From: a plasmid
DNA: 64,000 nucleotides
Direction: 5' to 3' (one strand)
Sequence record: CP071152.1
Part shown: piece by piece, positions 1 to 64,000 of the stretch
Layout of the letters: each line of letters starts with the position of its first letter
Position numbering within the stretch: the stretch's first letter is position 1
The notes under the pieces: generated by a model
What the model saw: the letters and a program-made list of their open reading frames with translations, nothing else
What the model was told of the DNA's origin: nothing
The model's database searches: none
Translations under genes and position numbers: made by a program

Positions 1-437
1 GAGCGTTCCACCATCGCAATAATCACTGTTCACGCCAAACACGGTGCCATAACGCCCGGGGGTTTCCGCGAAACGCATCTGCATCGGTGAGCCGTCGACA
101 TAGAACTGAACCTCTGGCACCCCTACAACAGGGTTGCGTTTGGTCGAGCCAGAACCGCAAACCAGATCGGTTAGCTCCTCTAAGTTGCCGGGCGCATAGG
201 CGTGGGAGAGATAGTCGAAGTCCGCATCCGAGACGGCTTGATCATAAGAGAGGGCCGTCACGCCGAGTTCCGCCGTTGAAGAGGCAATCGAACGCGCACC
301 CAGCAGGGTAACGCTATCGGCCACCCGTTCGTACTGGGCGCTATAACCCGTCTCAGAACGGTTGTACTGCATCGACGGGCCAGAAGAACACCCAACCAGA
401 CCTGCCCCAAACAGGGATAGACACACCCCTTTCACCA
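1..437 (-). CDS. lipoprotein-like protein (N-terminal part; gene runs past window start)
   Basis: Reverse-strand ATG at 437 gives MVKGVCLSLFGAGLVGCSSG..., a lipobox (LVGC) signal peptide. The frame stays open to position 1. Confidence 0.4.
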
Positions 438-774
438 TGCCGCCAACACTATACATAGTCGACCTCACACTCCCGTTAAGTGCCCCATAACCACAGATAT
501 TGATATTTATCTTGCTAAATTCGAGTATACGCCTAGCCAGTTTGTAATCAATAGTGGTCTGTTGCTTAACCAGCAAGAAGCCCGAAAGAGCACTACTGCA
601 CTCGCTTGGTTTCCTTTAAGGACATTGCATGAGGCGTATAGAAGGCCTATCTGGTTAGTCAGCTAACCGCTTTAAACTACATTGTGGCTTGACAACCAAC
701 CGCGCATAGCAGGAAAATTCACATAGCAACCAAATGGAATATCACACACGCACGCACGAACGGAGTTTAAGAAA

Positions 775-1803
775 ATGAGAACAGTCCACTTCAAACCAGA
801 CCTTTGCGCCGTCACAAATAGTCGTGACCCGATAGAACTCAAAAACTCGATTGTCCTCGTAGAAGGAAATTCAGAATATCTCATTGGTGATGATGCTAAG
901 GATTATGGTGGATCTGGTCAACGCCTCATTGGTGGGTCCATTCAAGACAAACATTATCAGCGGTATATTCAAGCGTTATTGGCCAAAGGCCTTGGCCCAG
1001 GTGACCACACCATCTCAATCGGCTTGTCGGCAGCAGCAAACTACATCGACGAGTTTCGCACAGATAAGAGCAGCAACGTATTGAATCAGGAAGATCACAA
1101 GCTGCTCGCCGGGTTAGTGGCTGAGATTAGGTTCCGTAGCGGCAGAACCGATGCGCCTATTCAACTTTGCCGTGTGAAATTAAAGCCGGAGGATGTGCCG
1201 GTACTGTACGAAACAGAAGCGGTCCGCAACGTCATACCTAATACCGCAATGACTTTTGGCATATTCCAGATTGGCGGCGGTGACTGGCAAAGTTTGCTGG
1301 TAGTCGACGGCGAAATTAAGCGTGACACTCATGCTCGCGTCGCTGGTATCAGACATTGCATTAGCAGAATGAAAGAGCAGTTCGGCCTCCAACCAGATAC
1401 CGCAGAAAAAGCTTGGCATACCGAAACAGCACCGAGCTGGGGCAAGAACCTCTACGCCAGCGAATGGGAAAGCTGCGTCGACGCCAAGAAAGAAATCGTC
1501 CAAAGCTATGTGGCAACGTATTTCCCCGAGTTGGTGAACAAGTTCCAGGGCTATCAGGACCGCATTAAAGCGATTGTCCTCAGCGGCGGTGCCGTACACG
1601 ATGCAACGTTTGTAGATGCGCTGATTGCTGAAATGCCTTCTCGCTATTCCATTTACACCATTGACCAGTTCCAAATCATGGAGCCGGATGGTTCGAAATT
1701 AATGGATCCGTCCTTTACCTGTGCGTTTGGCATACACTCTACGGGTGTTAATGTCGGCCTCGATATTGGGAACGCCTATCTCAAAGGGGTATTCGATGTC
1801 TGA
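775..1803 (+). CDS. actin-fold ATPase, ParM/StbA-like partition or segregation protein
   Basis: 342-aa ORF with RBS ggag before the ATG. Motifs QIGGGDW (phosphate-2 like) and LSGGAVHD (adenosine motif) fit the actin/Hsp70 fold. The N-terminal DxG motif is not clear. Confidence 0.45.
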   Translation: MRTVHFKPDLCAVTNSRDPIELKNSIVLVEGNSEYLIGDDAKDYGGSGQRLIGGSIQDKHYQRYIQALLAKGLGPGDHTISIGLSAAANYIDEFRTDKSSNVLNQEDHKLLAGLVAEIRFRSGRTDAPIQLCRVKLKPEDVPVLYETEAVRNVIPNTAMTFGIFQIGGGDWQSLLVVDGEIKRDTHARVAGIRHCISRMKEQFGLQPDTAEKAWHTETAPSWGKNLYASEWESCVDAKKEIVQSYVATYFPELVNKFQGYQDRIKAIVLSGGAVHDATFVDALIAEMPSRYSIYTIDQFQIMEPDGSKLMDPSFTCAFGIHSTGVNVGLDIGNAYLKGVFDV

Positions 1804-2167
1804 TTTTACCGATTCCGATCGCCGCATCCAAATAAGAGTAGCGCCTGACGCCGTAGTGAAACATCTGACGGACCCGGCGATGGGTTCGAAACTACGATTG
1901 GCACTCAACGGCAAGATTGAAATTCCGCCGGTGCTGGAATATCTGCTCAACGATGCAACAAAGTCGAAAAGGGTAATCGCCCTCTTGCAGATCATGTTCA
2001 GTTATATTGACGACTTCGAACGAAATAACCCGGAAGGATCCTCGGCCCTTGAAAAGGCCACACAAGAAGTAGCCAAGAAAGCGGAGGCTGGAAATCAGCA
2101 GAGTGGTAAGAGTTCCACCCGTAGCAGGCCGACGATGACCTCGAATGACCTTGCAAATTTCAAGTAG
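1796..2167 (+). CDS. hypothetical protein, translationally coupled to upstream ATPase
   Basis: ATG MSDFTDSDRRIQ... overlaps the upstream stop by 8 nt. A terminator follows. Confidence 0.5.
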   Translation: MSDFTDSDRRIQIRVAPDAVVKHLTDPAMGSKLRLALNGKIEIPPVLEYLLNDATKSKRVIALLQIMFSYIDDFERNNPEGSSALEKATQEVAKKAEAGNQQSGKSSTRSRPTMTSNDLANFK

Positions 2168-2191
2168 TAAGTCGTAAAACCAGTAGCACGA

Positions 2192-2217
2192 GAGGGGCCA
2201 ACGGGCCCCTTTTTTTC
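2192..2217 (+). terminator. rho-independent terminator
   Basis: GGGGCC-aacg-GGCCCC stem followed by TTTTTTT. Confidence 0.6.
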
Positions 2218-2326
2218 GCCTTGGCGACCCGCCATACCTTCCCCCCTCCTCACCCAAATCACTTTCCAAAACGCAAGAGTGACCTCCCTCAAGCCGCAGC
2301 AAGGTAGGGCATTAAAATCGAATTTA

Positions 2327-2855
2327 TTCACACAAATTTGTGCGAAGGATTTTTTATGATTGCTCTGATGAGGACATTTGAGACCCACCCGAAACCGCGG
2401 CAGTATTGAAAAGCGCCGAGGAATCCAAATTATTCACACAAATTTGTGTGAAGGATTTTTTAGGTATGGACTCATGTCGATTTGTGCGACCCATATGACA
2501 CCCTAAACTGTGTCGAACAGCGAAGAGGTATCCAAATTATTCACACAAACTTGTGCGAATGATTTTGCCGATCGTTCGCCAGATGCAGTTCTGACGGCTC
2601 ATCTGGCCAGAAAATTGCCCCGGGCGTGAAGTTACAAGGATGCACTACCAACTCCCCCGGTTAGCAAAAATCATCACACAAATTTGTGTGAAGAATTTGG
2701 CACTTTGGCGCATAGTAAAACGCCTTTAACTATCCTGTCGAATCAGGTATTGTTACTTGGCTGGATCGAAAACTGACCTTTGGACCGGCTTCTGGCATAC
2801 CGGGCACGCCGAAAACCAATTGCGTTTGTGTGAATAATCCAAAGTTTCACACAAA
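2327..2855. promoter_or_regulatory. array of five 20-bp palindromes TTCACACAAATTTGTGTGAA (operator or centromere-like sites)
   Basis: Copies at about 2327, 2433 (perfect), 2540, 2673 (perfect core) and a split/everted copy at 2825/2846. Spacing is about 106-133 bp. Copies 1-3 share flanks ATCCAAATTA...GGATTTTTT. Confidence 0.6.
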
Positions 2856-2883
2856 TATATTTAGGAAAATCAGGGGTAACAAA

Positions 2884-3486
2884 ATGACGGATTTTGATGA
2901 TGTCTCTGGGGCTTGTGAGGCAATCGCCATTGAGGTTCAGGGTACTGTCATGCAAACCTCGGATGCACTGTACGACCTGGCACGGGCAGTGTGTGACCGG
3001 TACTGGGCCAAGTTCCAGATGAAAAACCGTAGCCAGGCACACCTCCCGGAAGACAAGCGCCAGCTTGGGAGGTTTGCCCCTTTCGTGCGTCGGCACCCAG
3101 CAAATGGGAAAATTTACATTCGTTGGCGGAATTATCACCCGAGTCGGACTGGCGCTAGGGGGAAAAAGGTTTTTGGTGTGGACGTACCCCCATTAAAAAC
3201 TGGGCACTACCAGCCATCGCAATTTGGTCATCTGGCCCAAGTATGGGAGTTGGAGCTAATTATCAAAACTGAGCAGCAATTAGCTCAAATCCGGTCTTTG
3301 CAAGACCACCTGCACGACATGAACGTTCAATTGAAAAAATCACAGAGGAAGTACCAATGGCAACTGAACAGCAGCAGCAATCTGCCAATAAACTCAACGG
3401 CGCAGCAAATACAGGACGAAGCGGAGAAAATATCGCAGCTCGACCCGCTGCTGGAGCAGTTTCTAAACCAGCCGGGCGCTATGTGA
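2884..3486 (+). CDS. hypothetical protein (conserved mobile-element backbone-like)
   Basis: ATG MTDFDDVSG... with RBS aggggtaac. The promoter region overlaps the last palindrome. Confidence 0.5.
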   Translation: MTDFDDVSGACEAIAIEVQGTVMQTSDALYDLARAVCDRYWAKFQMKNRSQAHLPEDKRQLGRFAPFVRRHPANGKIYIRWRNYHPSRTGARGKKVFGVDVPPLKTGHYQPSQFGHLAQVWELELIIKTEQQLAQIRSLQDHLHDMNVQLKKSQRKYQWQLNSSSNLPINSTAQQIQDEAEKISQLDPLLEQFLNQPGAM

Positions 3487-4142
3487 GAGCGAGCAACGAA
3501 TTTAAACCGGATGCCGGTATGGCTGTGCTCAATCTCAACGCCAAGAGCTGGATGGTGAGCCGATTTGTCTCGGGTAGCTTCCAGAAAACGCATTATGCGT
3601 TCCTGCGTGTCGGCACCCTGTTGCGCATGACGGCATCAGACCCGGCCAACCAGAAGAAGATTCTCGACTGGCTGGACTTTCTCTTCAAGAACGCCAACGA
3701 CAGCGTAGAAGCAGATCGCGCTTCGCTCAAAGTGTTGTCCAAATCCCCAGATATTGAGGGGCTGGATATTGTTTTCAGTGAACGAGACGATGTGTTTAAG
3801 TTTTATATCAACCATCCGAAGATGGTGCGTTTCGTCAAACTCATCCCAACCATCGACGATTTGGCACTCGAAACTGATCGTCTATGGTATGCAGGGGTTG
3901 TCCCAGATGAGCAGCGAGAAATGACGTTCAAGAAGTTGATGTATCCCATCAATGCCATCACTGAACATTTTAATTACGTCACCAACGTAGCGCGGCGGCA
4001 GGGCCAGCCCTACTCAGCCGAATTGTTCCTGACTCTGCTTTCTGAACAAGCGACGATGCGCGATTTCATCATGCACCATTTTAGTGATGAAGATACCAAG
4101 CTCTTTGCTACCACGGTGAAGAGCATTGCCGGAATAGTGTAA
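3357..4142 (+). CDS. hypothetical protein
   Basis: 261-aa ORF with RBS gaggaag before the ATG. It overlaps the upstream ORF by about 130 nt in another frame, so the true start may be downstream. Confidence 0.45.
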   Translation: MATEQQQQSANKLNGAANTGRSGENIAARPAAGAVSKPAGRYVRASNEFKPDAGMAVLNLNAKSWMVSRFVSGSFQKTHYAFLRVGTLLRMTASDPANQKKILDWLDFLFKNANDSVEADRASLKVLSKSPDIEGLDIVFSERDDVFKFYINHPKMVRFVKLIPTIDDLALETDRLWYAGVVPDEQREMTFKKLMYPINAITEHFNYVTNVARRQGQPYSAELFLTLLSEQATMRDFIMHHFSDEDTKLFATTVKSIAGIV

Positions 4143-4160
4143 TGTTGAAAGTTTTCTGTG

Positions 4161-4190
4161 TGGGGCTATTGGGGTAGCCCCATTTTTTTT
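4161..4190 (+). terminator. rho-independent terminator
   Basis: GGGGCTA-ttgggg-TAGCCCC stem followed by T8. Confidence 0.6.
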
Positions 4191-4200
4191 GAGGTGGCCC

Positions 4201-7101
4201 ATGAAGGAATTGGCATTTAAACTCGTAGCCAAATGTATTAGGTTATTTCCGAAATCGAAAAAGGTAACCCGTAGCGATCTGCTCACGGAGGTGAAAACAG
4301 TCTCCGGTAAGACGGTCGTCCCGAACGGCGTATATTATTCCCCGATGCCAATCATTGGGATCCAGCTGTTATCCATCGACGATGTTCTCGCCCCGCACGC
4401 GAAGACCATTAACGACATCGTTAAACGCTCTGGGCTATCGGACGGACACCCGCAATTCAATCCAAACAAACTTATTCACGGGGTTATTTGGCGTACCGCT
4501 GAATATGTTCATTTGCTGCCTGCCAGCGAAGACTACCACCACATCGAAGCAGGCGGACTACTGTCGCATAGCCTGGAAGTTGCGAAGACGGCGCTGGGAG
4601 CTGCCTACAACACCGACCTCCCTGCAAAGACGCATTCCGATCTTGAAACCATCCGACGCTCTCGCTATTTCTACGCCGTGTTCATCGCCGCCCTCCTCCA
4701 CGACATCGGCAAAGTCTTCATGGACGTTCGCGTATACAGCGTCGACAACGGCAACCTGATGTGGGAGCCGCGCCTGGAGTCTTTAACGGCCTGGGCGCTC
4801 AAGCACGGGGTTAACAGCTATCGGGTAGAGTACCGGCCAGGCCGAGCCAAGAGCCACGAGCGGGCCGCAAACTACGTGTTAAGCGCCGTGCTGACCAACG
4901 AAGCCAAGGAATACCTGCTCGCCTGCAAGACCGACGACATGTTCACGGAAATCGACGAGGCAATCAGCCATTACGCCGAGCGAGACAGCTACATCGCTCA
5001 AGCACTGCGACAGGGCGATAGCTACTCGACGTTGCAGGACATCAAGGGCCGCCACTCACGCGATACGGGCCGCCGCAACTACTCCCTCGCAACTCATTTC
5101 ATCCATGCCTGCCAACGCTTAACGCCGAATTGGAAGATCAACCAGCGCAGCGGGATGGTGTGGACGATTGGCGGGGATGCGTATTTGGCCTTCCCGAATG
5201 CCCTCAACACGATCATGCAGGACATCGCGGTGCATGGCGTGAAGGCACCCAAGGATGTCCATGAGGTCTACAACCTGCTCGTTGAGCAGCACATCGTAGA
5301 GGCTACCGACAGCACGACCCGTTGCTCGTTTTGGATGCCTGGGGAGTACACCACTGAGCAGGCCTTCACAGCGCAAGAGAACATCGCGATCAAGCGCGTG
5401 GGTCAAGACTGGATTGCCGTTGTAAAGCTCAAGTCCGTCCATTACGCCTTCGGATCTGGCGTGATGCCGGAGTCCAGACCTGGAGTGCTGTTGTTGAGTC
5501 GAGAAGGCAACATGCTGCACTTCGAAAAGGGCAAGCTTTACCAGCCGACTGCACACACCGCTAAGGAGATGCAGGCGAGGGTCAAGCAGCGCGAAGAGAA
5601 AGCGAAGGAGGAAGAGGCCAAGCTGGAGCGGTTGAAAGTCGAGCGTGAAGAACAAGCGATCAAGGAGGCCAGGGAGAAGGCCGAAGCGCAGGTTGCGCTG
5701 GAGCGACAGCAACGGGCGGCAGCGGCAGCCAATGAGCAGGTCGAGACACCGGCAGAACAACCCCCCATCGCTACAGAACCACCAGGAGCCCAACCCGCTA
5801 CTGCCGAATCAAGCGAAGAGGCTCAGGTGGAGGCCGAAGTGCCATGCGACCCGCGAGAGCCAACAGAAGACGACGCTATGGCCCATGGTGATGCGCAGGA
5901 GAGCGTTCTGGCTGGCGCGAGTACCAATGCAGCCACTTTGGTAGCCGATGCAGCACAGGGCGTTACAGGGGGCGAAAATGAAAGTGCCACGGTGGTGAGT
6001 GACAGTGCCGTTGAAGTCGCCAGCGTTGAAACCACCGCTGACTCTGTCGAGACGCCAGCAATCGACCAGCAACGCCAGGACACCAGCAGCGGAGTGCAGG
6101 CGGTAACACCGGGAGGCAACGCTTTTAGCGGCGGGCCAAATCGTCTCAGGAACAAGCACGTGCCGCCGGTAGCAGCTCCAGCAGTGCAACCACAACCTGA
6201 TACCACAAGCGAAAGCCGTCAGCAGCCCAACTCACCGCAATGGTCAATGTCAAAACGGCAGAGACGTTTAACGGAGGCACAGACCGCACCAGCACCACAT
6301 CAGGCTCCCGAATCTGTACGTGATGAAGCTCAGTCGAACACAGGCGAAACGGAAAAAGCGACAGCATGGATCGAGTGGGTGGGCAACCAGCGCGGTGAGG
6401 GGAAGGTACTCTACCACCAGGTAGAGGGCGCAACGTATCTTCGTCTTACGCCGTTGAGCCAGCAGTTGATGCAAAGCCCGGATGCCGTACTGCAAACGTT
6501 GAATCTGGCCGGGACGCTGGCACGGTCTCAAGACAAGGCAGGCTTGCCCGTCGTCGTCCAGCACGAGGTAGCCGAAGGGGTGTTTGAAGCGCACTGCAAG
6601 TTGAGTGCAAGCGGAGAAGCGATTCTCAATAAATCAACTGGGAAAGTGTGGGGTGGCGACGAGTTTAAGGGCGTGTTCTGGCGCTCAGAGCGAGACGCAG
6701 AACGTGCGAGAAAGACCGAAACCCCGCTTACCGAGATGGATGCCTCGACTCCTGACACCGCAACGGCCATGCCTACCCAGCAAGAGGGGGATCCGGCCCC
6801 TCAACAGTTGGATACCCATGACCACGAGCAGATAAACCTTGAGGCACTGGGTTCGGCATTAGACTCCTCGAACCATCGCTTATCTGAAATCCTTCGCGTT
6901 CATGACGTTCTCAAACACAGGAAAACCCATCGAGACAACAAAAAGGCCACTGTGATCCTTGACGACAACTCCACAGCATACGAAGCAGCGTTTTTTGAGG
7001 CCTGTGCCGATGGTGTCGTTTCCTGCCACATGAAGGAACTCAAAAGCTTCCAACGAAAAATCGAGGGCACCTTGTACTACGTTGTTCCGCCAGAGTTTTA
7101 A
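4201..7101 (+). CDS. traI: HD-domain (MOBH-family) conjugative relaxase, TraI-like
   Basis: RBS gaggtgg before ATG MKELAFKL. HD-hydrolase signature ...FIAALLHDIGK in the N-terminal 400 aa. About 450 aa of low-complexity tail follows (E/K coiled coil, then Q/A/T/S/P-rich). Confidence 0.65.
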   Translation: MKELAFKLVAKCIRLFPKSKKVTRSDLLTEVKTVSGKTVVPNGVYYSPMPIIGIQLLSIDDVLAPHAKTINDIVKRSGLSDGHPQFNPNKLIHGVIWRTAEYVHLLPASEDYHHIEAGGLLSHSLEVAKTALGAAYNTDLPAKTHSDLETIRRSRYFYAVFIAALLHDIGKVFMDVRVYSVDNGNLMWEPRLESLTAWALKHGVNSYRVEYRPGRAKSHERAANYVLSAVLTNEAKEYLLACKTDDMFTEIDEAISHYAERDSYIAQALRQGDSYSTLQDIKGRHSRDTGRRNYSLATHFIHACQRLTPNWKINQRSGMVWTIGGDAYLAFPNALNTIMQDIAVHGVKAPKDVHEVYNLLVEQHIVEATDSTTRCSFWMPGEYTTEQAFTAQENIAIKRVGQDWIAVVKLKSVHYAFGSGVMPESRPGVLLLSREGNMLHFEKGKLYQPTAHTAKEMQARVKQREEKAKEEEAKLERLKVEREEQAIKEAREKAEAQVALERQQRAAAAANEQVETPAEQPPIATEPPGAQPATAESSEEAQVEAEVPCDPREPTEDDAMAHGDAQESVLAGASTNAATLVADAAQGVTGGENESATVVSDSAVEVASVETTADSVETPAIDQQRQDTSSGVQAVTPGGNAFSGGPNRLRNKHVPPVAAPAVQPQPDTTSESRQQPNSPQWSMSKRQRRLTEAQTAPAPHQAPESVRDEAQSNTGETEKATAWIEWVGNQRGEGKVLYHQVEGATYLRLTPLSQQLMQSPDAVLQTLNLAGTLARSQDKAGLPVVVQHEVAEGVFEAHCKLSASGEAILNKSTGKVWGGDEFKGVFWRSERDAERARKTETPLTEMDASTPDTATAMPTQQEGDPAPQQLDTHDHEQINLEALGSALDSSNHRLSEILRVHDVLKHRKTHRDNKKATVILDDNSTAYEAAFFEACADGVVSCHMKELKSFQRKIEGTLYYVVPPEF

Positions 7102-7211
7102 TCAATTACCCACAGATTCCGGCATGAGTTGTCCAGCGTTTCTGTGGATAACATTCCACCACCTACCAACCAACTACAGGGCCCCTGACGGGGCCTTGTG
7201 CATTGTGGCGC

Positions 7212-7373
7212 GAGCCACGCGGCCAACGGACGCGCATCAGTGCTGGCGAGTCTCCGAGCCACGCGGCCAACGGACGCGCATCAGTGCTGGCGAGTCTCCG
7301 AGCCACGCGGCCAACGGACGCGCATCAGTGTTGGCGAGTCTCCGAGCCACGCGGCCAACGGACGCGCATCAGT
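7212..7373. repeat. 3.7 copies of a 44-bp tandem repeat (GAGCCACGCGGCCAACGGACGCGCATCAGTGCTGGCGAGTCTCC)
   Basis: Direct tandem copies read from the sequence, immediately 3' of the relaxase gene. Confidence 0.85.
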
Positions 7374-8657
7374 CGGCTAGCCCCCCGAGTCACATGGCAA
7401 AGAACACCAGTTGCAGGCTGCCCTAGCGTCCCTCGGGGACAACACAAAACCCATGCCGCTCATCGCCGACAGTTCTGGAGTTGCAGCCAGGCAGATCCCG
7501 GGCTCTTGGCCGAACCTGAGATGTCCTTGATGGAAAATGTGGGTCTTGAGCAACCTCGCCGAAGGGTGCGGAGGCCTGCGTTGATTACCAGGTACGAATG
7601 ACCAGCAGTGGATGTCCCTCGTGGAGATGCTGAACATATTCGTTGTGAAGCCCTCATCACCTCCAGTCCCCTCCTGTTCTCTCATCCTGTGTCAGCCCCT
7701 CCCGTGGCCAGCATTGCCGATCGGACATCTGAATTTGGTGCGCTCCTTCGTGGACTGTGACATGCCGCATCTCTTGGGACGCGACGCCTGTGGCCAGCGT
7801 TTTGTGGTTGGGGTACCAGGTTCCCCAGGGCAGATGTCCTTCATGCAGTGCGAGGTGTCAGTTTCAGCCGCGTCGCCCAGAGGAGCACCCGGGTGGCCAG
7901 CGTCGTCGACCTGGGATCATGGATCAGCCCAGCGGGTGGTTGTCCTTGGTGTACTGAGGGTCGGTTCACCTGGCCGGTGTTCCAGTGGCCAGCGATGCCG
8001 CGTTCCCGGAGCTCATGACCGGGCACTGTGTCCTTGTCCTTCGAGGAGTGTGTGCGGCACCTATCCCCCCATGACGCCGATCGGCACGCCAGTGGCCAGC
8101 GTCGTCGACCGGGGATCAGATCGCCTCAATGCAGGTGGCGGTAGATGGAGGACAGGGAGGCTCCCGCGACTGCGTCGCACGCCTCCAGTCACGCCAGTCA
8201 GCGGTGTCTCACCCTGGTATCTCGGTACTCCTCGGTACGACGTTGTCCTTGGTGGAGCTGGTGGCGCTATGCCTGGCCGGAGCTGGAGTGGCCACGACGG
8301 ATGTCGTTCCTGGAGCTGGCGTTCAGCCGGATTGTGTTGATGTCCTTGAGGGAGTGCAGCCTCCCCCACTCCGCCGGTGTGAAGCCGACCTCGCCGAGCC
8401 GTGAGACCAGGACAGCTGGAGAACGAGCGAGGGGATCCTGACTTCCACCGAGGACTTTGACGTTGGCAAAGGCGACCTGGTCCGGCTGAGGAGATGCAGC
8501 ACGCTGGGTGTCGCAGTGGAGTAGGTCGAGCCCCCTTATCCGGTGAGCATCATTGGGGTCGGTATCTGTTACGCAGCCATTCCAAGAATCGACGGGGCGA
8601 TAACGCGAGGATGGAGAAAGAGATGGTAGAAAACCAAAGAGATTATTAAATGCTTGA

Positions 8658-8676
8658 GACTATCCCATGGGGATTA
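8658..8676. promoter_or_regulatory. operator-like inverted repeat ACTATCC-catgg-GGATTAT (weaker copy of the AACTATCC-N5-GGATAGTT box)
   Basis: Sequence match, upstream of the ORF starting at 8727. Confidence 0.35.
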
Positions 8677-8726
8677 TATATTGCATTTATCAAATGACCG
8701 CACATGACCGCCACTTGGAGATAGCC

Positions 8727-9023
8727 ATGACCACAATGCCCACAATGGAAAAAAAGGCTCTGCTTGATGCTCTTTTAACCACGAATATGTCCCCACTCAC
8801 TACCTTTCGCTTCGTGGAGTTGTTAAACGAGATGGAGGCTTGCCAGTCCGAGCAATCGGCGTGGAAACTTCGCTATGAGTTGCTGGGCATGTGCAGCGTG
8901 CTGTGCTCTGAGGAAGTGATCTCCGACGATGAGCTGACGATGCTAAACGATGCCATAAGCCTCTTCTGGAAACCCCAGGCCCGCGCATTTACTCTAGCCC
9001 GACTGAGCGCCCTTGAAGCCTAA
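8727..9023 (+). CDS. hypothetical small protein
   Basis: RBS ggaga before ATG MTTMPTMEKK... Confidence 0.45.
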   Translation: MTTMPTMEKKALLDALLTTNMSPLTTFRFVELLNEMEACQSEQSAWKLRYELLGMCSVLCSEEVISDDELTMLNDAISLFWKPQARAFTLARLSALEA

Positions 9024-9036
9024 GAGAGAGGTAGTC

Positions 9037-9306
9037 ATGCGTAAGAAAGACGTATCGCTGAAACCCAACGCGATTGTGACCCCCTGCCCGCAGTGCGGTA
9101 ACAACACCGACTTTCGGGTTGTCGCTGAGCGGGTGGCTGTGGATGGCTGCGAGGTCTATGTGGAATGTTGCTGTGGCTTCGACCCGACAGCGGAGAACAC
9201 AGACTATCGGTTAGAGGACGCCATGGGCTATGTGGATCTGGGCAACATCCAGCAAGCGTTGCGGTGCTGGAACGAGGCCCTGGCGCATACCGTCGTCATC
9301 CACTGA
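9037..9306 (+). CDS. zinc-ribbon-like small protein
   Basis: RBS gagagg before the ATG. CPQCG...CCCG cysteine pattern. Confidence 0.45.
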   Translation: MRKKDVSLKPNAIVTPCPQCGNNTDFRVVAERVAVDGCEVYVECCCGFDPTAENTDYRLEDAMGYVDLGNIQQALRCWNEALAHTVVIH

Positions 9307-9482
9307 GTAGAACCCGCCCTCTCCCTCTCCCTCCCCTCACACTTATCCTGTGCTTGTCCCACCACCGGCGTGATCTCTTTGCTGGTGATGGGTTGAGCAC
9401 GCTCATGTGCCTGTTAGTGCCAGACCTTCTCATCCTGACCCGCCTCGTGCCACACTGAGTCCCCTCACACTGCTGGAGATGG

Positions 9483-9966
9483 CTATGAGTGCAAGGTTGG
9501 AGTTTGAGATTATCGAAAACGAAGGCAGGTTTGTGTTTCCTGCGGCAGCTGAGCAACCCTACCGATCGCTGCTCGATTCATTGGTGAGTGAGTCCACCAC
9601 GGACAACGAGTTCGTCTGGTCTCTCCAAGCACTGCACCGGGAAGAGCCGCAAAACCTTGGCGTGATCGCCTCTCTGGCCGCGCACTACGCTTCCGACGAG
9701 CCGGAGACTGCCCTGGAGTACGCCGAGAAGGGTCTGGCCCTCGCCGCTGCCCTCAACCCACCGACTTCACAGGCACCATGGACTGGAGGGAGGAATCCAA
9801 CCACACCTACTTCGCGCTGCTGCACAGCGCCATAGTGGCCAACATGTTCATGGGGGACAACGACGAGGCATGGCGGCTGATCAATCACTCGTTCACCCTC
9901 AACCCGCGCGATCACCTAAGCGTGCGCTTGTTTCGCGACCAGTTGCCCGCGTATGTCGCTCATTGA
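9483..9966 (+). pseudogene. hypothetical gene with apparent frameshift near 9775
   Basis: ORF 9407..9835 and ORF 9778..9966 are contiguous in different frames. Both have ordinary protein-like composition. Confidence 0.3.
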
Positions 9967-10110
9967 GCGAGCGAAGCCCTTGGACCGGCAGGCGGGTATT
10001 AGCGTCGTGCCAGTCTTTTCCCTTTCTCGGGTTGTTTAATGCCTGTCTTGCTCGCCGGAAGGGAATTGCGCTGCTCTGGGTAGCGAGGTGCAAGGTCTGG
10101 GGATCAGCTC

Positions 10111-11361
10111 TCATCCGTTCGGCTCGCAATGCTCACACCACCAACCTCGAACCCCCTTCCCCTTGTCACCACCGCAGTGCGGACAATCGTTACTGCGGTC
10201 ACGCGGGGGATCGGGGTCTTCTGCCCAATCGGTCCAGTGCCTACTGGCATAGCGAGCCTGCCCATACTGATAACGGCTGGTGGCAACCGACGCGGGCTTG
10301 GGACTACGCGACTGCACGCAGAGCTCGCGGTAGCAGAAACCCTGTTCATCGAGGCCGCTGTTGTTGGGGGGAAGCCGACAGTAGCGGCAGTATCCCAAGG
10401 ACATTGATCCCTGTGGTTGGGGCGTGACAGTGGGTGCGGCGTCCGGCGGCGGCGCTCTATCCATGATAGATTGTTCGCGCTCTTCACGCAGCAGGGCCTC
10501 TTCCTTCATGCGCTGGAGTTCTACTGGATCCCGCGCCCGCCGTTCACGTTCCAGTCGCTCTTGCTTCTGCTTCTTTCGCCAAGCCCAAATCCGATCTTGT
10601 TTAGCGCGTTCTTCCCGCTGCCGCGCCTCCAACTCCTGTTGCCACTGTGCCTGACGCTCAGCTTGACGCTCTGCCTCCTGCTGCTCACGGGCCAGCTTCT
10701 CGGCCTGCCACTGAGCCAATTTGTGCTGATCGTGGGGATGATATATCCAGGAAAGGCAACTGCTTTGCTGCGACAGGAGGGTGAACACCCAGGAGATGGT
10801 ATCCATGCCTTCCGGGCGCTCATCGGAGTTGAGGTGCCACGCGAACTCGGCGTAATCCACGGCCAGCACACCACAGCCGGGGTGCTGGGCGACGAACTGA
10901 TCTAGCCAGTGTGGGGTCAGGGGATCCTCCACTGCCGGGAAGTGCAGGGCAAGATGATGTTTTGGACTATTCACCACCTGGAAGAGACCGGCTGCGGTAC
11001 CTTGGCTGGTGGCTTGAGGAACATGGCGGACAATGATACCCGAGCGTCGTTCTGAAACCTGCCTGCGCTCGTTGCCAAACGGGAGGGTGCGGGATGGCGT
11101 GCTGATGGAGGTCAGGGTATCGAGCCGGGAGAGCAGCATCAGCCGGACGCTGGTCTCGAAGGCCAGCTTACAATCCTTGCCGCTATCATCGTGATGAGCA
11201 AAATAGTGAGTTCTCTTCTCCCCCTTCCTCGCAACCAGAAGGGCATTGCAGCTCGGGCAGCGACATCCACAACGGAGTCCGCGATCGACTTCATCTACCG
11301 AGACAATGGCCCCTGTGCTTACCTGGATGGCGAAGGGGATTTTTACACCTGAATCGAACAT
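10111..11361 (-). CDS. CoiA-like (competence protein CoiA family) putative nuclease with charged coiled coil and C-terminal zinc ribbons
   Basis: N-terminus ...GLRCGCRCPSCNALLVARKGEKRTHYFAHH matches the CoiA-family C-x2-C...HFAH signature. An ER/K/Q-rich helix runs from about aa 215-290. Zinc ribbons CRYCR...C and CPHCGG...CEHCEP follow. Confidence 0.55.
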   Translation of the reverse strand: MFDSGVKIPFAIQVSTGAIVSVDEVDRGLRCGCRCPSCNALLVARKGEKRTHYFAHHDDSGKDCKLAFETSVRLMLLSRLDTLTSISTPSRTLPFGNERRQVSERRSGIIVRHVPQATSQGTAAGLFQVVNSPKHHLALHFPAVEDPLTPHWLDQFVAQHPGCGVLAVDYAEFAWHLNSDERPEGMDTISWVFTLLSQQSSCLSWIYHPHDQHKLAQWQAEKLAREQQEAERQAERQAQWQQELEARQREERAKQDRIWAWRKKQKQERLERERRARDPVELQRMKEEALLREEREQSIMDRAPPPDAAPTVTPQPQGSMSLGYCRYCRLPPNNSGLDEQGFCYRELCVQSRSPKPASVATSRYQYGQARYASRHWTDWAEDPDPPRDRSNDCPHCGGDKGKGVRGWWCEHCEPNG

Positions 11362-11384
11362 CTAGTCCTCGAAGGAGATCCGCA

Positions 11385-11795
11385 CTACCAATCGGAGTCT
11401 AAACCGCCGCCAATACTCCCAGAACCCATGTCTAATGATCCGTCGAAGCTGTTGAAGCTGTCGAACGAACTGCCAGCAGATATATCCGCCCAATCGTCGT
11501 TGCAGTAACTCTGGATAGGTTCTTCGTGGTTGTCATACAACGGACTCATGGCGTTATCGAACATGTTGTCCCGGTGCATCATCGCGGCGTCAAAATCATC
11601 GTCCATCGAAGTGCGTTCATGCCGTACCTTCTCGTCGAAGAAGTTGGAGAAGTCGTCGTTATTGAGCCAGTCGTTGAGCCATTCTTCGTCAGTCATGCTG
11701 CTGCGCGACTTATTCTCAGCCCTTTGGGCAACCGCTGGTGGGTCGGTGAGCTGGCTGTCTACGAGGGTGTAGGCCTTTGTGAGCAACGAGAACAT
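11385..11795 (-). CDS. acidic D/S/F-rich hypothetical protein
   Basis: RBS ggag before ATG MFSLLTKAY. It lies 23 nt upstream of the CoiA-like gene on the same strand. Confidence 0.45.
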   Translation of the reverse strand: MFSLLTKAYTLVDSQLTDPPAVAQRAENKSRSSMTDEEWLNDWLNNDDFSNFFDEKVRHERTSMDDDFDAAMMHRDNMFDNAMSPLYDNHEEPIQSYCNDDWADISAGSSFDSFNSFDGSLDMGSGSIGGGLDSDW

Positions 11796-11817
11796 GGCTG
11801 ACTCCTTAACTGCTAGA

Positions 11818-12054
11818 TCACACTTCGGTGGAACCAATCCACTCCATACCAAGATAGGCGTCGGCGCAGGCCCGCTCGGGCAAGCCCAGATGCAGGTCGC
11901 AGAGCTGCTGGTGTGTCCAACCGCCTTCCGGTGCCGGGAACTCGATGGGCGGATAATCGGACACCGATTGCACGATGATGCGCAGGGTTTGGGTGGCCAA
12001 TGAAGGGGTCAGCAGCTCTGGCTCATTGCCTTGTACGTCGGTGATGAAGTGCAT
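11818..12054 (-). CDS. hypothetical small protein (first gene of the CoiA-like operon)
   Basis: 78-aa ORF. Its promoter region carries paired inverted repeats. Confidence 0.35.
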   Translation of the reverse strand: MHFITDVQGNEPELLTPSLATQTLRIIVQSVSDYPPIEFPAPEGGWTHQQLCDLHLGLPERACADAYLGMEWIGSTEV

Positions 12055-12107
12055 GTTGTACCTCGCGGTTCATGAGCGGGTGGCTCGCGGCGGAAAAAAC
12101 AACTTTG

Positions 12108-12171
12108 ATTTATTACACCTGTATTTATTATACTAAACCCTGATGCCGATGCAATTTTTACAGGTGTAATA
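12108..12171. promoter_or_regulatory. divergent promoter/operator: TTATTACACCTGTA ... TACAGGTGTAATAA inverted repeat pair
   Basis: The 14-bp arms are perfectly complementary and about 36 bp apart, between divergently oriented genes. Confidence 0.55.
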
Positions 12172-12172
12172 A

Positions 12173-12397
12173 ATGCAAGAATCTGACAGCAATCGGAGGC
12201 GTGGTGCCCCCCATAAACCCGATGAGATGAAGCGCACGGCCCGGTTGGGCGCGGTCCAGCTCACGGAAGAACAGCTGGCTACCTATGAGCTGGTGGCCAA
12301 GATGGAAGGCAAGAGTAAGTCGCAGTGGATAAGGGACACTCTGGATGCTCGGTGCGAGCTGGCACTGCTCTTTGCGAAACAGCCCAAGCCAGAGTGA
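12173..12397 (+). CDS. ribbon-helix-helix (CopG/ParD-like) DNA-binding protein
   Basis: 74 aa. ...GKSKSQWIRDTLDAR fits the RHH recognition-strand pattern. Confidence 0.5.
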   Translation: MQESDSNRRRGAPHKPDEMKRTARLGAVQLTEEQLATYELVAKMEGKSKSQWIRDTLDARCELALLFAKQPKPE

Positions 12398-12551
12398 ACC
12401 CCAGAGCCGTCGCTCCCACGGGCAGGCCACGGGTTCCTTCAAGGACTGGCAGATGAGTAGCCATGTTCGCAGTCTAGCGGCATGGTCTGACAGGTTGCGG
12501 TGTGGGCGAACGCCCTCTGTGCCGGTGAGCAAGATTTGGATTAGGTAACCG

Positions 12552-13367
12552 TCAAATAAGCGGTAGAGACACCTCACCTACCTCGACAAGCGATCCGTTC
12601 TCCCACGGTATGACGGCCACCTGCCGGTCTTTGACTATCTGGATGTAGCCGCCTTGAATTTTGTCGATGTCACGGGCTGAGAAACCGACCAGCGATATAT
12701 AGGGGGAGCCGCCTCTCAGGAACTTCTTTACCTTTGCATATTCGTCCTTTCCCGTGGCGATGAAATAGATGTGCTCGCCTTCGGTCACCATGTCAGGGGA
12801 GTCAGGGTTTTGCGTGTATTTGCACACGAGGTCGATGTCACCCACATCAGGAGCAGTGGTGATGAGGCTGCCGTAGAGCCACACATCCTGAACCCAGACG
12901 TATGGCTCGCAGGCATTCCACTCCTCCACCCGCTCAAGGAACTCTTCGAGCTTTTGCACTGCCTTGGCCCGAGGCAATCGCTTGATGAGCTTGTGGCGAC
13001 TCAGCTCAGCGCCTTTGGCTGTTACCTGATACCAAGCAAAGCCATTGTGATCGGTTATTCCCATCACTGTGAGATAACCCTCATCAAGCATTTTCTGGAT
13101 GAGGTCGGGCGCGAGGGCAACCGCATTGGGATTCAGTTCGGTCAGGGAATACCCCATACCGCATCGCTGCTTCTCCTTGGTCAACACTATCTCGCCAATG
13201 GAGCGAACCTCCGTGACATAGTTTATGTCGTCGGTAGGGTACATCTGAGCGTAGTGGCGCAACCGCTTCACCAGATCGCGACCTGTCTTGAGGTCGAGCC
13301 CGAAAATTTTGCTCTTGGGGTCAATCGTCAGTCCCATGATCTCACCTGCTGTGGGATGAAAAGTCAT
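12552..13367 (-). CDS. nucleotidyltransferase-fold (pol-beta superfamily) protein with N-terminal extension
   Basis: RBS gggggaa before ATG MTFHPTAGE. Minimal NTase motif LYGSLITTAPDVGDIDLV (GS...DxD) sits in the C-terminal half. Confidence 0.45.
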   Translation of the reverse strand: MTFHPTAGEIMGLTIDPKSKIFGLDLKTGRDLVKRLRHYAQMYPTDDINYVTEVRSIGEIVLTKEKQRCGMGYSLTELNPNAVALAPDLIQKMLDEGYLTVMGITDHNGFAWYQVTAKGAELSRHKLIKRLPRAKAVQKLEEFLERVEEWNACEPYVWVQDVWLYGSLITTAPDVGDIDLVCKYTQNPDSPDMVTEGEHIYFIATGKDEYAKVKKFLRGGSPYISLVGFSARDIDKIQGGYIQIVKDRQVAVIPWENGSLVEVGEVSLPLI

Positions 13368-13717
13368 AAAGTTATTCCCCCCAACTAGGGATACATCGTA
13401 GAGGCTTCCAAGTTGTAATTTCCATTGAATGCCCCTCTTTCCGGGGCTTTTCTTGACCTTAATCATCGAGAAGCTACTCCATAATTAAACATTTCATGTA
13501 GGGACAATGTGACGATAGATTGTAGTGTAAGCAGGGCAAGCAGCTGGCTTTCCATGAAAGCTGAGTAGCTTGAGCAGAGGGGGCAAAATGCTGATGTTCG
13601 AGGAAGCTGAACTACACCGACGGTGTGCATTCTCGTCCAATAGACTACTGATGTGGCTTGCCACCTTTTTAAAGTTGTGACCACTTGATTACGTTACTTG
13701 GGGAGATAGGTGATGGA

Positions 13718-15118
13718 ATGTTCGTAACTGTCAAAGCCCGTGTTTATACCGATGTCACGGGTGCCTACACTGAGCTCCCCGCCTTGCTGACGCCGGCGGG
13801 AGTGCTGGAGTCGTTGCTTGACTACTGCCTCTATCGCAGCCACGACCGCAGTCTCACCTGGATGTCGAAGGTGAGCCGCTCTGTGCGGATGTTTCTTGAA
13901 TATCTCCAGACCAACCCTGCCGAGCGTGATACCTACCACCTGTTCCAGAATTTCGCTCAGCGGCTCTACTCCGGCACCTTCGACCGTGAGATAGGGCTCG
14001 ACCCCAGCGGGCTCTGCTGGGCGCCGCGGTCGCCGCAGGACGCCTCACACATCATCACCCACCTATCCGACTTCTTCGACTGGTTGGGCGAAATGCGTCC
14101 CGCATCGGCACAGGTCAATCCGCGCTACGCCGGTGGAGCTTTCGACCGGCAAACCGATGAAGCTGCCTACCAGTATCGGCGCAGCAAAGCGTTCTTAGGA
14201 CATACCTGGGCGGCCAATGCGTCACCGAGCCAGACCAGGCATCGAATTAGAGGGCGGCGTCTGCCTAAGGTTGAACGCGGCGAGCCGCCAGCCTTTCCGG
14301 AGGCGCGTTTCGAGGAGCTCCTGGTTAAGGGATTCTGTGCTGCCGGACGCCAGGATTATCGGGGCATGCTTATCACCTTGTTATTGCACGGAGCTGGCTT
14401 CCGAGAGTCGGAGCCTTTCCACCTGTACATTCAGGATGTGTTGCCTGACCCTGCCAACCCAAATCAGGCCCTGGTTCGCATCCACCATCCAAGTCATGGT
14501 GCTGCGCCAGCTGATTGGCGTGACGCGCAAGGACGCCCCCGCAAGGGCAATCGGGCGGAGTACCTCTCCCAGCAGTTTGGTCTGGCCCCTCGCACAGATC
14601 TTCTAGACCGTCGTCATGCTGGCTGGAAAGGCGGCATGCATGATGGGGCCTATTACAAGCAGGCGTACTGGCTCCTGCCGGAGTATGGCGAGTGGTTTCT
14701 ACAGCTGTGGCACCGCTATCTGGAGCAGGTGGCTCGCAGTGAACGCGGCCATCCCTTTGCTTTCATCAATCTCGTCCGCGAGCCTGTCGGTGCCATGTGC
14801 ACACTCAACCAGTACAACAAGGCCCATGCAGCTGCCTGCGAACGTATCGGCCTCACGGTGAGCAAAGCTCTGGGTACAACGCCGCATGGCCACCGCCACG
14901 CCTACGGTCGCCGACTCATGAACGCCGGTATCGACAAGGCTCTTATCCGTCGCTTTATGCATCACGCCTCCCTGGATAGTCAGGAGGTCTACACGCAAGC
15001 GAATAGCCGCGAGGCCTTGGCTGCATTGGATGTGGCTGCGCAGCGGCTACGAGGCGCGAAGGTGGGAGCTGCCGCTACGCCGAGCCTGTTGCCCGCGGAC
15101 ATCTTATTGAATGACTGA
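13718..15118 (+). CDS. tyrosine recombinase, GmtY-like (first of a recombinase trio)
   Basis: C-terminal HGHRHAYGRRL...IRRFMHHASLDSQEVYTQ gives the H-x-x-R...H...Y catalytic pattern of tyrosine recombinases. Confidence 0.65.
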   Translation: MFVTVKARVYTDVTGAYTELPALLTPAGVLESLLDYCLYRSHDRSLTWMSKVSRSVRMFLEYLQTNPAERDTYHLFQNFAQRLYSGTFDREIGLDPSGLCWAPRSPQDASHIITHLSDFFDWLGEMRPASAQVNPRYAGGAFDRQTDEAAYQYRRSKAFLGHTWAANASPSQTRHRIRGRRLPKVERGEPPAFPEARFEELLVKGFCAAGRQDYRGMLITLLLHGAGFRESEPFHLYIQDVLPDPANPNQALVRIHHPSHGAAPADWRDAQGRPRKGNRAEYLSQQFGLAPRTDLLDRRHAGWKGGMHDGAYYKQAYWLLPEYGEWFLQLWHRYLEQVARSERGHPFAFINLVREPVGAMCTLNQYNKAHAAACERIGLTVSKALGTTPHGHRHAYGRRLMNAGIDKALIRRFMHHASLDSQEVYTQANSREALAALDVAAQRLRGAKVGAAATPSLLPADILLND

Positions 15119-15127
15119 GGATTTGCC

Positions 15128-17725
15128 ATGCCCAATAAGAAGAAAACAACTGCGGCCAGTGTATCTACGCGCCCTGTAACAAGGAAACCAGGGGTAAAGC
15201 GCGTCACGGACACATCCCTCGGCTGGGTTTCACGGGAATATCCGCAGCTCGAACCCTGGCGCATCCTTGCGATGGAGTGGCTAAAAGGGGAAACTCGCGG
15301 GGTCAGTTCGAGACTGCAAGCTCTATCGTCCTTTTTCGAGCGCTACCTTATCCAGCAGAGCCTACCGCTTGACCCGGCAGTGCTGCTGACGCGCGGCACG
15401 GTTCTGCCGGACTATTACCAGACCGCCTGCCCAGATTCGAGGGCTGGCATCACGTACAACAACTGCATCAACTCCTTCCTGCACTTTGTGCTGCTACGTG
15501 AGTTCAGTGTGCCCGGTGATGACGGTCAGCCGGTCATTTCGCAGGCCTTCCGGAACCCAGTGCTCTGGATGTCTAAGGGCGGCTTGCCTTGGCGCGACGA
15601 GAGCGTGCATTCGCCACTACCCTACGGCTACATTGATGAACTGCGCCAGATGTTGGCGGCGGGACCACACTTCCGGGACTGGTTGTGGGCACAAAACGCA
15701 TTGGGTGCAGAAATTGGTCAGCGGGGACCCGGCGCTCCTGACTGGTTCGAGGTAACCGAAGCGCAGATTGACCGGAACGACCCGGATTGCGTCTGGCGTG
15801 AACGCCCAATGCGGAACGGGGCGCGCCTGGAAATGTGGAGCCCGGTGCGCTGGGTCGCACTACTGGTGAAGCTCATACTGCCACTGCGTACTTCTCAGGT
15901 CCGCATGCTCGACTCAGGCGAGGCGGATACCTGGCGCTACGCAGACGGCGTGTGGGCATTGAACCCAAGCCGAATCGCACACGGTAGTGAGCGGCGCCCA
16001 CTACACCAGGGGGTGTTTCGCCGTAGCGCCGCTCTGGCTGATGGCGAGGCGGTTTCGACTGTGCTCTACATCAACACTAACAAGACCGCCGATATCACCA
16101 AGTCAGGCCCCGAGAAAGGCTATGTCCTACCTTGGTCCTCCGGCGGCCCGGCGCATCAGGATGTGTTCTACTGGCTGGAAAAACAGCGTAACTGGCAGGA
16201 AAAATACAATCCGGTATCGCGGCGTACATCTTGGTCTTCACTGGATGGACGCCACATCCAGGCGAAGAGCGAGGTGCAACTCGCAAGCTATCCGGATACT
16301 TGCTTCCTGTTCCGATCGCCGGAAGCCCGTGAGGGTGAACGTTATTTCCCACTTTCGGATAAAGTAATGTTCTCCAGTTGGTTTGCCCTGCTGGAAGCAC
16401 TGGAATGGCGGCTAGCTGACCGAGGTGAGACTCATCGCAATGGCACGAAAATCCGCTTCCTTCCACCGCAAGAAGAGCGGCTCAGCTATCAAAGAACTCT
16501 CTTCCCCTTACACAGTCTGCGCGTCTCCCTCGTCACCGCGCTGGCCCTAGAAGGCCAAGTGCCGTTCCCTATCCTACAAAAGCTCGTCGGACACAGCCGC
16601 CTATTGATGACGCTGTACTACACCAAGCCCGGTGCAACACACATCCGCGACGTATTGCTCGGCGCTGCGGAACGGTTGGAGGCGGCCAAGGAAGAGGGCA
16701 TTCAGACCTTCCTGCTAGACACCGAGTATGGGGTGCTCCTCGAACAGGCTATTTGTAACAGTGTGCCATCTCTGGCTGCCGCTATTCCGCAACATCCCGC
16801 TGCACGTAACCCCGTGGGCTGGATGCCGATGCACCACGGTCTGTGCCTGGTCGGTGGCAACACCAGCGAAGGGGGAGACAATGGAGCTGTGGGCGGCTGC
16901 TACAACGGGGGCGCAATTATTATCAAGAGCACGACAAATGTTAACGCCAAATACGGGCCTGTCCCTGGCGGCAGTCGCAACTGTGTACGCTGTCGTTGGT
17001 TCGTAACTGCTCCGCAGCACCTACCAGCCTTGGCGGCCCACTTCAACACGCTGGCCTACCACTTCGACGAGACGCGCAACGCCTGCCTTGCCCGAGAAAA
17101 CGACCTCCAGGCCCTGAAAAAGGACAGGGCTGAAGCAGAAGCGGCTGGCCAGTCATTCACCCGGCTAGATGCTGTCAGGCAAGCAGAGCGGCTTTGGGAG
17201 AGCACCATGAGGCGCTTTAGTGATTCGGCGGAAGACCTGGTTGCCTGCTGGCGGCTCATCGAGCGCTGCAAGGCTCTACTCGAATCGCGCACTGGCGACA
17301 GCACGCAATTGGTGGCGGCTGGCACGTTATGCGATGTGCAGGCCGTCTTCGAGGAAACCGAGTCGGAGCTTCTGCAACTGGCTGGTGTCTGTGAGAGCGT
17401 CGAACTCTATCCAGACCTAGAGCCAGGCAAGGCGGTGTTTCGACGCAGCCAGTTGCTGGATACCGTCCTCTACCGCGACAAGTTGCCTCCTGTGTTCATG
17501 CTGCTGAGCGAACAGGAACAACTCCTCGCTGGTAACGCCTTTATGCGCCACCTAGCGCAGCAGATGAACCCGTCGAATCCGGCGATCGGCCAACGTGAAG
17601 TTATTCGTCTGATGGATGCCGGTGAGCGTCTCAGTGCATACCTAGATCTCAACCTTGCAGCGCAGTTGCCTACATCCCGTCACACCGCCGCGTTCCGGTC
17701 CGGGCCGACCCTGAAATGGAATTAA
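15128..17725 (+). CDS. large tyrosine-recombinase-domain protein, GmtZ-like
   Basis: 865 aa. ...LHSLRVSLVTALALEG...LVGHSRLLMTLYYTK (HxLR...GH...Y). RBS tgagga. It sits 9 nt after the first recombinase. Confidence 0.6.
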   Translation: MPNKKKTTAASVSTRPVTRKPGVKRVTDTSLGWVSREYPQLEPWRILAMEWLKGETRGVSSRLQALSSFFERYLIQQSLPLDPAVLLTRGTVLPDYYQTACPDSRAGITYNNCINSFLHFVLLREFSVPGDDGQPVISQAFRNPVLWMSKGGLPWRDESVHSPLPYGYIDELRQMLAAGPHFRDWLWAQNALGAEIGQRGPGAPDWFEVTEAQIDRNDPDCVWRERPMRNGARLEMWSPVRWVALLVKLILPLRTSQVRMLDSGEADTWRYADGVWALNPSRIAHGSERRPLHQGVFRRSAALADGEAVSTVLYINTNKTADITKSGPEKGYVLPWSSGGPAHQDVFYWLEKQRNWQEKYNPVSRRTSWSSLDGRHIQAKSEVQLASYPDTCFLFRSPEAREGERYFPLSDKVMFSSWFALLEALEWRLADRGETHRNGTKIRFLPPQEERLSYQRTLFPLHSLRVSLVTALALEGQVPFPILQKLVGHSRLLMTLYYTKPGATHIRDVLLGAAERLEAAKEEGIQTFLLDTEYGVLLEQAICNSVPSLAAAIPQHPAARNPVGWMPMHHGLCLVGGNTSEGGDNGAVGGCYNGGAIIIKSTTNVNAKYGPVPGGSRNCVRCRWFVTAPQHLPALAAHFNTLAYHFDETRNACLARENDLQALKKDRAEAEAAGQSFTRLDAVRQAERLWESTMRRFSDSAEDLVACWRLIERCKALLESRTGDSTQLVAAGTLCDVQAVFEETESELLQLAGVCESVELYPDLEPGKAVFRRSQLLDTVLYRDKLPPVFMLLSEQEQLLAGNAFMRHLAQQMNPSNPAIGQREVIRLMDAGERLSAYLDLNLAAQLPTSRHTAAFRSGPTLKWN

Positions 17726-17727
17726 TC

Positions 17728-18387
17728 ATGAGTAAAACAACAGATATTCACCCTGACGTCGTGTTGGAGTCGCTGCTTGCCAAGGCTGAGCGCTCGAACC
17801 GTCGAAACAACCTCATCAAGATGCATGAACTGTGTCGCAAGCAGCACGAGGTTGGGTCGCGTGACTTCTCCGTGTCAACCATCGGCCGTCTGGCTGAGGC
17901 CGATGGCATCATGAAAGGCCGTGCGCTCTACAACACCCAATCCGCCGACTACAAGGCTCTCATAGAGGTCTGGGCTGCTTACGCAGGTCCACCTGCCCCC
18001 AAGCCCACCAAGACGCTGGCCAGCCACGACTACCTGATGCGCATCGATGATCCGGCCATTCGTTCTATCATGCAGGCCATCGTCACAGAGCGTGACAAAC
18101 TCAAGGCGCAGCTCAACACCCTCAAGGCACACACACTGGTGAACGTGGACCGGCGGCCGTTAGGGGCAACTGTCACGTCCGCGACTGGCACGCCGGTGGT
18201 TGTGCTTAAATTGTCCGCACAACTGACTCCATCTGAACGCGAGGCACTACAGAAAGCGGTGTCAGCAGACTACCTCGAAGATCGGGGTTTGAAGGAAGGC
18301 AGCCACGGTGAAATCGTTAACGAGCGCGGTCGCACAATATTCGAGGTTGGCTTTGCTTGGGCAATTCGCAAGGTGTTGGGTGACTGA
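17728..18387 (+). CDS. small third protein of the recombinase trio (GmtX-like)
   Basis: ATG overlaps the upstream stop (TAATCATG). About 220 aa with no recognisable catalytic motif. Its size and position fit GMT or Tn554 TnpC-like accessory proteins. Confidence 0.45.
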   Translation: MSKTTDIHPDVVLESLLAKAERSNRRNNLIKMHELCRKQHEVGSRDFSVSTIGRLAEADGIMKGRALYNTQSADYKALIEVWAAYAGPPAPKPTKTLASHDYLMRIDDPAIRSIMQAIVTERDKLKAQLNTLKAHTLVNVDRRPLGATVTSATGTPVVVLKLSAQLTPSEREALQKAVSADYLEDRGLKEGSHGEIVNERGRTIFEVGFAWAIRKVLGD

Positions 18388-18735
18388 CCCTTTGTGGGAG
18401 AGCAATAGATAATCATATTGAGAATTAAAGTACCATACTAAAATGGCAGTGCTCTCATCGGTACGCTGCCTTTTCTAAAACGTTCATACCCCAAAACCAT
18501 TCAGAGAAAATACTCATTCATTACCTGTTAGTGTGACTTTACCTTATAAAAGGTGATCTGAAAGTGTGTAGTGGGTTTCTGTCGTATTAGATGGTTTGAC
18601 TGCATTCTAATTCATGGGCTTTTGATTCAAGTGATGGAATAATTGTAAATTGCAAGCATATGAAATATGGCGCATCATGTGTGTGGAAGGTTACTCTGCG
18701 CCGTATAGGTAGGCATACAAAACTGGAGAGTGCTA

Positions 18736-19785
18736 ATGCTTGTAAAGTATTATGGTTTGGTTTTCGTTCATAGAACCAATCGTTGGTCACCAAGAGTAGA
18801 ATTTATATCAAACGGTTTATTTCGCATGACTCAGCCTAAATACCTTAATGATAAAGGGAGCGAGGCGAGACTATGGCCATATTTTAATGAGTTTTCACCT
18901 GCAGATTATGCATGGGCCAAAAAAGAACATGATAAAATGCAAACCGATCCTTCCTATGTCCCATCAAATGAAGAATTAGAAAACTTCTTTCTAAAACCGT
19001 GTGGCTCGCGCTATGGAGACCATTTCCCGCATATGCTAGATCAAGAAGGCTTCAACTCAATGGAAGATTATGATCGGGAGCAATTGACTCAAGCGGCTGA
19101 AAGAGTCAACTCATTTTTAGTGGAGGCATTAAGCTGCCAGTTAGGCATTTTATCTCTTTCAAAGTCTGACACAAATGAACTTATGTGGACATATTATGCT
19201 AGCGAAGGTAAGGGACTAGCTGTTACTTTCAATGAGAATCATGCATTTTTCAACCAGCTTCCCCCGAAAGATGTTAGTTATACTCCAGATAAAAGAGCTT
19301 CTCTTACATATTATAAAGGTATGATACGAATAAATGGTGCTCCGATAAAAAGCTTCCATGCTGCAGATTTAGGTAATCCATTAGGAGTTATGCGCTCTCT
19401 TAGTAGCAATGGTATTGATATAGTTGATTTTTCGGATCGACTGCTATATTCGAAAGCCAAACAATGGTCTTTTGAAGATGAGACTAGAATTGTATGCCCC
19501 CTTATGTTATGTGAAGAGAAAGTAGGGCCACTAGTACAACCAGACTTTGGAGTTGAATTACCTAATGAACTCTCCCCAATGTTCAAGAGCTACTCTGAGG
19601 TCAATCTAAAACGAATACCATTCGAGGCATTTGAGTCTATCATTTTTGGTTACAGTATGAGTGAATTAGACAAGTCTACTATCACTGAACTGGTAAGGAA
19701 AAATGAAAACTTGTCCCATATAAAGTTACGCATAGCCAAACACAATATTTATGGCAACATTGAGATCAATGATCTCGTTGTGTAA
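18736..19785 (+). CDS. DUF2971-like protein (defence-island associated family)
   Basis: RBS ggagag before the ATG. LVKYYGL...ISNGLFRMTQPKYLNDKGSE and ILSLSKSDTNELMWTYYASEGKGLAVTF match my recollection of DUF2971 conserved blocks. The region is strongly AT-rich. Confidence 0.5.
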   Translation: MLVKYYGLVFVHRTNRWSPRVEFISNGLFRMTQPKYLNDKGSEARLWPYFNEFSPADYAWAKKEHDKMQTDPSYVPSNEELENFFLKPCGSRYGDHFPHMLDQEGFNSMEDYDREQLTQAAERVNSFLVEALSCQLGILSLSKSDTNELMWTYYASEGKGLAVTFNENHAFFNQLPPKDVSYTPDKRASLTYYKGMIRINGAPIKSFHAADLGNPLGVMRSLSSNGIDIVDFSDRLLYSKAKQWSFEDETRIVCPLMLCEEKVGPLVQPDFGVELPNELSPMFKSYSEVNLKRIPFEAFESIIFGYSMSELDKSTITELVRKNENLSHIKLRIAKHNIYGNIEINDLVV

Positions 19786-19827
19786 GATGCTACTTTATTA
19801 GCAGAAATTTATCATATTTGAGGTGCT

Positions 19828-20835
19828 ATGTTTTATATTTTCCTTGATACCTGTGTTCTTTTAGATATTTCAACAAAAAAATATGACCTTCCTTTGGTTT
19901 CTGCACTGGAAGAGTTGGTTGCATCGGGTGTGATTACACTTATACTTACCGACCTAGTTGTGGAAGAGTACGAGAGGAATAAGGAAGACGTAGCAAACAA
20001 GACTGCCAAAAGGTTGTCTCAAGAATTTAAACAAGTAAAAGTAATAGTAAGTGAATTTGCAGGCGATAAAAAAGCGGACACAATAGACGTATTAAATGAC
20101 ATCAATGCGCGTTTACCCCTGCTAACTGATGCCAACTATGCGACCATTCACAGAGTTGAAAGGCTTATCGAATCAGCAAAAAAAATCAGTATTAGTGAAC
20201 GTTCTAAAATAGCCGCAGTTCAGCGGGGCCTAGATAAAAGAGCGCCATTTCACATTAGTAAAAACTCTGTAGCTGATGCGGTCATCATCGAACAATTTTA
20301 TGAGTTCTCGCAGGGTGTCGATAGTGAGTCTGGTTGTTGTTTTTTCATAACCCACAATCACAATGACTTTTCTGCAAAGGATCACCGTCAACCACATTCT
20401 GATTTTGGTAATATTTTTAACGACACGAGTGTTCTTTATTTCAATAATCTAGCATCAGCAATTAATGAAATTGACGAGAATTTTTTAGATGGTATTGAAT
20501 TTGAGTATGACCACACAGAGGAAACCAGAGGCCTAAGAGAAATCCTAGATGCGATGGACGAACTAGTTGACAAAGTTTGGTATAACAGGCACCAGAATCG
20601 CATGTGGGCTATTGAAAATGGCGAGATCGAAATTGTTCCTGAGGGTACTGAACGTTATGGTAATAATGTCATTCACGAGAATATCCTTAAAGGTGCTATG
20701 AAGTCTGCAAAACGTGTTGAAGACACCTATGACAACGTAGGGCCTTGGAGCGACTTTGAGTGGGGTATGATTAATGGAAAATTGTCTGCATTACGTTGGG
20801 TGCTAGGTGATGAATGGGATATGTTAGACACCTAA
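19828..20835 (+). CDS. PIN-like nuclease-domain protein with long C-terminal extension
   Basis: RBS gaggtg before the ATG. N-terminus MFYIFLDTCVLLDI is a PIN-type start (vlDTnvli). The ORF is 42 nt downstream of the DUF2971-like gene on the same strand. Confidence 0.5.
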   Translation: MFYIFLDTCVLLDISTKKYDLPLVSALEELVASGVITLILTDLVVEEYERNKEDVANKTAKRLSQEFKQVKVIVSEFAGDKKADTIDVLNDINARLPLLTDANYATIHRVERLIESAKKISISERSKIAAVQRGLDKRAPFHISKNSVADAVIIEQFYEFSQGVDSESGCCFFITHNHNDFSAKDHRQPHSDFGNIFNDTSVLYFNNLASAINEIDENFLDGIEFEYDHTEETRGLREILDAMDELVDKVWYNRHQNRMWAIENGEIEIVPEGTERYGNNVIHENILKGAMKSAKRVEDTYDNVGPWSDFEWGMINGKLSALRWVLGDEWDMLDT

Positions 20836-21464
20836 GATATACTGGATCAATAACTAACTAAGGCTTCAATATACATTTTCTCATCTGAGGGTAGCGCGCT
20901 AGATCTTTAGATCTAACGCATTTCTATCCAAAATCGAGTTATGCTGAGTATGATAATTTATTCCTCTCCCCCCACTCTGTGGAGCTTACGAAGATCAGAC
21001 TGTAATGCAATTGCTGGATTAGAAGCTGATCACTCCCAGATTGGCAACACCACCCTACAGGCCTATCAGAAAAATTTCGCGTTCCTAGAAGGTCTTCCTC
21101 TGACCGACCCGCAACGAGTGTGTTTATTGGGCGTGCGGGCCGACACACGCCAAAAGTTCAGGGATAATCGGTAACGCAGCGCCAGAACCACTCATCTGTC
21201 AGCCAATTAAACCTTAATAGAGCGCAGGTCAAGTATCGGAGAGCTTATCTTGGAAGACCTGCTGCAGGTTATCCGCGAAGAGGCAGGCTTTTACTCGTTT
21301 GGTCAGTAGCTAAAAACCGGGCTTGGCTTTGTAAGGTGACAGAATAACCATCGCTGCGATCACATTCGTAGCAAACACCAAACGGTAAGCTCATCTGATC
21401 GTGACGAAGAACCATTGCATAATTATTTTTTCGAGTTGGACCTTGACAAGGAAAGTAGAAAAAG

Positions 21465-24062
21465 ATGTCTGAACCAGCGAATGAAACAGCCGGAATGAAT
21501 GATTTTGAAATGTGGTTGAACGACCGTAATGGTTGGCTTCAGACCGCAGCCAGACAACTCATCGACAACAAGAGGTTACCGAATGGGGGCGAGCTTGCAG
21601 AGCTGGTTCGACTTTGCAAACTGGAGGCCATCAAGCAGAGTGACCCTGGATTTCTGAAGGTGGCCCCAGGAGCATTATCTGCTGGCGCGGTACGACGGGT
21701 TGTGCGGGTCGAAGAAGTAACCCAAGTCTTCGGGGTTAACGCGATTAAGCATGGAGCATCTCTACCATTCGGAACGGGCAGTCTGACGGTCATCTACGGG
21801 CAAAATGGTTCGGGGAAAAGTGGTTTTGCTCGTCTGCTCAAACAGCTGTGTGGATCTCGTTCACGGGACGAAATCCACCCCAACGTATTCAACGATAAAG
21901 AGCATGCTTGCAGTGCTCAATGCCGAATCACTATTGATGGCAATTCCCGAGATATCAATTGGCATCCTGGTGCAGAGCCCCATGCGATGCTCAAGTACGC
22001 CCAAGTATTTGATTCGAAGGCAGCAACTCAGTACATGGGGCGCACTGAGTCAAGCTATGAGCCGAGCAGCATGCGGTTCATCTCCATGCTCATTCAAATT
22101 TCGGGCATGGTTTCTGATGAGCTGGGGCGGGAGAAGGGAAAGCTCGTTAGGGCACTTCCACAGTTCCCGGGTGATCTCTCAGAAACCGCTGAGAAAGCCT
22201 GGTTCTCCTCTCTCAAAGCCTCCGTTTCTGCTGAGCAGGTCGAGGCGTATTGCCGGTATGGGAAAGATTTGGACGACGAGCGGGTCAAGGCTGAGGCTCT
22301 GCTTGCGGAAAAAGACATCGCGGGTCGCTTGGTTACCATTGGCAAGGAAAATGTTGCCACTGAAAGCATCAAGCAGGCAATGAAACTGTTGAAAGAAGGT
22401 CTAACCGACGAGAAGGCTGATGAGTTGTCGAAGGCGAGAGTGTCGGCGGTTGCAGCGAGAAAGGCGGCCAACGAAGTTGCACAGCAGGCATTCGCGAATG
22501 TTCCTCTCCAAGGCGTGGGTGATACGGCCTGGAAACTTATGTGGGAGCAGGCGCGCGCCTATTCCGTTGCTCATGCATACCATGGTCACGAATTTCCCGT
22601 TACTTCAGACGGTGCGCACTGCGTGCTCTGTCAGCAAGAACTTACGGCTGAGGGCGCCACTCGGCTCAAAAGCTTCGAGGCTTTCGTCACCGCAGGTCTC
22701 GAGACTGCGGCGAAAACTGCGGAGGCCATCAGTTCGGCACTGATCGCGAAGGTAATTCAGGTGCCTTCGATTGAAGACTGGATTGCGCGCCTGGCTCAGT
22801 TGCAGTTCGACGAAGCCACGGCCCGTGCTTGGTATGAGTCGTTGAAGTCTAGGCGAGCACAGTTTGTGGCGTGCGCTGCCGTGGGAGATATCTCTGCGTT
22901 CGATTGGGTTCCTATCGATCAGGCACTGGAAAAACGAGCTGCCGACTTGCTTGCTGAGAAGACCAGCCTCGCCCAGCTGCAGCAAGATGGGCAGCGGCTG
23001 CAGGTCGAGAAGCGAGTGAAGCAACTCAAAGCACTTCAGTGGCTGTCCCAGAACAAACCTGCGATTCTCGCAGAGCGTGAGCGGCTAGTAGCTGTCGATC
23101 TTCTGGATAAAGCTACTAAGTTAACGGCCACCAATTCGTTGACAACCAAGCGCAACGAGCTTGGACGTACCGAGCTTGATGCTGGATATCAGGCCCGCTT
23201 TGATGCGGAGTTGAAGTCCCTTGGTGGACGGCGGTTGCCAGTTGTGCCGCAGAGCAGGGCTCAAGGAAAGGGAGTTATCACATTTGGGCTCGCCCTTGTC
23301 GGTGCTCGGGCTGGCTTCACTCCTGATGTCGTACTCAGTGAAGGCGAAACCCGCATTGTTGCACTGGCGGCATTCCTGGCCGACACAACTGGTTCGAACC
23401 AGCTTGCCCCCTTCATCTTTGACGACCCGATTTCGTCTTTAGATCAGGATTTCGAGGAGAGGGTTGTTACCCGGCTTGTCGAGTTGGCGAAGACCCGGCA
23501 GGTCATCATCTTCACTCACCGCCTCTCGTTGATTGCACTCGTTGAGGCTGTAATCAAAAAACACGGTGAGAATCCGGCTAACGAGAAAATTACCTACACC
23601 GTGCAGTCGCTTCGACGGCTGGATAAGGTTTCGGGAATTCTGGCGCAACACAGTCTGCGGGATGCCAAGCCCGATAAGGCACTTAATGCGGTTAGAGATC
23701 ACGTCATCCCGAGGCTCAAAAAACATCAGGCCGATGCCGACGCCGACGGTTATGACCTCACCGTGAAGAGCGCCTGCAGTGATTTCCGGATCATCTTGGA
23801 ACGAACAGTGGAGCTCATCCTCTTGAATGACGTAGTTATTCGTTTCAGACGGGACGTCATGACTAAAGGAAAGCTGAGAGGTGTTGCCAAGGTGATGGCA
23901 GAGGACTGCGATTTTATCGACCGGTTAATGACCAAGTATTCAGTCTATGAGCACTCGCAGGCAGATGAGCTACCTCAGGTTCCGGTCGAACTCGATGAGT
24001 TCGAGCGAGATGTATTGGAACTCATTGCATGGATGGCTCAATTCAAGGAGCGATCAAGCTAG
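21465..24062 (+). CDS. RloC/PrrC-like ABC ATPase with CxxC zinc hook and C-terminal nuclease-like domain
   Basis: Walker A GQNGSGKSG, then a long coiled coil containing HCVLCQQE (CxxC). ABC signature-like LSEGETRIVALAAFLAD, Walker B FIFDDPISSLD, H-loop IIFTHR, then about 170 aa more. Confidence 0.5.
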   Translation: MSEPANETAGMNDFEMWLNDRNGWLQTAARQLIDNKRLPNGGELAELVRLCKLEAIKQSDPGFLKVAPGALSAGAVRRVVRVEEVTQVFGVNAIKHGASLPFGTGSLTVIYGQNGSGKSGFARLLKQLCGSRSRDEIHPNVFNDKEHACSAQCRITIDGNSRDINWHPGAEPHAMLKYAQVFDSKAATQYMGRTESSYEPSSMRFISMLIQISGMVSDELGREKGKLVRALPQFPGDLSETAEKAWFSSLKASVSAEQVEAYCRYGKDLDDERVKAEALLAEKDIAGRLVTIGKENVATESIKQAMKLLKEGLTDEKADELSKARVSAVAARKAANEVAQQAFANVPLQGVGDTAWKLMWEQARAYSVAHAYHGHEFPVTSDGAHCVLCQQELTAEGATRLKSFEAFVTAGLETAAKTAEAISSALIAKVIQVPSIEDWIARLAQLQFDEATARAWYESLKSRRAQFVACAAVGDISAFDWVPIDQALEKRAADLLAEKTSLAQLQQDGQRLQVEKRVKQLKALQWLSQNKPAILAERERLVAVDLLDKATKLTATNSLTTKRNELGRTELDAGYQARFDAELKSLGGRRLPVVPQSRAQGKGVITFGLALVGARAGFTPDVVLSEGETRIVALAAFLADTTGSNQLAPFIFDDPISSLDQDFEERVVTRLVELAKTRQVIIFTHRLSLIALVEAVIKKHGENPANEKITYTVQSLRRLDKVSGILAQHSLRDAKPDKALNAVRDHVIPRLKKHQADADADGYDLTVKSACSDFRIILERTVELILLNDVVIRFRRDVMTKGKLRGVAKVMAEDCDFIDRLMTKYSVYEHSQADELPQVPVELDEFERDVLELIAWMAQFKERSS

Positions 24063-24186
24063 ACGGAGTGATTTTGCTCAAGCAAAGGGGCCAGCGGCGT
24101 TTTTCAAGATAGTTGTCGCGCAAAGCTGTTTTAAGCAGCCTCTTTTTGCTCCGGCTCGGGTTTCTCGGGCCGCTCCGGATTTAGCA

Positions 24187-25399
24187 TCACGGCACCGATA
24201 GGTGTCCAGTCTCGCGTCTTGCCACTCCACCTCGCTGGGTGTTGTGCTCGGGCGGCCTGGTACACAGCATCCCGTTTCGCCAGCAGGGCTTTATCGTCAC
24301 CCGATGCCGCTCGTTGGGTGTGACGAAGCGGATACGGCTATGCCGGTGCTCTTCGTTATACCAGGCCATAAAGTCGCGCACCCACTCCCTGGCCGCTTCC
24401 AGACTGGCAAAGCCGTCTGATGGCCACTGCGGACAGTACTTCAGCGTCCTGAACAATGACTCCGAGTACGGATTATCGTTGCTGACCCGAGGCCGTCCCC
24501 CGCGAGGGCGTGACACCCAGGTCATGCATCTTGGTCAGCAGCGTGACTGACTTCATTGGCGCGCCGTTGTCCGAGTGCAAGACCAGCGGCTGCTTCCAGC
24601 ACTGCTCGCGGATGATGCTCCGTTGCAGCAACGCCGCCGCCCGTTCACCGCACTCTTGCTCATGCACTTCCCAGCCCACCCCTTTGCGGCTGTAGATGTC
24701 CTCTATCAGATAGAGGTAGTAATACTGGCCGCGCACGAGTGACGGCAAGTAGGTGATATCCCAGGACCACACTTGATTGGGCCCAGTCGCGGTATGGCTG
24801 GTTGGTACCGGCACATGACGCGGTGGCTGGCTCCGGCCACGCCTGTGCTGCTGGTCAGCCGCCCGCAAGATGCGATAGAAGCTCGACTCACTGGCCAAGT
24901 AGCGCCCCTGGTCGGCCAGCCGTGGCACAATTTGACTCGGCGGCAACGAGGCGAACTCCTGGCTATTGCAGACGTCCAGCACGGCCTGCCGCTCCTCTGG
25001 GCTCAATGCATGAGCAGGTATGGAACGAACCGCATCCGGTCGCCTATCGGCACTCAGCTCAGGGCCGGCCAACCAGCGCTGGAGCGTGCGCAGACTCAGC
25101 CCCAACACCTCGGCCGCAGGATGCTTGCGGGCGCCAGCTTCAAGCGCTTCGCGCCACCATGCAACGTATTGCTGCCGCTCTGGCAACGAGGTCAGTTGTC
25201 CTCGTCGACGTTGCTCCAGTAGGCATCGAGCTTTTTTTGCAATATCAGCAGAGCTGCCGCCTCGGCCAGGGCCTTGTCTTTGCGCCGCAGCTCTTGCTCC
25301 AGTTGCCGGATACGCTTCTTGTCCGCTTTGGCCTGTGCCTTCTCCGCCTGTTGTAAGGTACGAGCGGATTGCTGGCCCAGAATACAGGCTTGGCGCCAT
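24187..25399 (-). pseudogene. IS3-family transposase OrfB, DDE domain split by a frameshift
   Basis: WSWDITYL and HSDNG lie in ORF 24473..25399. NDNPYSESLFRTLK lies in ORF 24187..24525, in another frame. Confidence 0.6.
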
Positions 25400-25692
25400 T
25401 GCTGGACTTGCTCGGGATAGAGACCCTTACGGCGGCAGTACTCACTGAGTTCAATCTCGGAAAGCGCAGCGGTTTCCAGCACGACGGCGAACTTGGCCTC
25501 GGCGGGCCATTCATCGGTCAGTTTGTTGTCCCCGGGCACAGGAGACCCTCCGTCTTTGGCGTGTTTGCGCCAATTATACAGAGTGACCTCGCTGATGTTT
25601 TCCTGCCGAGCCAACTCGGCCACCGACATATTGATGGGCGGCAGCAGCTTCTTGAGCAAAGCAGCCTTGCGCTCACTTGAATAACGAGCCAT
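25192..25692 (-). CDS. IS3-family transposase OrfA (HTH/leucine zipper)
   Basis: MARYSSERKAALLKKLL...ELARQENISEVTLYNWRKH is typical IS3 OrfA. Confidence 0.7.
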   Translation of the reverse strand: MARYSSERKAALLKKLLPPINMSVAELARQENISEVTLYNWRKHAKDGGSPVPGDNKLTDEWPAEAKFAVVLETAALSEIELSEYCRRKGLYPEQVQQWRQACILGQQSARTLQQAEKAQAKADKKRIRQLEQELRRKDKALAEAAALLILQKKLDAYWSNVDEDN

Positions 25693-26447
25693 TCGACACT
25701 CTTTATCCGCCCCCGGTCTTCACATTTAGATTATTCAGATTAGGCGACAACTATTCTGACACCGGGGGCCAGTGATAACTAGATCTATATATGCGATACG
25801 GGCCGAGAAAAGCGCCGACAATGCCGTCGGCGCCTGAAAGTTATGATGTATTAAAATGCATTTTTACATATACAGATAAAGCGTAGGAAACTCTTTGGTA
25901 GCAAGTCTTCTGGCTGACATATCTCCTAACTATGCTCAATTAGGGTATAAGTTTCATCCTTGCAAATAAAGTGTCATCCCAACGGGATGAAAGCATTGAA
26001 TTTGCTGGGCTGTAGCCGTTCTTACTGCTCAAATCACTACCCAGCTCAGGGTTCCACTGGCCAGTTCGAGCCACCCCGGTGTACTTGGCGCTTGGCCACC
26101 CCGGTTTACCTGTTGAGAGACATCTCAAATGCCGCGGTCAAAGTCCCCGAGGGAGATCCAGACGCCATGCCGGGAGTTTCAGCACCGTCGGTTGACCTGG
26201 CCAGCACCGGTTTTGGGGATGAGTTCCGGGGTTGAGCAGCTGGTTGATTTCCACCAAGGACATCGGTGCTCGAGAGCGGACATAAGTACCCAGGTCAGCC
26301 TGCTGGCCACATCCCGGTACCAACCTACTCACGGAATTTGGCCTCTGTCGCAAATTCATCAAGAGGGCCCCTCTACTCATTGCGTGGCAGTGGGCAACGC
26401 GGGTACACATGAGTCGCCCACCACTGCGACCTACCAAGGACTGCGCT

Positions 26448-27206
26448 ATGACGATGTTTGTCTCCTACCCTTTCCGAGTCCCCGCCACCAATGCACCGCT
26501 GTACTGGCAGTCAGCCTATGAGCCGACCCATCGCTTCACCTATCTGCAATTTCATCCCGAACCGAACGAAGATGGAATTGAGATAGATGCCTCTTACGCT
26601 ATGGAAGAGGATTTCTCGGTATCGGTCTTCAACGAACGCTATCAGGGCACCTCACTGTGCTTCCCGATAATCCCGAATGCCTCCCTGCCCAGCATCAAGG
26701 CGTTGGCCCACGACGCCAAGCTGGAGGCCATGCTACAGCGCATCAGCGATGCTTACCTTTCGGAGTTCCATGAAGGTCAGTGGAGGGGAAGTTTCCCCGG
26801 TCTGCCGGAGGGATTTGAGAAAGAGGTGATCGACCATCTGGCCGAGGTGCTATCGGAAGATGCGCTGAAAATAGTCCCAGCCAGCCAGTACGTCCGAGGT
26901 GGTAACCTGGAACTGTTTATTTTATGTGATCTGCTGTCCTTTGAGGACTATGCAGAAAAGCTGGTTCATCTGGCTGAGCATGAAGGGGTGCTCCTTGTGG
27001 GGGATGTGGTGGATGAAGTTGCCAAGTGGTGCGCCGAAGAGGTCGAATATGACATTGAGACGTACCTAGAACCAGACGAGACGCTGCACCTGTTGATCTT
27101 CCTCCTGAAACGGCATGACAAGGCGAAATACGGGTACCTGCTCGATCTCTTCAAAGCCCACTACCCCGAAGTAGAAGTGCCGTTGTTCGCTAAGACCTAC
27201 TCATAG
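26448..27206 (+). CDS. hypothetical acidic protein
   Basis: AGGA before ATG MTMFVSYPF. It is flanked by two copies of a roughly 190-bp GC-rich repeat. Confidence 0.45.
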   Translation: MTMFVSYPFRVPATNAPLYWQSAYEPTHRFTYLQFHPEPNEDGIEIDASYAMEEDFSVSVFNERYQGTSLCFPIIPNASLPSIKALAHDAKLEAMLQRISDAYLSEFHEGQWRGSFPGLPEGFEKEVIDHLAEVLSEDALKIVPASQYVRGGNLELFILCDLLSFEDYAEKLVHLAEHEGVLLVGDVVDEVAKWCAEEVEYDIETYLEPDETLHLLIFLLKRHDKAKYGYLLDLFKAHYPEVEVPLFAKTYS

Positions 27207-27633
27207 GCACTCGTCGAAGGCCTGGCGACCCAGGTTACCTGGCGACACGCCGGGCTGATCTGGTGATGGTTGTCCTCGGTGGAATGCCACCTCCCGACGG
27301 CGGGCACGGGTCCGGCTGAGGAGGTTGGCCACCGCCGGTGTACCTGGTGAGGAGACATCTCAGTGCCGCGGTCATTGTCCTTCGTGCAACTCAAGAAGCC
27401 CTGCAGGGAGTTTCAGCAGCGTCAGTTGACCTGGCCAGTGCCCGTTTTTTGGATGAGCTCCGGGGTTGAGCGGCGGGTGGATGTCCCTCATTGGCCCTGA
27501 AAGTCCCAGATGTCATGGGCAGCTGCGTGCGAGCTGCACCTGGCTGGGCCCGGCGACGCGGGATCCCGCCCCTCCCGGTCCTTCAAGGACAAATTGGTGG
27601 TCGGCCCGGCGCTCCAGTATCCGCCCACCTGGG

Positions 27634-27669
27634 TGCCGGTGCCGGTGCCGGTGCCGGTGCCGGTGCCGG
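27634..27669. repeat. hexanucleotide SSR (TGCCGG)x6
   Basis: Read directly from the sequence, in a non-coding GC-rich spacer. Confidence 0.9.
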
Positions 27670-28035
27670 TGGACGATAGTCGACCTGTTGGTGGTTCGAC
27701 ATGCCGGTTGTCCGGCACCTCTTTGAAAATATGTGGGTCGCCGCGCAGAAATGATGATGAGTCTTGATTTACGTTGTCGCCGAAGCCGCGTCGCCGCGCC
27801 ATATGAGGTCGAGTGACGCCGGTTGCCTCCGCCAGAATTTGATCCAGCTGTAAGGATTCGAAGATGAAAATCAAAGTGATCTGCGAGTACGCTTGGGAAG
27901 TAGTGAGATCGAAAAAGAGAGCACTCTTCACCGCTGAGATGTTTCGTAAACAGGGGTACGGACATTCCACCTTCCAGATCATGGATGACGATGGTATGGT
28001 ATGGGTAATCACAGGTATTACCTTGGAGTACCACC

Positions 28036-28323
28036 ATGCCCACACAATCCAAACCGGTCTCGATCAAACTCGACGCCGATACCCAGGAACGCATCAAACG
28101 CCTGGCAACCTCCCGCGAACGCTCAGCCCATTGGCTCATGCGCGAAGCCATCAGCCAGTATGTCGAGCGCGAAGAACTGCGCGAGACCTTCCACCGCGAC
28201 ACTCTGGAGGCCTGGCAGGAGTTCCAGGAGACCGGCCAGTATGCCACCGCTCAAGATGTGGATCAGTGGCTAGCCTCTTGGGGCACTGATGCCGAAGGAG
28301 CGCCTCCTGCATGCCACCAGTGA
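28036..28323 (+). CDS. RHH antitoxin (ParD/CopG-like)
   Basis: ...SIKLDADTQERIKRLATSRERSAHWLMREAISQYV. It overlaps the toxin start by 13 nt. Confidence 0.6.
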   Translation: MPTQSKPVSIKLDADTQERIKRLATSRERSAHWLMREAISQYVEREELRETFHRDTLEAWQEFQETGQYATAQDVDQWLASWGTDAEGAPPACHQ

Positions 28324-28604
28324 TCTTTGCCCCTGCCGCCCTGCGAGACCTGCAACGCCTACGTGAATTCCTGCGCCCTAAAAGCCCGCAGGTCGCACAG
28401 CGGGCCGCAACAACAATCCAGCTGTCCCTACGCCAGCTCGCAGCCCAACCCTCAATGGGCCGCCCCATAGAAGGACTGCCAGAGGCGTTTCGTGAGTGGG
28501 TGATCCCCTTTGGTGACAGCGGCTATTTAGCCCGCTATCGCATTGAACCGGATGTCATCGTGGTGCTCGCTGTCCGCCATCAACGCGAAGTTGGCTACTC
28601 ATGA
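28311..28604 (+). CDS. RelE/ParE-family toxin
   Basis: 97 aa. ...YRIEPDVIVVLAVRHQRE is the RelE/ParE C-terminal pattern. Confidence 0.6.
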   Translation: MPPVIFAPAALRDLQRLREFLRPKSPQVAQRAATTIQLSLRQLAAQPSMGRPIEGLPEAFREWVIPFGDSGYLARYRIEPDVIVVLAVRHQREVGYS

Positions 28605-28688
28605 TGTAAGAGACAACGTCAGGCCAAACACCTCGTTCCGCAATGTGTACCAGGGGCGTCCGATTTGGGATGTTATTGGCTGATCGAT

Positions 28689-30471
28689 TTGACATCCTCC
28701 CCCACCTTAGCGCTTCGCGTCACAGGAGGGGGATTCCCATTACTGGGTGATAGCTGCTCGCGCAGTACCGGGTTCCTGCTTCATCGGGCGGCCTGATTGC
28801 ACCACGCCTCCACAGGCTAAAACGGCGTGTCCGCCGCTAAAATATTGCGAGCGCCGTTCACATCGGCGTTCGCCTCATAACCACACGCAGCGCATTTAAA
28901 CTGGCTTTGCGTCTGGCGGTTATCCTTCGCAGTATGCCCACAACAGGCGCACTGCTGGCTCGTGTAGGCCGGGTTTATCGCCAACACCTGACCGCCTCGC
29001 CATGCCTGCTTATATTCGAGCTGGCGGCGCAGCTCAAACCAGCCCTGATCTAATATCGAACGATTCAGCCCTGATTTTGCCCGGACGTTGCGCCCCGGCT
29101 GGCTGGTCGTGCCCGCTGCTGATTTTGACATGCTGGCAACCTTCAAATCCTCAATGACGATCATCGCGTGGTTTTTGCTGATAGTCGTTGTGACCTTGTG
29201 AAGGTAATCGCGGCGGGTATTGGCGATATGTGAGTGCAGCCGCTGGATCTTGGCTTTTGTTTCTTCCAGTTGCTGCTGAACTTTACCTTTTGCTCAACTG
29301 GCGTTGGAGCCTTGCCAGCTTGGTCTGATTGGTTTTGAAGCTGTTGACGGGCTCAAACACCGTGCCATCTGACAGGGTTGCGAGCTTGGCGATCCCGCAT
29401 CTAGCCCGACCATTGAGCCGGAGGGTGAATTGGCTCAAGCGTCTCCTGCTCGACCTGAAAGGAGATATACCAGTGCCCGGCTGCTTGGCTGACGGTCGCG
29501 TTTTAATTTTCCTTCAACTGGCTGGGACTGACGGAACTTGACCCACGCCAGCCCGGCAGGCAGCTTCACTCGACCCTTTTCAAGGCGGCAATACTTGTCG
29601 AAGTTGACGAACCGGATAGCGTCGCGGTTGTCGCTTTTTTCTTGAATACGGGTGCCTTGGCGGCGAGTTTCTTATCAAAGCAGCGCATCCACGCGCCATG
29701 CAAATCCTTGAGCTTCTGCTGGAGGTTGTCGGTATATGCCTCGGCCAGAAAGGCCATTTCTGGGTCTTTCTTCCAACTGGTGAGCATCCTGTTCAGCTCA
29801 AAGGCAGAAGGCAGTTTTCGCCAGCATCCAGAATGCGTTTGGTTTCTGCCAGCCCGTGATTCCAGACATAACGAGCACAACCGCCCAACTGGCGCAGGCG
29901 TTGCGCTTGTTGTTCGGTCGGTTCGAGTCGGAATTTGTAGGCTTTCAGAATTTGCATTTAGCGCTCAGTGTGTAGCATTATTGCCATATCTATTAAGCCC
30001 GATTGAGTGACAGAATGCAATTCACTAAAATTAATAAATCACGCCATGCGGCCTACGTTTTGCACGTACATTTGGTGTTTATCACCAAGTATCGAAAGCC
30101 GATATTGGGGGATCTACATCACGCTTCCTTCGGTCAGTGTGCGGCAGAGGTTTGCAGAGATTTTGGTGCGGAACTGAAAGAGTGTGACGGAGAGGCTGAT
30201 CATGTTCACATGCTGATAGAGTACGCGCCAACGGTGCAGCTATCGGTACTGGTGAACTCGTTAAAGGCGGTCACATCAAGGCGACTGCGTAATGAATTTC
30301 TGGACTTGAGAGGTGCTTACAGCAAACCCGTACTCTGGTCACGCTCTTACTTTGCGGGCTCTTGCGGCGGAGCACCGTTGGAGGTGATCAAGCAATACAT
30401 TCAAAACCAGCGGGCTGACGCCCGGCGAAATTCCCCTTCCACCTACGTCGGAGGGAGTCCCCTTTCGCATT
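28689..30471. mobile_element. IS200/IS605-family element, copy 1 (divergent tnpA/tnpB)
   Basis: Shares the ...GGGGGAGGATGTCAA end and the CCATCTTAAATGCGAAAGGGGACTC... end with copies at 37308..39094 and 46706..48505. Confidence 0.7.
28817..29957 (-). pseudogene. tnpB: tnpB (IS605 OrfB) decayed by multiple frameshifts
   Basis: N-terminus MQILKAYKFRLEPTEQQ... then a stop. The C-terminal zinc-finger/RuvC-III part NPAYTSQQCACCGH...[19 protein letters not shown] is in a separate ORF. Confidence 0.65.
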
Positions 30472-30653
30472 TAAGATGGCCCGTCGCTATCATGTGGGCA
30501 GTGGAGTTCCACAAGATGATAGCCAGTCGGTGGCTTGGCTCAACAAGGCCGCCGATCTCGGCCACACCGAGGCCCAATACGCAATGGCCGTGCGCTATTT
30601 CAACGGCACCGGCGTTCCTCAGGACTACCTCCATGCAAGGTACTGGTGCATGA
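30015..30653 (+). CDS. tnpA: IS200-like Y1 transposase TnpA with C-terminal read-through extension
   Basis: HVHLVF (HuH) and Y motifs. Compared with the other two copies, 1 nt is missing at the ...QNQRG stop, giving an extension of about 80 aa. Confidence 0.6.
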   Translation: MQFTKINKSRHAAYVLHVHLVFITKYRKPILGDLHHASFGQCAAEVCRDFGAELKECDGEADHVHMLIEYAPTVQLSVLVNSLKAVTSRRLRNEFLDLRGAYSKPVLWSRSYFAGSCGGAPLEVIKQYIQNQRADARRNSPSTYVGGSPLSHLRWPVAIMWAVEFHKMIASRWLGSTRPPISATPRPNTQWPCAISTAPAFLRTTSMQGTGA

Positions 30654-31012
30654 AGGCTGCCGAAAACGGGGTCGATGAAGCCCGTCTGTTAATGGCGAGA
30701 TTCTACCTAGAGGCGCTGGGCGTCGAACGCGATGAGGCCGAAGGCGTGGCGTGGGTGGCGGAGGCAGCCGTGCAAAAGGGCAAGACCGCCCGCCAAGCCC
30801 AAGCGATGCTGGGCTCTCTCTTCCAACGTGGGGTCGGGGTCGAGCGTGATCTCAAGATGGCCTACGTCTGGTATTCCGTGGCGGCGGCCAATGGCGACGG
30901 CGGAGCGCCGATCAGTCGCGACCTCGTCGCCAAGGGGCTGAGTGCCGATGAACTGGATGAGGCGCAAGCACTGGCTGGCCAGTATTTCGAGCGTTTTAAT
31001 ACCAAGTCCTAG
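30476..31012 (+). pseudogene. Sel1-repeat protein, 5'-truncated by the IS insertion
   Basis: Sel1-like repeats (GVPQD...AQYAMAVRYFNGTGVPQDY...) begin right at the IS end. Confidence 0.5.
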
Positions 31013-32014
31013 TCCTGCTCTTGACCCGGTTCATACCCCAAAGCCCTGTGGCTGGCCTCCATGAGGACAGTAGGGCTTAACCGGCGAACGTCGCACGCCC
31101 TAGCGACCAGCCGCACATTTGGGCCGGTACAAAGACGCACCAGGTAGTCCCCACCCCCCTGAAAGTCTTTACCCCCAAATGATCTTCCCTCAACAAAGCC
31201 GGGGATCCCCATTCTTCCAAAAGCGTTAAACCCAACTCGGGGCCGCCACGCGCATCCGGTTGCGCTCCCGCTCGTCGAACACCTGGCCACCGAGGTCGTT
31301 CCCGGAGCCTGGTGCCAAAGCCGCGGTGAATGTCCCTAGTGGAGAAGATGAGCTCCAAGACGGGTCTGCACGCCGCCGTCGTACTGGCCACTGCCGGTGT
31401 ACCAGGAGCCGGTCAGGTAGAGACGCACCTTAAATGTCCACCGAGGAGATCACCCCGCCAATGCCCAGGACTGGTGTGCGTGCTGCCCAGGGAGGGTCGT
31501 CCGGCGGAGGAGACACCCGTTCTGATGGCCTCCCCGTCCATCAGGGACAGCAGGGATGTCGGCCAGGTGCTCCAGAGCAACCGCCACCTGGGTGCCGCCC
31601 AGTGCCGCCCCCAACATCGAGGTGATCGCAAGTGGAGTACCAGCGTAAGCGGGAGGTGAGCTGCGCCAGCTGCGCTGCCCTCCTCTTCGGCGAGCGGGAG
31701 TGCCTTTGGCCTGTAAAAGACAGGGGAAGAGAGCTCTAGTGCAGTGAGGTATGCAAGCGGCTGATGTCCTTAGGCGGACAAGGAGGCTTGCGCGACTTGG
31801 GTCGCACCCTCCGAGGAGCTGGCCACACCGGCGGTGCTCCAGGTAAAACCGTGGAGGTTGGAGTCCTCCGTGCAGATTGAGGGCCCTCAGCGATGTCGTT
31901 TGCCAGGTGTTGACCAGGGTAGCGTCGGCACCTGCGTTCTGGAGTGGGCCCTGTTATTGACCACAAGAAACAGCAGTAATTACTGGAATACCAGCTACTT
32001 ACACAACACCTCTG

Positions 32015-32884
32015 CTACTGCTTTCCGCGCTTTCGATTCTTGATGATCACGCAGCGGTCTTTACCTTTGCCACCTGGGGTCAATGCGTAATCCAGGTAAC
32101 CAATCTTCTCCAATTCGGCCAACCCGTTGACGATTGAGCGATTCACCTCTGCTTCGGTGCCGGTCAAGCACAGACGCGATCTGATCCGGCTAAACGCCAA
32201 CGGTGCCGGATTCTTTGGCAGGGCATGAATGAACATATAAAGGCATTGTGCGGTCTCCCGCCTCTGGAGTGCTTCCTGAGTGTCTAGGGACAACAGGATC
32301 TCGTGGTCAATCCGGTACAACTCCCACAGTCGCTCGTCAGGCACGAGCTTGATTTTATTGGCGTCAATGTCATAGGTGGCGCTCTGGAGCAAGTGCGTCT
32401 TATGGGTTTTGGTCCCGGCGGAAAATGTTATCACCTGACTCATGATGCGGGTAAGGCTGGTATCCACTCGTGTCTTTAATACCGTGCTCTGCGCCGAACT
32501 CGGATACCCGCACAACCGCGAAAACTCCGAAAAGCTCATTTCCAGACCGTTGGGCTGAAAACCATACTGTTCAAACGCCCGCACGATCCCCGTCCAGATC
32601 TTGAAATCTGTGTCGATGTTGAGCCGTGACCCGAAGATTTTCACATCAACATACCCTTCGGTACGGGCAAACGTAATCTCGCGCATGGCGGAGGAGAGAT
32701 CTGCAACACGCCCCTTCGCTCTCGATGTACGACCCACCGGCGTGAAGATCGGAGTCCGTAAAATCAGGTTTGGGTGAACTGTGGATTGCCTGTGATGACG
32801 CAGCGTGGACAATGAAGATCCAGCCTTGATTGGATGCTCTAACAGCTTTGATTTTTCAGGATTTTTTGAATCATCGTTAGTCAT
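32015..32884 (-). CDS. putative iteron-associated replication initiator (RepA-like)
   Basis: 289-aa ORF directly downstream (same strand) of five contiguous 22-bp iterons. There is a C-terminal winged-helix-like segment. No firm family match. Confidence 0.35.
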   Translation of the reverse strand: MTNDDSKNPEKSKLLEHPIKAGSSLSTLRHHRQSTVHPNLILRTPIFTPVGRTSRAKGRVADLSSAMREITFARTEGYVDVKIFGSRLNIDTDFKIWTGIVRAFEQYGFQPNGLEMSFSEFSRLCGYPSSAQSTVLKTRVDTSLTRIMSQVITFSAGTKTHKTHLLQSATYDIDANKIKLVPDERLWELYRIDHEILLSLDTQEALQRRETAQCLYMFIHALPKNPAPLAFSRIRSRLCLTGTEAEVNRSIVNGLAELEKIGYLDYALTPGGKGKDRCVIIKNRKRGKQ

Positions 32885-32920
32885 GCTGCCCTGCCGCTCT
32901 CTTGTTCACTACTCGCTGAT

Positions 32921-33033
32921 TTAGGCCACATGAATCGCTCATATAGACCACACGAAATGCTCACATAGACTACATGAACCTGCTAGTACAGACCACAAGA
33001 ATCGCTAATTTAGACCACATGGAACGAGTTATG
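32921..33033. repeat. five contiguous about 22-bp iterons (TAGACCACATGAATCGCTCA-like), oriV-like
   Basis: Read directly from the sequence, 37 nt upstream of the RepA-like start. Confidence 0.8.
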
Positions 33034-33912
33034 CACAGGGCGCAAAGCCCCGTGGCACATGAGATGAAACGTGATTTTGGTATGGCGGGGATCTTTTGGA
33101 TCTTAGATATGGATCTATAGGGGATCGTTATGGTTAAGGGCGACCAGATCTGTGGATAACTGGTACCCCGAAGTATAACAGCGAGGCTTTCCAAGTTGTG
33201 GCTGACACCCAGATTGTGCTCAACACCCGGCTGGGAGCTGGCCACACCGGCGGTGCGCCAGAGCGAGGTCAAGGTCGAGCTGGTGGCTCGGGTACACGAA
33301 GGACACTGAGACCCATGCAGATGTCGGGGCAGCGATGTCCCCGGATAGGGTTCGTCATCTGGCTGAGGCGCAGGACTTGGCACCGTAGCCGATAGACATC
33401 ATCCCCGGCTAGGCGAGGGATCTTCTGCTAGGCTGGAATGGTTAACCGCCGAAATGGCAGCCAAGAATGGAAGTTATCAGCCAAGCGTTGGTACTCGTTT
33501 TTGATCCGCCGAACAGGCAGCCAAACACTTCATGCGACCTGATGGCGGGGCAAACTCAGCAATGAGCGCCCCGCACCTTTTTACATTCCCCTTCCCTTCC
33601 CTATCGTGGTCGGCCCCAACGCGCAGATGCACGACGGCTGATACTTGTCCTTGGTGGAGTGGCACCACCCGGCAGCCTGGTACACCCGGTTGAGGAGATG
33701 ACCCCTGTTCTCGATGGTGCTGCTCGATGTAGCGGGCGACGGCGGGCCTGTGACTGAGCGCAGAGCTGCCCTGTGGCTGGTGGCCTGTGTCAGACCCGGT
33801 GCTGGGCATCCTTTCCGGTGAGCATCTTGGGCTCAATTCGAGGCAACGCGAAGGAATGGAAAGGTAGAGAGAAAGCCCCGATATGTTAACCGGACGGTTC
33901 GGGGCTTTGATT

Positions 33913-34317
33913 TTAAAACTGGTCAGTGGCGGTGGCCACCGCGCCCCGAAGAGCGCCTAAGTTGACCAGCCCAATCACATCCAAGGCAGTTTGGGTCAGC
34001 TCAAACGGGTCTGCACGTAGGCCAACAACACTCAGATGTTCGCTCATGCCGTTCACCTCACCGATGTGCTCTATGAAGTAATCGACGCAGGCTTGCAGGC
34101 CACCCCTTACAGCGCAGTCGTGCATCTGTTTGTGATGGTCGCCGTTGAGCACGAAGAAAACCCGACCATCCAGCACAAGGGCCGTGGTCACGCTGCCGTA
34201 ATCGGCCACACTGGGTAGGAAACTGAGGTGGAAGCGATCAAACGGCACCGACATGTTGGGGGACTGGGCATTGATGACCGGGATTACATGATGCTTGTAA
34301 GCGGGGTGAGCTTGCAT
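33913..34317 (-). CDS. hypothetical protein
   Basis: RBS ggaggcg before the ATG. Confidence 0.45.
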   Translation of the reverse strand: MQAHPAYKHHVIPVINAQSPNMSVPFDRFHLSFLPSVADYGSVTTALVLDGRVFFVLNGDHHKQMHDCAVRGGLQACVDYFIEHIGEVNGMSEHLSVVGLRADPFELTQTALDVIGLVNLGALRGAVATATDQF

Positions 34318-34709
34318 ATCGCCTCCGAAGGCTGATGTTTTGGCGGGTTTGATCTACCCGTCCATTCGACAATCCGTATTAAGCCGTCAGCTCCACAACA
34401 TCATCGGAGCGAGTAAGGCCATCGTTGGTGCCGGACGCCGGTGAATATGTCCAGCCGTACACCTCCGTGTCGCAGTATTCCTGTGCGGCTACAGCCTCAC
34501 ACGCGGCGTTATTGTTGCCCTCGATTGCGCCACTACCTCGTTGGTCTCGGCGTTATAGACATAAAGAATCATGCTCGACCTCTCACCGCTTGTAGTTCAT
34601 TTGTAATTCATTGACGCCCTGCAACACCGATTACAGCAGGGATTGAGACTGACTCCTTGAAGGACAATGCCACCAAGTAGATGGTGGACATCGAGCTGCC
34701 ATCAGCGCG

Positions 34710-34988
34710 TCACAGTCGATGTTTGAGCTTGTTGATGCGACTCCGATACCGGGCATCACAACTACTCCAGATCACCCGTTGGCCAGCAGCCTCCATCAGT
34801 GCGGTGGTCACGAGGCGGGGTATTTCCAGATGAACCCCGTCCCAGTCGGAGAGATCAAGAGCGCCTTGTTTGACCAACTGTTGGATCTGTTCCTCCAGCC
34901 GGTTGTTGAGCTCCAGCACGATGAACTCTTCCACATGCTGCTTGAGGGCAACGATGGCTTCTTCGGTGGACAATGTGCTGGTAGTCAT
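34710..34988 (-). CDS. hypothetical protein
   Basis: RBS ggagcaaaaca before the ATG. ATGA overlap with the upstream gene. Confidence 0.45.
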   Translation of the reverse strand: MTTSTLSTEEAIVALKQHVEEFIVLELNNRLEEQIQQLVKQGALDLSDWDGVHLEIPRLVTTALMEAAGQRVIWSSCDARYRSRINKLKHRL

Positions 34989-35437
34989 TGTTTTGCTCCC
35001 TCGTTGCTCAAGAGTGGATCCGGCCATTGAACGTCCAACTCGTCATCCTCGTCAGCGCCGTTGAGACCATTGCACTTCACGCACCAGTAGATCGCGGCAG
35101 CTTCGGTCGGTTCGGGCTTATCGCTAAAGCCAAGGGCATTGACGCAGCGATAGCCAGCGTCCGTTTTCTCCACGGTGTATCCGTGTTCAGCCAGATAAGC
35201 CCGCATCACTAGCATCTCTTCATGCCATTCTGCGTACTGCACCCAGAACCCGGCATCCACATTGCCGCTCTTGCAGATCGTGATCTCTGCGTCCGGCGCG
35301 ACACAGGCAATCAGGTTCCACGCCAGATGGCGGATGGCCACATGGGTAAACGCCGCATCAACGCTCTCTGCCTCGACCTCGACCCGCTCCACACACAGAG
35401 CGCCTTGGTTGTAAGCCAATACCTGATAACGATCCAT
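34985..35437 (-). CDS. hypothetical protein
   Basis: RBS gagagg before the ATG. Confidence 0.45.
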   Translation of the reverse strand: MDRYQVLAYNQGALCVERVEVEAESVDAAFTHVAIRHLAWNLIACVAPDAEITICKSGNVDAGFWVQYAEWHEEMLVMRAYLAEHGYTVEKTDAGYRCVNALGFSDKPEPTEAAAIYWCVKCNGLNGADEDDELDVQWPDPLLSNEGAKQ

Positions 35438-35519
35438 TTCTGACCTCTCGTAACGCCGATGTTCTGGATAGCGGGTAAGGGTGGAGGCCGCGATCAGCCT
35501 CCATGTCCGTGGTGGAAGT

Positions 35520-35987
35520 TCACTTCATGAGGGCGGCCTGGGGATTGAAGACGAACTGATCGTCATAATTGCTCAGGTTGACCTGATTCTCTCTTACACA
35601 ATCCGCCATCGCGCCCCACAGAGTCATGAACTCGAACGGGCAGCTTTCACCGTTGGGGGCGATCCAGACGTAGCGGTTGTTCTCGGTCTGGTGCAGGAAG
35701 TAGCCCAGCACTTCGAGGTACTTGCCAAGGCTCTCAAGGTCGGCCTCATTCGGCTGGCTAACGTCATCGAGCCATTGGCTGCAACTGCACGTACCCCCGC
35801 CGGGGAACGCCACACCCTGCCCTTCACACAGGTTGCCTTCGAGGCACACCACCAAATCGCATTCGCCGTTGCGTTGCAGGGCAACGAGAGTAAAGGCATC
35901 AGTTGAATTGGCCGCCTGCACAACATCCATGAAGGTGTGGTTGTTGTCGAAGTCGGTTGAGATAACGGTAAACGCTTGGTGGGTCAT
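35520..35987 (-). CDS. hypothetical protein
   Basis: RBS ggaggc before the ATG. An operator box lies about 55 nt upstream. Confidence 0.45.
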   Translation of the reverse strand: MTHQAFTVISTDFDNNHTFMDVVQAANSTDAFTLVALQRNGECDLVVCLEGNLCEGQGVAFPGGGTCSCSQWLDDVSQPNEADLESLGKYLEVLGYFLHQTENNRYVWIAPNGESCPFEFMTLWGAMADCVRENQVNLSNYDDQFVFNPQAALMK

Positions 35988-36042
35988 GGCAGCCTCCGGT
36001 GTGTGGCGCAGAGCGTTTCTGCTCTCTTTATGAAACCATCAT

Positions 36043-36062
36043 ATTATCCGTTTGGGATAGTT
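36043..36062. promoter_or_regulatory. operator box ATTATCC-GTTTG-GGATAGTT
   Basis: 7-5-7 inverted repeat, upstream of minus-strand gene 35520..35987. Confidence 0.55.
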
Positions 36063-36256
36063 GCAAGCGTTTTACAGATGTTTATTTTTAACGGGTCTAT
36101 CCTGGCGTTCAGCCGGGCTTTCGGGCCGATACAAACGGACTTCTACCGCGCCATCCTACAATCATTGTCCATGAAGGAATGACACTGCAAACCGCGCCAA
36201 GCATGGGGTTCGGGGATAATCTGGGGTTCGAAAAAGAATTTTATAGAACGCATTTG

Positions 36257-36276
36257 ACTATCCGTTTGGGATAGTT
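36257..36276. promoter_or_regulatory. operator box GACTATCC-GTTTG-GGATAGTT
   Basis: Upstream of plus-strand gene 36324..36752. Confidence 0.55.
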
Positions 36277-36323
36277 CAAGATGATTTCAAGAGCAGCGAA
36301 ATCCCAACCTCTGAGAGGCCGCC

Positions 36324-36752
36324 ATGAGCAAGACCTATATCGCCCAAGTGCATCACCAGAATGAGTTCAGCAGCAGCGAGATCGCTACGTTCGTCAATAC
36401 CCTGACCGGCGTGGACATTGCCCGCATCAAAGCACTGGCAAACGTGTGTAGCGTAACCAAGGCGGCGTATATCGAAGATTGGTACTACGGAGGGAATTGG
36501 TCGGAGGTGAGCTATGAAGACCTGCGCAGTGAGGGGAAGAGTCATGACGAAGCACTGGATGAGGTCGAAGATCAATGTGCCCGCGTTGAGTGCGTGAAGC
36601 TGCGCGTCTGCAAGGATTACTTCTACTTCACGGCCATCCCCAAACACTATGACTCGACCTGTGAAATGCACACCGCATGGACGAGCGTCGCCGACCTCGA
36701 TAACGACGACCCGCTGATCCTGTTTGACATAGAGTTTGAGGAGGCCAAGTGA
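36324..36752 (+). CDS. hypothetical protein (paralog A)
   Basis: 142 aa. Paralogous to 36830..37252 (IARIKALA/IARIRELA, LRVCKDYFYFTAIP/LRVSKEYFQFTCIP). Confidence 0.45.
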   Translation: MSKTYIAQVHHQNEFSSSEIATFVNTLTGVDIARIKALANVCSVTKAAYIEDWYYGGNWSEVSYEDLRSEGKSHDEALDEVEDQCARVECVKLRVCKDYFYFTAIPKHYDSTCEMHTAWTSVADLDNDDPLILFDIEFEEAK

Positions 36753-36829
36753 TCGCCATCACCCCAGCTAGGCGACTACCCAACCCGATCATTTAATGCC
36801 GCGACCACGACCACTGAGAGAGCTGAATC

Positions 36830-37252
36830 ATGCCAAAAACTCTGATTGCCGATGCTTATCACCTTAACGGCTTTGGCACCTGTGAGATCCAAACACTGCT
36901 GGCCCTGTTGAGCGATACCAAGATCGCCCGCATCCGAGAGTTAGCTGCCGCTTGCGCGTCCCTCGATGTGAGCTGGATTGAAGTCGAGGATGACGACATC
37001 ATTTGGTCTTCCGAGCAACTTGATGGGCTGGAGGCTCAATGCGAGGACATAGAGCACGTTATGGAGAGCCTGGCGGATAATGAGGTGCCCACCCAAAGTA
37101 GCCAGCTCAGGGTCAGCAAAGAGTATTTTCAGTTCACCTGCATCCCGGAGCATCCGTGCTTTGGTGGCGAGGTGTATATCGAGAGCCACCCCATCTCAGA
37201 CCTCGATAGCCAGCCGACGCTGCTCACCTGCCTTGATAGCCATGACGCTTAA
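36830..37252 (+). CDS. hypothetical protein (paralog B)
   Basis: Tandem paralog of the upstream gene. Confidence 0.45.
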   Translation: MPKTLIADAYHLNGFGTCEIQTLLALLSDTKIARIRELAAACASLDVSWIEVEDDDIIWSSEQLDGLEAQCEDIEHVMESLADNEVPTQSSQLRVSKEYFQFTCIPEHPCFGGEVYIESHPISDLDSQPTLLTCLDSHDA

Positions 37253-37369
37253 TCCCACGACCACCAATCCCACCGACCGATGCAGGCTTCGGCCTGCCAT
37301 AAGGATGACCATCTTAAATGCGAAAGGGGACTCCCTCCGACGTAGGTGGGAGGGGAATTTCGCCGGGCG

Positions 37370-37768
37370 TCAGCCCCGCTGAATGTATTGCTTGATCACC
37401 TCCAACGGTGCTCCGCCGCAAGAGCCCGCAAAGTAAGAGCGTGACCAGAGTACGGGTTTGCTGTAAGCACCTCTCAAGTCCAGAAATTCATTACGCAGTC
37501 GCCTTGATGTGACCGCCTTTAACGAGTTCACCAGTACCGATAGCTGCACCGTTGGCGCGTACTCTATCAGCATGTGAACATGATCAGCCTCTCCGTCACA
37601 CTCTTTCAGTTCCGCACCAAAATCTCTGCAAACCTCTGCCGCACACTGACCGAAGGAGGCGTGATGCAGATCCCCCAATATCGGCTTTCGATACTTGGTG
37701 ATAAACACCAAATGTACGTGCAAAACGTAGGCCGCATGGCGTGATTTATTAATTTTAGTGAATTGCAT
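37370..37768 (-). CDS. tnpA: IS200-like TnpA
   Basis: Identical core to copy 1. Normal stop ...QYIQRG. Confidence 0.7.
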   Translation of the reverse strand: MQFTKINKSRHAAYVLHVHLVFITKYRKPILGDLHHASFGQCAAEVCRDFGAELKECDGEADHVHMLIEYAPTVQLSVLVNSLKAVTSRRLRNEFLDLRGAYSKPVLWSRSYFAGSCGGAPLEVIKQYIQRG

Positions 37769-37825
37769 TCTGTCACTCAATCGGGCTTAATAGATATGGC
37801 AATAATGCTACACACTGAGCGCTAA

Positions 37826-39043
37826 ATGCAAATTCTGAAAGCCTACAAATTCCGACTCGAACCGACCGAACAACAAGCGCAACGCCTGCGCCAGTTGGGC
37901 GGTTGTGCTCGTTATGTCTGGAATCACGGGCTGGCAGAAACCAAACGCATTCTGGATGCTGGCGAAAACTGCCTTCTGCCTTTGAGCTGAACAGGATGCT
38001 CACCAGTTGGAAGAAAGACCCAGAAATGGCCTTTCTGGCCGAGGCATATACCGACAACCTCCAGCAGAAGCTCAAGGATTTGCATGGCGCGTGGATGCGC
38101 TGCTTTGATAAGAAACTCGCCGCCAAGGCACCCGTATTCAAGAAAAAAGCGACAACCGCGACGCTATCCGGTTCGTCAACTTCGACAAGTATTGCCGCCT
38201 TGAAAAGGGTCGAGTGAAGCTGCCTGCCGGGCTGGCGTGGGTCAAGTTCCGTCAGTCCCAGCCAGTTGAAGGAAAATTAAAACGCGACCGTCAGCCAAGC
38301 AGCCGGGCACTGGTATATCTCCTTTCAGGTCGAGCAGGAGACGCTTGAGCCAATTCACCCTCCGGCTCAATGGTCGGGCTGGATGCGGGATCGCCAAGCT
38401 CGCAACCCTGTCAGACGGCACGGTGTTTGAGCCCGTCAACAGCTTCAAAACCAATCAGACCAAGCTGGCAAGGCTCCAACGCCAGTTGAGCAAAAGGTAA
38501 AGTTCAGCAGCAACTGGAAGAAACAAAAGCCAAGATCCAGCGGCTGCACTCACATATCGCCAATACCCGCCGCGATTACCTTCACAAGGTCACAACGACT
38601 ATCAGCAAAAACCACGCGATGATCGTCATTGAGGATTTGAAGGTTGCCAGCATGTCAAAATCAGCAGCGGCACGACCAGCCAGCCGGGGCGCAACGTCCG
38701 GGCAAAATCAGGGCTGAATCGTTCGATATTAGATCAGGGCTGGTTTGAGCTGCGCCGCCAGCTCGAATATAAGCAGGCATGGCGAGGCGGTCAGGTGTTG
38801 GCGATAAACCCGGCCTACACGAGCCAGCAGTGCGCCTGTTGTGGGCATACTGCGAAGGATAACCGCCAGACGCAAAGCCAGTTTAAATGCGCTGCGTGTG
38901 GTTATGAGGCGAACGCCGATGTGAACGGCGCTCGCAATATTTTAGCGGCGGGACACGCCGTTTTAGCCTGTGGAGGCGTGGTGCAATCAGGCCGCCCGAT
39001 GAAGCAGGAACCCGGTACTGCGCGAGCAGCTATCACCCAGTAA
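37826..39043 (+). pseudogene. tnpB: tnpB decayed (same lesions as copy 1)
   Basis: ATG MQILKAYKF... then stop after ...ENCLLPLS. Downstream fragments are in other frames. Confidence 0.65.
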
Positions 39044-39765
39044 TGGGAATCCCCCTCCTGTGACGCGAAGCGCTAAGGTGGGGGAGGATGTCAAGAGTTA
39101 CAACCAAGCAGAACCGACCAGCCACGAACGCGCGGAATTGGCCGAACGCGCCGTCCGATACTTTGTAGGGACAGTCTTCAAGGGACGTTCACCCACCACG
39201 CTGCACGACGACGACTTGACCGATGCCATGTCTGACCTCATCTGCGATCTGATGCACTACGCCAACCAGCAAGGGCTGGACGCCGAATATATGCTGATGC
39301 GGGCCAAGATGAACTATGGGCTCGAAGTGTCGGATGAACCAGTGTTAGACGAGTGAAATGTAGTCTCTTTGTAATACAAAATCGCCGCCGTTCTCGACCA
39401 CTTTTTGTATTTCATTTGTATTACACCAGCCATCTGGAGCGCCGCTAAATACTGGAGTACAGGCTGTTTTCCTCGAAGGACTTCGGCAACCTAAACCCCG
39501 GTGACGACCGCAATGGCCAGCATCCACCGCCCGGTGGGGTAAGGCCGTTACAAGCCCCCCTCCATGAAGGACATCGAGAGCACCAGAACGGTTCACGGTG
39601 ATTGATGCCCTGCCCCAAGCCTGCCGTCCCTCGGGACTACCGTGTAGCCACCAAACCAAGACGCGGCGCGGCTCAGAAGGCAACAACCGTGATCTCGGGA
39701 CTCGCACACCACGCGCCAATTGCGAGATAATGTGAGAATGGAACCCACTACAACAAGCAGGACAC

Positions 39766-40110
39766 ATGCCGAAAATTGCCTCCTCTCCGGTAAGCCAAGA
39801 TCTACCCTCCACCCACTCGTTCGACTTCTATTATTCGAGGTTCAAGAGAGCCCGCAGTGAAGACACCTTGCAGATAATGTACGAGGGGGCGATAGCGAAG
39901 GCGATAAATGACCTGGGCACCCAAGGGAGCTTTCAGGCGCAGATCCAAATTGAGAGGGCGCTTGACCGCAGACAGCAGGAATTTGACACGTTGGCGGGCA
40001 CCCAGATTAAGGCCAATCACGCCATCAAGCACTGCCAACTAGCCCCCCAAGAGTACGATCCAGCCTCCGAAATGCGCCGTCTGCTCGCAGAACTGGCTCC
40101 GAGCTATTAA
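39766..40110 (+). CDS. hypothetical protein
   Basis: 114-aa ORF with a weak RBS. Confidence 0.3.
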   Translation: MPKIASSPVSQDLPSTHSFDFYYSRFKRARSEDTLQIMYEGAIAKAINDLGTQGSFQAQIQIERALDRRQQEFDTLAGTQIKANHAIKHCQLAPQEYDPASEMRRLLAELAPSY

Positions 40111-40495
40111 ATTAAGCCTCATTCGCCACTTTAAAGGCATAAGGGACATCATATGCAGCCATTAAGGCATCACAACGAGGCCAAGAGTAGTACGGGTGTA
40201 GTATGCATGAAGGATGATGGTACGCATGTGAAGTCCATCAAGGACACACGCTAACTACGCTCGCCCTTAAATTGCATACGCCTTGCCTACATCTGCATTT
40301 ATTTGCCAGTTTCTTACGAACTGACGGCTGCTGACATCGAAAATGAGCGTCTATCCTACGCTGACGCGGCTTTCAGGGCGATCTAAAGAGGGCTTACCGG
40401 GTGAGATGGGTGTCGATTCCAGCACCTCGACGACGCCCAAATGAAAACCGCACCAGGGTGATGTGGTGCGGTCTCAATGTCCTTGCGGTACCGTA

Positions 40496-40915
40496 TCAGA
40501 GCAGGAAATCTTCCAACGCCTTCCCGGCCTTCACCTGCTCCGCCAACGCCTTCGGCATTCTGCCCTGGCCAGTCCACGTAGCCTCGATCCCGTCCTGCAT
40601 GAACCCGTACTTGGCCGGGCGCGGTTCGCGTTTGCTTGTGGTTTTGACCTTCGCTTTGCCCTCAGTCCAAGCAGCCTGGCGAGCGTCCACCAATTCATTC
40701 GGATCAATACCCGCCTCGGCCAAGAGTTTTGAGAACTCCGCCAACTTCTGATTGTGTTCTTCCTGGGCCGCACGTTCTTGCTCGGCAGCTTCCTGCAACT
40801 CAGCAAATACCAGGTCAAATTTCTCTTTGGCTTCGCATACCTGATCGAGAGGCATGTCACGCAATGCAACGCGCAGGCTACGGATATTCAGTAAAGTTTT
40901 AAAAAAAACGGTCAT
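40496..40915 (-). CDS. H-NS family nucleoid-associated protein
   Basis: RBS ggag before ATG MTVFFKTLLNIRSLRVALRD (H-NS N-terminal dimerisation pattern). C-terminal ...TWTGQGRMPKAL... DNA-binding motif. Confidence 0.7.
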   Translation of the reverse strand: MTVFFKTLLNIRSLRVALRDMPLDQVCEAKEKFDLVFAELQEAAEQERAAQEEHNQKLAEFSKLLAEAGIDPNELVDARQAAWTEGKAKVKTTSKREPRPAKYGFMQDGIEATWTGQGRMPKALAEQVKAGKALEDFLL

Positions 40916-41099
40916 GGTAAACTCCAGCATCACGGAAATTAAATATTCGGCTACCCAATCAGATTACCATATGGTTTCACTTTTCTGAATTGACCTTGCA
41001 ATGAAACCGGTAATCCATTTGTCAGGCCAAAAAAAAGGGCCATTGGCGCTTAATAACGCGCTTAATCGCAGAAGAAACCCTGATATGGATAACTTCATG

Positions 41100-41426
41100 T
41101 TAACTGACATAGCGCCGGATCTGCACCAGTAGCGACTCCGGCAGGGTATTACTGGTACAAGCCAGCACATCATCGAGGGTAAGCCGTATCGGTCTTTTGT
41201 AGGCGTTAGCGGCCCCTATCTCCGACTCCATCCATCGCACAGCTAAAGCCAAGTTCGCAAATTGCCGCATCCCACAAAAGCCCAGTCGGTGGCCCAATGT
41301 GACGCCACGAAATTGCACTTGATAGTGCTGCGGGATCCGCTTTACCAGCAACAACAGGGACGGCTTATAAAGCGGCGTAGACCGCCGCATAGTACGGCCA
41401 AGCTCATCATAGAAGGGGTTTACCAT
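41100..41426 (-). CDS. hypothetical protein
   Basis: RBS ggaggag before the ATG. Coupled to the upstream gene. Confidence 0.4.
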   Translation of the reverse strand: MVNPFYDELGRTMRRSTPLYKPSLLLLVKRIPQHYQVQFRGVTLGHRLGFCGMRQFANLALAVRWMESEIGAANAYKRPIRLTLDDVLACTSNTLPESLLVQIRRYVS

Positions 41427-41986
41427 CACTCCTCCGCCTCGTCGTCGTCATAGAAAAAGCCCTGATACTCGCAGAGGCTAGACGGCCCAAAATCTTCATA
41501 GATGGCGTCAGGATTGAACGAGAACTTGAGCGGATAAGGGACGGTGATCTGTTCCGAAACCTCAATCCGCTCGGCCAACCCCTGCTCCAGAGCAGCATTG
41601 ACAGAGAGCCCGCCAAACTCGTCACAGGGTACGCTGTATTGAATCGGCAGATGGGTCGCGGTGGGCACCGCCAACTGACGCATGAAGACCGAGAACAAGG
41701 CCCCGTCAGCCACCCGCTTAACCACAGAGCCCACATCGAGGCTGATCCCCAGCATCACCAACGATTGCTCAGACATGGGCTCAGTAATCCCCAATTCGCT
41801 CTTATTCATCCGGCCAAGCCACTCGTAACAATCGACTCCAGCAAATTTGCCGTACCCGGAATAACTTGGCTCGTAAATAGCCGGTTTACCATCGGGTTGA
41901 AGCATATATACAGGACGGCATCTATCGGTTTGATCGTTAGCGATAGATTCGTTGGTATCGCACGTTTTCCAGCTAAAGAAACCCAT
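41426..41986 (-). CDS. hypothetical acidic-tailed protein
   Basis: RBS aagggg before ATG MGFFSWKTCDT.... An operator box lies upstream at about 42197. Confidence 0.4.
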   Translation of the reverse strand: MGFFSWKTCDTNESIANDQTDRCRPVYMLQPDGKPAIYEPSYSGYGKFAGVDCYEWLGRMNKSELGITEPMSEQSLVMLGISLDVGSVVKRVADGALFSVFMRQLAVPTATHLPIQYSVPCDEFGGLSVNAALEQGLAERIEVSEQITVPYPLKFSFNPDAIYEDFGPSSLCEYQGFFYDDDEAEE

Positions 41987-42196
41987 ATATAGCCCCTTAT
42001 GTAGTGGCGACATTAGGTGATTACCTGATGCCCAGACATAGGCACACCTCAGCCGCATATTTGCTGATTGGCGTAGTTGTTCATCTAATGCCGCACTGGA
42101 ATGCTGATTGGTGCCCTGATCACTCTGTACGTGGACATGTTCATCGCACCGCTATGACAGATGCAGCATGTTCAAGCCGATCTGATAAACGCATTC

Positions 42197-42216
42197 TATA
42201 TCTGAATGGGATAGTT
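42197..42216. promoter_or_regulatory. operator box TATATCT-GAATG-GGATAGTT
   Basis: Upstream of minus-strand operon 41100..41986. Confidence 0.45.
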
Positions 42217-42433
42217 ACAAGCATTTTGTAAAGATTATTTTTCAGCTTGTCAGTTGGCGAAAACCTGCCTACTCCCCTCCTCCTGCCTTATCACCCCTCG
42301 AACTCCTTGATGGACAAATCCGCCCCTCATAAACGATGGGACAAATCCGCCTCGGTGAAGGTTCGGGGCCGCGCAAGGGCTGAGTTTGCTTGGCGTGAAC
42401 GATGAAAAGGTGAAATTTTATAAAACGCCCTTT

Positions 42434-42453
42434 ACTATCCGCTTGGGATAGCG
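42434..42453. promoter_or_regulatory. operator box ACTATCC-GCTTG-GGATAGCG
   Basis: Upstream of plus-strand operon 42494..43790. Confidence 0.5.
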
Positions 42454-42493
42454 TAAACATGTTATAAGAGTTGGCACTATGGAGACTAGAGAC

Positions 42494-42757
42494 ATGACCA
42501 ATGATGCGATTTGCCTGGAGCGTGCCCGCCGCTTTTCCGATGAACTGATTGCGAACACTGAGTCGCACTTACAGATCGGCGAAGAATACGGCCCGGCGGT
42601 GCTCGGCCTGTGCCTCTATTTGCAACAGACGCTTCTTGACCCCAATCCAGCTCCGGTGGAAGTGACCGATAGCTACAACCACCATGAGATCACCTATTTC
42701 TATTACATCATCGACTCACTTCCATCACGGGTTGAGTGGCGTCGTTTCATTGCCTGA
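42494..42757 (+). CDS. hypothetical protein
   Basis: RBS ggaga before the ATG. Confidence 0.4.
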   Translation: MTNDAICLERARRFSDELIANTESHLQIGEEYGPAVLGLCLYLQQTLLDPNPAPVEVTDSYNHHEITYFYYIIDSLPSRVEWRRFIA

Positions 42758-42784
42758 TCGCGGATTCATATACGAGGAAACACC

Positions 42785-43129
42785 ATGGGCACCTTGACTG
42801 TTCTATCCAAAGACCCGGCCTACCTGCCGCAGGTATCTTCCAATTCGAACGGCGTGGAATGCTGGAGCGGGCTGCACGTTGACCAACTGACCCCAGAGCT
42901 GACTCAACGCCTCTATGAGTACGCTCGTAGCGAGGGTTACTTGCAGGGCTGGAACGATTCTGTTTACGAGCGGCTGGGCGAAAACAGACAGAGCCCCTTC
43001 CACCCCGCTCTGCTCAACGGGGAGCCACAGCGGGTGTGGCAACAGAGCTACGAGGTGGGCCGGACTGAGCAAAGCACGCCAGCGGATTACCAGCGTGATG
43101 ATGATGAGGACTATTACCGGGATGAGTAG
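42785..43129 (+). CDS. hypothetical protein
   Basis: RBS acgaggaa before the ATG. Confidence 0.45.
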   Translation: MGTLTVLSKDPAYLPQVSSNSNGVECWSGLHVDQLTPELTQRLYEYARSEGYLQGWNDSVYERLGENRQSPFHPALLNGEPQRVWQQSYEVGRTEQSTPADYQRDDDEDYYRDE

Positions 43130-43205
43130 GCAGTGAGCTCATTCTGAATCTCCTCCAACGACATTGCGTTGGCACGAACACACCCTACAAAACAGGCGAC
43201 CCTTC

Positions 43206-43790
43206 ATGGCCATAGATCACACCGACCCGAACTATATCGACATGGCGATCACCAAGGCGCACCTTGCCGCCGGTGATTGGGCACTGAACGAGTTCCATCA
43301 TTCAAACCCATTCAATTCCTACTACTTTTACCTCCGGGATTTTGAGACTGATCTGAGCATCATGTTCAGTATCAGTCAGGAGGACTTCTACAGACCGCTG
43401 CCCAAATCGTTTAGCTTGACCGAAGTGACTGATGGCCTGGGCTACTTGCTGAGGCGTTATATCGACAACGGTAAGTTCCAAGATCATGAGCAGCAGTGCT
43501 TCGGGGTAGCCCTAGCCGTTTATGCAAAACACACTCAGGCGTATAAGCAATGGCTGAAAACCGCCACGAAAGATTCCAAGCTGCACATGGTCATCTCTCG
43601 CTACCCCTTGAAAAGCCCCGAAGCCATGCTCCGTCCATTCATCGTCAACCCGCCCACCACGATACTGCCAGGCAGAGACTTCACCAAACTGACGGGTGAT
43701 GTCTTTGACATGGATATGCAGCGCCACCCTGAGTGGTTCGAGATCTCCATGCTCTACGATCAATCAGGGCAAGCATTCAAATCGTCTTGA
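43206..43790 (+). CDS. hypothetical protein
   Basis: ORF with internal ATG MAIDHTD. Confidence 0.4.
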   Translation: MAIDHTDPNYIDMAITKAHLAAGDWALNEFHHSNPFNSYYFYLRDFETDLSIMFSISQEDFYRPLPKSFSLTEVTDGLGYLLRRYIDNGKFQDHEQQCFGVALAVYAKHTQAYKQWLKTATKDSKLHMVISRYPLKSPEAMLRPFIVNPPTTILPGRDFTKLTGDVFDMDMQRHPEWFEISMLYDQSGQAFKSS

Positions 43791-44040
43791 GCACTGTACT
43801 TGATGGCTTGCGGCATGTTCGTTGTAGTTCAAATGTAATACAAAACGAGGTGCGAGAATGACCATTGCAGGGCTCAAAACCGATCACTATCCGTGGTGAG
43901 CCGATCCCTGCTTGGTTCGTGGATGAGCGTGGCCATCGCGATGAGCGTGAATCGTGGCTGTCCTTGGTGGAGAAGGAGGGTTTGCGCAGTCACAACTCAG
44001 TGATGCAAAGTCGTTTTCGGAATCGCCATCCGAGGTTTTA

Positions 44041-44379
44041 ATGAGCGAAATAATCGCTGATGCAATGAGACAGTACATGGTTGGGTCAATCACTACCGGA
44101 GCAGACCTGCTACAGATCCGCCACATGGTAGGCTTAGACCAAATCACATTTGCCAAACTCATTGGTAAATCGACCAGCGCAATCATGAGAGCGGAGGATT
44201 CGAACGTACTGCCCAGGGACATAGCATTGCTGGCCAAGGGTGTGATGATTGAGCACATGAGTAATCTGGCACTGCAACACATGCGCGAGATGCAGATCTC
44301 GCCACAGGATAGGGCCGTAATCGCTCGTGTCTTTTGCACGAGGATGGCGAACGAGCTGCGGGTCGAATGCGCTGCCTGA
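44041..44379 (+). CDS. XRE-family HTH protein
   Basis: ...GLDQITFAKLIGKSTSAIMRAED HTH. Paralog of 52769..53152. Confidence 0.5.
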   Translation: MSEIIADAMRQYMVGSITTGADLLQIRHMVGLDQITFAKLIGKSTSAIMRAEDSNVLPRDIALLAKGVMIEHMSNLALQHMREMQISPQDRAVIARVFCTRMANELRVECAA

Positions 44380-44717
44380 TGGCTCCTGGAACGGGGGAGT
44401 GATCCCCCAGTACACATCATGAAGTCCACGAGGGAACTTCTGCCCGCCCTCGGGTGACATGGCCACGACGGTCGTCACCGGTGATCTCTCCTCACTCCTG
44501 CCGTGTCATCCGTGTCCTTGAATGACCGCCCACAACCATCTCCCCTCTTGCCCCGTCACTACCAATGTTTGTATTACAATTGGACTACATCGAGGGTGTT
44601 GAACGACCAAATATATGTATTACACATGAACTACAAATGTAGTGGTTAAACAGCGGTAGTGATGGTTTTGGCGATCTTGTAACAGCGACAACCATGGATT
44701 AGACTTGATTTTCAATC

Positions 44718-45557
44718 ATGGACTTTCAGACAAACGAGGAATTGATGGCAACGAAACTGGCAGTGATAAATCAGAAGGGGGGCTGCGGAAAAACGACCAC
44801 GGTGATCAATCTGGCTGCCCGCTATGCAGAGCAGGGAAAGCGAGTCCTAGCGTTTGATCTCGACCCGCAAGGAAACCTCAGCACAGTGCTATCCGGCGGC
44901 AAATACGATTTCTCCATGACCGTTGCTGACCTGTTCGACAAGCCTAAGCGGGTCAACATTCAGGACGCCATCATCCAGGCAGAGGCAAATAAGGAGCCGA
45001 TCCCCAATCTGTTCCTGGTGCCAGCGGATATACGCCTTTCCCGTGTCATCGAGCAAAGCCTGACCCAGATACACCGCGAGCGGATCTTGATGCGCCACCT
45101 AGCCAAGGTGGATGACCAATACGACCTTATCATACTGGACTGCCCTCCAAATCTGTCACTCACCTCAACGAATGCCATGATGGCCGCTGACTTGTTCCTT
45201 ATCCCGGTAGATGGTGGTTCGTTCAGTCTGAACGGCTTGGCCGACCTACTCGATGCCCTTGAGGAAGTGAAGGAAAGCCCAAACGTCCCCTACTACGCAT
45301 TCAGGAACGAGCGGGCCAAGCAGAACAAACTTATCAACGACTTCTTAGATTCGCAGCTAGACGCGCTTAGGGATCGGATTGGCCCGCACGGTAAGGGAGG
45401 CATACTCACCTCTTGTATCCGGCGGGAAGAGGCTATTGGGCAGGCCAGCGTCACCAGTGTGCCTCTCACGTTTTATCGCCCTGGGGCGCTCGCGACCATG
45501 GACTACAAGGAGCTAGCGGCAGAAGTAATGAACAAGGTTAATGAATTACAAAGGTAA
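44718..45557 (+). CDS. parA: ParA/Soj-family partition ATPase
   Basis: Deviant Walker A KLAVINQKGGCGKTTT. Confidence 0.8.
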   Translation: MDFQTNEELMATKLAVINQKGGCGKTTTVINLAARYAEQGKRVLAFDLDPQGNLSTVLSGGKYDFSMTVADLFDKPKRVNIQDAIIQAEANKEPIPNLFLVPADIRLSRVIEQSLTQIHRERILMRHLAKVDDQYDLIILDCPPNLSLTSTNAMMAADLFLIPVDGGSFSLNGLADLLDALEEVKESPNVPYYAFRNERAKQNKLINDFLDSQLDALRDRIGPHGKGGILTSCIRREEAIGQASVTSVPLTFYRPGALATMDYKELAAEVMNKVNELQR

Positions 45558-45563
45558 CAGAAA

Positions 45564-45851
45564 ATGTCAAAGCCACTTGTTGGTCCCGCGATACGTTGGG
45601 ATAAAGAAAAGGATAAGGACAAAGAGCCAATAACCACAGTCGGCTCCCGCCGCAACGTAACGACTGGCACAGCGCCGACCCCCATTAGGCTGACCCCTGA
45701 TGAGCGAGCAGAATTGAACTTGTGGGTCGATGAATTACAGCGCCTCACCGCTAAAAAGTTGACGGCAGCTAAGGTCTTTCGTGGACTGCTCCACATGCGC
45801 AAGAGCATTAATGCCGGGAAACTGTTAGATGCAATAAAGGACATCACGTAG
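45564..45851 (+). CDS. small RHH partition protein (ParG-like centromere binder)
   Basis: 95 aa, 6 nt after parA. ...LTPDERAELNLWVDEL is RHH-like. Confidence 0.5.
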   Translation: MSKPLVGPAIRWDKEKDKDKEPITTVGSRRNVTTGTAPTPIRLTPDERAELNLWVDELQRLTAKKLTAAKVFRGLLHMRKSINAGKLLDAIKDIT

Positions 45852-46766
45852 CTCTCCAGGAGCACTGCCTTTACCCGCAGCCCCGTTCATTGAGCGGGGC
45901 TTTTGCCTTCTTGGTGATCACCCCGGTAAACCGGCCACTCGCCCAGCACGGTGAAACTCCACCTGGGTGTGAGAACGACCGCGCGGTGCCGACAACCGTT
46001 GATCTCCTCGAAGGACGGTATCATCTCGGTTGACCCGGAGCTCATCCAGGATCGCCAGGAACACCGCCGGTGTGGCCAGCTCCTCGGCGGCGTGCGACGC
46101 GGGTAGGGGAGGCGTCTGCGTGGATGGTGGACAACCACGACCCGTATTACCTGGTGATCACCCCGGTCAGGCCGGGCTCCACGGCAGTGGCCAGGTCACC
46201 CCACGAGCGTGCAGCTCTCCCTTGGGAGATGTCACCGTCCTCCAAGGAAAACCATGTGCACCTCGCACCGGGAAATCGTCCAGGAACGCAGCGTCGTCTC
46301 CTTGACGGTGTGCCACGCCGGTAGCCCAGCATGAGCGTCATCGGTGGACAACGAGGGCAGGTGATCACCTGGTATATCGGCCATGACGCCAGTGGCCATG
46401 TCACGCAAGAAGCCGGAGCAAATGGAAGTCTCACCACAGTCAGGTAGGACTTGGCAAACCCGTCTTTGTAATACAAGTGAAATACATCAAGGCAAGTCTG
46501 ATGCCCGTCCTTTGCGGACTTTAGCTGTGCCTTTGGCTGGAGCTCCGCCAGGTGGGCACGCCAGTGCTGGAGTACGACGACCATTCGCTGGGCCGGTACC
46601 AGACGCTCGGCCTGAGCTGCATGAGGCATTGAATCGAGGCCTGAAACCGCTAGGATTGCTGCCTAACATCGCCTACCGGGATCGTGACACAATAATTTTG
46701 AAACCCATCTTAAATGCGAAAGGGGACTCGCTCCGACGTAGGTGGGAGGGGAATTTCGCCGGGGCG

Positions 46767-47171
46767 TCAGCCCCGCTGGTTTTGAATGTATTGCTTGATC
46801 ACCTCTAACGGCGCACCGCCGCAAGAGCCCACAAAGTAAGAGCGTGACCAGAGTACGGGTTTGCTGTAAGCACCCCTCAAGTCCAGAAATTCATTACGCA
46901 GTCGCCTTGATGTGACCGCCTTTAACGAGTTCACCAGCACCGATAGCTGCACTGTTGGGCCGTACTCTATCAGCATGTGAACATGATCAGCCTCTCCGTC
47001 ACACTCTTTCAGTTCCGCACCAAAATCTCTGCAAACCTCTGCCGCATACTGACCTAAGGAAGCGTGATGAAGATCCCCCAATATCGGCTTTCGATACTTG
47101 GTGATAAACACCAAATGTACGTGCAAAACGTAGGCCGCATGGCGTGATTTATTAATTTTAGTGAATTGCAT
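46767..47171 (-). CDS. tnpA: IS200-like TnpA
   Basis: Core identical to the other copies, with stop ...QNQRG. Confidence 0.7.
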   Translation of the reverse strand: MQFTKINKSRHAAYVLHVHLVFITKYRKPILGDLHHASLGQYAAEVCRDFGAELKECDGEADHVHMLIEYGPTVQLSVLVNSLKAVTSRRLRNEFLDLRGAYSKPVLWSRSYFVGSCGGAPLEVIKQYIQNQRG

Positions 47172-47228
47172 TCTGTCACTCAATCGGGCTTAATAGATAT
47201 GGCAATAATGCTACACACTGAGCGCTAA

Positions 47229-48454
47229 ATGCAAATTCTGAAAGCCTACAAGTTCCGACTCGAACCGACCGCCCAACAAGCGCAACGCCTGCGCCAGTTG
47301 GGCGGTTGTGCTCGTTATGTCTAGAATCACGGGCTGGCAGAGACAAAGCGCATTCTGGATGCTGGCGAAAAACTGCCTTCTGCCTTTGAGCTGAACCGGA
47401 TGCTCACCAGTTGGAAGAAAGACCCAGAAATGGCCTTTCTGACCGAGGCATATACCGACAACCTCCAGCAGAAGCTCAAGGATTTGCATGGCGCGTGGAT
47501 GCGCTGCTTTGATAAGAAACTCGCCGCCAAGGCACCCGTATTCAAGAAAAAAAGCGACAACCGCGACGCGATCCGGTTCGTCAACTTCGACAAGTATTGC
47601 CGCCTTGAAAAGGGTCGCGTGAAGCTGCCTGCCGGGCTGGCGTGGGTCAAGTTCCGTCAGTCCCAGCCAGTTGAAGGGAAAATTAAAACGCGACCGTCAG
47701 CCAAGCAGCCGGGCACTGGTATATCTCCTTTCAGGTCGAGCAGGAGACGCTTGAGCCAATTCACCCCTCCGGCTCAATGGTCGGGCTAGATGCGGGGATC
47801 GCCAAGCTCGCAACCCTGTCAGACGGCACAGTGTTTGAGCCCGTCAACAGCTTCAAAACCAATCAGACCAAGCTGGCAAGGCTCCAACGCCAGTTGAGCA
47901 AAAAGGTAAAGTTCAGCAGCAACTGGAAGAAACAAAAAGCCAAGATCCAGCGGTTGCACTCACATATCGCCAATACCCGCCGCGATTACCTTCACAAGGT
48001 CACAACGACTATCAGCAAAAACCACGCGATGATCGTCATTGAGGATTTGAAGGTTGCCAGCATGTCAAAATCAGCAGCGGGCACGACCAGCCAGCCAGGG
48101 CGCAACGTCCGGGCAAAATCAGGGCTGAATCGTTCGATATTAGATCAGGGCTGGTTTGAGCTGCGCCGCCAGCTCGAATACAAGCAGGCATGGCGAGGTG
48201 GTCAGGTGTTGGCGATAAACCCGGCCTACACCAGCCAGCAGTGCGCCTGTTGTGGGCATACTGCGAAGGATAACCGCCAGACGCAAAGCCAGTTTAAATG
48301 CGCTGCGTGTGGTTATGAGGCGAACGCCGATGTGAATGGCGCTCGCAATATTTTAGCGGCGGGACACGCCGTTTTAGCCTGTGGAGGCGCGGTGCAATCA
48401 GGCCGCCCGATGAATCAGGAACCCGGTACTGCGCGAGCAGCTATCACCCAGTAA
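47229..48454 (+). pseudogene. tnpB: tnpB, least-decayed copy (amber at codon 32 plus 1-nt deletion in an A-run)
   Basis: TGG becomes TAG at about 47320. KIKNAT is expected, but aaaac (A4) gives a -1 shift near 47690. The rest reads ...NPAYTSQQCACCGH...[11 protein letters not shown]. Confidence 0.65.
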
Positions 48455-48620
48455 TGGGAATCCCCCTCCTGTGACGCGAAGCGCTAAGGTGGGGGAGGAT
48501 GTCAAAGGATCTGAACCTATGATTCGTATACGTGCGTTGAGCAGCTGCTGCCGAGCTAAAGTCACAGAAGAAGCACTGGGGGGGGAGAGACAGGTGAGGT
48601 GAGGGGAGGGAGTGATAGAT

Positions 48621-48648
48621 AAGAAAAAGGCGTCCCAGTGGACGCCCC
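48621..48648 (-). terminator. rho-independent terminator (minus strand)
   Basis: GGCGTCC-cagt-GGACGCC stem, then T-run on the minus strand. Confidence 0.5.
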
Positions 48649-48668
48649 TATTCTAGCCTAGTGGCTGG

Positions 48669-49184
48669 TCACCGAACCCGACACCAAAACCAGAGTAGCC
48701 ATGATTGCTTGCGCAAGAGATCGTTACTCAATACCTGAGCCTGAATGACACGGCGATGGGCTTGAAGGCGCTCGATAAGCTCGGCCTTATCGCAACCCTC
48801 ATGGGCCTGAACGTATTGGGCACACAGCAGGAACTCGCACTCTTCAAACGTTGGCGGGATACCGCGATTGACCGGCACCATCACCATCGGCCAGGAGACT
48901 GACAAGAACAGGGTAAACGCGACCAGGGACATGGGATTGCGAAGTTCCAGCTTAAACTCCGGCTCGACACCCACGACATATACGAAAAACACGTAGAGAA
49001 CGAATTGCATACCGACGATGCAGGGATAGATGGACTTCAACCATTGTAAGGTGCTGCCAAAGTGTCTTTGCAGCAGTTCGCTGTGAAGTTTTTTGATGTC
49101 TCGTAGAGTGTAGAGTTCACCAAACGCTACGGGGTCACCACTCTGATTCACTTGTGAGGAATTGCTTTTGTCGTCATCTTTCAT
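48669..49184 (-). CDS. hypothetical membrane protein
   Basis: 171 aa with two to three hydrophobic helices. Confidence 0.4.
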   Translation of the reverse strand: MKDDDKSNSSQVNQSGDPVAFGELYTLRDIKKLHSELLQRHFGSTLQWLKSIYPCIVGMQFVLYVFFVYVVGVEPEFKLELRNPMSLVAFTLFLSVSWPMVMVPVNRGIPPTFEECEFLLCAQYVQAHEGCDKAELIERLQAHRRVIQAQVLSNDLLRKQSWLLWFWCRVR

Positions 49185-49590
49185 GCGCGAAATCCTTGCT
49201 CACGCTTAACCAACACAGAGCACATCGACATCCTGCATGTGCTCTACAACCATCAGCCAAACATAAGATCAAGAAATCCACTGCTACGGCGTGCTTGTAC
49301 TACCTGAACAACGTCTACAGCCAGCCTGGAAGGCGATGTTAACTTCATATTTTTATTGAAATAACATATTCAGAAGTGCTTCGCAAAGGTTTACTTTCAT
49401 TATTGGGTAGGCTCCAACAAAATCCGTAGGTTATGCTGTGATTTGAGTAAATCACCTCTAGATCATCCCCTACGGATAGTTAGGCGTGAAAAACGACAAA
49501 ATTGCTCTTATACCTTCACTGTCTACGCTCGCTGGAAAAACCGTGTCCGGTGTCGCAGATTGAGAAGTCCGACCAGAAACAGCCACATAA

Positions 49591-51642
49591 TTATCGCCGC
49601 AGTTGAATGGCCTTGCTCTCTTTGGCCATTTTGGCTCTATCAAGCGGGCCGAGCAGGCGGGACTTCAACATGGTGCCATTGAGCGCCTTCACCGCTGCCG
49701 CATTCTCCTCTAACGTAGCCAGAGCGATAAACTCTTCGATGAGTGACCCATGCTCATGAGCCCACGTTTTGTAATCATGAATGCTTTTTTCCGTGGGAAG
49801 GGAGAGCAGGATCTCCCTTAATCGACAGTTGGTGGGTGGAGCTGACTTGCCTACCGTCCAGGCCTTTGCTGTCAATTGGTTGAAGATCTCCTTCTCACTG
49901 CCAACCAAAACTGCCCCAAAGAGCTCACCCAGCCTTTGGCGACGACCTGCCACAATCGTGCGCAACAACCTGATGGCTGCCAATTCATCACGTTCATTCA
50001 GCTCCGCGATCAGCTCGCCGGATTTATGGATTGTGGTTGCATACTGCTTACTCATGCGCTCTACGAATAAGGCATCACTTTGACGTAAGCCTTTCCAGCT
50101 GATGGACTTGAGTAGGTCACTGATGGTCGAAGCCAGTACCTTGCTGCTGCTGTTATAATCCAGCACATCAGCCGATAGCTGCTTTACCCGCTGATGGCGA
50201 GACTCGCTATGTGAAATGCGGTGACTCACGATCTCGATGATGGCGCGGGACTTCGGTAATGTGAACAAGAGCGAGTTTTGGGAGTCGATGCGTACACGAG
50301 CCCCATCTTGCATGACGTTGATTTTCAACACATCACGTTCAATCAGCTCCAACAAAGCGCAATGGACCATCTTCCGATGGCTGCTCTGGTACACCTGACC
50401 TGGATCCAAGGGATGCACCTGTTCGAGAATTTCCCTGACTGTGTAGCGCCGGTTAACCATCACCCAGCCTGTCTGGCTGTCAAACTGCCGCGTGCTAAGC
50501 GTTGGTATCCAAAGGGCCAACTGGAGACTAAATTGGTGGTCCAGCGACAGGATTGATGAGCTATTGATTGGGATCAACCTGCACGTTTCCCGGTACATGG
50601 TTTTCATCGCCGGGTCAGGACGGAGGAGGATATAGCCAGTATTTAGGAGCTCTATGTGAGAAACCAGGCCTGCAATGAGCACATTGCCCTTGAGTCCTCC
50701 CTTTGAGTTCGGATTTTCCGCATCACTGAGCTCGTCATAAAAAGTAAGAGCGACAGATCTCAAACGCGAACAGGTGGCAACGATTTTCTTCGATTCAATC
50801 AAGTCCCTAATATATGCGTCAGCCTCCCTTTTACCCATATTCTCCAGCACTGCTTCGTAAAACATCTCAGGCGTAATTTCCATGGGATGTGACACGGCCT
50901 GGTCATACTCAGCCGATGTCAGATTTCCCAGGATCGAGACCATGCACAGGTACGTCCGCGCATCGAAATCTGTATCGAGGATTGGCCCCGTCAACGTCAT
51001 TGCCCGCGCATTACGCATCACGCCAGGCGCTAAAGGATGGACCACATCACTCTCATGCACGGGTCGATGTTGATTTCCCTTGTTTATCAGTGATTTTGGC
51101 ATTGTCCTAAACAGCCCTGCACTCAGCACCAAGGGATTATGATTGCTGAGCTGACGAGGCAGAGGGCCTTTCTGGTCAACGCCATCAAGTGCAAAACCAA
51201 CGACATGTTTGCTTTTGGGATGGCGGCCAGTAGGGGAGGTAGAGACATCATTCACCCGCTCAGTGCCGGACGGTTCCAGTAGCTCAATGTCCCCCGTCGA
51301 CTGGGACGGTAGAGGCGGTTTAGGTGTCGCAGTAGTTTGTGAAGGTGGTGCATCTGGTGAATCGTTTTCACTTTGGAGTGCTCTAAACCACTGACCACCA
51401 GAAAAAAGGGGGGCGTATAGCCTCACGGCCTCATCGGGCGAACTGCCTGCCGACACACGCTCCAAAATCCGACCGATCTTGGTGTGATCAACCAGACTCA
51501 TGAAGTGCGAGACCAGCTTTTCATCCTCAGAACCGAATAGGCTGACCTCAAACTGGGCTATCGCCCTGGCTACATCATGCTCAAGTGTGTCTGACACATT
51601 AACTCCATTGCCGAAAAGCTGTGCGTTACCTGTTGATAACAT
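49591..51642 (-). CDS. large hypothetical protein downstream of a 21-bp iteron array (Rep candidate?)
   Basis: Roughly 680-700-aa ORF with no motif I can name. An ATG at 51711 would overlap the repeats, so an internal start at about 51642 is preferred. Confidence 0.35.
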   Translation of the reverse strand: MLSTGNAQLFGNGVNVSDTLEHDVARAIAQFEVSLFGSEDEKLVSHFMSLVDHTKIGRILERVSAGSSPDEAVRLYAPLFSGGQWFRALQSENDSPDAPPSQTTATPKPPLPSQSTGDIELLEPSGTERVNDVSTSPTGRHPKSKHVVGFALDGVDQKGPLPRQLSNHNPLVLSAGLFRTMPKSLINKGNQHRPVHESDVVHPLAPGVMRNARAMTLTGPILDTDFDARTYLCMVSILGNLTSAEYDQAVSHPMEITPEMFYEAVLENMGKREADAYIRDLIESKKIVATCSRLRSVALTFYDELSDAENPNSKGGLKGNVLIAGLVSHIELLNTGYILLRPDPAMKTMYRETCRLIPINSSSILSLDHQFSLQLALWIPTLSTRQFDSQTGWVMVNRRYTVREILEQVHPLDPGQVYQSSHRKMVHCALLELIERDVLKINVMQDGARVRIDSQNSLLFTLPKSRAIIEIVSHRISHSESRHQRVKQLSADVLDYNSSSKVLASTISDLLKSISWKGLRQSDALFVERMSKQYATTIHKSGELIAELNERDELAAIRLLRTIVAGRRQRLGELFGAVLVGSEKEIFNQLTAKAWTVGKSAPPTNCRLREILLSLPTEKSIHDYKTWAHEHGSLIEEFIALATLEENAAAVKALNGTMLKSRLLGPLDRAKMAKESKAIQLRR

Positions 51643-51668
51643 GTAGATAAGCTGTGTTTTAGGGGCTG

Positions 51669-51793
51669 AGGTATAAGAACTATTTTGACAAGGTATACCA
51701 TCGAAAAGCAAAGGTATAGCATCGAAAAACGAAGGTATAACATCGAAATGTGAAGGTATAACATCGAAATGTGAAGGTATACCATTTATTTGT
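51669..51793. repeat. about 5.5 tandem copies of a 21-bp repeat (GAAGGTATAACATCGAAATGT)
   Basis: Read directly from the sequence. Two copies are identical and the others degenerate. Confidence 0.85.
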
Positions 51794-52768
51794 CAATTTT
51801 AACGCTTATGAATCAATGACTTACCGTTCCTATCTTTATCTTGATCTGTATCTTGATCCAATGAAAAGAGATCTAAAGAACAAGAAGAGAGATCAAATAA
51901 TTAATGACTTAATAGTAGTAGTAAGGCGATCCTATCTATCTGATATTCTGGGAGATACACACATCGCGTTAACATTCATGGTGCAAGTGACTGAGAGCGC
52001 ATCAGACGCAGCTGGGCAACTCCTGCCATTTACCCTCCCCATGGTATTCACCCACCCTCAGAACGGCCCCAGTGAGGCGCACAGGAGGTCTCCGACTGTG
52101 GATCAAAAGTGGATCCACAGGATCGCAGGGATCCATTGTGAGTCGGCCATGACATTTGGAGACGTATACGATAGGCGAGGAGGCAGGAAGTGATAGAGCG
52201 ACACAATGAGCGGTGAGCCGGACGCCCCCTGGTAGCAATGGATTCCAACTTCACAGGGTCGAACGCAAGCACGTTCTAGCTGTGACTCTATATTCTCCAC
52301 GGAGGACATTGATATGACCGGGCATCAGCACGAAGCCATCGCCATCCCTCAGTGCCAAAATCTCGCTTTCCGCAAAGGACGATGTGAGACCTTAATGGTC
52401 TGGCCAGTTGCCCTGCATCAGAGCTTGCTGGTAGAGGTTTGTTCGAGGACTTGCAGAAGGATCAGCATAACAGGCCATGCCAGTTCTATACATCAGTAGA
52501 AACGGCCTGCACGGGGCGTTAAATTAACAAAAGTCGTACCAATTTACATATATTTAACGCAGTTCACTCGAAATGTCTCGACAGCAGGGGCATAGCTTGC
52601 AAAAATGAATTATTAAAAATTGTCCTCAAGGGACAAGAAGGAGCGATTATCAAAGGGTTTGAGCCTGGCCACGGCCAGAAGTCGGCACCACCACAACGAT
52701 AGATAGCGTTCAAGCGGCGTAAGCCAAATGATGTGTAAACTGTGCAATTAAACGAAATGAGGTTCCTT

Positions 52769-53152
52769 ATGGGCGAAGATATGGTTGAACTGACGGCAGC
52801 AGACATCCGTCAGTATTTGACTGCCCCCATCAGAACTGGACAAGACCTGGTACGTGTCCGTTCGATGCTCGGGCTATCACGCGAAGTGTTTGCAATGACC
52901 ATTGGCAAGAGCACCAAGACCGTAGCCAAGGCAGAAGAAGCCAGCGTGCTTCCTACCGACATAGCTCTTTTGGCACGCGGGCAAATGGTCACCCACATCA
53001 GCAACGTAGCAGCAGACTACATGGAAGAGCTGGATTTGAATGCCGACTCTATGCTGGTGATGGCGCAGTTATTCAGCGAACGCCTGCTGGGCGGCCAGAA
53101 GGTGATCTCTGAACACGAGTTTGCCACATTGAAAGAGCTGAGCGAAAAGTAA
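52769..53152 (+). CDS. XRE-family HTH protein (paralog of 44041..44379)
   Basis: RBS gaggt before the ATG. ...GLSREVFAMTIGKSTKTVAKAEE. Confidence 0.5.
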   Translation: MGEDMVELTAADIRQYLTAPIRTGQDLVRVRSMLGLSREVFAMTIGKSTKTVAKAEEASVLPTDIALLARGQMVTHISNVAADYMEELDLNADSMLVMAQLFSERLLGGQKVISEHEFATLKELSEK

Positions 53153-53179
53153 CAGACTGTCACAGTGAACTACTCGCAG

Positions 53180-54589
53180 CTAAAGCAGCGAGCTTCCAAG
53201 AGCGCAACCAGCAGTCGCACCCTTTTCTTTTTTGACGCTTCGCTGGGAGCTGCTGACTGAGCTTTTGACCCTGCCAGCCTTACGTTTCCCTCCACGCCCA
53301 ATATCGGCGGCGGCTGTTAACACATCCGCTGCTGATAACTCCGTTCCAGAGTCCAAAATTAACGTAATAGCCCGCTTTTTTATTACCAGAGATGCGTTGT
53401 GATCTGCATTGTCAGTATTGCCGCACTTGCCGCACACAAAAAGACTCTGTGATATGCGGTTAGCGGGGTGAATGTAGCCGCACACGGCACATTCCTGACT
53501 GGTGTAAGAAGCGGATATTTTAAAAAACGCCTTTCCTGCTTGGTAGGCTTTGTACTTGGTGAAACTTTCTAGCATGTGCCAACCGGAATGCAAAATGGCT
53601 TTATTTAGCCCTGCCTTTTGTTTGGCTTTATTCGGCAAGAAATGCCCTGCTTCATCTTGCTTGGCATTTGGCCGCCGCGTCATTTGCGCAGTGCGTAGTG
53701 CCTCAAACACGAAAACCTTGGCATGGCTATTAACCAACGCCCTGCTTGTTTGATGATTAAAATCGCGGCGGACATTGCCTTTTTTACCATGATAACCAGA
53801 GATCCGGCGCTTGGTTTTGGTGCGGCGGTTAGAACCCTTCTGCTGTCTTGCCAGCTTACGCTGGAGTCGCTGGAGGTAGCGGTCGGCCTTGCTCAGGTGG
53901 TGCTTCTGGTTGGCAGAAAAGTCGAAACTCTGCTCGCCTGCCTGTGCTGGAATGGCGACGCCACGGTCGATCCCGATGGTGTATTGTTCCAGAAACTCAC
54001 GAGGAGCCCCCTGTAGAAAAGCCAAATGCTCGGCGTTGCTGGACAACGATGTTTCGTTCACGCCGTTTTCATAGCAGAAAGACACATAATATTGGCCGCG
54101 CTCTTTTCTGACATAGAGCGAATTAGGTATCTCGAATTCACGGTGCGTCTTGAATGAAAGGTAGCCAATATTATTGGTCTTGGTGCCGATGAATAGCCTG
54201 ATATTACCGTCCTGGCAATGTTCGAAATTGAATAGTTCGCGAGTGAGATAAACCGAGCCTTTGTCAGTCTTTGCTTTGCGCCTAGGTCGCCCGCACAATC
54301 CTTTCATGAACTTCTGATAGGTCTGATACCAGTTAACCGCGCTATTACGCAGAATTTGACTGGGGCAGTCTGATAACCATGGCGTTAATTCTTGAGATTT
54401 AAATTGGGCGGCTTTTTGGTCAATCGGTGGATAAGTGCCAATGGCGCAATATTTACGGGCATAGGTGCGGTGGTATTTTTCCTCGTCCACCTTTCCATTC
54501 CAGATCACGCGAGCGCAGCCCATCCACTGACTCAGTGTTTGCTTTTGAGCTTCGTTCGGATTAGCGCGGAGCTTGATGCCAGTGAGCAT
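53180..54589 (-). CDS. tnpB: TnpB (IS605 OrfB-family RNA-guided-nuclease-like), apparently intact
   Basis: 469 aa. N-terminus MLTGIKLRANPNEAQKQ..CARVIWN. RuvC-I IGIDRG. Zinc finger CAVCGY...CGKCG. RuvC-III NADHNASLVI. Confidence 0.75.
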   Translation of the reverse strand: MLTGIKLRANPNEAQKQTLSQWMGCARVIWNGKVDEEKYHRTYARKYCAIGTYPPIDQKAAQFKSQELTPWLSDCPSQILRNSAVNWYQTYQKFMKGLCGRPRRKAKTDKGSVYLTRELFNFEHCQDGNIRLFIGTKTNNIGYLSFKTHREFEIPNSLYVRKERGQYYVSFCYENGVNETSLSSNAEHLAFLQGAPREFLEQYTIGIDRGVAIPAQAGEQSFDFSANQKHHLSKADRYLQRLQRKLARQQKGSNRRTKTKRRISGYHGKKGNVRRDFNHQTSRALVNSHAKVFVFEALRTAQMTRRPNAKQDEAGHFLPNKAKQKAGLNKAILHSGWHMLESFTKYKAYQAGKAFFKISASYTSQECAVCGYIHPANRISQSLFVCGKCGNTDNADHNASLVIKKRAITLILDSGTELSAADVLTAAADIGRGGKRKAGRVKSSVSSSQRSVKKEKGATAGCALGSSLL

Positions 54590-54891
54590 TATCTGACCGC
54601 TTTCTTAATTGCCAACTGCGCGACACCAGCTGCGAGAATTTCACGCGCTCGGGTGATGGATGCCATATCCTCCGCGCTGGCTAACTCATCTGTGTACCCC
54701 CAAAAATGGGCAGCTGCATTCATCTCTACTCGGCGCACCTTCCCCGGCTGTAACTGGGGGAGTTTTTGTCTGCATAGGTGCCCTGATTCTCTTGACTCGC
54801 AGAGGTAATAATCGGCTTTTTGAACCTTGCTTCTGCGCAAGGTCACTGTGCATCCACATCCGCCGGAGCATGAGATGATTACTTTGTCCAT
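54589..54891 (-). CDS. 100-aa Cys-rich protein translationally coupled to tnpB
   Basis: Stop and start overlap (TAATG) with tnpB. MDKVIISCSGGCGCT...C...C. Divergent from tnpA, with a 78-bp spacer. Confidence 0.4.
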   Translation of the reverse strand: MDKVIISCSGGCGCTVTLRRSKVQKADYYLCESRESGHLCRQKLPQLQPGKVRRVEMNAAAHFWGYTDELASAEDMASITRAREILAAGVAQLAIKKAVR

Positions 54892-54969
54892 ATTGTGTCT
54901 CGCCAGTTGTCGTCATTGGTAAATGTTAGTACCATTCACGCACCATTGTCAATCTAGTATGAGGTTATA

Positions 54970-55434
54970 ATGTACGACTGGCGCACTGGCAGAAGCTGTG
55001 TTTTTAAAAATCATGCACACCTAGTCTTTGTCACGAAATATCGGCGAGAAGTATTTACGACAGAGATGCTGGAGCGAACAAAATCCATCATAGCGGAGAC
55101 GTGTGAACAGATGGATTGCGAGCTATTGGAGTTTAGCGGAGAGCATAACCATATCCATTTGATGGTGGCGATCCACCCCAAGGTTTCAGTCTCTAATCTG
55201 GTTGGCAAGCTAAAAGGAAAGTCCTCGTACATGCTGCGTCGAGAGTTCTGGGGCCAGATAAAGACGATGCTATGGGGCAACCATTTTTGGTCTCCCAGTT
55301 ATTGCGTTGTGTCGTGCGGAGGCGCTACGTTGGAGGTGATAAAGCAGTACATCAAGGAGCAAAACGCCCCGCCGAGCGAACAGGCCGTGCAGCGGTCTAA
55401 GGCATTGACCAAAACCAATTTACCTCCCGCTTGA
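54970..55434 (+). CDS. tnpA: IS200-like Y1 transposase TnpA
   Basis: ...HAHLVFV... and HIHLMV HuH motifs, with a downstream Y. Confidence 0.7.
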   Translation: MYDWRTGRSCVFKNHAHLVFVTKYRREVFTTEMLERTKSIIAETCEQMDCELLEFSGEHNHIHLMVAIHPKVSVSNLVGKLKGKSSYMLRREFWGQIKTMLWGNHFWSPSYCVVSCGGATLEVIKQYIKEQNAPPSEQAVQRSKALTKTNLPPA

Positions 55435-55487
55435 CCCGCCCCTAAAGGAGTGGGATTGCGCGGGCGTTTCGTTCAACGTGTTTCCAA

Positions 55488-55515
55488 AAGAGCGCCTCCA
55501 AGGCGCTTTTTTCAT
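55488..55515 (+). terminator. rho-independent terminator
   Basis: AGCGCC-tccaag-GGCGCT stem, then T6. Confidence 0.5.
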
Positions 55516-55541
55516 GGCAATTTTTTTTGAAAATCGTTGCG

Positions 55542-55561
55542 AACTATCCCAAACGGATATA
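55542..55561. promoter_or_regulatory. operator box AACTATCC-CAAAC-GGATATA
   Basis: 30 nt upstream of gene 55590. Confidence 0.55.
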
Positions 55562-55589
55562 TTCTATCTCTCAAAGGTAGGAGGCAGCC

Positions 55590-56243
55590 ATGAAGACAAA
55601 CTCCAAGGACACGCTCTGTGACGCGATTCGCGCCATCAAAGCTCAGCTGGTAAAGACCCCAGAAGATGAAGCGCGTTTTCGCGCTGAGGCAAACTTCTTT
55701 GTTCGCCAAGCTCTGGAGAACACCGGGTTTGTACGCACGAAATTGAGTCATTGCGTCGACCTGTTCAAATCCGTTTTCAGCTCAGGGCTCTCCTGGGATC
55801 CACGGGCACACCATGTCAGCCTGATCCTTGCCGAAGACATGAGCCTGACCGTCTACGTCCACTATCACGGCCAAATCAAGATGGCCTCCCACATGGGGGT
55901 CATTGAGCGGGTGACCGCTGACCTTATCTATGAAACCGACCAATTCGAATTTTGCGGAGCCGATACCCAGCCGCGCCTGAGACGCAAGATCTCGCGGGAA
56001 GGGCTAGGTGAAGCCATTGGCGGCTATTCGGTCTCGTATCTGCAAGGCGGGGCATTGCATGTCGAGCTGTTTGACATCGAGGCCCTTGAGAAGGCGGAAG
56101 CGGCGGGTGTCAGCTACGGAAACAGCGAGTTTTGGACTGGCCCCCACCGCCGTGAAATGCAACGCAAATCCATCATCAATGCCACTGCCCGGCGTTGGCT
56201 TGAACTGAGCAATTCCACCATCACGCAGAATTGTGCGAGCTAA
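55590..56243 (+). CDS. RecT/Red-beta-like single-strand annealing protein (Bet-like)
   Basis: RBS ggagg before the ATG. ...[24 protein letters not shown] resembles the Red-beta/RecT GPW..hp..MlrhKA motif. Confidence 0.45.
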
Positions 56244-56254
56244 GGACAATAAAA

Positions 56255-56821
56255 ATGGCGTCACTGAACAAAGTCACCCTGATCGGCAACCTGGGACAAG
56301 ACCCGGAAGTGCGTTACACCACTTCGGGCGCGGCGGTCACCAACATCTCCCTTGCCACCAGTGAGAGCTGGCGAGACAAGCAGACCGGCGAGCAGAAAGA
56401 ACGCACTGAATGGCATCGCGTGGTGTTCATGGGCAAGATCGCAGAGATCGCCGGTGAATATCTGAAAAAAGGAAGCTCCGTTTACCTCGAAGGCAAGCTG
56501 CAAACCCGCAAATGGCAAGACCAAGGCGGCCAGGATCGTTACACCACCGAAATCCTGGTCGATAGCTTTAGTGGCGTGATGCAGATGCTCGGCGCTAAGC
56601 AAGGCGGTCAGGGTCAACAGCAGGGCCAGCCGCAACAGCAGCGCCCGCAACAGACTCAGGGCCAACCGCAACAGCAGCGCCCGCAACAGACTCAGAACCA
56701 GCAACGCCAACAGCAGTCGGCACCACCGGTCTATGAAGAGGGTGGTTGGGGGCAACAAGATGAGGACATCCCCTTCGCCCGGCTTGGCTTGCAGTATCCC
56801 CAGATGCTTTATTGCATGTAA
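56255..56821 (+). CDS. ssb: single-stranded DNA-binding protein
   Basis: [22 protein letters not shown]...TEWHRVV OB fold. Q/G-rich linker and acidic DEDIPF tail. Confidence 0.85.
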
Positions 56822-56874
56822 GCAGCACCACCTGACGCCCCGATCCTCGGGGCGTTATTTTCTTGGAGAACGCG

Positions 56875-57216
56875 ATGAAGGAACAAAGTACCGAAGTGCC
56901 GGTGTCACCCAACGTCACCCCCCCCTGTAGCCTGGTACTCAAGGACGGCCAAGAGTTCGTACCGTCCACGGAGGACTTGCAGCTATGGGCCAAGACGTAC
57001 CCAGGCATCGACGTAGAGAACCAGTTGCTACGCATGTCAGCCTGGTTACTGGCAAATCGAGCCAAACGGAAGACCGCGCGTGGGATAAGGCGGTTTGTGG
57101 TTGGATGGTTGGAGCGCAGTAGTGAGCGCAAGCCTCATACGGCCCGGCCATCAGTCTTTTCAACAGAGGGGAAACAATATCACGAGGAGAGATGCCCGAC
57201 ATGGGCGGCCCACTAG
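56875..57216 (+). CDS. hypothetical protein
   Basis: RBS ggaga before the ATG. Confidence 0.4.
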   Translation: MKEQSTEVPVSPNVTPPCSLVLKDGQEFVPSTEDLQLWAKTYPGIDVENQLLRMSAWLLANRAKRKTARGIRRFVVGWLERSSERKPHTARPSVFSTEGKQYHEERCPTWAAH

Positions 57217-57361
57217 AAGGAGCGCAACCATCTAGCGGGCCTGTCACACGCAGCACACACGCACGGCATGACAGCGGCATGGTACCGATTGTTCTGCCAA
57301 GACTCCAGCAACTCTGAACTTTGGCCTCTCATTTGGGGCCAATCTCCTTGGAGGACTTTTA

Positions 57362-57997
57362 ATGAATCCAGCCGCAAAAGCTCATCTCAATCAAGCCATG
57401 AACCTCATCGAATCCACGCGCTACCGCATGGGTGTCAGTCAATTCCTCACCGCCTTCATCGACGAATGGGCATTCCACCAAACCGGACTCTATCCCTGCA
57501 AGAACGTGATACCAGGCGACCTCGAAGAGACGGCCATTGCGCTTTCGAAGTCCCTGAGTGCGGCGATGCACGCCGACCCGGTAAGCGATGTGCTGGGGTA
57601 TGTACTCAGCGAAGCAGGCTTCCATCAAAAGGGCACCAGCTTCTACCCGACCCCCACGGACGTTTCGGACCTGCTGCAAGCGTTAATCGGGGGCGAAGAG
57701 GGGAATACCTTCTACGAGCCTTGCTGCGGGACATCAATCAACGCGATTTTGTGGATGGAAGGGATGTTGCAGAAGCACGGCCCCGATGCCTTGGCCGACT
57801 CGGAATTGACCCTTGAGGACATAGATCCACTGATGATCAAGTGTTCGATGTTGCAGCTTGTGCATTATCTGGCTTCGCGGCAGGTGACGCCCAAGGCCCT
57901 GAACGTGATCGGCGTGGATGTGATCACTCGTCGTCTGACTGGTGTGGCCTATTATGCCGAGCGCCCAGTGACGGTTCACGCAGTCATGGCAGCCTAG
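57362..57997 (+). CDS. N6-adenine methyltransferase-like protein lacking the catalytic motif IV
   Basis: RBS ggagg before the ATG. Motif X-like FYPTPTDVSDLL and motif I-like FYEPCCGTS. No (D/N)PP(Y/F) follows in 211 aa. Confidence 0.4.
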   Translation: MNPAAKAHLNQAMNLIESTRYRMGVSQFLTAFIDEWAFHQTGLYPCKNVIPGDLEETAIALSKSLSAAMHADPVSDVLGYVLSEAGFHQKGTSFYPTPTDVSDLLQALIGGEEGNTFYEPCCGTSINAILWMEGMLQKHGPDALADSELTLEDIDPLMIKCSMLQLVHYLASRQVTPKALNVIGVDVITRRLTGVAYYAERPVTVHAVMAA

Positions 57998-58127
57998 TGC
58001 CTCAAACTGGGATCGGCCCGCCAGAAGGCGGGTTCGGTCTGTGAGAAAATGGGCTATATGGACAGTGCAATAAATGCCTGTTACTGTGCTGATGGGATTG
58101 ATATAAGTGATTATTAAGGCAAGTGCA

Positions 58128-58403
58128 ATGGCCTTGCATAGCTCCCCTACGAATTGCCCATCCTGGAACTCGGAATTGCAAATTTGCTGCTGCGATGCAA
58201 CGTCATTGAGGCAGCACATCTTGGAGTCATTGGAGGACATTCGGGAGGCGCAGGGTCAACATGAGGATGCTCGTTTACGGTCCGCACGGCGGCGATTGAA
58301 ATGGCACCTCGATCTGTTTTTCAGAACGCATAAGGTCCGATTCACGCAGTTTCGGCGCGGCAAGGGCAAGGAGGGGCGCAATGGTGAGGAAGAATACAGC
58401 TGA
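58128..58403 (+). CDS. hypothetical protein
   Basis: 92-aa ORF. Confidence 0.3.
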   Translation: MALHSSPTNCPSWNSELQICCCDATSLRQHILESLEDIREAQGQHEDARLRSARRRLKWHLDLFFRTHKVRFTQFRRGKGKEGRNGEEEYS

Positions 58404-58746
58404 GGCGAAGGCTGAGGCGAGTAAACGCGACGAGGTAAAGGCGCGGATTGTGGCTGAGGCATTGGAGGCCGTCGAGAACGCGCTGCTGTCAGATCGGATA
58501 ACAACCCTCGACACCATGTTGTTCGGCACGATGAAGCTGGCGCTGAGCACGGCTGGGCCGATCAGCTTCCATCCCATCGACTGGACCCACACCTCCCCGG
58601 ACATGCGCAAACTGATCACCACCAGATTAAAGTTGTGTGGTTACAAATATTCAGGGGCCGATCAAGTTTGGCGTCAGCAGGAACCCAAACCCTTCGTCAA
58701 ATTAAAGGAGTGGGAGCGCGATTGGTTCACTGAGATGCGGGCATAA
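58381..58746 (+). CDS. hypothetical protein
   Basis: 121-aa ORF, followed by a terminator. Confidence 0.4.
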   Translation: MVRKNTAEAKAEASKRDEVKARIVAEALEAVENALLSDRITTLDTMLFGTMKLALSTAGPISFHPIDWTHTSPDMRKLITTRLKLCGYKYSGADQVWRQQEPKPFVKLKEWERDWFTEMRA

Positions 58747-58777
58747 CCCCACCAACGATTTCCATGGTCCACCTTTT

Positions 58778-58815
58778 GTCCTCACCGTAGCAATGCCGTG
58801 AGGACTTTTCTTTTG
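58778..58815 (+). terminator. rho-independent terminator
   Basis: GTCCTCAC...GTGAGGAC stem, then TTTTCTTTT. Confidence 0.55.
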
Positions 58816-58868
58816 GAGCTTCCTACTGCCTCCCTTGATGATGTCTCCGAAGGACACCGAGACAGACC

Positions 58869-58894
58869 AAAAAAAAGCCCCAATTACTTGGGGC
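58869..58894 (-). terminator. rho-independent terminator (minus strand)
   Basis: GCCCCAA-ttac-TTGGGGC stem, then T8 on the minus strand, after gene 58918..60174. Confidence 0.55.
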
Positions 58895-58917
58895 AAATCC
58901 ACCATGATTAACAGGTG

Positions 58918-60174
58918 TTACCAGTCGAGCACCATTGTCGATTGGTTAGGATTGTAGCCGTACCACTGGTTTCTGGCCTGGCAGTATTGCAACTCTTGCA
59001 TCAGGCGGCGGCGATTGTTCATGGCACGGGAGCGCACGCGCTCGGAGAACTCAAACACCTCACAGTTATCCATGTCGGCGAACTCGACAGTGACGAACGT
59101 GAAGCTCTGGATTGGGAACCCAAGCAGCTTTGCCACATGGCAATAAAACGCATCCTGCAAGTCGTACCCCAGATCGCGACACTGGTACATGAACCGGTCG
59201 GGGTGAGTGTCGCGCGTGGTCTTGAGATCGACCGAAATCAGGTCATAGCGCAGCCAGTCGAATTTGGCCTTGATCCACAGACCCGTCTCAGTGTCCTGGG
59301 CAATCATCGTTAACTCAGCGATCCCGTCTTGCAGCAGGGAATTGGCCCTGACATGGCTGCGTACCGTGTGGCGGGCGCGGTGTGCGTCCCCATAGGTGAT
59401 GGGGTCAAGCACGTACTCCCTCATATAGTCTTCGCACGCCTTGAGCTCAAATACCTTCGTCTCATGCAGCTTGTCTATGTTGGTGTGCGTCATCAGGGTG
59501 GGGCTCACCGCCAGCAGTTGTGCCGCCATCTCGTCCAAATCATCGCTCACCGGAAGGGTGTTGAGCTTCTTGTAGTAGGCCTGATAGTCCGCGAGGGACA
59601 GCAGCGCCTCCGGGTAGATGGCCTTGCTGGCGGTCGCCCACGGCTGTTTGGTGTCGCGGAAGCGGGCCAGCAGATGGTTGCGGGCCTGCACATCGAAAAT
59701 TTTGTCGGCATAGGCCGGGTCGTGCGCCAACAGCTGGTCGATATAGTTGGCCTTCACGGTGCCCTTGGGCTTGATACCTTGGCGCTCCAGCTCCTCTTTG
59801 AGCTGCGATGCCGTGTGCAGGGAGTGGGGGAAATCAATGGGGTTGAGGTGATACCAGAACAGATCATCACAACGCTCGGGTTCCAGCACCAGCCCGTGGG
59901 TGACGGAGCCTGCGGTAAAGGCGTTGGCGGTAGAGGCCGCCTTGGCGCGTTTGAGCTTAGACACATACTCGCGGTAGTAGAGCGCAGGCGACTGGCTGAA
60001 CTTTTTCAGCTTGGAGGAGGAGAGCGCCGGGATGGCGTGGTAGTCCTCATTCTCGACATCGGCATAGATGCCCGCAACCGGTTGACCATGGCTGTCCAGG
60101 AAGTTGGGCTTACCCCATTCGCTGTCATAGCCGGGCTTGATGGCGGCGCGAAGGTCTTGGTTGGTTGCGGTCAT
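58918..60174 (-). CDS. PD-(D/E)XK nuclease-superfamily protein (exonuclease partner of the SSAP?)
   Basis: ...FDWLRYDLISVDLKTT contains a D...(D/E)xK-like core. 418 aa. Confidence 0.4.
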   Translation of the reverse strand: MTATNQDLRAAIKPGYDSEWGKPNFLDSHGQPVAGIYADVENEDYHAIPALSSSKLKKFSQSPALYYREYVSKLKRAKAASTANAFTAGSVTHGLVLEPERCDDLFWYHLNPIDFPHSLHTASQLKEELERQGIKPKGTVKANYIDQLLAHDPAYADKIFDVQARNHLLARFRDTKQPWATASKAIYPEALLSLADYQAYYKKLNTLPVSDDLDEMAAQLLAVSPTLMTHTNIDKLHETKVFELKACEDYMREYVLDPITYGDAHRARHTVRSHVRANSLLQDGIAELTMIAQDTETGLWIKAKFDWLRYDLISVDLKTTRDTHPDRFMYQCRDLGYDLQDAFYCHVAKLLGFPIQSFTFVTVEFADMDNCEVFEFSERVRSRAMNNRRRLMQELQYCQARNQWYGYNPNQSTMVLDW

Positions 60175-60211
60175 GATGGTGTCTCTCTTTGTTATCTGAT
60201 AATCATATTAC

Positions 60212-60230
60212 ACTATCCCCACGGGATAAC
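60212..60230. promoter_or_regulatory. operator box ACTATCC-CCACG-GGATAAC
   Basis: About 40 nt upstream of minus-strand gene 58918..60174. Confidence 0.5.
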
Positions 60231-60242
60231 AAGAGGCAAATA

Positions 60243-61076
60243 TCAAATCCCGAAATCTTCAAAGTTGAAGGTGGTCTGCGTCTTGGGTTTGTCAAACAGC
60301 CGGATGAGCGGTACCGCGTTTGCGTGACGACCGGGCAGCGGCACTAGCGAGTCCACCACGGACGGTATGGCCTTCACACTGCGGAAATGGCGCATCGAGC
60401 TGGCCATGACGGAGGCCTCGCGCCGAAATTCCTGCTGACACTGTTCAACCAGCTTGAGATGCAGTTCGACCAGCTGGAAATAGCGGTCGAAATTGACCGG
60501 GAACCGGAAGGAGGAGTTGATCTGCCATTTCATCATCGACCGGATAGCAATGTTGATCATCAGCCCGCGCACGGTCTTGTCGTCCTGTACTACCCCGTTG
60601 AAACACTCCTGCTCCTGATACTCCAGTCCGGCCATGAGCTGCTGGCGGTCCACGAAGAGATAGGTATAGGGGGTACTTTCGCTGACGCCTTTTTCGTTGA
60701 CGCGATATAACCCGAGTGCGACACCGGCCACGTTCTCGATACTGTGTTCCACCGAGGGGTCGGGTGTGTGGTCATAGCCCAGGTCATTACCGTGGTACGT
60801 GAAGTCATCCCCAAAGTAGATCAGCTTGCCACCCACATGCAGGGAGGTTTTGTTGAGCGCCTTCATGTAGGCAGCGGGCGAGGGGTCGAGCATGACCACG
60901 AGCTCATGGTTGATGTTGCGACGCATCAGTACCAGGTAATCACCAGGCTCGAACCCCATGTCGACGATCAGGTGTTCCAGGCTGGTGAGGGACTCTGGTT
61001 TAGCCTGAATGGCGGAAATGGTGTTCCCTTGATATTGAGCGGTCATCGCGGACAGATCGGCATCAGTGAGCATCAT
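60243..61076 (-). CDS. hypothetical conserved protein
   Basis: 277-aa ORF. Operator-like box upstream at about 61101. Confidence 0.45.
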   Translation of the reverse strand: MMLTDADLSAMTAQYQGNTISAIQAKPESLTSLEHLIVDMGFEPGDYLVLMRRNINHELVVMLDPSPAAYMKALNKTSLHVGGKLIYFGDDFTYHGNDLGYDHTPDPSVEHSIENVAGVALGLYRVNEKGVSESTPYTYLFVDRQQLMAGLEYQEQECFNGVVQDDKTVRGLMINIAIRSMMKWQINSSFRFPVNFDRYFQLVELHLKLVEQCQQEFRREASVMASSMRHFRSVKAIPSVVDSLVPLPGRHANAVPLIRLFDKPKTQTTFNFEDFGI

Positions 61077-61100
61077 GGCAACCTTTGATAAATGTATGTG

Positions 61101-61119
61101 CTATGCCGACAGGATAGTT
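61101..61119. promoter_or_regulatory. operator-like box CTATGCC-GACAG-GATAGTT (weaker)
   Basis: Half-site GGATAGTT conserved. Confidence 0.35.
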
Positions 61120-61335
61120 TAGGGCATTTATCATGGCAAGCGAAAACGGTGCAAATGTCAGAAGTATCGCCACCTGGGTCGGGATTGAGCACGATCAGCC
61201 GCGGTCGCTGTCCTCGCCGGACATCAGGAAGAGCTCCCAGTTGAGGAGGCAGGCGGTGGAAGTGGAGGGGAAGGCAGGGGAAGGAAAAAGCAAAGGGGCC
61301 CGCAGACCCCTTCCAGATGCAGCTGCTACGGAGGA

Positions 61336-62058
61336 TCAGGACGCTACATCGAGCAGTTTCATAATGTCCTCCACGGAATGGTACCCGGTCACCACATGCC
61401 CGCCTGGCAGCATCATGCTGGGTGTGCCCTGCATCCCCAGTTTTTGAGACAACTCCCACCCCTGATCGACCGCGTCGGCACGGGCACAGCGTTGAGCGGC
61501 GATCTGCGCTCCATTGAAGGCGTTGGTCAGGGCCTCTTGCGGATTATCCGCGCACCAGACCGATCGCATGGTCTCGTAGGAGGGGGAGTTCGGCCCTGAG
61601 CGCGGGAACGCGAGGTAGGCGATGGAGATCCCCTGCTTGTTCAGCTCGGGCACGCTCGCATGAAACTTGCCGCAATACCCGCAGGTGTAATCGGTAAACA
61701 CGACCAAGGTGGCTTTCTCGTTGTCCGCCTTGTACTTGATGGTACTGCCGTTGTTCACCAGTTCCTGCACCTTGTTCCAGAGGGCGGCGGTGGTGAGGTT
61801 GGTCGGCCTCTCGTTCTGGTCAAAGGAGATGGCTTGGCCAAACAGCATGATGTTGCCGTCGGGCGTGGCATAGACCGTTTCCCCCTTGATCGTCACTTCC
61901 ACCAGATGTGGGCTGACCCGCTGGAGCCGGTTCACTTGCAGGTTGCGAGCCCTGAGCCGGGCGGAGAGAGCATCGAGTTCAGAGTCCTCCACGGACGAGG
62001 AGGAGGCGTGCAGGGGGGCGTGAAGAGCGACAAAGCTCAGCGCCAGCAGGGATCGCAT
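61336..62058 (-). CDS. dsbC: thiol:disulfide interchange protein DsbC/DsbG-like
   Basis: Signal peptide MRSLLALSFVALHAPLHASS. Thioredoxin CxxC ...FTDYTCGYCGKFH. TAATG coupling to the upstream gene. Confidence 0.75.
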   Translation of the reverse strand: MRSLLALSFVALHAPLHASSSSVEDSELDALSARLRARNLQVNRLQRVSPHLVEVTIKGETVYATPDGNIMLFGQAISFDQNERPTNLTTAALWNKVQELVNNGSTIKYKADNEKATLVVFTDYTCGYCGKFHASVPELNKQGISIAYLAFPRSGPNSPSYETMRSVWCADNPQEALTNAFNGAQIAAQRCARADAVDQGWELSQKLGMQGTPSMMLPGGHVVTGYHSVEDIMKLLDVAS

Positions 62059-62573
62059 TAGCAAGTGAATAGCTCCTTTTCCGGGGTGCCGAGGTGTTCG
62101 AACAGGACGACAAGATCCATGGCCATCATGGAATCAACCCGCACGTAGGTGATGAGTTGGAGTGATTGATCAGGGCCCGCGACCACGAACAGGTACCAGG
62201 ATTGCGCAAACAGGTCGGCCTTGATGGTTTGGTCTGGCTGTACCTGGAGGCGGCGACGCTTTATGAGCAGGCCAAAGAGCCGGTCATCGACGGTGATCTG
62301 CTGGTTGGGCCCAATGGCGACTTCGCGCTTTAGCATCAGTGCGAGCGAGATCCACACGGTAAGCGCGGTGAAGGTCATGTGGAGGACGAAGGAAGGGGCC
62401 GCGCCGGTGGAGAGATAGTCGAGGGTGATGGCCCATACATGGACCAACCAGACCATCATCCCAAACGCGACCAGTGCAAATAGAAGGGGGGAAGCAGTGA
62501 CGCTTCTTCCCCTGACGCTATATGGGATCCGCAAGGCATCACTCCTTGCTGGTGAGAGCGGTGAGTGCCCCAA
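62058..62573 (-). CDS. hypothetical membrane protein (start uncertain)
   Basis: Hydrophobic helices. It overlaps the upstream ORF end, so the true start is probably internal. Confidence 0.35.
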   Translation of the reverse strand: MGHSPLSPARSDALRIPYSVRGRSVTASPLLFALVAFGMMVWLVHVWAITLDYLSTGAAPSFVLHMTFTALTVWISLALMLKREVAIGPNQQITVDDRLFGLLIKRRRLQVQPDQTIKADLFAQSWYLFVVAGPDQSLQLITYVRVDSMMAMDLVVLFEHLGTPEKELFTC

Positions 62574-62778
62574 CCCAGGCTTTTTGCACCCGTTGTTTGC
62601 GGTACAGCAACACGGTGCCCGCCACCACGATCAACGAGGCCATCATGACGCTGTACTGCGTGTTGGTGAGCGCAAAGGCGAAGCCAACCGCCAGCAACAT
62701 GAACATCAAGAACAGGAACGACAGCTCAGTTTTGGCACTGCCGTCTTGTCCTTTTACAGTTTTTTTCGAATTTTCCAT
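62539..62778 (-). CDS. small two-helix membrane protein (pilin-like?)
   Basis: RBS aagggaaagaag before ATG MENSKK.... Two hydrophobic segments. Confidence 0.4.
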   Translation of the reverse strand: MENSKKTVKGQDGSAKTELSFLFLMFMLLAVGFAFALTNTQYSVMMASLIVVAGTVLLYRKQRVQKAWVGALTALTSKE

Positions 62779-62808
62779 CTTCTTTCCCTTGGTTTGGTAA
62801 ATGCGTTG

Positions 62809-62827
62809 AACTATCCTGAAAGGACAC
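62809..62827. promoter_or_regulatory. operator-like half box AACTATCC-TGAAA-GGACAC
   Basis: 30 nt upstream of minus-strand operon 62778..61336. Confidence 0.35.
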
Positions 62828-62898
62828 GCACAGGTAAAGTATAAGGCGGATTCGTGGTCCAGGCTAGTATTCGATCATTCCAATCTGCGCTCCTTGGG

Positions 62899-64000
62899 AT
62901 GGTGTTGAGCAAGTTCACCGTCAAGGCGCGGGAGGCCGTCCTCAGCGTCCCTGTGGAGGCGTTTTGCGATGAATACCGGTCGGTGCGGGTGGCTATCGAG
63001 TTCTTGGTGGACCACGAAACCCCGGTCACGCAAGACACGGTAGCCGCCTATTTCCGCGACATGGGGCATCACGAGCTCGCGGACTGGCTGGTGGCTGAAC
63101 TGCCGCTACAGGAAGATGACGGCAACCTCCTCGCCTTTGCCAAGAAGCTCGCGGATTACCACGAGTGCCAACGGTCGGTTCAGGCCATGAAGAACGTGCT
63201 CGCCAACCTGAACACGGCCACGGATTGCGCCGATGTCCTGCTGCGCTTGCAAAAAGTCGCCAGCACAATTGGCCGTGTGACGCAGGGCCGCCAGGCTCCT
63301 CTGCGGATCGGCACCGTGATGGAGGGGTTACTGGAGGACGCAGAACGACTGGCGGCCAGTGGCCAGGTAGAGGGCTATGTGACGGGGTGCGCTGGCATTG
63401 ATGAGGCCTTCGGACGACTCAAGGGTGGGGATCTGGTTGTGATTGCCGCCCGCCCAGGTATGGGCAAGACGGAGCTGGCGCTCAAGATCAACAAGCACAT
63501 CGCCCAGTCGGTCGGGTGCGCCTCACTCATCGTGTCGCTCGAAATGAGCCATCAGCAGATCGGTGAACGCCTGCTCTCCGATACGTCGCAATTGCCGGTC
63601 GATGTGTTCGACAACCCGGATCTGCTCAGCCTGGAGTCCATTATGGACAAGCTCCGGCGCTCAGCCGAGGAGTACCAGGATCTCCCGATCTACCTGCAAG
63701 AGGTCACGAATGCGACCCATGTGGATGTGTGCAGCTCCGTTCGCCAGTTCGCCGAAGAGGTGAGTAATCTGGGGCTCCTCACCATTGACCACGTTGGGCT
63801 GCACAAGACGATTGGTACCTCACGGGTCGAGGCGGTAGGGGATATGACCCGCGCTTACAAAATGCTGGCCAGGGAACTCGGGATCCCCGTGCTGCTGCTG
63901 TGCCAGCTAAACCGCAATCTGGAGATGCGCGACGACAAGCGGCCCATGCTCTCCGATCTGCGTGAGTCAGGTGCCATCGAGCAAGATGCAGATCGGATTG
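62899..64000 (+). CDS. DnaB-like replicative helicase (3' end beyond window)
   Basis: Not in the ORF track because there is no stop in the window. Frame-1 translation gives ...GDLVVIAARPGMGKTELALK (Walker A) ... LLLLCQLNRNLEMRDDKRPMLSDLRESGAIEQDAD (DnaB C-terminal motifs). Confidence 0.7.
   Translation, partial: MVLSKFTVKAREAVLSVPVEAFCDEYRSVRVAIEFLVDHETPVTQDTVAAYFRDMGHHELADWLVAELPLQEDDGNLLAFAKKLADYHECQRSVQAMKNVLANLNTATDCADVLLRLQKVASTIGRVTQGRQAPLRIGTVMEGLLEDAERLAASGQVEGYVTGCAGIDEAFGRLKGGDLVVIAARPGMGKTELALKINKHIAQSVGCASLIVSLEMSHQQIGERLLSDTSQLPVDVFDNPDLLSLESIMDKLRRSAEEYQDLPIYLQEVTNATHVDVCSSVRQFAEEVSNLGLLTIDHVGLHKTIGTSRVEAVGDMTRAYKMLARELGIPVLLLCQLNRNLEMRDDKRPMLSDLRESGAIEQDADRI

What the first reader, a model, noticed from the sequence alone, without database searches (positions are those of the whole stretch)
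2318..2866. Array of five 20-bp perfect palindromes (TTCACACAAATTTGTGTGAA) between the actin-like ATPase operon and the next operon
Five copies are spaced about 106-133 bp apart. Three share extended flanks (ATCCAAATTA...GGATTTTTT). The last copy is split and everted, overlapping the promoter of gene 2884. The repeated, evenly spaced perfect palindromes resemble a centromere (parC/parS-type) or a cooperative operator array. Placement next to a ParM-like ATPase makes a type II partition site plausible, although such sites usually lie upstream of parM.
Basis: seen in the sequence. Interest (0 to 1): 0.55.

Follow-up and report, generated by a model that had tools for sequence, protein, structure and literature searches.

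The report
Transfer-origin repeat array upstream of mobI
The repeated palindromes sit directly in front of the plasmid's conjugation genes mobI and traI, and most likely form the docking region where DNA transfer starts rather than a partition centromere: an ordinary kind of element, though uncharacterised in this Aeromonas plasmid family.

Summary
The repeats are real and far above chance, but the finding overstates them. Only one copy is a perfect 20-mer (2433-2452). Three have 1-2 mismatches (2327, 2540, 2673). The fifth is two everted half-sites (2825-2834 and 2846-2855).

The window is an Aeromonas ~241-kb MOBH plasmid, 99.7% identical to pMCR5_045096. "Gene 2884" is MobI (Pfam E 3.7e-21). 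A conserved 261-aa gene and the MobH/TraI relaxase follow it.

In IncA/C and SXT/R391 elements, oriT abuts the 5' end of mobI, and IncC MobI binds it (ChIP-exo). Five further lineages (MobI 30-48% identical) keep the same layout: an everted inverted repeat just before the mobI start, plus 2-3 upstream sites. The half-site drifts between lineages. R27 and pIron_OXY carry unrelated inverted-repeat arrays upstream of their mobI, with no ParM gene within the ~3 kb examined.

Best reading (about 0.6): an oriT and relaxosome-assembly array of MobI half-sites. MobI binding, nicking and transfer were not tested.

The neighbouring gene does fold like ParM, so a centromere role is not excluded (about 0.15). 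Against it, the array lies downstream of a terminator and is widely spaced.

Single orphan copies occur on seven small Aeromonas plasmids. Six have no predicted relaxase.

Verdict: new member of a known kind, moderate-to-low interest.

The parts
775..1803 (+). Actin-fold (ParM-like) ATPase gene, 342 aa. It neighbours the array and is probably not its direct partner.
   Evidence: No Pfam, NCBIfam or PDB sequence hit. The AF2 model has pLDDT 86.5. Foldseek top hits are Ta0583, pSK41 ParM, Alp12 and R1 ParM, E 3e-13 to 4e-10, TM 0.5-0.63.
1796..2167 (+). Small 123-aa ORF overlapping the ParM-like stop codon. It is a candidate ParR/SrpR-like adaptor, but its fold is not established.
   Evidence: No family hit. 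The AF2 model is unusable, pLDDT 49.6. Homologues occupy the same position in L007, L032 and L035, and a diverged ORF does so in L033.
2194..2216 (+). Intrinsic terminator of the ParM-like operon: GGGGCC-AACG-GGCCCC followed by T7. It separates that operon from the array.
   Evidence: Read directly from the sequence.
2327..2346 (.). Site 1: TTCACACAAATTTGTGCGAA, 1 mismatch from the palindrome.
2433..2452 (.). Site 2: TTCACACAAATTTGTGTGAA, the only perfect palindrome. The extended unit is CAAATTA...GGATT.
2540..2559 (.). Site 3: TTCACACAAACTTGTGCGAA, 2 mismatches.
2673..2692 (.). Site 4: ATCACACAAATTTGTGTGAA, 1 mismatch. Its asymmetric flanks are inverted relative to sites 1-3.
   Evidence: (pair I1: 35-nt arms, 89% complementary).
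2825..2855 (.). Site 5: everted inverted repeat, TTTGTGTGAA-N11-TTCACACAAA, ending 29 bp before the mobI ATG. It is the proposed core of oriT and the mobI promoter/operator.
   Evidence: pair I15. The predicted ssDNA hairpin is -8.0 kcal/mol, z -3.5. Position and structure are conserved in five other lineages.
2884..3486 (+). mobI: the oriT-recognition adaptor of MOBH1 relaxases.
   Evidence: Pfam PF19456 MobI, E 3.7e-21, 75.8 bits against a cut-off of 26.6. Annotated as MobI(A/C) in pMCR5_045096.
3357..4142 (+). Conserved 261-aa gene of unknown function between mobI and traI. A gene sits in the same position in R27 and pIron_OXY.
   Evidence: tblastn gives 28-45% identity in L007, L032, L033 and L035, and a weak hit in pIron_OXY (19.5% identity, E 1e-6). 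There was no hit in R27, where only the position is shared. Gene order.
4189..7101 (+). traI/mobH: MOBH-family relaxase. The start annotated in the near-identical plasmid maps to about 4201.
   Evidence: Pfam TraI_2, E 7.3e-39. NCBIfam MobH, 249 bits against a cut-off of 200.

Best explanation
The array is the cis-acting transfer-origin (oriT) and relaxosome-assembly region of a MobI-dependent MOBH conjugative plasmid.

Proposed mechanism (inferred, not shown here):
1. The ~10-bp half-site TTTGTGTGAA is the recognition element of the MobI adaptor, possibly together with the conserved 261-aa neighbour.
2. MobI multimers occupy the palindromes and the mobI-proximal everted repeat.
3. Bound MobI recruits the TraI/MobH relaxase, which nicks nearby to start single-strand transfer.
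4. The innermost, everted site also overlaps the mobI start region, so the same binding probably autoregulates mobI-traI.
5. The distal palindromes are auxiliary sites that arose by tandem duplication of a ~106-bp unit and vary in number.

Shown here: the sites exist, are clustered and are non-random. They abut mobI-traI. Their architecture is conserved while the half-site sequence drifts across lineages.

Not tested here: MobI binding, nicking and transfer.
For: 1. Gene 2884 is MobI, and a MobH relaxase follows it. The near-identical plasmid carries F-type T4SS genes and traD.

2. Literature. In IncA/C plasmids oriT lies immediately upstream of mobI, overlaps its promoters, is AT-rich and holds multiple inverted and direct repeats (PMC5587640). 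In SXT/R391 oriT is next to mobI, and the centromere srpC is next to srpM (PMC4489591). IncC MobI self-associates, gives a single ChIP-exo peak over oriT-mobI and recruits TraI. [quoted passage not shown]

3. Five further lineages with MobI 30-48% identical keep the same layout: an everted inverted repeat with 9-12-bp arms and an 8-11-nt spacer, ending 20-35 bp before the mobI start, plus 2-3 upstream sites with the same half-site. The lineages are L007 (pAeme3), L026/L032, L033, L035 and L040/L041. The half-site drifts: TTTGTGTGAA, CTTGTGTG(G)AA, CTTGTTTGTGA, CTTGTGTATGA.

4. R27 (IncHI1) and pIron_OXY have arrays of 3-4 unrelated inverted repeats at 42-56-bp spacing upstream of their mobI, with no ParM gene within the ~3 kb examined. 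pRA1 (IncA) has at least 6 copies of AGATTCCA/TGGAATCT, in both orientations, next to mobI.

5. The array region is 38-47% GC against 48-60% in the flanks.

6. The motif occurs nowhere else in about 225 kb of the plasmid. It was not found in any Aeromonas species representative genome. This argues for a local cis site rather than a global or host operator.

7. Copy number varies: L025 lacks one 106-bp unit. That fits redundant auxiliary sites.
Against: No binding, nicking or transfer data exist for this family.

The near-identical pMCR5_045096 gave no transconjugants in repeated matings (PMC6548960). The system may therefore be defective, repressed or condition-dependent.

The array spans about 540 bp with 106-152-bp spacing. 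That is far more extended than the ~150-bp IncC oriT.

Head-to-head sites (10 bp centre to centre) and the everted site (21 bp) cannot be bound identically by one rigid dimer.

An actin-like ATPase and a small ORF lie immediately upstream. No convincing alternative centromere repeat was found upstream of the ParM-like gene in any lineage.

The orphan copies on small plasmids contain only the palindrome and lack the everted repeat.
Confidence: 0.6

Rival explanations
1. Type II (ParMRC-like) centromere. The 123-aa product binds the palindromes and links them to filaments of the actin-like ATPase to segregate the plasmid. This might be in addition to a transfer role.
For: The upstream gene has a ParM-type fold. 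It is followed by an overlapping small ORF, as in parMR and srpMR. Linkage of a ParM module to oriT-mobI is also seen in SXT/R391 (PMC4489591) and in pRA1. No clear repeat array exists upstream of the ParM-like gene in any lineage, so the centromere is otherwise unassigned. The array and the ParM-like pair co-occur in every lineage that has mobI.
Against: The array is downstream of the operon and beyond a terminator. Spacing is 106-152 bp, unlike known parC sites. The innermost site sits on the mobI start in all lineages. R27 and pIron_OXY have mobI-linked arrays with no ParM gene within the ~3 kb examined. pRA1 has separate motifs beside parM and beside mobI. pMC64A keeps an intact ParM-like pair but has no array. 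The fold of the 123-aa protein could not be established.
Confidence: 0.15
2. Purely transcriptional operator array. A repressor, either MobI itself or another plasmid factor, binds cooperatively, perhaps by looping, to control mobI-traI, and has no role in nicking.
For: The everted site lies 29 bp upstream of the mobI ATG, over a -10-like TATATT. The sites are palindromic and the first three are about 10 helical turns apart.
Against: Four extra sites up to 550 bp upstream, with variable number and spacing across lineages, are more than an operator needs. In the characterised relatives the same position is oriT (PMC5587640, PMC13635750). mobI of IncC is constitutively expressed (PMC13635750).
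Confidence: 0.1
3. Recombination or attachment sites for a tyrosine recombinase: 7-13-bp inverted arms around a 6-bp AAATTT spacer, used for multimer resolution or as integration hot spots.
For: On seven small Aeromonas plasmids a single copy lies about 500 bp upstream of an operon encoding a two-HTH 140-aa protein and a tyrosine recombinase. In Aero21 p1 homology ends 11 bp after site 1 and an integrase gene follows. One 106-bp unit is deleted in L025.
Against: No homologue of the small-plasmid recombinase or of its partner is found in about 225 kb of the large plasmid. Five directly repeated resolution sites would be unstable. In relatives the left arms are degenerate, whereas a single half-site is what is conserved. 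The L025 deletion is equally explained by homologous recombination between repeats.
Confidence: 0.07
4. Weak bidirectional intrinsic terminators: A/T-rich hairpins followed by T-runs.
For: The consensus scan flags 2433-2452 on the + strand and 2691-2674 on the - strand as terminator-like.
Against: The stems have only 3 G-C pairs. A strong terminator already lies at 2194-2216. Relatives keep the half-sites without T-runs and in the everted arrangement.
Confidence: 0.03

Closest known systems
oriT-mobI locus of IncA/C plasmids (R55, pVCR94, pRA1)
   Same: The repeat-rich, AT-rich region lies directly 5' of mobI and overlaps its promoter. A short motif is reiterated in both orientations (PMC5587640). 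MobI is the oriT-binding adaptor for a MOBH relaxase (PMC13635750). A ParM-type module is adjacent.
   Different: There is no sequence similarity. The IncC oriT spans about 150 bp with 14-bp direct repeats, whereas this array spans about 540 bp with 20-bp palindromes 106-152 bp apart. In A/C plasmids the parM module is divergent from mobI and traI is distant. Here the parM-like genes are co-directional with mobI, and traI follows mobI.
srpC-oriT intergenic region of SXT/R391 ICEs
   Same: An actin-like partition module (srpMR) and oriT-mobI share one neighbourhood. A small basic protein (SrpR) binds 13-bp repeats (PMC4489591).
   Different: In SXT the centromere lies upstream of srpM and is distinct from oriT. 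Here no repeat set is evident upstream of the ParM-like gene, and the only array is on the mobI side.
Tra1 region of IncHI1 plasmid R27 (traH/mobI, 240-aa ORF, traI)
   Same: The gene order mobI, then a ~240-260-aa ORF, then the MOBH relaxase is identical. An array of four inverted repeats lies upstream of mobI.
   Different: The R27 repeats (CATAGGGTCACTTTT-N3-9-AAAAGTGGCCCTATG) are unrelated in sequence and spaced 42-44 bp apart. No ParM-like gene lies within the ~3 kb examined.
Orphan oriT mimics (MGIs mobilised by SXT/R391; pWBG749-type oriT mimics in Staphylococcus)
   Same: Short cis sites resembling a conjugative element's oriT occur on replicons with no predicted relaxase. Here that applies to six of the seven small plasmids carrying single palindrome copies. 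See also PMC13635750, PMC4652767.
   Different: Mobilisation of these small Aeromonas plasmids is untested. They carry only the palindrome and not the mobI-proximal everted repeat.

Membership tests
oriT of MobI-dependent MOBH1 conjugative elements | Lies immediately 5' of a mobI gene | tested here: met
   The array spans 2327-2855 and the mobI ATG is at 2884. MobI Pfam E 3.7e-21.
oriT of MobI-dependent MOBH1 conjugative elements | The element encodes a MOBH (TraI_2/HD) relaxase and a conjugative T4SS with a coupling protein | tested here: met
   TraI_2 E 7.3e-39 and NCBIfam MobH 249 bits. TraF/H/G/C/V/K/E, TrbI and TraD are annotated in the 99.7%-identical plasmid.
oriT of MobI-dependent MOBH1 conjugative elements | AT-rich region with multiple inverted and direct repeats | tested here: met
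   GC is 38-47% against 48-60% in the flanks. There are five sites, with 0 expected by chance.
oriT of MobI-dependent MOBH1 conjugative elements | Architecture conserved with mobI in diverged relatives | tested here: met
   Five other lineages keep the everted repeat at the mobI start plus upstream sites.
oriT of MobI-dependent MOBH1 conjugative elements | Bound by MobI, nicked by TraI and sufficient in cis for transfer | not testable with these tools
   Needs EMSA or ChIP, nic mapping and mobilisation assays. pMCR5_045096 did not conjugate in the one published attempt (PMC6548960).
Type II partition centromere (parC/srpC) | Adjacent actin-like ParM ATPase | tested here: met
   The AF2 model has pLDDT 86.5. 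Foldseek hits to ParM, Alp and Ta0583 have E down to 3e-13.
Type II partition centromere (parC/srpC) | ParR-type DNA-binding adaptor encoded downstream of parM | tested here: inconclusive
   A 123-aa ORF is present and positionally conserved. It has no family hit, and its model has pLDDT 49.6.
Type II partition centromere (parC/srpC) | Closely packed repeats upstream of parM that overlap the parMR promoter | tested here: not met
   The array is downstream of the small ORF and of a terminator, with 106-152-bp spacing. No array lies upstream of the ParM-like gene in six lineages.
Type II partition centromere (parC/srpC) | The site travels with parMR independently of the transfer genes | tested here: not met
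   pMC64A has an intact ParM-like gene and small ORF but no array or mobI nearby. R27 and pIron_OXY have mobI-linked arrays with no ParM gene within the ~3 kb examined. This is weak evidence, because an IS insertion could have removed the array.
Tyrosine-recombinase core site | Inverted arms around a 6-8-bp spacer, with a cognate recombinase encoded nearby | tested here: inconclusive
   The sequence form is compatible. A recombinase lies nearby only on the small plasmids. No homologue is found on the large plasmid.

The most novel reading that the evidence does not exclude
The array may be a dual-purpose hub. On this reading the same half-sites serve as oriT for MobI/TraI and as the centromere for an unusual actin-like segregation ATPase. 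Single orphan copies on small ColE2-type Aeromonas plasmids with no predicted relaxase would let them hitch-hike on the megaplasmid in trans, for transfer or for partition.
Probability: 0.12. Interest if true: 0.6.

Novelty: new member of a known kind. Interest (0 to 1): 0.35.

Why it matters
These ~240-kb Aeromonas plasmids carry mcr-5, carbapenemase-era integrons and many other resistance genes, and their transfer biology is uncharacterised.

Locating the probable oriT and its recognition motif gives three things:
- a concrete probe for testing whether the plasmids transfer, and under what conditions;
- a way to ask whether small plasmids that carry the same palindrome and have no predicted relaxase are mobilised by them;
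- a natural series of co-varying MobI proteins and half-sites for working out how MobI adaptors read DNA, which is still unknown for MOBH relaxosomes.

Tried and rejected
- Host global-regulator site. An exact scan of one genome per species for TTCACACAWATWTGTGTGAA gave only 10 scattered hits in Firmicutes and Bacteroidota and none in Aeromonas. The motif is also absent from the rest of the plasmid. The CRP-like TGTGA/TCACA spacing does not fit.
- Known RNA family. Rfam gave nothing relevant.
- Plain tandem repeat. TRF did not call the array. The units are only about 77% identical.
- Centromere upstream of the ParM-like gene. No conserved repeat array was found in six lineages.
- Structure of the 123-aa protein. 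The model was too poor to use.
- Wider sampling. The protein database and metagenome scans returned few relatives: 4 MobI hits and 4 loci. The first alignment was too divergent for the locus scan.
- R27 oriT paper (PMC134963) and the R55 record. Neither is held.
- A shared trans factor between the small and large plasmids. The only shared protein is an 80-aa "RepB", found 110 kb from the array. This was not pursued.
- Covariation counting on the MAFFT alignment of the everted repeat. It was abandoned because a 1-bp arm-length difference shifts the register. The arms are compared by eye instead.

Full report
**Observation**

A search for TTCACACAAATTTGTGTGAA allowing 3 mismatches finds four sites in the 64-kb window. 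All lie between 2327 and 2692, and none appear in 100 shuffles.

Only 2433-2452 is a perfect palindrome. Sites 2327, 2540 and 2673 carry 1, 2 and 1 mismatches. The fifth "copy" is two perfect half-sites in everted order, 2825-2834 and 2846-2855, separated by 11 nt.

Start-to-start spacing is 106, 107, 133 and 152 bp.

The conserved unit is longer than 20 bp and asymmetric: CAAATTN-palindrome-GGATT. Copies 1-3 share one orientation and copy 4 is flipped. Copies 1-3 sit in ~106-bp duplicated units that are about 77% identical.

The motif is absent from the rest of the window and from about 225 kb of the near-identical plasmid.

**Context**

The window is 99.7% identical to Aeromonas hydrophila plasmid pMCR5_045096 (241 kb, MOBH).

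"Gene 2884" is MobI (PF19456, E 3.7e-21). It is followed by a conserved 261-aa ORF and by the MobH/TraI_2 relaxase. This is the same order as traH(mobI)-ORF-traI in IncHI1 plasmid R27.

Upstream, 775-1803 has no sequence-family hit. It nevertheless folds as an actin/ParM-like ATPase: pLDDT 86.5, with Foldseek hits to Ta0583, pSK41 ParM, Alp12 and R1 ParM at E 1e-13 to 1e-10.

The overlapping 123-aa ORF could not be classified.

A strong terminator at 2194-2216 separates that operon from the array.

**What is known for this position**

In IncA/C plasmids oriT lies immediately upstream of mobI, overlaps its promoters, is AT-rich and is packed with inverted and direct repeats (PMC5587640).

In SXT/R391 the srpM-mobI intergenic region holds the centromere srpC next to srpM and oriT next to mobI (PMC4489591).

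MobI of IncC self-associates and gives a single ChIP-exo peak over oriT-mobI. It recruits TraI through a C-terminal domain. [quoted passage not shown]

**Comparative evidence gathered here**

Relatives with MobI only 30-48% identical all keep the same plan. These are pAeme3 (L007), L026/L032, L033, L035 and L040/L041.

- Each has an everted inverted repeat with 9-12-bp arms and an 8-11-nt spacer, ending roughly 20-35 bp before the mobI start.
- Each has two or three further sites carrying the same half-site upstream, 60-183 bp apart.
- The half-site drifts between lineages: TTTGTGTGAA, CTTGTGTG(G)AA, CTTGTTTGTGA, CTTGTGTATGA. Both arms of the everted repeat change together.
- In four of the six lineages the predicted ssDNA hairpin is clearly more stable than shuffles; it is weaker in L035 and not significant in pAeme3.

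A variant contig (L025) lacks exactly one 106-bp unit, so copy number is polymorphic.

Independent MobI plasmids show the same principle with unrelated sequences. R27 has four inverted repeats at 42-44-bp spacing upstream of mobI. pIron_OXY has three at 45-56-bp spacing. Neither has a ParM gene within the ~3 kb examined.

In IncA plasmid pRA1 a ParM/StbA gene lies divergent from mobI. The intergenic region has TTTTTGATTG repeats on the parM side and at least six AGATTCCA/TGGAATCT copies on the mobI side. This suggests that each protein has its own array beside its own gene.

pMC64A retains the ParM-like gene and the small ORF but has neither mobI nor an array nearby.

No repeat array is evident upstream of the ParM-like gene in any lineage. 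The centromere of that system, if it is one, therefore remains unassigned.

**Interpretation**

The best-supported reading, at about 0.6, is that the array is the oriT and relaxosome-assembly region. The half-site would be the recognition element of MobI, possibly together with the 261-aa partner.

On this reading the mobI-proximal everted repeat is the core, and probably also an autoregulatory operator. The distal palindromes are auxiliary sites created by duplication.

Binding, nicking and transfer are inferred and were not tested. The only published mating attempt with pMCR5_045096 failed (PMC6548960). That weakens any claim of present-day activity, but it does not say what the sequence is.

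The centromere reading (about 0.15) keeps some weight. The ParM-like fold is real, and ParM modules are recurrently linked to oriT-mobI in this superfamily. Position, spacing and the comparative data all argue against it.

An operator-only role, a recombination-site role and a terminator role are each less likely. Their evidence is given under the rival explanations.

**Orphan copies**

The same 32-34-bp unit, with centre AAATAT, occurs once on seven small Aeromonas plasmids of 7-51 kb. Six have no predicted relaxase, and pMC64B is typed MOBV. The replication protein checked (p5_SCLZS52) is ColE2-type, and its protein accession recurs in a second of these plasmids.

In each of the five plasmids examined, the copy lies about 500 bp upstream of an operon encoding a two-HTH protein and a tyrosine recombinase. 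The flanks have diverged while the site is preserved.

No homologue of those two proteins is found on the large plasmid.

Two of the small plasmids co-reside with megaplasmids that carry the ParM-like gene but lack the array.

These copies may be oriT mimics, recombination sites or something else. This is the most interesting loose end.

**Verdict**

The most likely function, however, is conjugative transfer initiation. This is a new member of a known kind, of moderate-to-low interest.

Noticed in passing
window 7211-7373: A near-perfect tandem repeat of 44 bp x 3.7 copies (99% matches) lies just downstream of traI. The region is unannotated in the related plasmid.
   Followed up: no
window 775-1803 (residues 329-338): The ParM-like protein has an invariant C-terminal LDIGNxYLKG motif. 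It resembles the actin-fold phosphate-1 loop, which normally sits at the N terminus. The N terminus here lacks a DxG motif, so the protein may be a circularly permuted actin-like ATPase.
   Followed up: partly
L003 613-632, L004 548-567, L005 8008-8027, L006 6008-6027, L024 4096-4115: Single orphan copies of the extended palindrome (centre AAATAT) occur on seven small Aeromonas plasmids, and their flanks have diverged. Six have no predicted relaxase, and pMC64B (L024) is typed MOBV. In each of the five plasmids examined, the copy lies about 500 bp upstream of an operon encoding a two-HTH 140-aa protein and a tyrosine recombinase.
   Followed up: partly
L023 6160-6420 (Aero21 p1): Homology to the window ends 11 bp after palindrome 1. 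A 399-aa site-specific integrase gene starts 175 bp later. The rest of the array and mobI are missing from that record.
   Followed up: partly
L025 100-200: A metagenomic variant of the locus lacks exactly one 106-bp repeat unit, with copy 1 fused to the flank of copy 2. The number of palindromes is therefore polymorphic.
   Followed up: yes
L043 2110-2464 plus L042 1-160 (pRA1, IncA): A ParM/StbA gene and a small ORF lie divergent from mobI. TTTTTGATTG repeats lie next to parM, and at least six AGATTCCA/TGGAATCT copies lie next to mobI.
   Followed up: partly
L010 13771-14016 (pMCR5_045096) and L003 3178-3420: An 80-aa protein annotated as RepB is 88.6% identical between the two. It has a weak NCBIfam ParC hit. 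It is the only protein shared between the small palindrome-bearing plasmids and the large plasmid.
   Followed up: no
L003 731-789: A 26-bp inverted repeat, 96% complementary with a 7-nt loop, lies about 100 bp from the orphan palindrome on the small plasmid.
   Followed up: no
window 13685-18387: An island encoding the gamma-mobile-trio recombinase GmtY, a VPA1269-family protein and GmtX is annotated in the near-identical plasmid. It sits about 10 kb downstream of traI.
   Followed up: no

What the first reader, a model, noticed from the sequence alone, without database searches (positions are those of the whole stretch)
13718..18387. Nested three-gene tyrosine-recombinase module (GMT-like) inside a larger mobile element
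Three adjacent, coupled genes: a 467-aa tyrosine recombinase (HxxR...H...Y), an 865-aa second tyrosine-recombinase-domain protein, and a 220-aa accessory protein with a 4-nt overlap. The sizes (467/865/220 aa) and order match what I recall of gamma-mobile-trio (GmtY/GmtZ/GmtX) islands better than Tn554 (TnpA/TnpB/TnpC: 361/630/125 aa). GMT islands are reported to carry defence and antibacterial cargo 3' of the trio. Here an AT-rich block with candidate defence genes follows immediately at 18.4-24 kb.
Basis: partly seen in the sequence, partly recalled or inferred. Interest (0 to 1): 0.7.

Follow-up and report, generated by a model that had tools for sequence, protein, structure and literature searches.

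The report
Known GMT defence island on plasmid
The three genes are a genuine Gamma-Mobile-Trio (GmtY/GmtZ/GmtX) module driving a 12.6-kb mobile island with candidate anti-phage genes on an Aeromonas plasmid. This island is already annotated in RefSeq and listed in the paper that defined the family; what is added here is its exact ends and target site.

Summary
The observation and the GMT interpretation are both correct. ORFs 13718-15118, 15128-17725 and 17728-18387 score far above the curated NCBIfam equivalog cut-offs for GmtY (525/340 bits), GmtZ (981/600) and GmtX (235/40). The window is a MobH/RepB Aeromonas plasmid, 99.9-100% identical to pK520-KPC and pMCR5_045096, where RefSeq already names gmtY and gmtX. 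Both plasmids appear in the border table of Mahata et al.

The same island occurs in at least six unrelated flanks, which fixes its ends at 13372 and 25952. That is 12,581 bp, or 10,903 bp without a secondary ISAs20 insertion. Sister plasmids carry the empty site GGGATGAAA-ATAAAG-TTTCATCC, an inverted repeat split by the island as the family model predicts. These borders are tighter than the published ones, which map to about 12418-26305 with no inverted repeat recorded.

The cargo is three single-gene defence candidates: DUF2971 (PDC-S31-like), PIN_12 and a PDC-S06 ATPase. None has been validated experimentally.

Two points stay unexplained. The 6-nt junction spacers differ between the two ends of one insertion. 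The window's own junctions are shifted relative to all other copies.

Novelty: already known. Interest: low.

The parts
13353..13361 (.). Left arm of the target inverted repeat (GGGATGAAA), plasmid backbone
   Evidence: The empty site on sister plasmids L026/L028/L031 reads GGGATGAAA-ATAAAG-TTTCATCC. Arm-like motifs sit at the same offset in 5 other left flanks. Coordinates were checked.
13362..13371 (.). attL junction spacer AGTC+ATAAAG. This is atypical: 10 nt instead of 6, and AGTC repeats the island's last four bases as seen in other copies.
   Evidence: Other contexts have exactly 6 variable nt here.
13372..13717 (+). Island left end (TTATTCCCCCCAACTAGGG...) and the 346-nt non-coding leader of gmtY
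   Evidence: Homology to five foreign contexts (L005, L007, L009, L014, L048) starts at 13371/13372. The leader has GC 0.45.
13718..15118 (+). gmtY, tyrosine recombinase (466 aa)
   Evidence: NF040693 scores 525.2 bits against a cut-off of 340. Pfam Phage_integrase matches. The R-H-R-H-Y residues are present. The identical protein is found in 78 blocks of the public collection.
15128..17725 (+). gmtZ, large integrase (865 aa)
   Evidence: NF047926 scores 981.5 bits against a cut-off of 600. PF13009 Integrase_2 matches at 1.7e-119. An HxxR...H...Y motif aligns to XerA.
17728..18387 (+). gmtX, accessory protein (219 aa)
   Evidence: NF040692 scores 234.6 bits against a cut-off of 40. Homologues at 78-91% identity are named GmtX in Aeromonas, Aromatoleum, Chromobacterium, Comamonas, Burkholderia and Pseudomonas.
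18730..19785 (+). Cargo 1: DUF2971 protein (351 aa), PDC-S31-like defence candidate
   Evidence: Pfam DUF2971 matches. PADLOC PDC-S31 scores 62.9 bits over part of the protein. phrog_1762 matches. GC is 0.38.
19828..20835 (+). Cargo 2: PIN_12 (DUF4935) nuclease-like protein (335 aa)
   Evidence: PF16289 matches at 1.3e-28. There is no PADLOC hit. Homologues occur alone in variable neighbourhoods and are not paired with DUF2971.
21465..24062 (+). Cargo 3: 865-aa AAA_13/SMC_N ATPase, PADLOC candidate PDC-S06
   Evidence: PDLC04893 scores 1117.7 bits over its full length. Pfam AAA_13 and SMC_N match. The same gene, at 94.7% nucleotide identity, follows a different multi-integrase module on P. aeruginosa pPAD8.
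24095..25768 (-). ISAs20 (IS3 family), a secondary insertion inside the island's 3' non-coding end. It is absent from pK520-KPC and pMCR5_045096.
   Evidence: The transposase ORF 24473-25399(-) hits rve and IS3 models. The flanking repeat is CCAG or GGGGCCAG.
25769..25952 (+). Island right end (...CTCAATTAGGGTATAAGT)
   Evidence: Homology to five foreign contexts (L015/L017, L018/L022, L019, L023, L003) stops at 25952.
25953..25959 (.). Right arm of the target inverted repeat (TTCATCC; TTTCATCC if the island's last T is counted), plasmid backbone
   Evidence: Empty site, junction table, coordinates.
12552..13337 (-). Backbone gene next to the insertion (native 261 aa). The 304-aa ORF 12552-13466 is a false 5' extension into the island.
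   Evidence: On the empty-site plasmids the gene is 261 aa. Its ATG corresponds to window 13337.

Best explanation
Window 13372-25952 is one Gamma-Mobile-Trio (GMT) genomic island. It is inserted, trio first, into an intergenic inverted-repeat site of a mobilizable MobH/RepB Aeromonas plasmid. GmtY and GmtZ are tyrosine-recombinase-type proteins and GmtX is an accessory protein. Published experiments on VPaI-6 show that the three together are required for a circular form of the island and for its insertion into the spacer of a specific inverted-repeat site, by a copy-and-paste route (taken from the literature, not tested here). The target here is GGGATGAAA-ATAAAG-TTTCATCC, and the island separates the two arms. 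The island carries three single-gene anti-phage defence candidates of different GC content: DUF2971/PDC-S31-like, PIN_12 and a PDC-S06 ATPase. It has since been hit by ISAs20. Shown here: family membership, the ends, the empty site, and recurrence of the whole unit in unrelated contexts. Inferred: activity of this particular copy, the recombination chemistry, and a defence function for the cargo.
For: The equivalog HMMs for all three proteins score well above their curated cut-offs. Pfam finds Phage_integrase and Integrase_2, and the catalytic motifs are present. RefSeq annotates gmtY, 'VPA1269 family protein' and gmtX on plasmids 99.9-100% identical to the window. Mahata et al. list both plasmids in their table of bordered GMT islands. 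Identical GmtY, GmtX and ATPase proteins lie on contigs with unrelated flanks, and homology always starts at 13371/13372 and ends at 25952. Sister plasmids with the same backbone lack the island and carry the intact inverted repeat. Across independent flanks, 5-8 of 8 bases match GGATGAAA or TTTCATCC at a fixed offset. One chromosomal site is empty in L014 and occupied in L023. The cargo hits PADLOC candidates. The family's mechanism, cargo pattern and inverted-repeat target sites are described in bioRxiv 10.1101/2023.03.28.534373.
Against: No experiment or read-level evidence for a circular form of this copy was available. The window's own junctions are atypical. attL carries 10 nt instead of 6, and attR has no spacer and lacks the terminal C seen in all other copies. 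This copy may therefore be impaired for excision. The paper's StbA-like assignment for GmtX could not be reproduced: there were no significant PDB matches by sequence or by fold. The cargo genes are only 'candidates' in PADLOC; none has been validated.
Confidence: 0.93

Rival explanations
1. It is a GMT island, but this copy is frozen. An aberrant or later-mutated junction (attR without a spacer, attL with 4 extra bases) prevents excision or copying from this plasmid site, so the plasmid merely carries it.
For: The window's attL and attR differ from the arm+6 nt / 6 nt+arm pattern of all other contexts. No conservative reciprocal exchange between the naive site and a TATAAGTC-N6-TTATTCC joint reproduces them (reasoning). 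The sister plasmid pMCR5_045096 additionally has ISAs27 inside gmtY.
Against: The three genes are intact and identical to copies found in other contexts. A metagenomic copy at the same site has a different attR (CATAT present), which could reflect ongoing activity. Both island ends themselves are complete.
Confidence: 0.25
2. It is a Tn554-type (TnpA/TnpB/TnpC) transposon rather than a GMT element.
For: The general plan is the same: two tyrosine-recombinase-like proteins plus a small third protein, no target duplication, and variable short junction sequences (the Tn554 properties are from general knowledge).
Against: The significant full-length hits are to the GmtY, GmtZ and GmtX equivalogs. 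No Tn554 transposase family appears among the NCBIfam hits at E<=0.01. The sizes are 466/865/219 aa against 361/630/125 aa. The target is an inverted repeat rather than att554.
Confidence: 0.02
3. The trio is a minimal element, and the AT-rich cargo block (18.4-24 kb) is a separate, unrelated insertion next to it.
For: GC content is mosaic: 0.59 for the trio, 0.38-0.39 for DUF2971 and PIN_12, and 0.54 for the ATPase. In L005 and L014 homology stops at 18575. The ATPase gene alone is shared with a different element on pPAD8.
Against: The stop at 18575 in L005/L014 is the inverted repeat of a Tn1721-type tet(A) transposon inserted into the island. In L039 and L042 the trio and all cargo lie between the same two ends, next to target arms. 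The empty site shows the whole 13372-25952 stretch is missing at once.
Confidence: 0.04
4. The genes are ordinary phage or ICE integrases of a prophage remnant.
For: Pfam Phage_integrase matches both large proteins.
Against: There are no phage structural or replication genes between the ends. PHROG hits are only to families of unknown function or to generic ATPase families. The Gmt equivalogs are met. The island is 10.9 kb with defined ends.
Confidence: 0.01

Closest known systems
GMT islands (Gamma-Mobile-Trio; prototype VPaI-6 of Vibrio parahaemolyticus RIMD 2210633; Mahata et al., bioRxiv 10.1101/2023.03.28.534373)
   Same: The gmtY-gmtZ-gmtX order sits at the 5' border and the cargo lies 3' of it. 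Insertion is between the arms of a short inverted repeat. The island is located on a plasmid, the cargo is defence-type, and the length (10.9 kb without the IS) is close to the reported median of about 13.6 kb. This very island, on pK520-KPC and pMCR5_045096, is in the paper's border table.
   Different: The published borders for this island were set by comparison with a more distant A. caviae contig. They are coarser: they map to about window 12418-26305, give 1289 nt from the border to gmtY, and record no inverted repeat. Here the ends are 13372 and 25952, the distance to gmtY is 346 nt, and a perfect 8-9-nt inverted repeat with a 6-nt spacer is found. The window copy also carries ISAs20 and atypical junction spacers.
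Tn554 / Tn916-type tyrosine-recombinase transposons (general knowledge)
   Same: There is no target-site duplication. The short sequences next to the two ends are not identical to each other and vary between insertions, which resembles carried 'coupling' sequences.
   Different: The protein families, sizes and target differ. Carry-over of junction sequences is only suggested here, not demonstrated.
Four-gene multi-integrase module of P. aeruginosa plasmid pPAD8 (NZ_CP061074.2)
   Same: It carries the same PDC-S06 ATPase gene (94.7% nucleotide identity) immediately 3' of its recombinase genes.
   Different: Its proteins are a 405-aa tyrosine recombinase, a 504-aa NF041502 integrase, a 663-aa 'integrase' and a 145-aa ORF. 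The GmtY model scores only 30.6 bits on them, so it is not a GMT system.

Membership tests
GMT (Gamma-Mobile-Trio) island | GmtY: matches the NCBIfam equivalog NF040693 above its cut-off | tested here: met
   525.2 bits against a cut-off of 340, covering profile positions 1-439 of 441.
GMT (Gamma-Mobile-Trio) island | GmtZ: matches the NCBIfam equivalog NF047926 above its cut-off (Integrase_2 / Phage_Integr_2 domain) | tested here: met
   981.5 bits against a cut-off of 600, full profile. PF13009 matches at 1.7e-119.
GMT (Gamma-Mobile-Trio) island | GmtX: matches the NCBIfam equivalog NF040692 above its cut-off | tested here: met
   234.6 bits against a cut-off of 40. Close homologues are named GmtX by NCBI.
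GMT (Gamma-Mobile-Trio) island | The three genes are contiguous, co-directional, in the order Y-Z-X, and lie at the 5' border of the island with cargo 3' of them | tested here: met
   ORF layout. The left end is 346 nt upstream of gmtY and the right end is 7.6 kb downstream of gmtX.
GMT (Gamma-Mobile-Trio) island | The naive insertion site contains an inverted repeat; the island sits between the arms and the flanks are adjacent in related replicons | tested here: met
   The empty site GGGATGAAA-ATAAAG-TTTCATCC is present on L026, L028 and L031. Arms are seen at a fixed offset in other contexts.
GMT (Gamma-Mobile-Trio) island | Mobility: the same island is found at different loci and replicons | tested here: met
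   There are at least six different left flanks and five different right flanks, both chromosomal and plasmid, including one site that is empty in L014 and occupied in L023.
GMT (Gamma-Mobile-Trio) island | A circular intermediate lacking the flanking repeats, dependence on all three genes, and replicative transfer | not testable with these tools
   Known only from the experiments on VPaI-6 and strain 04.2548 in the paper.
GMT (Gamma-Mobile-Trio) island | The N-terminus of GmtX resembles the DNA-binding domain of StbA (an HHpred claim in the paper) | tested here: inconclusive
Tn554 family | TnpA/TnpB/TnpC homology and sizes (361/630/125 aa) | tested here: not met
   No Tn554 family appears among the NCBIfam or Pfam hits. 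The full-length hits are all Gmt equivalogs. Sizes are 466/865/219 aa.
PADLOC candidate defence genes (PDC-S06, PDC-S31) | Full-length match to the candidate model | tested here: met
   PDC-S06 scores 1117.7 bits over its full length. The PDC-S31 match is only partial, at 62.9 bits. Anti-phage activity was not tested anywhere that I could find.

The most novel reading that the evidence does not exclude
The junction data may show that this GMT lineage recombines without identical overlap sequences and carries 6-nt 'coupling' sequences from site to site, in the manner of Tn916 or Tn554. Under this reading, target choice depends on the GGATGAAA arms plus an AT-rich spacer. The observations behind it are as follows. 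The two spacers of one insertion differ (CTATAT/ATAAAG and ACTCGG/CCAAAG). A spacer at an occupied site differs from the naive spacer (CTCAGG against ATAAAG). Some spacers are reverse complements of others between copies. The window's plasmid junctions are shifted, and a sister copy at the same site has a different attR. If correct, this would add a mechanistic detail that is not in the published description.
Probability: 0.3. Interest if true: 0.4.

Novelty: already known. Interest (0 to 1): 0.2.

Why it matters
The element is a textbook example of a recently defined class of mobile 'armoury' islands. Here it rides on large Aeromonas plasmids, sister copies of which carry mcr-5 or KPC according to their record names. 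That shows how defence candidates such as PDC-S06, DUF2971 and PIN_12 travel together with clinically relevant plasmids and move between plasmids and chromosomes.

The practical gains are modest. First, the report gives base-exact ends and the true target site for an island whose published borders were about 1.3 kb too wide. Second, it gives a small set of matched occupied and empty junctions that could be used to work out the crossover rules of GMT recombinases. Third, it identifies three compact cargo genes that are ready for phage-challenge tests.

Tried and rejected
- Internal repeat search. Searching 13300-29500 for terminal inverted or direct repeats gave only chance-level pairs. No 9-mer is shared between the two island ends apart from one chance hit. 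The ends had to be found by comparison with other copies.
- PLSDB searches with the flanks. These found only the two occupied sister plasmids and no empty site. The empty site came from an exact-protein look-up of the downstream backbone gene.
- Exact-pattern scans. The left end against genome contigs and the right end against metagenome contigs returned nothing.
- E. coli genomes. No match.
- DUF2971 and PIN_12 as a conserved two-gene system. Rejected: three PIN_12 homologues at 62-73% identity have no adjacent DUF2971 gene.
- GmtX structure. The model had moderate confidence and gave no significant PDB neighbour.
- Trio-only version in L005/L014. Rejected: the break at 18575 is a Tn1721-type transposon end.
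- Deriving the window's junctions from a simple reciprocal exchange. I could not do this. It is left unexplained.
Full report
**What is there**

Between 13.7 and 18.4 kb the plus strand carries three adjacent ORFs:
- 13718-15118, 466 aa
- 15128-17725, 865 aa
- 17728-18387, 219 aa (an in-frame ATG at 17716 would give 223 aa)

A 9-nt gap separates the first two ORFs. Otherwise the description holds.

**Family assignment**

Against NCBIfam, the three proteins hit the curated equivalog models of the Gamma-Mobile-Trio over nearly the full profile length:

| Protein | Model | Score (bits) | Cut-off (bits) |
|---|---|---|---|
| GmtY | NF040693 | 525.2 | 340 |
| GmtZ | NF047926 | 981.5 | 600 |
| GmtX | NF040692 | 234.6 | 40 |

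All other hits are weak partial matches to Xer-type recombinases. Nothing Tn554-like appears.

Pfam gives Phage_integrase for GmtY. For GmtZ it gives Integrase_2 (PF13009, 1.7e-119) plus a weak Phage_integrase C-terminal match.

Alignment to the XerA structure 4a8e places the recombinase signature residues as follows:
- GmtY: R229, H390-x-x-R393, H416, Y425
- GmtZ: H462-x-x-R465, H489, Y498

**Context**

The window is a large Aeromonas plasmid. Stretch 11000-28000 is 100% identical to A. hydrophila pMCR5_045096 (NZ_CP028567.2) and 99.9% identical to A. allosaccharophila pK520-KPC (NZ_CP118989.1). Both are typed MOBH and mobilizable.

The window holds the MobH/TraI_2 relaxase at 4189-7101 and a Rep3-type RepB at 32015-32884.

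RefSeq already names the genes on those plasmids gmtY, 'VPA1269 family protein' and gmtX.

**Ends of the island**

Exact-sequence look-ups of GmtY, GmtX and the downstream ATPase returned contigs where identical proteins sit in unrelated surroundings:
- next to tyrA (L005/L046)
- between a LuxCE-type acyl cluster and NeuA/NeuB genes (L009/L019/L042)
- next to a trypsin-PDZ protease gene (L014, L023)
- on another plasmid-like contig with HU, SNase and DsbA genes (L007/L015/L039)
- on A. salmonicida plasmids (L003/L018/L022)
- on one further contig (L048)

In every case similarity to the window begins at 13371/13372 and ends at 25952. The constant ends read TTATTCCCCCCAACTAGGG... on the left and ...CTCAATTAGGGTATAAGT on the right.

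The island is therefore 13372-25952, or 12,581 bp. Of this, 24095-25768 is an ISAs20 (IS3-family) copy that the two sister plasmids lack. Without the IS and its target duplication the island is 10,903 bp.

**Empty site**

Looking up the backbone gene 26448-27206 found sister plasmids with the same MobH...RepB backbone and no island. In L026, L028 and L031, window position 13362 is joined almost directly to 25949. The sequence there reads ...CTGT GGGATGAAA ATAAAG TTTCATCC TTGC.... This is an 8-9-nt perfect inverted repeat around a 6-nt spacer.

This is the architecture Mahata et al. describe for GMT naive insertion sites: an inverted repeat of at least 5 nt, with the island flanked by the arms.

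The site lies about 25 nt upstream of the true start of a 261-aa backbone gene (ATG at 13337, minus strand). The 304-aa ORF 12552-13466 called on occupied plasmids is a false extension into the island.

Two other relatives, L027 and L033, lack both the island and the site. They have about 200 bp of unrelated sequence in its place.

**Target motif in other contexts**

Left flanks carry an arm, then 6 variable nt, then TTATTCC. The arms are GGGATGACA, AAGATGAAA, AGGATGAAA and GGGATGAAA, with a weaker GGGAAGATG.

Right flanks carry ...TATAAGTC, then 6 variable nt, then an arm. The arms are TTTCATCCC, TTTCATCCT and ATTCATCCT, with a weaker TATAATCTC.

One chromosomal site is empty in L014 (GGATGAAT-CTTTAT-TTTCACC) and occupied in L023. 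Read in the island's orientation, that site has the same ATAAAG spacer as the plasmid site.

**How it most likely works**

Published experiments on VPaI-6 and on a second V. parahaemolyticus island showed the following:
- All three gmt genes are needed.
- A circular form lacking the flanking repeats exists.
- Insertion is specific for the cognate repeat-containing site and is sensitive to the spacer sequence.
- Transfer is replicative.

By membership, the same mechanism is inferred here. The sequence evidence that this lineage is or recently was active is that a 99.9-100% identical island occupies many sites on both plasmids and chromosomes.

**Cargo**

- 18730-19785 encodes a DUF2971 protein with a partial match to PADLOC candidate PDC-S31.
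- 19828-20835 encodes a PIN_12 (DUF4935) protein with no PADLOC model.
- 21465-24062 encodes an AAA_13/SMC_N ATPase that matches PADLOC candidate PDC-S06 over its full length at 1117.7 bits.

GC content is 0.38, 0.39 and 0.54 for these genes, against 0.57-0.60 for the trio. The cargo is therefore mosaic.

PIN_12 homologues at 62-73% identity in Leptolyngbya, Methylophaga and Cobetia have no DUF2971 neighbour. They sit in variable neighbourhoods, two of which look like defence islands. The two AT-rich genes are thus best read as independent single-gene modules.

I found no paper that tests any of the three genes. 'Defence' remains a prediction.

**Relation to what is published**

The supplementary border table of Mahata et al. 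lists this island on both NZ_CP118989.1 (GmtY WP_264098272.1) and NZ_CP028567.2 (WP_101617249.1). Its borders there were set by comparison with an A. caviae contig. For NZ_CP118989.1 the table gives a distance of 12,196 bp between the flanking alignments, 1,289 bp from the border to gmtY, an entry sequence CCGTGAGTAGGTTGGTACC..., and no inverted repeat.

Mapped to the window, those borders are about 12418 and 26305. They include the 261-aa backbone gene and about 350 bp on the right.

The multi-context comparison and the true empty site given here tighten the borders and reveal the inverted repeat. This is a refinement, not a discovery.

**Unexplained**

- Within one insertion the two 6-nt junction sequences differ: CTATAT/ATAAAG in L039 and ACTCGG/CCAAAG in L042.
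- The occupied site in L023 has CTCAGG where the naive spacer is ATAAAG. Some 6-mers are reverse complements of others between copies.
- In the window's plasmid lineage, attL has 10 nt (AGTC+ATAAAG), and attR has no spacer and lacks the terminal C.
- A metagenomic copy at the same site (L047) keeps this attL but has five more bases (CATAT) at attR.
- I could not derive these junctions from a simple reciprocal exchange. Carried coupling sequences with heteroduplex resolution, as in Tn916 or Tn554 (general knowledge), or later micro-indels, are both possible. This copy might be impaired for excision.

**Verdict**

The finding is real and correctly interpreted, but it is an already catalogued member of a described family. 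Interest is low.

Noticed in passing
window 21464-24036; L004 (NZ_CP061074.2, P. aeruginosa pPAD8) 2684-10599: The PDC-S06 ATPase gene alone (94.7% nucleotide identity, with homology confined to the ORF) lies directly 3' of a different four-gene module on pPAD8: a 405-aa tyrosine recombinase, a 504-aa NF041502 integrase, a 663-aa 'integrase' and a 145-aa ORF. That module is not a GMT system, since the GmtY model scores only 30.6 bits. The same defence candidate is therefore cargo of two unrelated multi-recombinase elements.
   Followed up: partly
L026 7390-9591, L028, L031 (sister plasmids; corresponds to window 25949-26038): On the empty-site plasmids, a 2.1-kb segment encoding a 499-506-aa protein (only a weak TPR hit) sits between two direct copies of the 90-bp stretch that contains the GMT target site. 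This is another insertion or duplication at the same hotspot.
   Followed up: partly
L047/L024 (ENA ERZ926033 k127_29003), right junction: This contig has the same plasmid site and the same unusual attL as the window, but attR reads GGGTATAAGT-CATAT-TTCATCC, five bases more than the window.
   Followed up: no
L014 5430-5655 and L023 9811-9990: The chromosome region next to a trypsin-PDZ gene holds several GGATGA(A/T)A-CTTTA(T/G) motifs within 205 bp. One is empty in L014 and occupied in L023, in the opposite orientation relative to the chromosome. The L014 island sits at a second such motif.
   Followed up: partly
L005/L046 10858 onward, L014 (equivalent to window 18575): In two genomes, a Tn1721-type transposon end (GGGGGAGCCCGCAGAATTCGGAAAAAATCGTACGCTAAG) with tetR/tet(A), EamA and isochorismatase genes interrupts the island just after gmtX. 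The island has thus picked up antibiotic resistance there.
   Followed up: partly
L002 (pMCR5_045096), equivalent to window 13775-13779; L007/L015/L039, equivalent to window 18436-18443; L003/L018/L022 (A. salmonicida plasmids): Other copies of the island are hit by different IS elements. ISAs27 (IS21 family) lies inside gmtY. An IS1595-family element lies between gmtX and DUF2971. Two IS110 copies break gmtZ, and the left part of the island is lost.
   Followed up: partly
window 25952-25992: The target region holds four GGATGA motifs in alternating orientation, and the direct repeat AAATAAAGT(T/G)TCATCC occurs twice. The second palindrome, TCATCCCAACGGGATGA (25974-25990), is called as a terminator-like hairpin on the minus strand.
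   Followed up: no
window 37309-39094, 46705-48506, 53180-54589: There are two copies of ISAs26 (IS200/IS605 with a TnpB-family gene) and a further 469-aa TnpB/Cas12f-like ORF elsewhere on the plasmid.
   Followed up: no
window 28036-28604: A CopG/RelE-ParE toxin-antitoxin pair lies just downstream of the island on the backbone. It is shared at 93-99.7% identity with many small Aeromonas plasmids.
   Followed up: no
window 13431-13447: A terminator-like hairpin, GCCCCTCTTTCCGGGGC followed by a T-run, lies on the plus strand inside the island's left leader, upstream of gmtY. It may insulate the trio from read-through from the flank.
   Followed up: no

What the first reader, a model, noticed from the sequence alone, without database searches (positions are those of the whole stretch)
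18388..20835. AT-rich two-gene cargo: DUF2971-like protein + PIN-like protein (candidate undescribed defence pair)
Two co-oriented genes (351 and 335 aa, 42-nt spacer, both with good RBS) sit in a sharply AT-rich block directly 3' of the recombinase trio. The first has blocks I recognise as DUF2971-like (LNDxxE; SxxxxxLMWxxYAxxxKGxxxxF), a family enriched in defence islands with no assigned mechanism. The second opens with a PIN-type motif (FLDTCVLLD) and continues with about 200 aa of unknown function. The architecture (unknown sensor-like protein + PIN nuclease, horizontally acquired composition, mobile-element cargo position) is typical of abortive-infection or defence modules. I do not recognise this pairing as a named system.
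Basis: partly seen in the sequence, partly recalled or inferred. Interest (0 to 1): 0.8.

Follow-up and report, generated by a model that had tools for sequence, protein, structure and literature searches.

The report
Two stand-alone defence genes joined
The AT-rich block is a real, mobile 2.5-kb cassette on an Aeromonas plasmid that carries two genes from families with proven single-gene anti-phage members (a DarT-like ADP-ribosyltransferase-fold protein and a VapC-like PIN nuclease), and the two almost always occur apart elsewhere, so it is most likely two independent defence genes side by side rather than a new two-gene system.

Summary
Two co-oriented genes lie 42 nt apart (A 18736-19785, 349 aa; B 19828-20835, 335 aa) in a 37-40% GC block directly after GmtY/Z/X, on an Aeromonas plasmid GMT island that is already catalogued.

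The pair moves as a ~2.5-kb cassette in at least five contexts, but only where A is about 86-88% identical. B is absent from 21 of 22 other A loci, and A from 56 of 57 informative B loci. Neither gene has another recurrent partner. Even within the cassette their histories differ: dS for A is 0.36 against Shewanella, while dS for B is saturated.

Best reading: two autonomous defence modules that became physically joined and are probably co-transcribed. It is a new member of known kinds and of modest interest. No phenotype has been tested.

The parts
18490..20930 (+). Core of the mobile AT-rich two-gene cassette: leader, A, spacer, B and a short tail. The shared ends vary between 18404/18475/18490 on the left and 20888/20930/20965 on the right, depending on the comparison.
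   Evidence: blastn gives 81-90% nt identity to L040/L042 (metagenome), L043 (Vibrio cyclitrophicus plasmid) and L001 (Shewanella sp. HN-41), each with unrelated flanks. The unit coincides with the low-GC block.
18490..18735 (+). Conserved ~245-nt leader / presumed promoter region of gene A, including the motif CATTCAGAGAAAATACTCATTCA at 18498-18520.
   Evidence: Alignment A3 shows it conserved in all paired loci, and the motif also upstream of the A-only Photobacterium locus L003. There is no Rfam match. Promoter-like hexamers are not above chance, so the promoter role is inferred.
18736..19785 (+). Gene A: 349-aa DUF2971 / PDC-S31-type protein with an ADP-ribosyltransferase fold. Candidate catalytic residues are given in 351-aa ORF numbering (subtract 2 for the 349-aa protein): R32, S142-L-S144, Y156, E249-D-E251.
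19786..19827 (+). 42-nt A-B spacer carrying B's ribosome-binding site (GAGG).
   Evidence: The sequence is. The spacer is conserved in the paired loci and is 42 nt in every paired locus measured, including L001. No terminator-like hairpin lies between the genes.
19828..20835 (+). Gene B: 335-aa DUF4935/PIN_12 protein. It has an N-terminal VapC-like PIN nuclease (residues ~1-215, with a long helical insert at 42-116) and a conserved helical C-terminal region (~230-335) of unknown role. PIN residues: D7, E47, D150, T175-x-N177-x-x-D180-F181.
20896..20919 (.). Short palindrome GCGCTAGATCTTTAGATCTAACGC downstream of B (GTTAGAT...ATCTAAC in L043). It may be a remnant of an attC-like site or a transcript-end hairpin.
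   Evidence: DNA folding (sequences 6 and 7). Homology with L043 ends just after it. It is not followed by a T run. Its role is unproven.
13685..18387 (+). Context: GmtY (13685-15118), GmtZ (15128-17725) and GmtX (17716-18387), the gamma-mobile-trio that defines the island carrying the cassette.
   Evidence: NCBIfam equivalogs: NF040693 525 bits (cut-off 340), NF047926 981 bits (cut-off 600), NF040692 235 bits (cut-off 40). The island is listed as entry 188 in the GMT paper's dataset.
21465..24062 (+). Context: the neighbouring cargo gene, an 865-aa AAA_13/SMC-like ATPase that matches the PADLOC single-gene candidate PDC-S06. It is a separate module.
   Evidence: PADLOC PDLC04893, 1117.7 bits, full length. 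Pfam AAA_13/SMC_N. The same gene occurs alone at 94.7% nt identity on a P. aeruginosa plasmid.

Best explanation
The block is a compact (~2.5 kb) horizontally mobile cassette. It joins two autonomous single-gene anti-phage modules of the abortive-infection type, here carried as cargo of a GMT island on an Aeromonas plasmid.

Gene A is an ADP-ribosyltransferase-fold enzyme of the DUF2971/PDC-S31 family. On phage infection it probably uses NAD+ to ADP-ribosylate a nucleic acid (DarT/Tpt1-like) or an essential protein, which would stop replication.

Gene B is a VapC-like, Mg2+-dependent PIN endoribonuclease of the DUF4935/PIN_12 family. Its conserved helical C-terminal half probably keeps it inactive until it senses infection, after which it would cleave RNA.

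The two genes are probably co-transcribed from A's conserved leader. That would explain their linkage without any functional dependence, because B elsewhere travels as a promoterless, integron-cassette-like unit.

Shown: the genes, the folds, the conserved catalytic-type residues, family membership, the mobility of the cassette, and the separability of the two genes across genomes. Taken from the literature: anti-phage activity of family members. Inferred: the triggers, the targets, co-transcription, and any activity of these particular proteins.
For: Families and folds:
- A: Pfam DUF2971 and PADLOC PDC-S31.
- A: invariant R32, S142, Y156 and E249-x-E251, positioned on or next to the predicted core strands.
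- B: invariant D7, E47, D150 and a TxNxxDF motif.

Literature:
- Aristaios (DUF2971, ART fold) and Cosus/Brc24 (PIN_12, with loss-of-function point mutants) each protect as a single gene.
- DUF2971 is predicted to be DarT-like.
- DUF4935 genes are usually monocistronic.

Separability:
- Only 1 of 19 species-level A loci has B within 10 kb. A broader B HMM gives the same result.
- A stands alone at the end of a P2-like prophage in Serratia, in a Klebsiella chromosomal islet, in a P1-like phage-plasmid, and between housekeeping genes.
- Only 1 of 57 informative metagenomic B loci has A.
- B's neighbours are heterogeneous, 102 of 131 being singletons. They are defence, TA or mobile genes: SieB, AbiJ/Abi_C, HipA, a pAgo-associated nuclease, an integrase.
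- B-alone units have integron-cassette-like ends.

Different histories inside the cassette:
- Window vs L001: dS for A is 0.36, dS for B is saturated.
- The identity breakpoint lies at the A/B junction.
- Paired B copies are not monophyletic.

Context: GMT islands are rich in defence cargo, and the next gene is another single-gene candidate, PDC-S06.
Against: - The pair does recur as a unit, with a conserved 42-nt spacer and no intervening terminator, in at least five unrelated contexts. The junction has been kept even though the B allele differs. That pattern would also fit selection for keeping the two genes together.
- No phenotype is known for either subfamily.
- B is related to Cosus only at Pfam-profile level (BLASTP E 1.3; hhalign not significant).
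- A could not be compared directly with Aristaios because no sequence was available.
- A's Pfam score is only just above threshold (24.2 against 22), and its PADLOC hits cover only the central motif.
- PDC-S31 and PDC-S06 are candidates, not validated systems.
Confidence: 0.65

Rival explanations
1. One reading: A and B form one obligate two-gene defence system. One protein senses or primes, for example through ADP-ribosylation or NAD+ turnover by A, and the PIN nuclease B executes. Alternatively the two effectors act cooperatively.
For: The genes are co-oriented, 42 nt apart, with a conserved spacer and RBS and no terminator-like site between them. The same ~2.5-kb unit is found in the Aeromonas GMT island, a V. 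cyclitrophicus conjugative plasmid, Shewanella HN-41 and metagenomic contigs with other flanks. The junction is retained even where the B allele is highly divergent.
Against: B is absent from 21 of 22 other A loci, and A from 56 of 57 informative B loci. Close relatives of each gene persist alone: A at 77% identity, and a B copy 84.8% identical to a paired B. Neither gene has an alternative recurrent partner. Validated members of both Pfam families work as single genes. A is an effector-type enzyme fold, not a sensor.
Confidence: 0.17
2. The pair is a toxin-antitoxin / addiction module that stabilises the plasmid or island. One protein (the PIN RNase or the ART) is the toxin and the other neutralises it. 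No anti-phage role is required.
Against: There is no small DNA-binding antitoxin gene. Both proteins are about 340 aa and enzyme-like. Each gene is stably maintained alone in many genomes under purifying selection. That is incompatible with one being the obligatory antidote of the other. DarT antitoxins are macrodomain proteins and VapC antitoxins are VapB proteins, and neither is present here.
Confidence: 0.06
3. A is an offensive ADP-ribosylating toxin, either an antibacterial or host-directed effector of the kind GMT islands also carry. B is unrelated cargo or A's immunity or accessory factor.
For: GMT islands carry antibacterial T6SS effectors as well as defence systems. About 18% of DUF2971 proteins were predicted to be secreted effectors in the Legionella survey.
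Against: Pfam finds no secretion-associated domain in A. A's family is abundant in phages (phrog_1762). It sits in the accessory loci of a P2-like prophage and a P1-like phage-plasmid, which are typical places for defence or exclusion genes. A also has no recurrent adjacent immunity gene.
Confidence: 0.05

Closest known systems
Aristaios (Lactococcus plasmid pUCCL641_199; PMC11381338) and the PADLOC candidate PDC-S31
   Same: All are single proteins of ~300-350 aa carrying Pfam DUF2971 with a predicted ADP-ribosyltransferase fold, on mobile elements. Aristaios works as a single gene with an abortive-infection phenotype. A hits four PDC-S31 models, as do the A-alone homologues in the Serratia prophage and the E. 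coli phage-plasmid.
   Different: Aristaios comes from a Gram-positive host and is 316 aa, and its sequence could not be obtained for a direct comparison. A's subfamily (349 aa; 87 clusters, almost all Gammaproteobacteria and uncultured samples) has not been tested. Here A is fused into a cassette with a second gene. PDC-S31 is only a candidate.
DarT (toxin of DarTG) and Tpt1/KptA NAD+-dependent nucleic-acid-modifying ART-fold enzymes
   Different: There is no DarG-like macrodomain antitoxin next to A. Sequence identity is only 6-17%. A profile search against PDB sequences finds nothing. A has large helical inserts. Its substrate is unknown.
Cosus / Brc24 (PIN_12 integron cassette on pKAZ2; bioRxiv 10.1101/2024.07.02.601719)
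   Same: Both match the full Pfam PIN_12 model (B 101 bits, Cosus 126 bits). Both are ~335-382 aa with an N-terminal PIN domain and an uncharacterised C-terminal half. Cosus is a single-gene cassette, and B relatives also occur as integron-cassette-like single-gene units.
   Different: Pairwise similarity is not significant (BLASTP E 1.3; hhalign probability <1%; a broad B HMM scores Cosus at E 3.3). B therefore belongs to a different subfamily and the C-terminal halves are not alignable. B's subfamily has not been tested.
VapC toxins of VapBC toxin-antitoxin systems
   Different: There is no VapB antitoxin gene. B is 2.5 times longer, with a ~75-residue helical insert and a ~110-residue C-terminal extension.
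GAPS6 (validated two-gene GMT-island system; GAPS6b = TPR + PINc)
   Same: It is GMT-island cargo, has two genes, and one protein carries a PIN-type RNase domain.
   Different: B has no TPR domain and belongs to PIN_12, and the partner here is a DUF2971 protein. The main text of the GMT paper does not mention DUF2971.

Membership tests
Pfam DUF2971 (PF11185) | Score at or above the curated gathering threshold | tested here: met
   24.2 bits against a cut-off of 22, residues 152-254, covering the whole 89-position model. RefSeq also names it a DUF2971 domain-containing protein. The margin is small.
PADLOC PDC-S31 (single-gene defence candidate) | Significant match to the PDC-S31 HMMs with adequate coverage | tested here: inconclusive
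   A matches four PDC-S31 models (best E 7.3e-18, 62.9 bits), but the best stretch covers only ~59 of 273 profile positions. PADLOC's own coverage rule could not be applied.
PADLOC PDC-S31 (single-gene defence candidate) | Occurs as a stand-alone gene | tested here: met
   In 21 of 22 other loci A relatives have no B and no other recurrent partner.
ADP-ribosyltransferase superfamily (DarT/Tpt1-like) | ART core fold | tested here: met
ADP-ribosyltransferase superfamily (DarT/Tpt1-like) | Conserved catalytic glutamate motif (ExE) and NAD-binding motifs I and II | tested here: inconclusive
   E249-D-E251, R32, S142 and Y156 are invariant in 34 sequences down to 34% identity and lie on or next to predicted core strands. 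Their position in an NAD pocket could not be checked because no coordinates were accessible.
ADP-ribosyltransferase superfamily (DarT/Tpt1-like) | NAD+-dependent transferase activity | not testable with these tools
   This needs a biochemical assay.
Aristaios anti-phage system | Sequence homology to pUCCL641_199 beyond the shared Pfam domain | not tested
   No supplementary sequence is held, and tblastn of A against the plasmid collection listed no Lactococcus record.
Pfam PIN_12 / DUF4935 (PF16289) | Score above the gathering threshold over the full model | tested here: met
   101 bits against a cut-off of 32, residues 4-181, model positions 1-172 of 172.
PIN domain nucleases (VapC group) | PIN fold with the conserved acidic metal-binding residues | tested here: met
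Cosus (Brc24) anti-phage system | Recognisable pairwise or profile homology to Brc24 along its length | tested here: not met
   BLASTP E 1.3. hhalign probability 0.17%, E 0.36. The broad B HMM scores Cosus at E 3.3. Only the Pfam family is shared.
VapBC type II toxin-antitoxin | Small adjacent VapB-type antitoxin gene | tested here: not met
   The upstream gene is the 349-aa ART-fold protein, and no small ORF or DNA-binding domain is present. B-alone loci also lack a conserved small neighbour.
GAPS6 (GMT-encoded two-gene system) | Second protein with TPR + PINc domains | tested here: not met
   B has no TPR hit and belongs to PIN_12. No direct sequence comparison was possible.
GMT island cargo | Located between GmtYZX and the island's far end | tested here: met
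   The GmtY/Z/X equivalog hits are above their cut-offs. The island is entry 188 in the GMT dataset. The insertion-site remnant is at window 26302-26325.
Integron gene cassette (for B) | attC site directly 3' of the gene and a GTTRRRY-type junction 5' of it | tested here: inconclusive
   B-alone units L020, L037 and L038 have GTTAAC 37-51 nt upstream and attC-like end-to-end hairpins after the stop codon (z -3.45, -1.64, -1.75). L025 and L052 are weaker. The window cassette keeps only a short palindrome. No integrase or IntegronFinder-type test was run.

The most novel reading that the evidence does not exclude
The A-B cassette is a cooperative two-effector immune unit rather than a chance fusion. 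One possibility is that the ART (A) and the PIN RNase (B) act on the same target pathway. Another is that A's activity (ADP-ribosylated nucleic acid, or a fall in NAD+) switches B on. Selection would then have kept the junction intact across at least five mobile contexts, and even through replacement of the B allele. This would be a previously undescribed ART + PIN_12 system type.
Probability: 0.15. Interest if true: 0.6.

Novelty: new member of a known kind. Interest (0 to 1): 0.3.

Why it matters
If the best reading is right, the finding is mostly confirmatory. It adds untested gammaproteobacterial subfamilies to two recently recognised single-gene defence families (DUF2971/ART-like and PIN_12).

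It also gives a clear example of how defence genes are assembled. A promoter-bearing gene and a promoterless, integron-cassette-like gene were joined into a 2.5-kb unit. That unit then moves between GMT islands, conjugative plasmids and chromosomes, including clinically relevant Aeromonas mcr-5-type plasmids.

B's subfamily is large (thousands of homologues) and highly conserved, so a phenotype and an RNA target for it would be useful. If the minority reading is true (functional cooperation between an ART and a PIN RNase), it would define a new two-effector architecture.

Tried and rejected
- Named GMT systems. The GMT paper's GAPS1, 2, 4 and 6 have different domain content, and its main text does not mention DUF2971. 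Its datasets list the island but do not classify these two proteins.
- Direct homology of B to Cosus. I recovered the exact Cosus protein from pKAZ2, using the error-containing machine-read supplement sequence as a query. BLASTP and hhalign were not significant, so the link is at Pfam-family level only.
- Aristaios sequence. It is not held in the supplements, and tblastn of A against the plasmid collection listed no Lactococcus record.
- Profile search of A against PDB sequences: no hits, even at E 10.
- NCBIfam names for A or B: none. PADLOC hits for B or Cosus: none.
- An alternative conserved partner for B or for A: none found.
- Structured RNA in the leader or the spacer: no Rfam hit.
- Intrinsic terminators between or after the genes: none. 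Promoter-like hexamers are not above chance.
- Terminal inverted or direct repeats bounding the cassette: only short, chance-level matches.
- A full attC site after B in the window cassette: not supported, only a 24-nt palindrome.
- Later literature naming the pair: none found in the library.
Full report
**Observation**

The window holds two co-oriented ORFs at 18730-19785 and 19828-20835. They are separated by 42 nt, and each is preceded by a Shine-Dalgarno-like sequence. GC falls to 0.37-0.42 across 18.5-21.0 kb, against 0.53-0.62 on either side. Homologues and the RefSeq annotation of an identical plasmid start gene A at MLVKYYGL. That corresponds to the ATG at 18736, giving 349 aa. The quoted motifs are present.

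**Where it sits**

The three upstream genes are GmtY, GmtZ and GmtX by NCBIfam equivalog models. The region is therefore a Gamma-Mobile-Trio (GMT) island, a class of mobile element described as rich in defensive and offensive cargo (bioRxiv 10.1101/2023.03.28.534373).

The window is 99.9-100% identical over this region to large Aeromonas plasmids, including pMCR5_045096. That island is entry 188 in the GMT paper's dataset, about 14.8 kb, inserted intergenically. In the window it runs from about 12.4 kb to an insertion-site remnant at 26302-26325. It contains an extra ISAs20 copy at about 24.09-25.78 kb.

The next cargo gene (21465-24062) is a full-length match to the PADLOC single-gene candidate PDC-S06. 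That gene also occurs alone on a Pseudomonas plasmid.

**Gene A**

Pfam places A in DUF2971, just above threshold. PADLOC matches four PDC-S31 models over the central motif. PHROGs gives phrog_1762 at E 1e-51, so the family is common in phages.

I could not compare A with Aristaios directly, and a profile search against PDB sequences found nothing. The ART assignment therefore rests on fold, motifs and Pfam family.

**Gene B**

Matelska et al. classified DUF4935 as VapC-group PIN proteins of about 350 aa with an unassigned C-terminal half, and noted that the genes are usually monocistronic (PMC5499597). Cosus/Brc24, a PIN_12 integron cassette, gives strong single-gene protection against T7, and point mutations in its PIN_12 domain weaken that protection.

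I recovered the exact Cosus protein from plasmid pKAZ2. It matches PIN_12 at 126 bits. It is not detectably similar to B by BLASTP, by hhalign or by a broad B-family HMM. B is therefore a different subfamily within the same Pfam family.

**Is it a pair?**

This is the central test, and it gives a two-sided answer.

On one side, the two genes form a discrete mobile unit. A segment from about 18.40-18.49 kb to about 20.89-20.97 kb is shared at 81-90% nucleotide identity with loci whose flanks are unrelated. The segment is exactly the AT-rich block. It comprises a ~245-nt leader, A, the conserved 42-nt spacer, B and a short tail. The loci that share it are:
- a Vibrio cyclitrophicus conjugative plasmid, next to tra genes;
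- Shewanella sp. HN-41;
- metagenomic contigs with an FRG-domain gene upstream, or with a different recombinase trio downstream.

On the other side, this adjacency is confined to the clade in which A is about 86-88% identical.
- **A without B.** Of 19 species-level genomes encoding an A relative, only the closest one has B within 10 kb. A broader B HMM gives the same answer.
- **Where A stands alone.** A at 77% identity sits alone at the end of a P2-like prophage in Serratia. A at 73% sits in a Klebsiella chromosomal islet. A at 49% sits in the variable region of P1-like IncY phage-plasmids. More distant copies are single-gene inserts beside selO, nrdA or an M16 peptidase.
- **B without A.** Of 80 metagenomic B loci (40-92% identity), 57 have at least 1.2 kb of upstream sequence. 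Only one of those, again the closest at 92%, carries an A-family gene.
- **B's other neighbours.** B at 75-79% identity stands without A in Vreelandella, in Tn7-like cargo, and on Photobacterium and Shewanella plasmids. B's neighbours are heterogeneous, 102 of 131 being singletons. Where they can be identified they are defence, TA or mobility genes: SieB-like, AbiJ/Abi_C, HipA, a pAgo-associated nuclease, an integrase.

**Different histories inside the cassette**

Between the window and the Shewanella copy, A has dS 0.36, like the other paired copies. B's dS is saturated. Sliding-window identity drops from 90-95% in A to 63-79% in B, with the break at the junction. In a B tree the paired copies are not monophyletic: the Shewanella B is 84.8% identical to an unpaired Photobacterium B but only 79.5% identical to the window's B. 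The two genes are therefore exchanged as separate modules, and B persists without A in closely related lineages.

**How the linkage may have arisen**

A brings its own conserved leader, part of which is also found upstream of an A-only locus. B-alone units begin only 37-51 nt upstream of the ATG at a GTTAAC junction. They are followed immediately by sequences that start (G)TTAACAAAGC and end GCGTTAT or GCGTTAGAC. In three loci these fold end-to-end like attC sites. That matches the report that Cosus-type genes are integron cassettes.

Integron cassettes are typically promoterless (general knowledge). Placing B behind A would therefore supply transcription to B. No terminator-like hairpin separates the genes. 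This is an inference. It explains tight linkage without functional dependence. The window cassette retains only a 24-nt palindrome after B (20896-20919).

**Mechanism**

- **Most likely (about 0.65).** These are two autonomous abortive-infection-type effectors, each with its own sensing. A would be an NAD+-dependent ADP-ribosyltransferase acting on nucleic acid or an essential protein. B would be a metal-dependent PIN endoribonuclease gated by its C-terminal domain. The folds, motifs and family links are shown. The triggers, targets and activity are inferred.
- **Main rival (about 0.17).** A and B form a genuinely cooperative or obligate pair. The recurrence of the cassette and the retained junction favour this. 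The separability data and the single-gene precedents argue against it.
- **Minor rivals (about 0.05 each).** A toxin-antitoxin reading is unlikely because each gene is stably maintained alone. An offensive-toxin reading is unlikely because A lacks secretion-associated domains and sits in phage accessory loci.

**Novelty and verdict**

Neither protein carries more than a domain-level name in RefSeq, NCBIfam or PADLOC, and no paper in the library describes this pairing. Both belong to families that already have validated single-gene anti-phage members, and A's family is already a PADLOC candidate.

The finding is best filed as new, untested members of known kinds, joined into a small mobile cassette within a catalogued GMT island. 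The 'sensor + PIN effector, undescribed pair' reading is not supported. Interest is modest (0.3). The residual novel reading, a cooperative ART + PIN_12 system, has a probability of about 0.15.

Noticed in passing
window 21465-24062 (+): An 865-aa AAA_13/SMC-like ATPase matches the PADLOC single-gene candidate PDC-S06 over its full length (1117.7 bits). The same gene occurs alone at 94.7% nt identity on a P. aeruginosa plasmid (NZ_CP061074.2), so it is another separately mobile cargo module.
   Followed up: partly
window ~24091-25776: An ISAs20 (IS3-family) copy is inserted inside the GMT island, downstream of the ATPase gene. The otherwise identical island on pMCR5_045096 lacks it and instead carries an ISAs27 (IS21-family) element between the 304-aa gene and gmtY.
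   Followed up: partly
window 12552-13466 (-): A 304-aa gene lies at the left end of the island. It has only weak hits to DUF6932 (E 0.003) and to the PADLOC candidate PDC-M63A (E 5e-5). Its function is unknown and it may be further cargo.
   Followed up: no
window 18498-18520: The motif CATTCAGAGAAAATACTCATTCA lies ~215 nt upstream of gene A. It is nearly invariant in all paired cassettes and is also found upstream of an A-only homologue in Photobacterium (L003, ~9745-9769). It could be an operator, promoter or leader element. There is no Rfam match.
   Followed up: partly
L020 5950-7060; L037 5964-7110; L038 5953-7115; L025 and L052 similar: Single-gene B units look like integron cassettes. 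GTTAAC lies 37-51 nt upstream of the ATG. Straight after the stop codon comes an attC-like sequence ((G)TTAACAAAGC ... GCGTTAT/GCGTTAGAC) that folds end-to-end as an imperfect hairpin. In L020 the flanking 430-aa and 439-aa genes may be neighbouring cassettes in an array.
   Followed up: partly
window 20896-20919; L043 ~10146-10169: A short palindrome lies after B (GCGCTAGATCTTTAGATCTAACGC; GTTAGAT...ATCTAAC in L043). It resembles paired integron R-box core sites. Homology with the Vibrio plasmid ends just beyond it.
   Followed up: partly
L041 2466-7272 (-): In one metagenomic contig the A-B cassette lies next to a different three-gene set of large recombinase-like proteins (401, 581 and 618 aa, two with Phage_integrase hits). 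It shows no tblastn similarity to GmtYZX and may be another trio-type mobile element carrying the same cargo.
   Followed up: no
L001 10007-12103 versus window 18736-20835: There is a recombination breakpoint at the A/B junction. A is 90-95% identical at the nucleotide level (dS 0.36), while B is 63-79% identical (dS saturated). B alleles are therefore swapped within an otherwise conserved cassette.
   Followed up: yes
L045-L049 7785-9314 (+): In Klebsiella pneumoniae the A homologue (73% identity) is followed, after ~730 nt, by a 509-aa AAA_21/AAA_15/SMC-like ATPase. This suggests a small chromosomal defence islet between housekeeping genes.
   Followed up: no
L130 5001-6041 (E. coli IncY plasmid NZ_AP027855.1) and ~90 similar records: A homologues at 49% identity are carried in the variable region of P1-like phage-plasmids, between a darB-type methylase and ref/cre/c1. 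They are widespread in E. coli, Salmonella and Shigella.
   Followed up: partly
L039 8347-9027 (-) (plasmid pKAZ2): tblastn with GmtX gave a 31% identity match of at least 150 aa under a gene annotated 'Alpha/beta hydrolase fold'. This is unexplained and possibly spurious.
   Followed up: no
window 26302-26325 (-): A one-mismatch copy of the GMT insertion-site sequence given in the GMT paper's dataset (GGTTGGTACCGGGATGTGGCCTGC) marks the right-hand border of the island in this window.
   Followed up: partly

What the first reader, a model, noticed from the sequence alone, without database searches (positions are those of the whole stretch)
36043..36276. Recurrent 7-5-7 inverted-repeat operator AACTATCC-N5-GGATAGTT upstream of at least 9 transcription units (a regulon of the element)
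Good copies lie at 36043, 36257, 42434 and 55542, with slightly weaker ones at 42197 and 60212. Half-site or degenerate copies lie at 8658, 61101 and 62809. Each sits 30-60 nt upstream of a gene start on either strand (for 55542, the bet-ssb operon). They are often followed by TTTACAG/TTTGTAAAG-like elements. This suggests one element-encoded regulator coordinating many backbone operons.
Basis: seen in the sequence. Interest (0 to 1): 0.65.

Follow-up and report, generated by a model that had tools for sequence, protein, structure and literature searches.

The report
Plasmid-wide palindromic operator in core promoters
A palindromic DNA site (TATCC-N5-GGATA) sits inside about 20 promoters of a little-studied Aeromonas resistance megaplasmid, including those of its transfer genes; it most likely lets one plasmid protein switch these genes off together, an ordinary kind of control in a new, uncharacterised version.

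Summary
The window is about 99.7% identical to Aeromonas plasmid pMCR5_045096 (MOBH relaxase, F-type transfer genes). It holds 11 copies of a dyad with an invariant core, TATCC-N5-GGATA. Ten score 14 or more with a position weight matrix (PWM), against 0.13 expected, and all are intergenic.

The motif is larger than described. It is a palindrome of about 51 bp, with arms TTGAWAAAYGC 15-25 bp from the centre.

Plasmid-wide there are about 16-20 sites. These include the traE, traD, traA and traV/C promoters outside the window. A relative whose proteins are only 40-77% identical (pAeme3) carries 20 sites, many before orthologous genes and, where compared, at nearly the same distance from the start codon. 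A third lineage (pE31A/pMC64A) has none.

Comparing the three lineages shows the dyad lies inside core promoters. It sits either in the -35/-10 spacer (recT) or with its left half acting as the -10 (traE, traA, hyp277). Its centre is only 22-45 nt from many start codons.

That fits a repressor operator. It does not fit an AcaCD/SetCD-type class II activator box, although the box resembles one, and no AcaCD homologue is encoded.

The regulator is unidentified. The XRE-like protein at 52769-53152 is the best, but weak, candidate.

Verdict: a new member of a known kind, of moderate interest.

The parts
36043..36061 (-). Operator core (ATTATCC GTTTG GGATAGT), centre 36052. The extended palindrome spans 36027-36077. 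It faces the minus-strand gene 35520-35987 (155 aa, acidic), and its centre is 65 nt from that gene's ATG.
   Evidence: PWM score 25.0. The tool's own promoter scan finds TTGCAA-N17-TATGAT at 36066->36038, with the dyad in the spacer.
36257..36275 (+). Operator core (ACTATCC GTTTG GGATAGT), centre 36266, and the best copy in the plasmid. It faces gene 36324-36752 (142 aa, acidic), and its centre is 58 nt from the ATG.
   Evidence: score 27.1. The orthologous gene in pAeme3 (RS21850) also has a site 57 nt upstream.
8659..8677 (+). Operator (ACTATCC CATGG GGATTAT) upstream of the 98-aa gene 8727-9023 and the 89-aa Cys-rich gene that follows it.
   Evidence: (score 22.8). I read TTGAGA-N17-TATATT by eye here.
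42197..42215 (-). Operator (rc: ACTATCC CATTC AGATATA) facing leftwards. The downstream gene start is uncertain: ORF 41426-42058, or the shorter annotated 116-aa form.
   Evidence: score 20.7. The promoter scan finds TTGTAA-N16-TAGAAT at 42220->42193.
42434..42452 (+). Operator (ACTATCC GCTTG GGATAGC) upstream of the operon 42494-45851. That operon encodes 87-aa, 114-aa and 194-aa proteins, the 141-aa XRE-like protein, ParA and a basic 95-aa protein.
   Evidence: (score 24.9).
49462..49480 (-). It lies between the 706-aa gene and the 171-aa gene 48669-49184, 287 nt upstream of the latter.
   Evidence: score 19.5; this site was not used to train the PWM. pAeme3 has a site in the same inter-gene position (14236).
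55543..55561 (+). Operator (ACTATCC CAAAC GGATATA) inside the recT-ssb promoter, 38 nt from the recT ATG at 55590.
   Evidence: score 23.9. Three-lineage footprint: TTGCGA-N17-TATTCT (this plasmid), TTGAAG-N17-TATCAT (pAeme3) and TTGAAC-N17-TAATGT (pE31A, which has no dyad).
58083..58101 (+). Weaker operator (ACTGTGC TGATG GGATTGA) upstream of the unannotated basic ORF 58107-403. The likely start is an ATG at about 58128, inferred by comparison with the pAeme3 orthologue.
   Evidence: score 14.8. The pAeme3 orthologue RS22645 also has a site 32 nt upstream.
60212..60230 (-). Operator (rc: GTTATCC CGTGG GGATAGT) 47 nt upstream of the PD-(D/E)XK nuclease gene 58918-60174.
   Evidence: (score 22.8). 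I read TTGTTA-N16-TAATAT by eye here.
61100..61118 (-). Operator (rc: ACTATCC TGTCG GCATAGC) 33 nt upstream of the 277-aa gene 60243-61076.
   Evidence: score 20.8. The promoter scan finds TTGCCA-N17-TATCCT. The three-lineage footprint is TTGCCA/TTGATT/TTGACT-N17-TATCCT/TATCCT/TAGCGT, so the left half-site is the -10.
62810..62828 (-). Degenerate operator (+ strand: ACTATCC TGAAA GGACACG). It lies between the 79-aa membrane-protein gene 62539-62778 (41 nt away) and the dnaB-like gene that starts at about 62905 (86 nt away).
   Evidence: score 13.7. The pAeme3 orthologue RS22595 has a site 42 nt upstream.
52769..53152 (+). XRE-like HTH protein (127 aa by the annotated start; called XRE136 in this report). 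It lies upstream of the recT-ssb promoter, from which an IS200/IS605 insertion separates it in this lineage. It is the best available, but weak, candidate for the regulator.
   Evidence: Sub-threshold HTH matches. Homologues occur only in the seven plasmids of this family. It shares a C-terminal extension with the pAeme3 copy. Its own conserved dyad, TGTCC-N5-GGACA, lies at 52620-52636.

Best explanation
The sites are operators for a plasmid-encoded sequence-specific DNA-binding regulator that controls most backbone operons together. These operons include:
- recT-ssb;
- a PD-(D/E)XK nuclease operon;
- several operons of small acidic proteins;
- outside the window, the transfer operons (traE-K-B, traD, traA, and the HTH-dsbC-traV-traC operon).

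**Site anatomy (shown).**
- The core is a dyad, TATCC-N5-GGATA, with half-site centres 10 bp apart.
- AT-rich arms (TTGAWAAAYGC) flank it 15-25 bp from the centre.
- The arms keep their register with the dyad, not with the promoter hexamers.

I infer from this that the bound unit is larger than one dimer: a higher oligomer or two proteins.

**Position (shown by comparing lineages).** The dyad always overlaps the core promoter, in one of two ways.
- It fills the -35/-10 spacer, with its centre at about -20.
- Or its left half (TATCCT) is itself the -10, with its centre at about -5.

**Mechanism (inferred).** Binding most likely excludes RNA polymerase. The plasmid's establishment and transfer genes would then be held off in an established host. 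They could fire together when the repressor is absent or inactivated, for example just after entry into a new cell. That last step is pure inference.

**Regulator.** Not identified. The XRE-like protein at 52769-53152 is the best candidate.
For: **Enrichment and location.**
- Searches show enrichment and an exclusively intergenic location.
- pAeme3, which was not used to build the PWM, has 20 hits at score 14 or above, against 0.58 expected.

**Conservation.**
- pMCR5_045096 and pAeme3 share backbone proteins at only 40-77% identity.
- They nonetheless carry sites before orthologous genes, with near-identical centre-to-ATG distances in the pairs compared: recT 38/45, traD 34/32, traE 34/36 and 89/89, hyp277 33/32, hyp79 41/42, hyp255 22/25. 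The HTH599 pair differs more (36 against 72).
- The N-termini align where I could judge it (traD, traE, hyp277, hyp255), so those start codons are sound.

**Geometry.**
- The -35 and -10 hexamers are conserved in all three lineages, including the one without the dyad.
- They place the dyad in the spacer at recT, and on the -10/+1 at traE, traA and hyp277 (the tool's own promoter scan).
- About a third of the sites lie 22-45 nt from a start codon, with a Shine-Dalgarno sequence in between.
- The only position with a -10-like signal facing the gene is +6..+11 from the centre. There is no signal near +30.

**Protein site rather than hairpin.** Mirrored positions show no covariation.

**Regulon content.** It matches plasmid control networks: transfer operons plus recombination and small acidic proteins.
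Against: - There is no experimental datum: no transcription start sites, no binding assay, no expression data.
- Hexamer assignments are by consensus. The window as a whole is not enriched for sigma-70-like promoters.
- Several transfer-gene sites have weak -35/-10 elements and a degenerate right half. That pattern is what activator-dependent promoters look like.
- The box has the same 5-N5-5 dyad plan, with the same invariant CC/GG, as the AcaCD activator box of related IncA/C plasmids.
- No regulator could be tied to the motif.
  - The HTH proteins in the transfer operon keep an identical recognition helix in the motif-less lineage.
  - The XRE candidates are only about 45% identical between the two lineages that have the motif.
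Confidence: 0.6

Rival explanations
1. The dyad is the box of a master activator of transfer. It would be a functional analogue of AcaCD (IncA/C) or SetCD (SXT/R391) that recruits RNA polymerase to weak promoters.
For: - The regulon content matches AcaCD/SetCD regulons: all transfer operons, a recT(bet)-ssb recombination module and many unknown genes (PMC4207636, PMC4344509).
- AcaCD boxes are TGCCC-N5-GGGCA, the same 5-N5-5 dyad with invariant CC/GG. Some sites here carry TGTCC/GGACA halves.
- The traD and traE-distal promoters have poor consensus hexamers.
- The plasmid is a distant MobI/MOBH relative of IncA/C.
Against: - No AcaC, AcaD, FlhC or FlhD homologue was found by phmmer.
- Pfam or NCBIfam scans of roughly 50 proteins found none.
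- A scan for Cys motifs found none.
- The record's own annotation lists none, whereas pRA1's AcaC is annotated as FlhC family.
- The SetCD box spans about -53 to -35 (PMC4344509). Here the centre lies 22-45 nt from the ATG at a third of the sites, with a Shine-Dalgarno sequence in between. Its register to conserved -35/-10 hexamers also varies.
- No -10 signal appears at the distance expected for class II activation.
Confidence: 0.2
2. The site is composite and serves two factors. The inner dyad binds one protein. The outer arms (TTGAWAAAYGC) bind a second, lineage-wide factor or act as UP-like promoter elements. Regulation would then combine both inputs and could be positive at some sites and negative at others.
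For: - The distal arm is much better conserved than the proximal arm.
- In the motif-less pE31A lineage, an arm-like palindrome (CATAAACGCT-N7-AGCGTTTATG) survives in the hyp277 promoter, and an AAAAACG stretch survives next to the recT -35.
- traE has two sites 53-55 bp apart in both lineages.
Against: - The arms keep a fixed register to the dyad in both promoter classes. That argues for a single bound unit.
- The apparent arm enrichment in pE31A was largely an artefact of IS copies.
Confidence: 0.12
3. The copies are not regulatory sites. They would be either a small mobile palindromic repeat (REP- or MITE-like), or a hairpin that works in single-stranded DNA or RNA, such as a single-strand promoter or a terminator.
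For: - The unit is a palindrome of about 51 bp and could fold.
- The region carries leading-region-type genes (ssb, recT, small acidic proteins).
Against: - Mirrored positions show no compensatory covariation.
- Sequence outside the core and arms is unrelated between copies.
- Copies lie at orthologous positions in plasmids whose proteins are about 50% identical.
- There is no Rfam match, and no T-run follows the sites.
Confidence: 0.04

Closest known systems
AcaCD boxes of IncA/C plasmids and SetCD boxes of SXT/R391 elements (FlhDC-type master activators of transfer; PMC4207636, PMC4344509)
   Same: - The host elements are related: MOBH relaxase, MobI, F-type transfer genes.
- One short motif precedes essentially every transfer operon, a recombination (bet/recT-ssb-exo) module and many unknown genes, about 15-20 copies per element.
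- The AcaCD box is likewise a 5-N5-5 dyad with invariant CC...GG (TGCCC-N5-GGGCA).
   Different: - No AcaC/AcaD or SetC/SetD homologue is encoded here.
- The bases differ (TATCC/GGATA), and the PWM finds nothing in the 39-kb stretch of IncA plasmid pRA1 that was scanned.
- The site lies inside the core promoter (centre about -20 or -5) rather than at -53..-35.
- Its register to the promoter varies.
- Extra arms at 15-25 bp either side of the centre have no counterpart in the published boxes.
Global repressor networks of broad-host-range plasmids: KorA/KorB operators of IncP-1 (RK2) and the ArdK/StbA/KorA-type network of IncW R388 (from my own knowledge, not tested here)
   Same: - A palindromic operator recurs at many backbone promoters and overlaps the -10 or -35.
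- It coordinates maintenance, establishment and transfer genes.
- The logic is strong promoters held off by an element-encoded repressor.
   Different: - The operator sequence is unrelated.
- A TrfB/KorA-like protein exists only in pAeme3, not in this plasmid.
- The partition proteins are not shared between the two lineages that have the motif.
- The host plasmids are MOBH megaplasmids of 190-250 kb.
Cro/C1 (XRE)-type repressor operators
   Same: - The site has dyad symmetry with half-site centres one helical turn apart.
- XRE-like HTH proteins are encoded on the element.
- One of them has its own conserved dyad of the same plan (TGTCC-N5-GGACA).
   Different: - Binding is untested.
- The extended 51-bp unit is larger than a single dimer site.
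- About 20 dispersed operators is far more than a typical local XRE switch has.

Membership tests
AcaCD/SetCD (FlhDC-type) activator box | The element encodes an FlhC-like and an FlhD-like subunit (AcaC/AcaD or SetC/SetD). | tested here: not met
   - phmmer with E. coli FlhC/FlhD (sequences recalled from memory) and with pRA1 AcaC/AcaD against all six-frame ORFs of the plasmid and the window gave nothing better than E = 2.9.
- No FlhC-like CxxC...CxxC ORF of the right size exists.
- Pfam or NCBIfam scans of roughly 50 backbone proteins were negative.
- The record's annotation lists none, whereas pRA1's AcaC is labelled FlhC family.
AcaCD/SetCD (FlhDC-type) activator box | The box lies just upstream of, or overlapping, the -35 (about -53 to -35), at a fixed class II distance from the transcription start. 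| tested here: not met
   - The centre-to-ATG distance is 22-45 nt at about a third of the sites, with a Shine-Dalgarno sequence in between.
- Conserved hexamers place the centre at about -20 (recT) or about -5 (traE, traA, hyp277).
- No -10 signal appears near +30.
- This is indirect evidence, because no transcription starts are mapped.
AcaCD/SetCD (FlhDC-type) activator box | The motif precedes the transfer operons and the recombination module of a MOBH element. | tested here: met
   Sites lie upstream of traE (two sites), traD, traA, the HTH-dsbC-traV-traC operon, recT-ssb and the PD-(D/E)XK nuclease gene. There is a weak half-site at traF.
AcaCD/SetCD (FlhDC-type) activator box | The sequence matches the published box (AcaCD: TGCCC-N5-GGGCA). 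| tested here: not met
   - The dyad plan is the same, but two of the five bases in each half differ.
- The PWM built here finds no site at score 14 or above in the 39 kb of pRA1 held, which includes its traF promoter.
KorA/KorB-type global repressor operators | A palindromic operator is repeated at many backbone promoters and overlaps core promoter elements. | tested here: met
   The overlap is inferred from conserved hexamers, not from mapped transcription starts.
KorA/KorB-type global repressor operators | A cognate KorA (TrfB) or KorB (ParB) homologue is encoded, and the operator sequence is GTTTAGCTAAAC or TTTAGCSGCTAAA. | tested here: not met
   - A TrfB-related protein is present in pAeme3 only. 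tblastn against this plasmid and the window is negative.
- The operator sequence is unrelated. The KorA/KorB operator sequences are quoted from my own knowledge.
XRE (Cro/C1) repressor-operator pair | A dyad operator with half-sites about 10 bp apart, together with an XRE HTH protein that binds it. | tested here: inconclusive
   - The dyad geometry fits.
- HTH_3 is confirmed for the two transfer-operon proteins. The two paralogues at 43954 and 52769 give only sub-threshold matches.
- The phyletic pattern weakly favours the 52769 type.
- Binding cannot be tested with these tools.
Iterons or partition centromere | Direct repeats clustered next to a rep or par gene. | tested here: not met
   The copies are inverted repeats dispersed over more than 100 kb, each before a different gene.
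Structured single-strand element (single-strand promoter, terminator, RNA hairpin) | Base pairing is maintained by compensatory changes. | tested here: not met
   At every variable position from 8 to 26 nt either side of the centre, mirrored positions pair no more often than shuffled columns do. There is no Rfam hit.

The most novel reading that the evidence does not exclude
This Aeromonas lineage may have kept the operator class of its IncA/C-SXT relatives while changing the rest of the control system. The retained class is a 5-N5-5 dyad with invariant CC...GG before every transfer operon. The proposed changes are:
- the FlhDC-type activator has been lost;
- the dyad has moved from the -35 flank into the core promoter;
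- the dyad is now read by an unrelated XRE-type (or still unknown) oligomeric repressor.

Transfer control would thus have been rewired from activation to repression. The third lineage, which has lost all sites, would show the decay of that circuit.
Probability: 0.12. Interest if true: 0.65.

Novelty: new member of a known kind. Interest (0 to 1): 0.42.

Why it matters
These plasmids of 190-370 kb carry mcr-5, KPC-2 and many other resistance genes in Aeromonas from sewage and hospitals. I found no report on how their transfer is controlled. Full-text searches for pMCR5_045096 and pAeme3 returned only resistance-gene papers or nothing.

The site map gives a ready list of the promoters that are controlled together. 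It also yields a testable prediction: removing one regulator should derepress transfer and a set of small acidic 'establishment' proteins.

The lineage is related to IncA/C and SXT, yet it lacks their master activator and places the common site inside the core promoters. If confirmed, that would be a useful contrast for understanding how transfer control evolves in this plasmid superfamily.

It is not a new kind of mechanism.

Tried and rejected
**AcaCD/SetCD box.** This was my first idea once I saw the sites at the transfer operons and the published boxes. I rejected membership because no homologue is encoded and the geometry is wrong.

**FlhDC-box resemblance of the arms.** The arm pattern AAYGC-N-AAATAGCG is recalled from memory only, so I did not pursue it.

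**A single fixed promoter model.**
- Treating the arm's TTGAWA as the -35 fails, because the spacing to any -10 is wrong.
- Treating the proximal arm as a -10 fails, because A2 and T6 are not conserved.

**Regulator hunt.**
- The HTH protein in the transfer operon (599 aa) and its 112-aa paralogue keep an identical recognition helix in the motif-less lineage.
- The RHH-like protein at 12173-12397 has its own, different inverted repeat and no motif.
- The TrfB-like protein is present only in pAeme3.
- ParA and the small basic protein are not shared between lineages.
- H-NS is not sequence-specific (my own knowledge).
- Subtracting genes shared by pMCR5_045096 and pAeme3 but absent from pMC64A returned mostly target genes.

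**Looking for more lineages.**
- The genome-contig scan found only a plasmid 100% identical over the query protein (A. rivipollensis p1).
- The search of 5.8 billion proteins with the XRE-like protein found only near-identical metagenome contigs carrying the same sites.

**A replacement dyad in pE31A.** None was found. The repeated dyads there were not followed up, and the apparent arm enrichment came largely from IS copies.

**Other searches.**
- PDB sequence searches with three candidate proteins were uninformative.
- Structure prediction was not used, because it could not link a protein to the site.

Full report
**What the window is.**
- It is about 99.7% identical to Aeromonas hydrophila plasmid pMCR5_045096 (NZ_CP028567.2, 241 kb), apart from IS differences.
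- One gene tested, the PD-(D/E)XK nuclease, is 100% identical to its copy on A. rivipollensis DSM 24593 plasmid p1.
- The plasmid has a MobH relaxase, a MobI(A/C)-like protein (28% identical to IncC MobI), F-type transfer genes and a RepB initiator.
- In the plasmid collection the family comprises seven Aeromonas records in three lineages:
  - M: pMCR5_045096 and two others;
  - A: pAeme3 and a sibling;
  - C: pE31A and pMC64A.

- The written consensus, allowing up to 3 mismatches, gives 6 hits against 0.10 expected.
- I built a palindromic 23-mer PWM from nine sites. It separates nine window sites (scores 19.5-27.1, one of them not used in training) and two weaker sites (13.7-14.8) from background. 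Ten hits score 14 or above, against 0.125 in Markov-2 simulations.
- A count of all 5-mer dyads with spacers of 0-12 ranks TATCC-N5-GGATA joint first in the window.
- All sites are intergenic, where 27% of the sequence is intergenic (P about 2e-6).

**The motif is larger than described.** I aligned 36 sites from plasmids M and A, each oriented towards its gene.
- TATCC (-7..-3) and GGATA (+3..+7) are nearly invariant, and the central base is A or T.
- A gene-distal arm, TTGAWAAAYGC, is conserved at -25..-15.
- Its gene-proximal mirror image is weaker; mainly TTT at +18..+20 survives.
- Mirrored positions show no compensatory covariation, and there is no Rfam match. This argues for a protein-binding dyad rather than a hairpin.

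**The regulon extends beyond the window.**
- Scanning the whole 241-kb plasmid adds sites outside the window:
  - two before traE-traK-traB;
  - one in the 77-bp gap between a helicase-related gene and traD;
  - one before the pilin gene traA;
  - one before a lipoprotein gene;
  - one before the operon encoding a 599-aa HTH protein, a DsbC-like protein, TraV and TraC;
  - a half-site at traF.
- Inside the window the controlled units are recT-ssb, a PD-(D/E)XK nuclease, a 277-aa protein, and several operons whose first products are small acidic proteins (pI 4-5).

**Conservation in a diverged relative.**
- pAeme3 shares backbone proteins with M at only 40-77% identity.
- It still has 20 sites at score 14 or above, against 0.58 expected.
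- Many of these sites lie before orthologues of the M target genes.
- In most gene pairs compared, the centre-to-start-codon distances match those in M within a few nucleotides. The N-termini of traD, traE, hyp277 and hyp255 align, which validates those start codons.
- Lineage C has no site at score 14 or above in the complete 283-kb pMC64A, nor in 113 kb of pE31A. This holds even though C's TraD is 84% identical to M's.
- At the positions of the traD, traE and traA sites, C shows sequences such as ACTATGC-GCTAA-GGTTAAA. I read these as decayed remnants.

**Where the site sits relative to the promoter.** Lineage C keeps the promoters but not the dyad, so a three-way comparison reveals the hexamers.
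- *recT:* TTGCGA-N17-TATTCT (M), TTGAAG-N17-TATCAT (A) and TTGAAC-N17-TAATGT (C). The dyad fills the spacer in M and A, with its centre at about -20.
- *traE:* TTGACT-N16-TATCCT (M, A) and TTGACT-N15-TATCTA (C).
- *traA:* TTGACT/TTGACG, then 17-18 bp, then TATCCT (M, A) or TAACCT (C).
- *hyp277:* TTGCCA/TTGATT/TTGACT-N17-TATCCT/TATCCT/TAGCGT.
- In traE, traA and hyp277 the left half-site is the -10, and the dyad centre lies at about -5.
- The tool's own consensus scan independently picks TTGCAA-N17-TATGAT at the 36043 site, TTGTAA-N16-TAGAAT at 42197 and TTGCCA-N17-TATCCT at 61101.
- Averaged over all sites, the only -10-like signal facing the gene is at +6..+11. There is none near +30.
- About a third of the sites have their centre 22-45 nt from the ATG, with a Shine-Dalgarno sequence in between.
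- The arms keep their register to the dyad in both promoter classes. They therefore belong to the bound unit, not to the promoter.

**Mechanism.** A site that always overlaps the core promoter, but in varying register, is what a repressor operator looks like. An activator needs a fixed upstream position. I therefore favour a plasmid-encoded global repressor (confidence 0.6). The size of the unit (about 51 bp) suggests a higher oligomer or two proteins. That repression would be relieved on entry into a new host is inference only.

**Comparison with AcaCD/SetCD.**
- Published AcaCD boxes read TGCCC-N5-GGGCA (PMC4207636). This is the same dyad plan, and the regulon content is alike.
- SetCD boxes span about -53 to -35 and act as class II sites (PMC4344509).
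- Here no AcaC, AcaD, FlhC or FlhD homologue is detectable, although pRA1's AcaC is recognised by standard annotation.
- The bases differ, and the position is inside the core promoter.
- The site may therefore work in the same regulatory niche, but it is not a member of that family. An activator reading remains a rival (0.2), mainly because some transfer-gene promoters have weak hexamers.

**Who binds it.** This is unresolved.
- The transfer-operon HTH proteins (599 aa and a 112-aa paralogue; HTH_3) keep the recognition helix NTYSKWERG in M, A and the motif-less C.
- The paralogue at 43954-44379 is 68% identical to the C-lineage copy and has no counterpart in A.
- The paralogue at 52769-53152 shares a C-terminal extension with the A-lineage copy. 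Its type therefore tracks the motif (present in M and A, absent from C), though all branches are only about 45% identical.
- All three lineages carry a dyad of the same plan about 150-200 nt upstream of this gene: TGTCC-N5-GGACA in M, TGTCC-N5-AGACA in A and GATCC-N5-GGACA in C. This family of proteins therefore plausibly reads TCC-N5-GGA dyads.
- Its homologues occur only in this plasmid family.
- Other candidates were set aside: the RHH-like protein (own different repeat), the TrfB-like protein (lineage A only) and the partition proteins (not shared).

**Novelty.** Full-text searches for the plasmid names and for transfer regulation in Aeromonas MOBH plasmids found no description of this motif. 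The kind of system, a global operator network on a conjugative plasmid, is well known. This is a new, uncharacterised member with an unusually extended site, in a lineage that lacks the activator used by its relatives.

Noticed in passing
window 52620-52636: A perfect dyad, TTGTCC-TCAAG-GGACAA, lies about 150 nt upstream of the XRE-like gene at 52769. Counterparts exist at the same place in pAeme3 (TGTCC-N5-AGACA) and in pMC64A/pE31A (GATCC-N5-GGACA). The tool also flags it as terminator-like on the minus strand. It is probably that gene's own operator.
   Followed up: partly
window 12110-12172 and 12173-12397: A 74-aa ribbon-helix-helix-like gene is preceded by a 14-bp inverted repeat: TTATTACACCTGTA at 12110 and TACAGGTGTAATAA at 12159. 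The gene is shared with pAeme3 and absent from pMC64A. It looks like a separate local autoregulator or antitoxin.
   Followed up: partly
loci L017, L018, L019-L024 (pE31A, pMC64A): This sister lineage has lost every copy of the motif while keeping the promoters. It also lacks several of the small acidic target genes. Its traG is split by an IS, and the plasmids are typed non-mobilizable. The circuit may be decaying there.
   Followed up: partly
window 35520-35987, 36324-37252, 8727-9306, 42494-43129: The genes behind the strongest operators encode small acidic proteins (pI 4.1-4.8) with no family match, including a tandem pair of paralogues (142 and 140 aa). They could be anti-restriction or other establishment functions, but this was not tested.
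   Followed up: no
window 13685-24062: An inserted island carries a gamma-mobile-trio (GmtY recombinase, VPA1269-family protein, GmtX), followed by DUF2971, PIN-domain and 865-aa AAA ATPase genes. It looks like a defence or cargo island and has no motif copies.
   Followed up: no
window 28688-30479, 37308-39100, 46705-48505, 53180-55434: There are three near-identical IS200/IS605 (ISAs26) copies and a fourth, different IS200/IS605 element. One of them sits between the XRE-like gene and the recT promoter. They may explain some of the other repeated dyads in the window; I did not check this.
   Followed up: partly
pMCR5_045096 record 195747-199449 (locus L003 7747-11449): The transfer operon encodes a 599-aa protein with an N-terminal XRE HTH and a large uncharacterised C-terminal part. 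This protein is conserved in all three lineages at about 41% identity. A 112-aa paralogue of the HTH domain alone is also encoded. Nearby is a 244-aa protein with a Gln/Pro-rich N-terminus and a C-domain that is 69% conserved. None has a known function.
   Followed up: partly
pAeme3 record start and end (loci L015/L014): The XRE-like gene of pAeme3 runs across the record origin and reads as frameshifted. mobI and a helicase gene are also unannotated there. This suggests assembly errors in that record rather than true pseudogenes.
   Followed up: no
locus L020 12729-26261 (pMC64A): pMC64A carries a complete type III-B CRISPR-Cas module (cas1, cas2, cmr1-6, cas6, csm6, a CARF protein).
   Followed up: no
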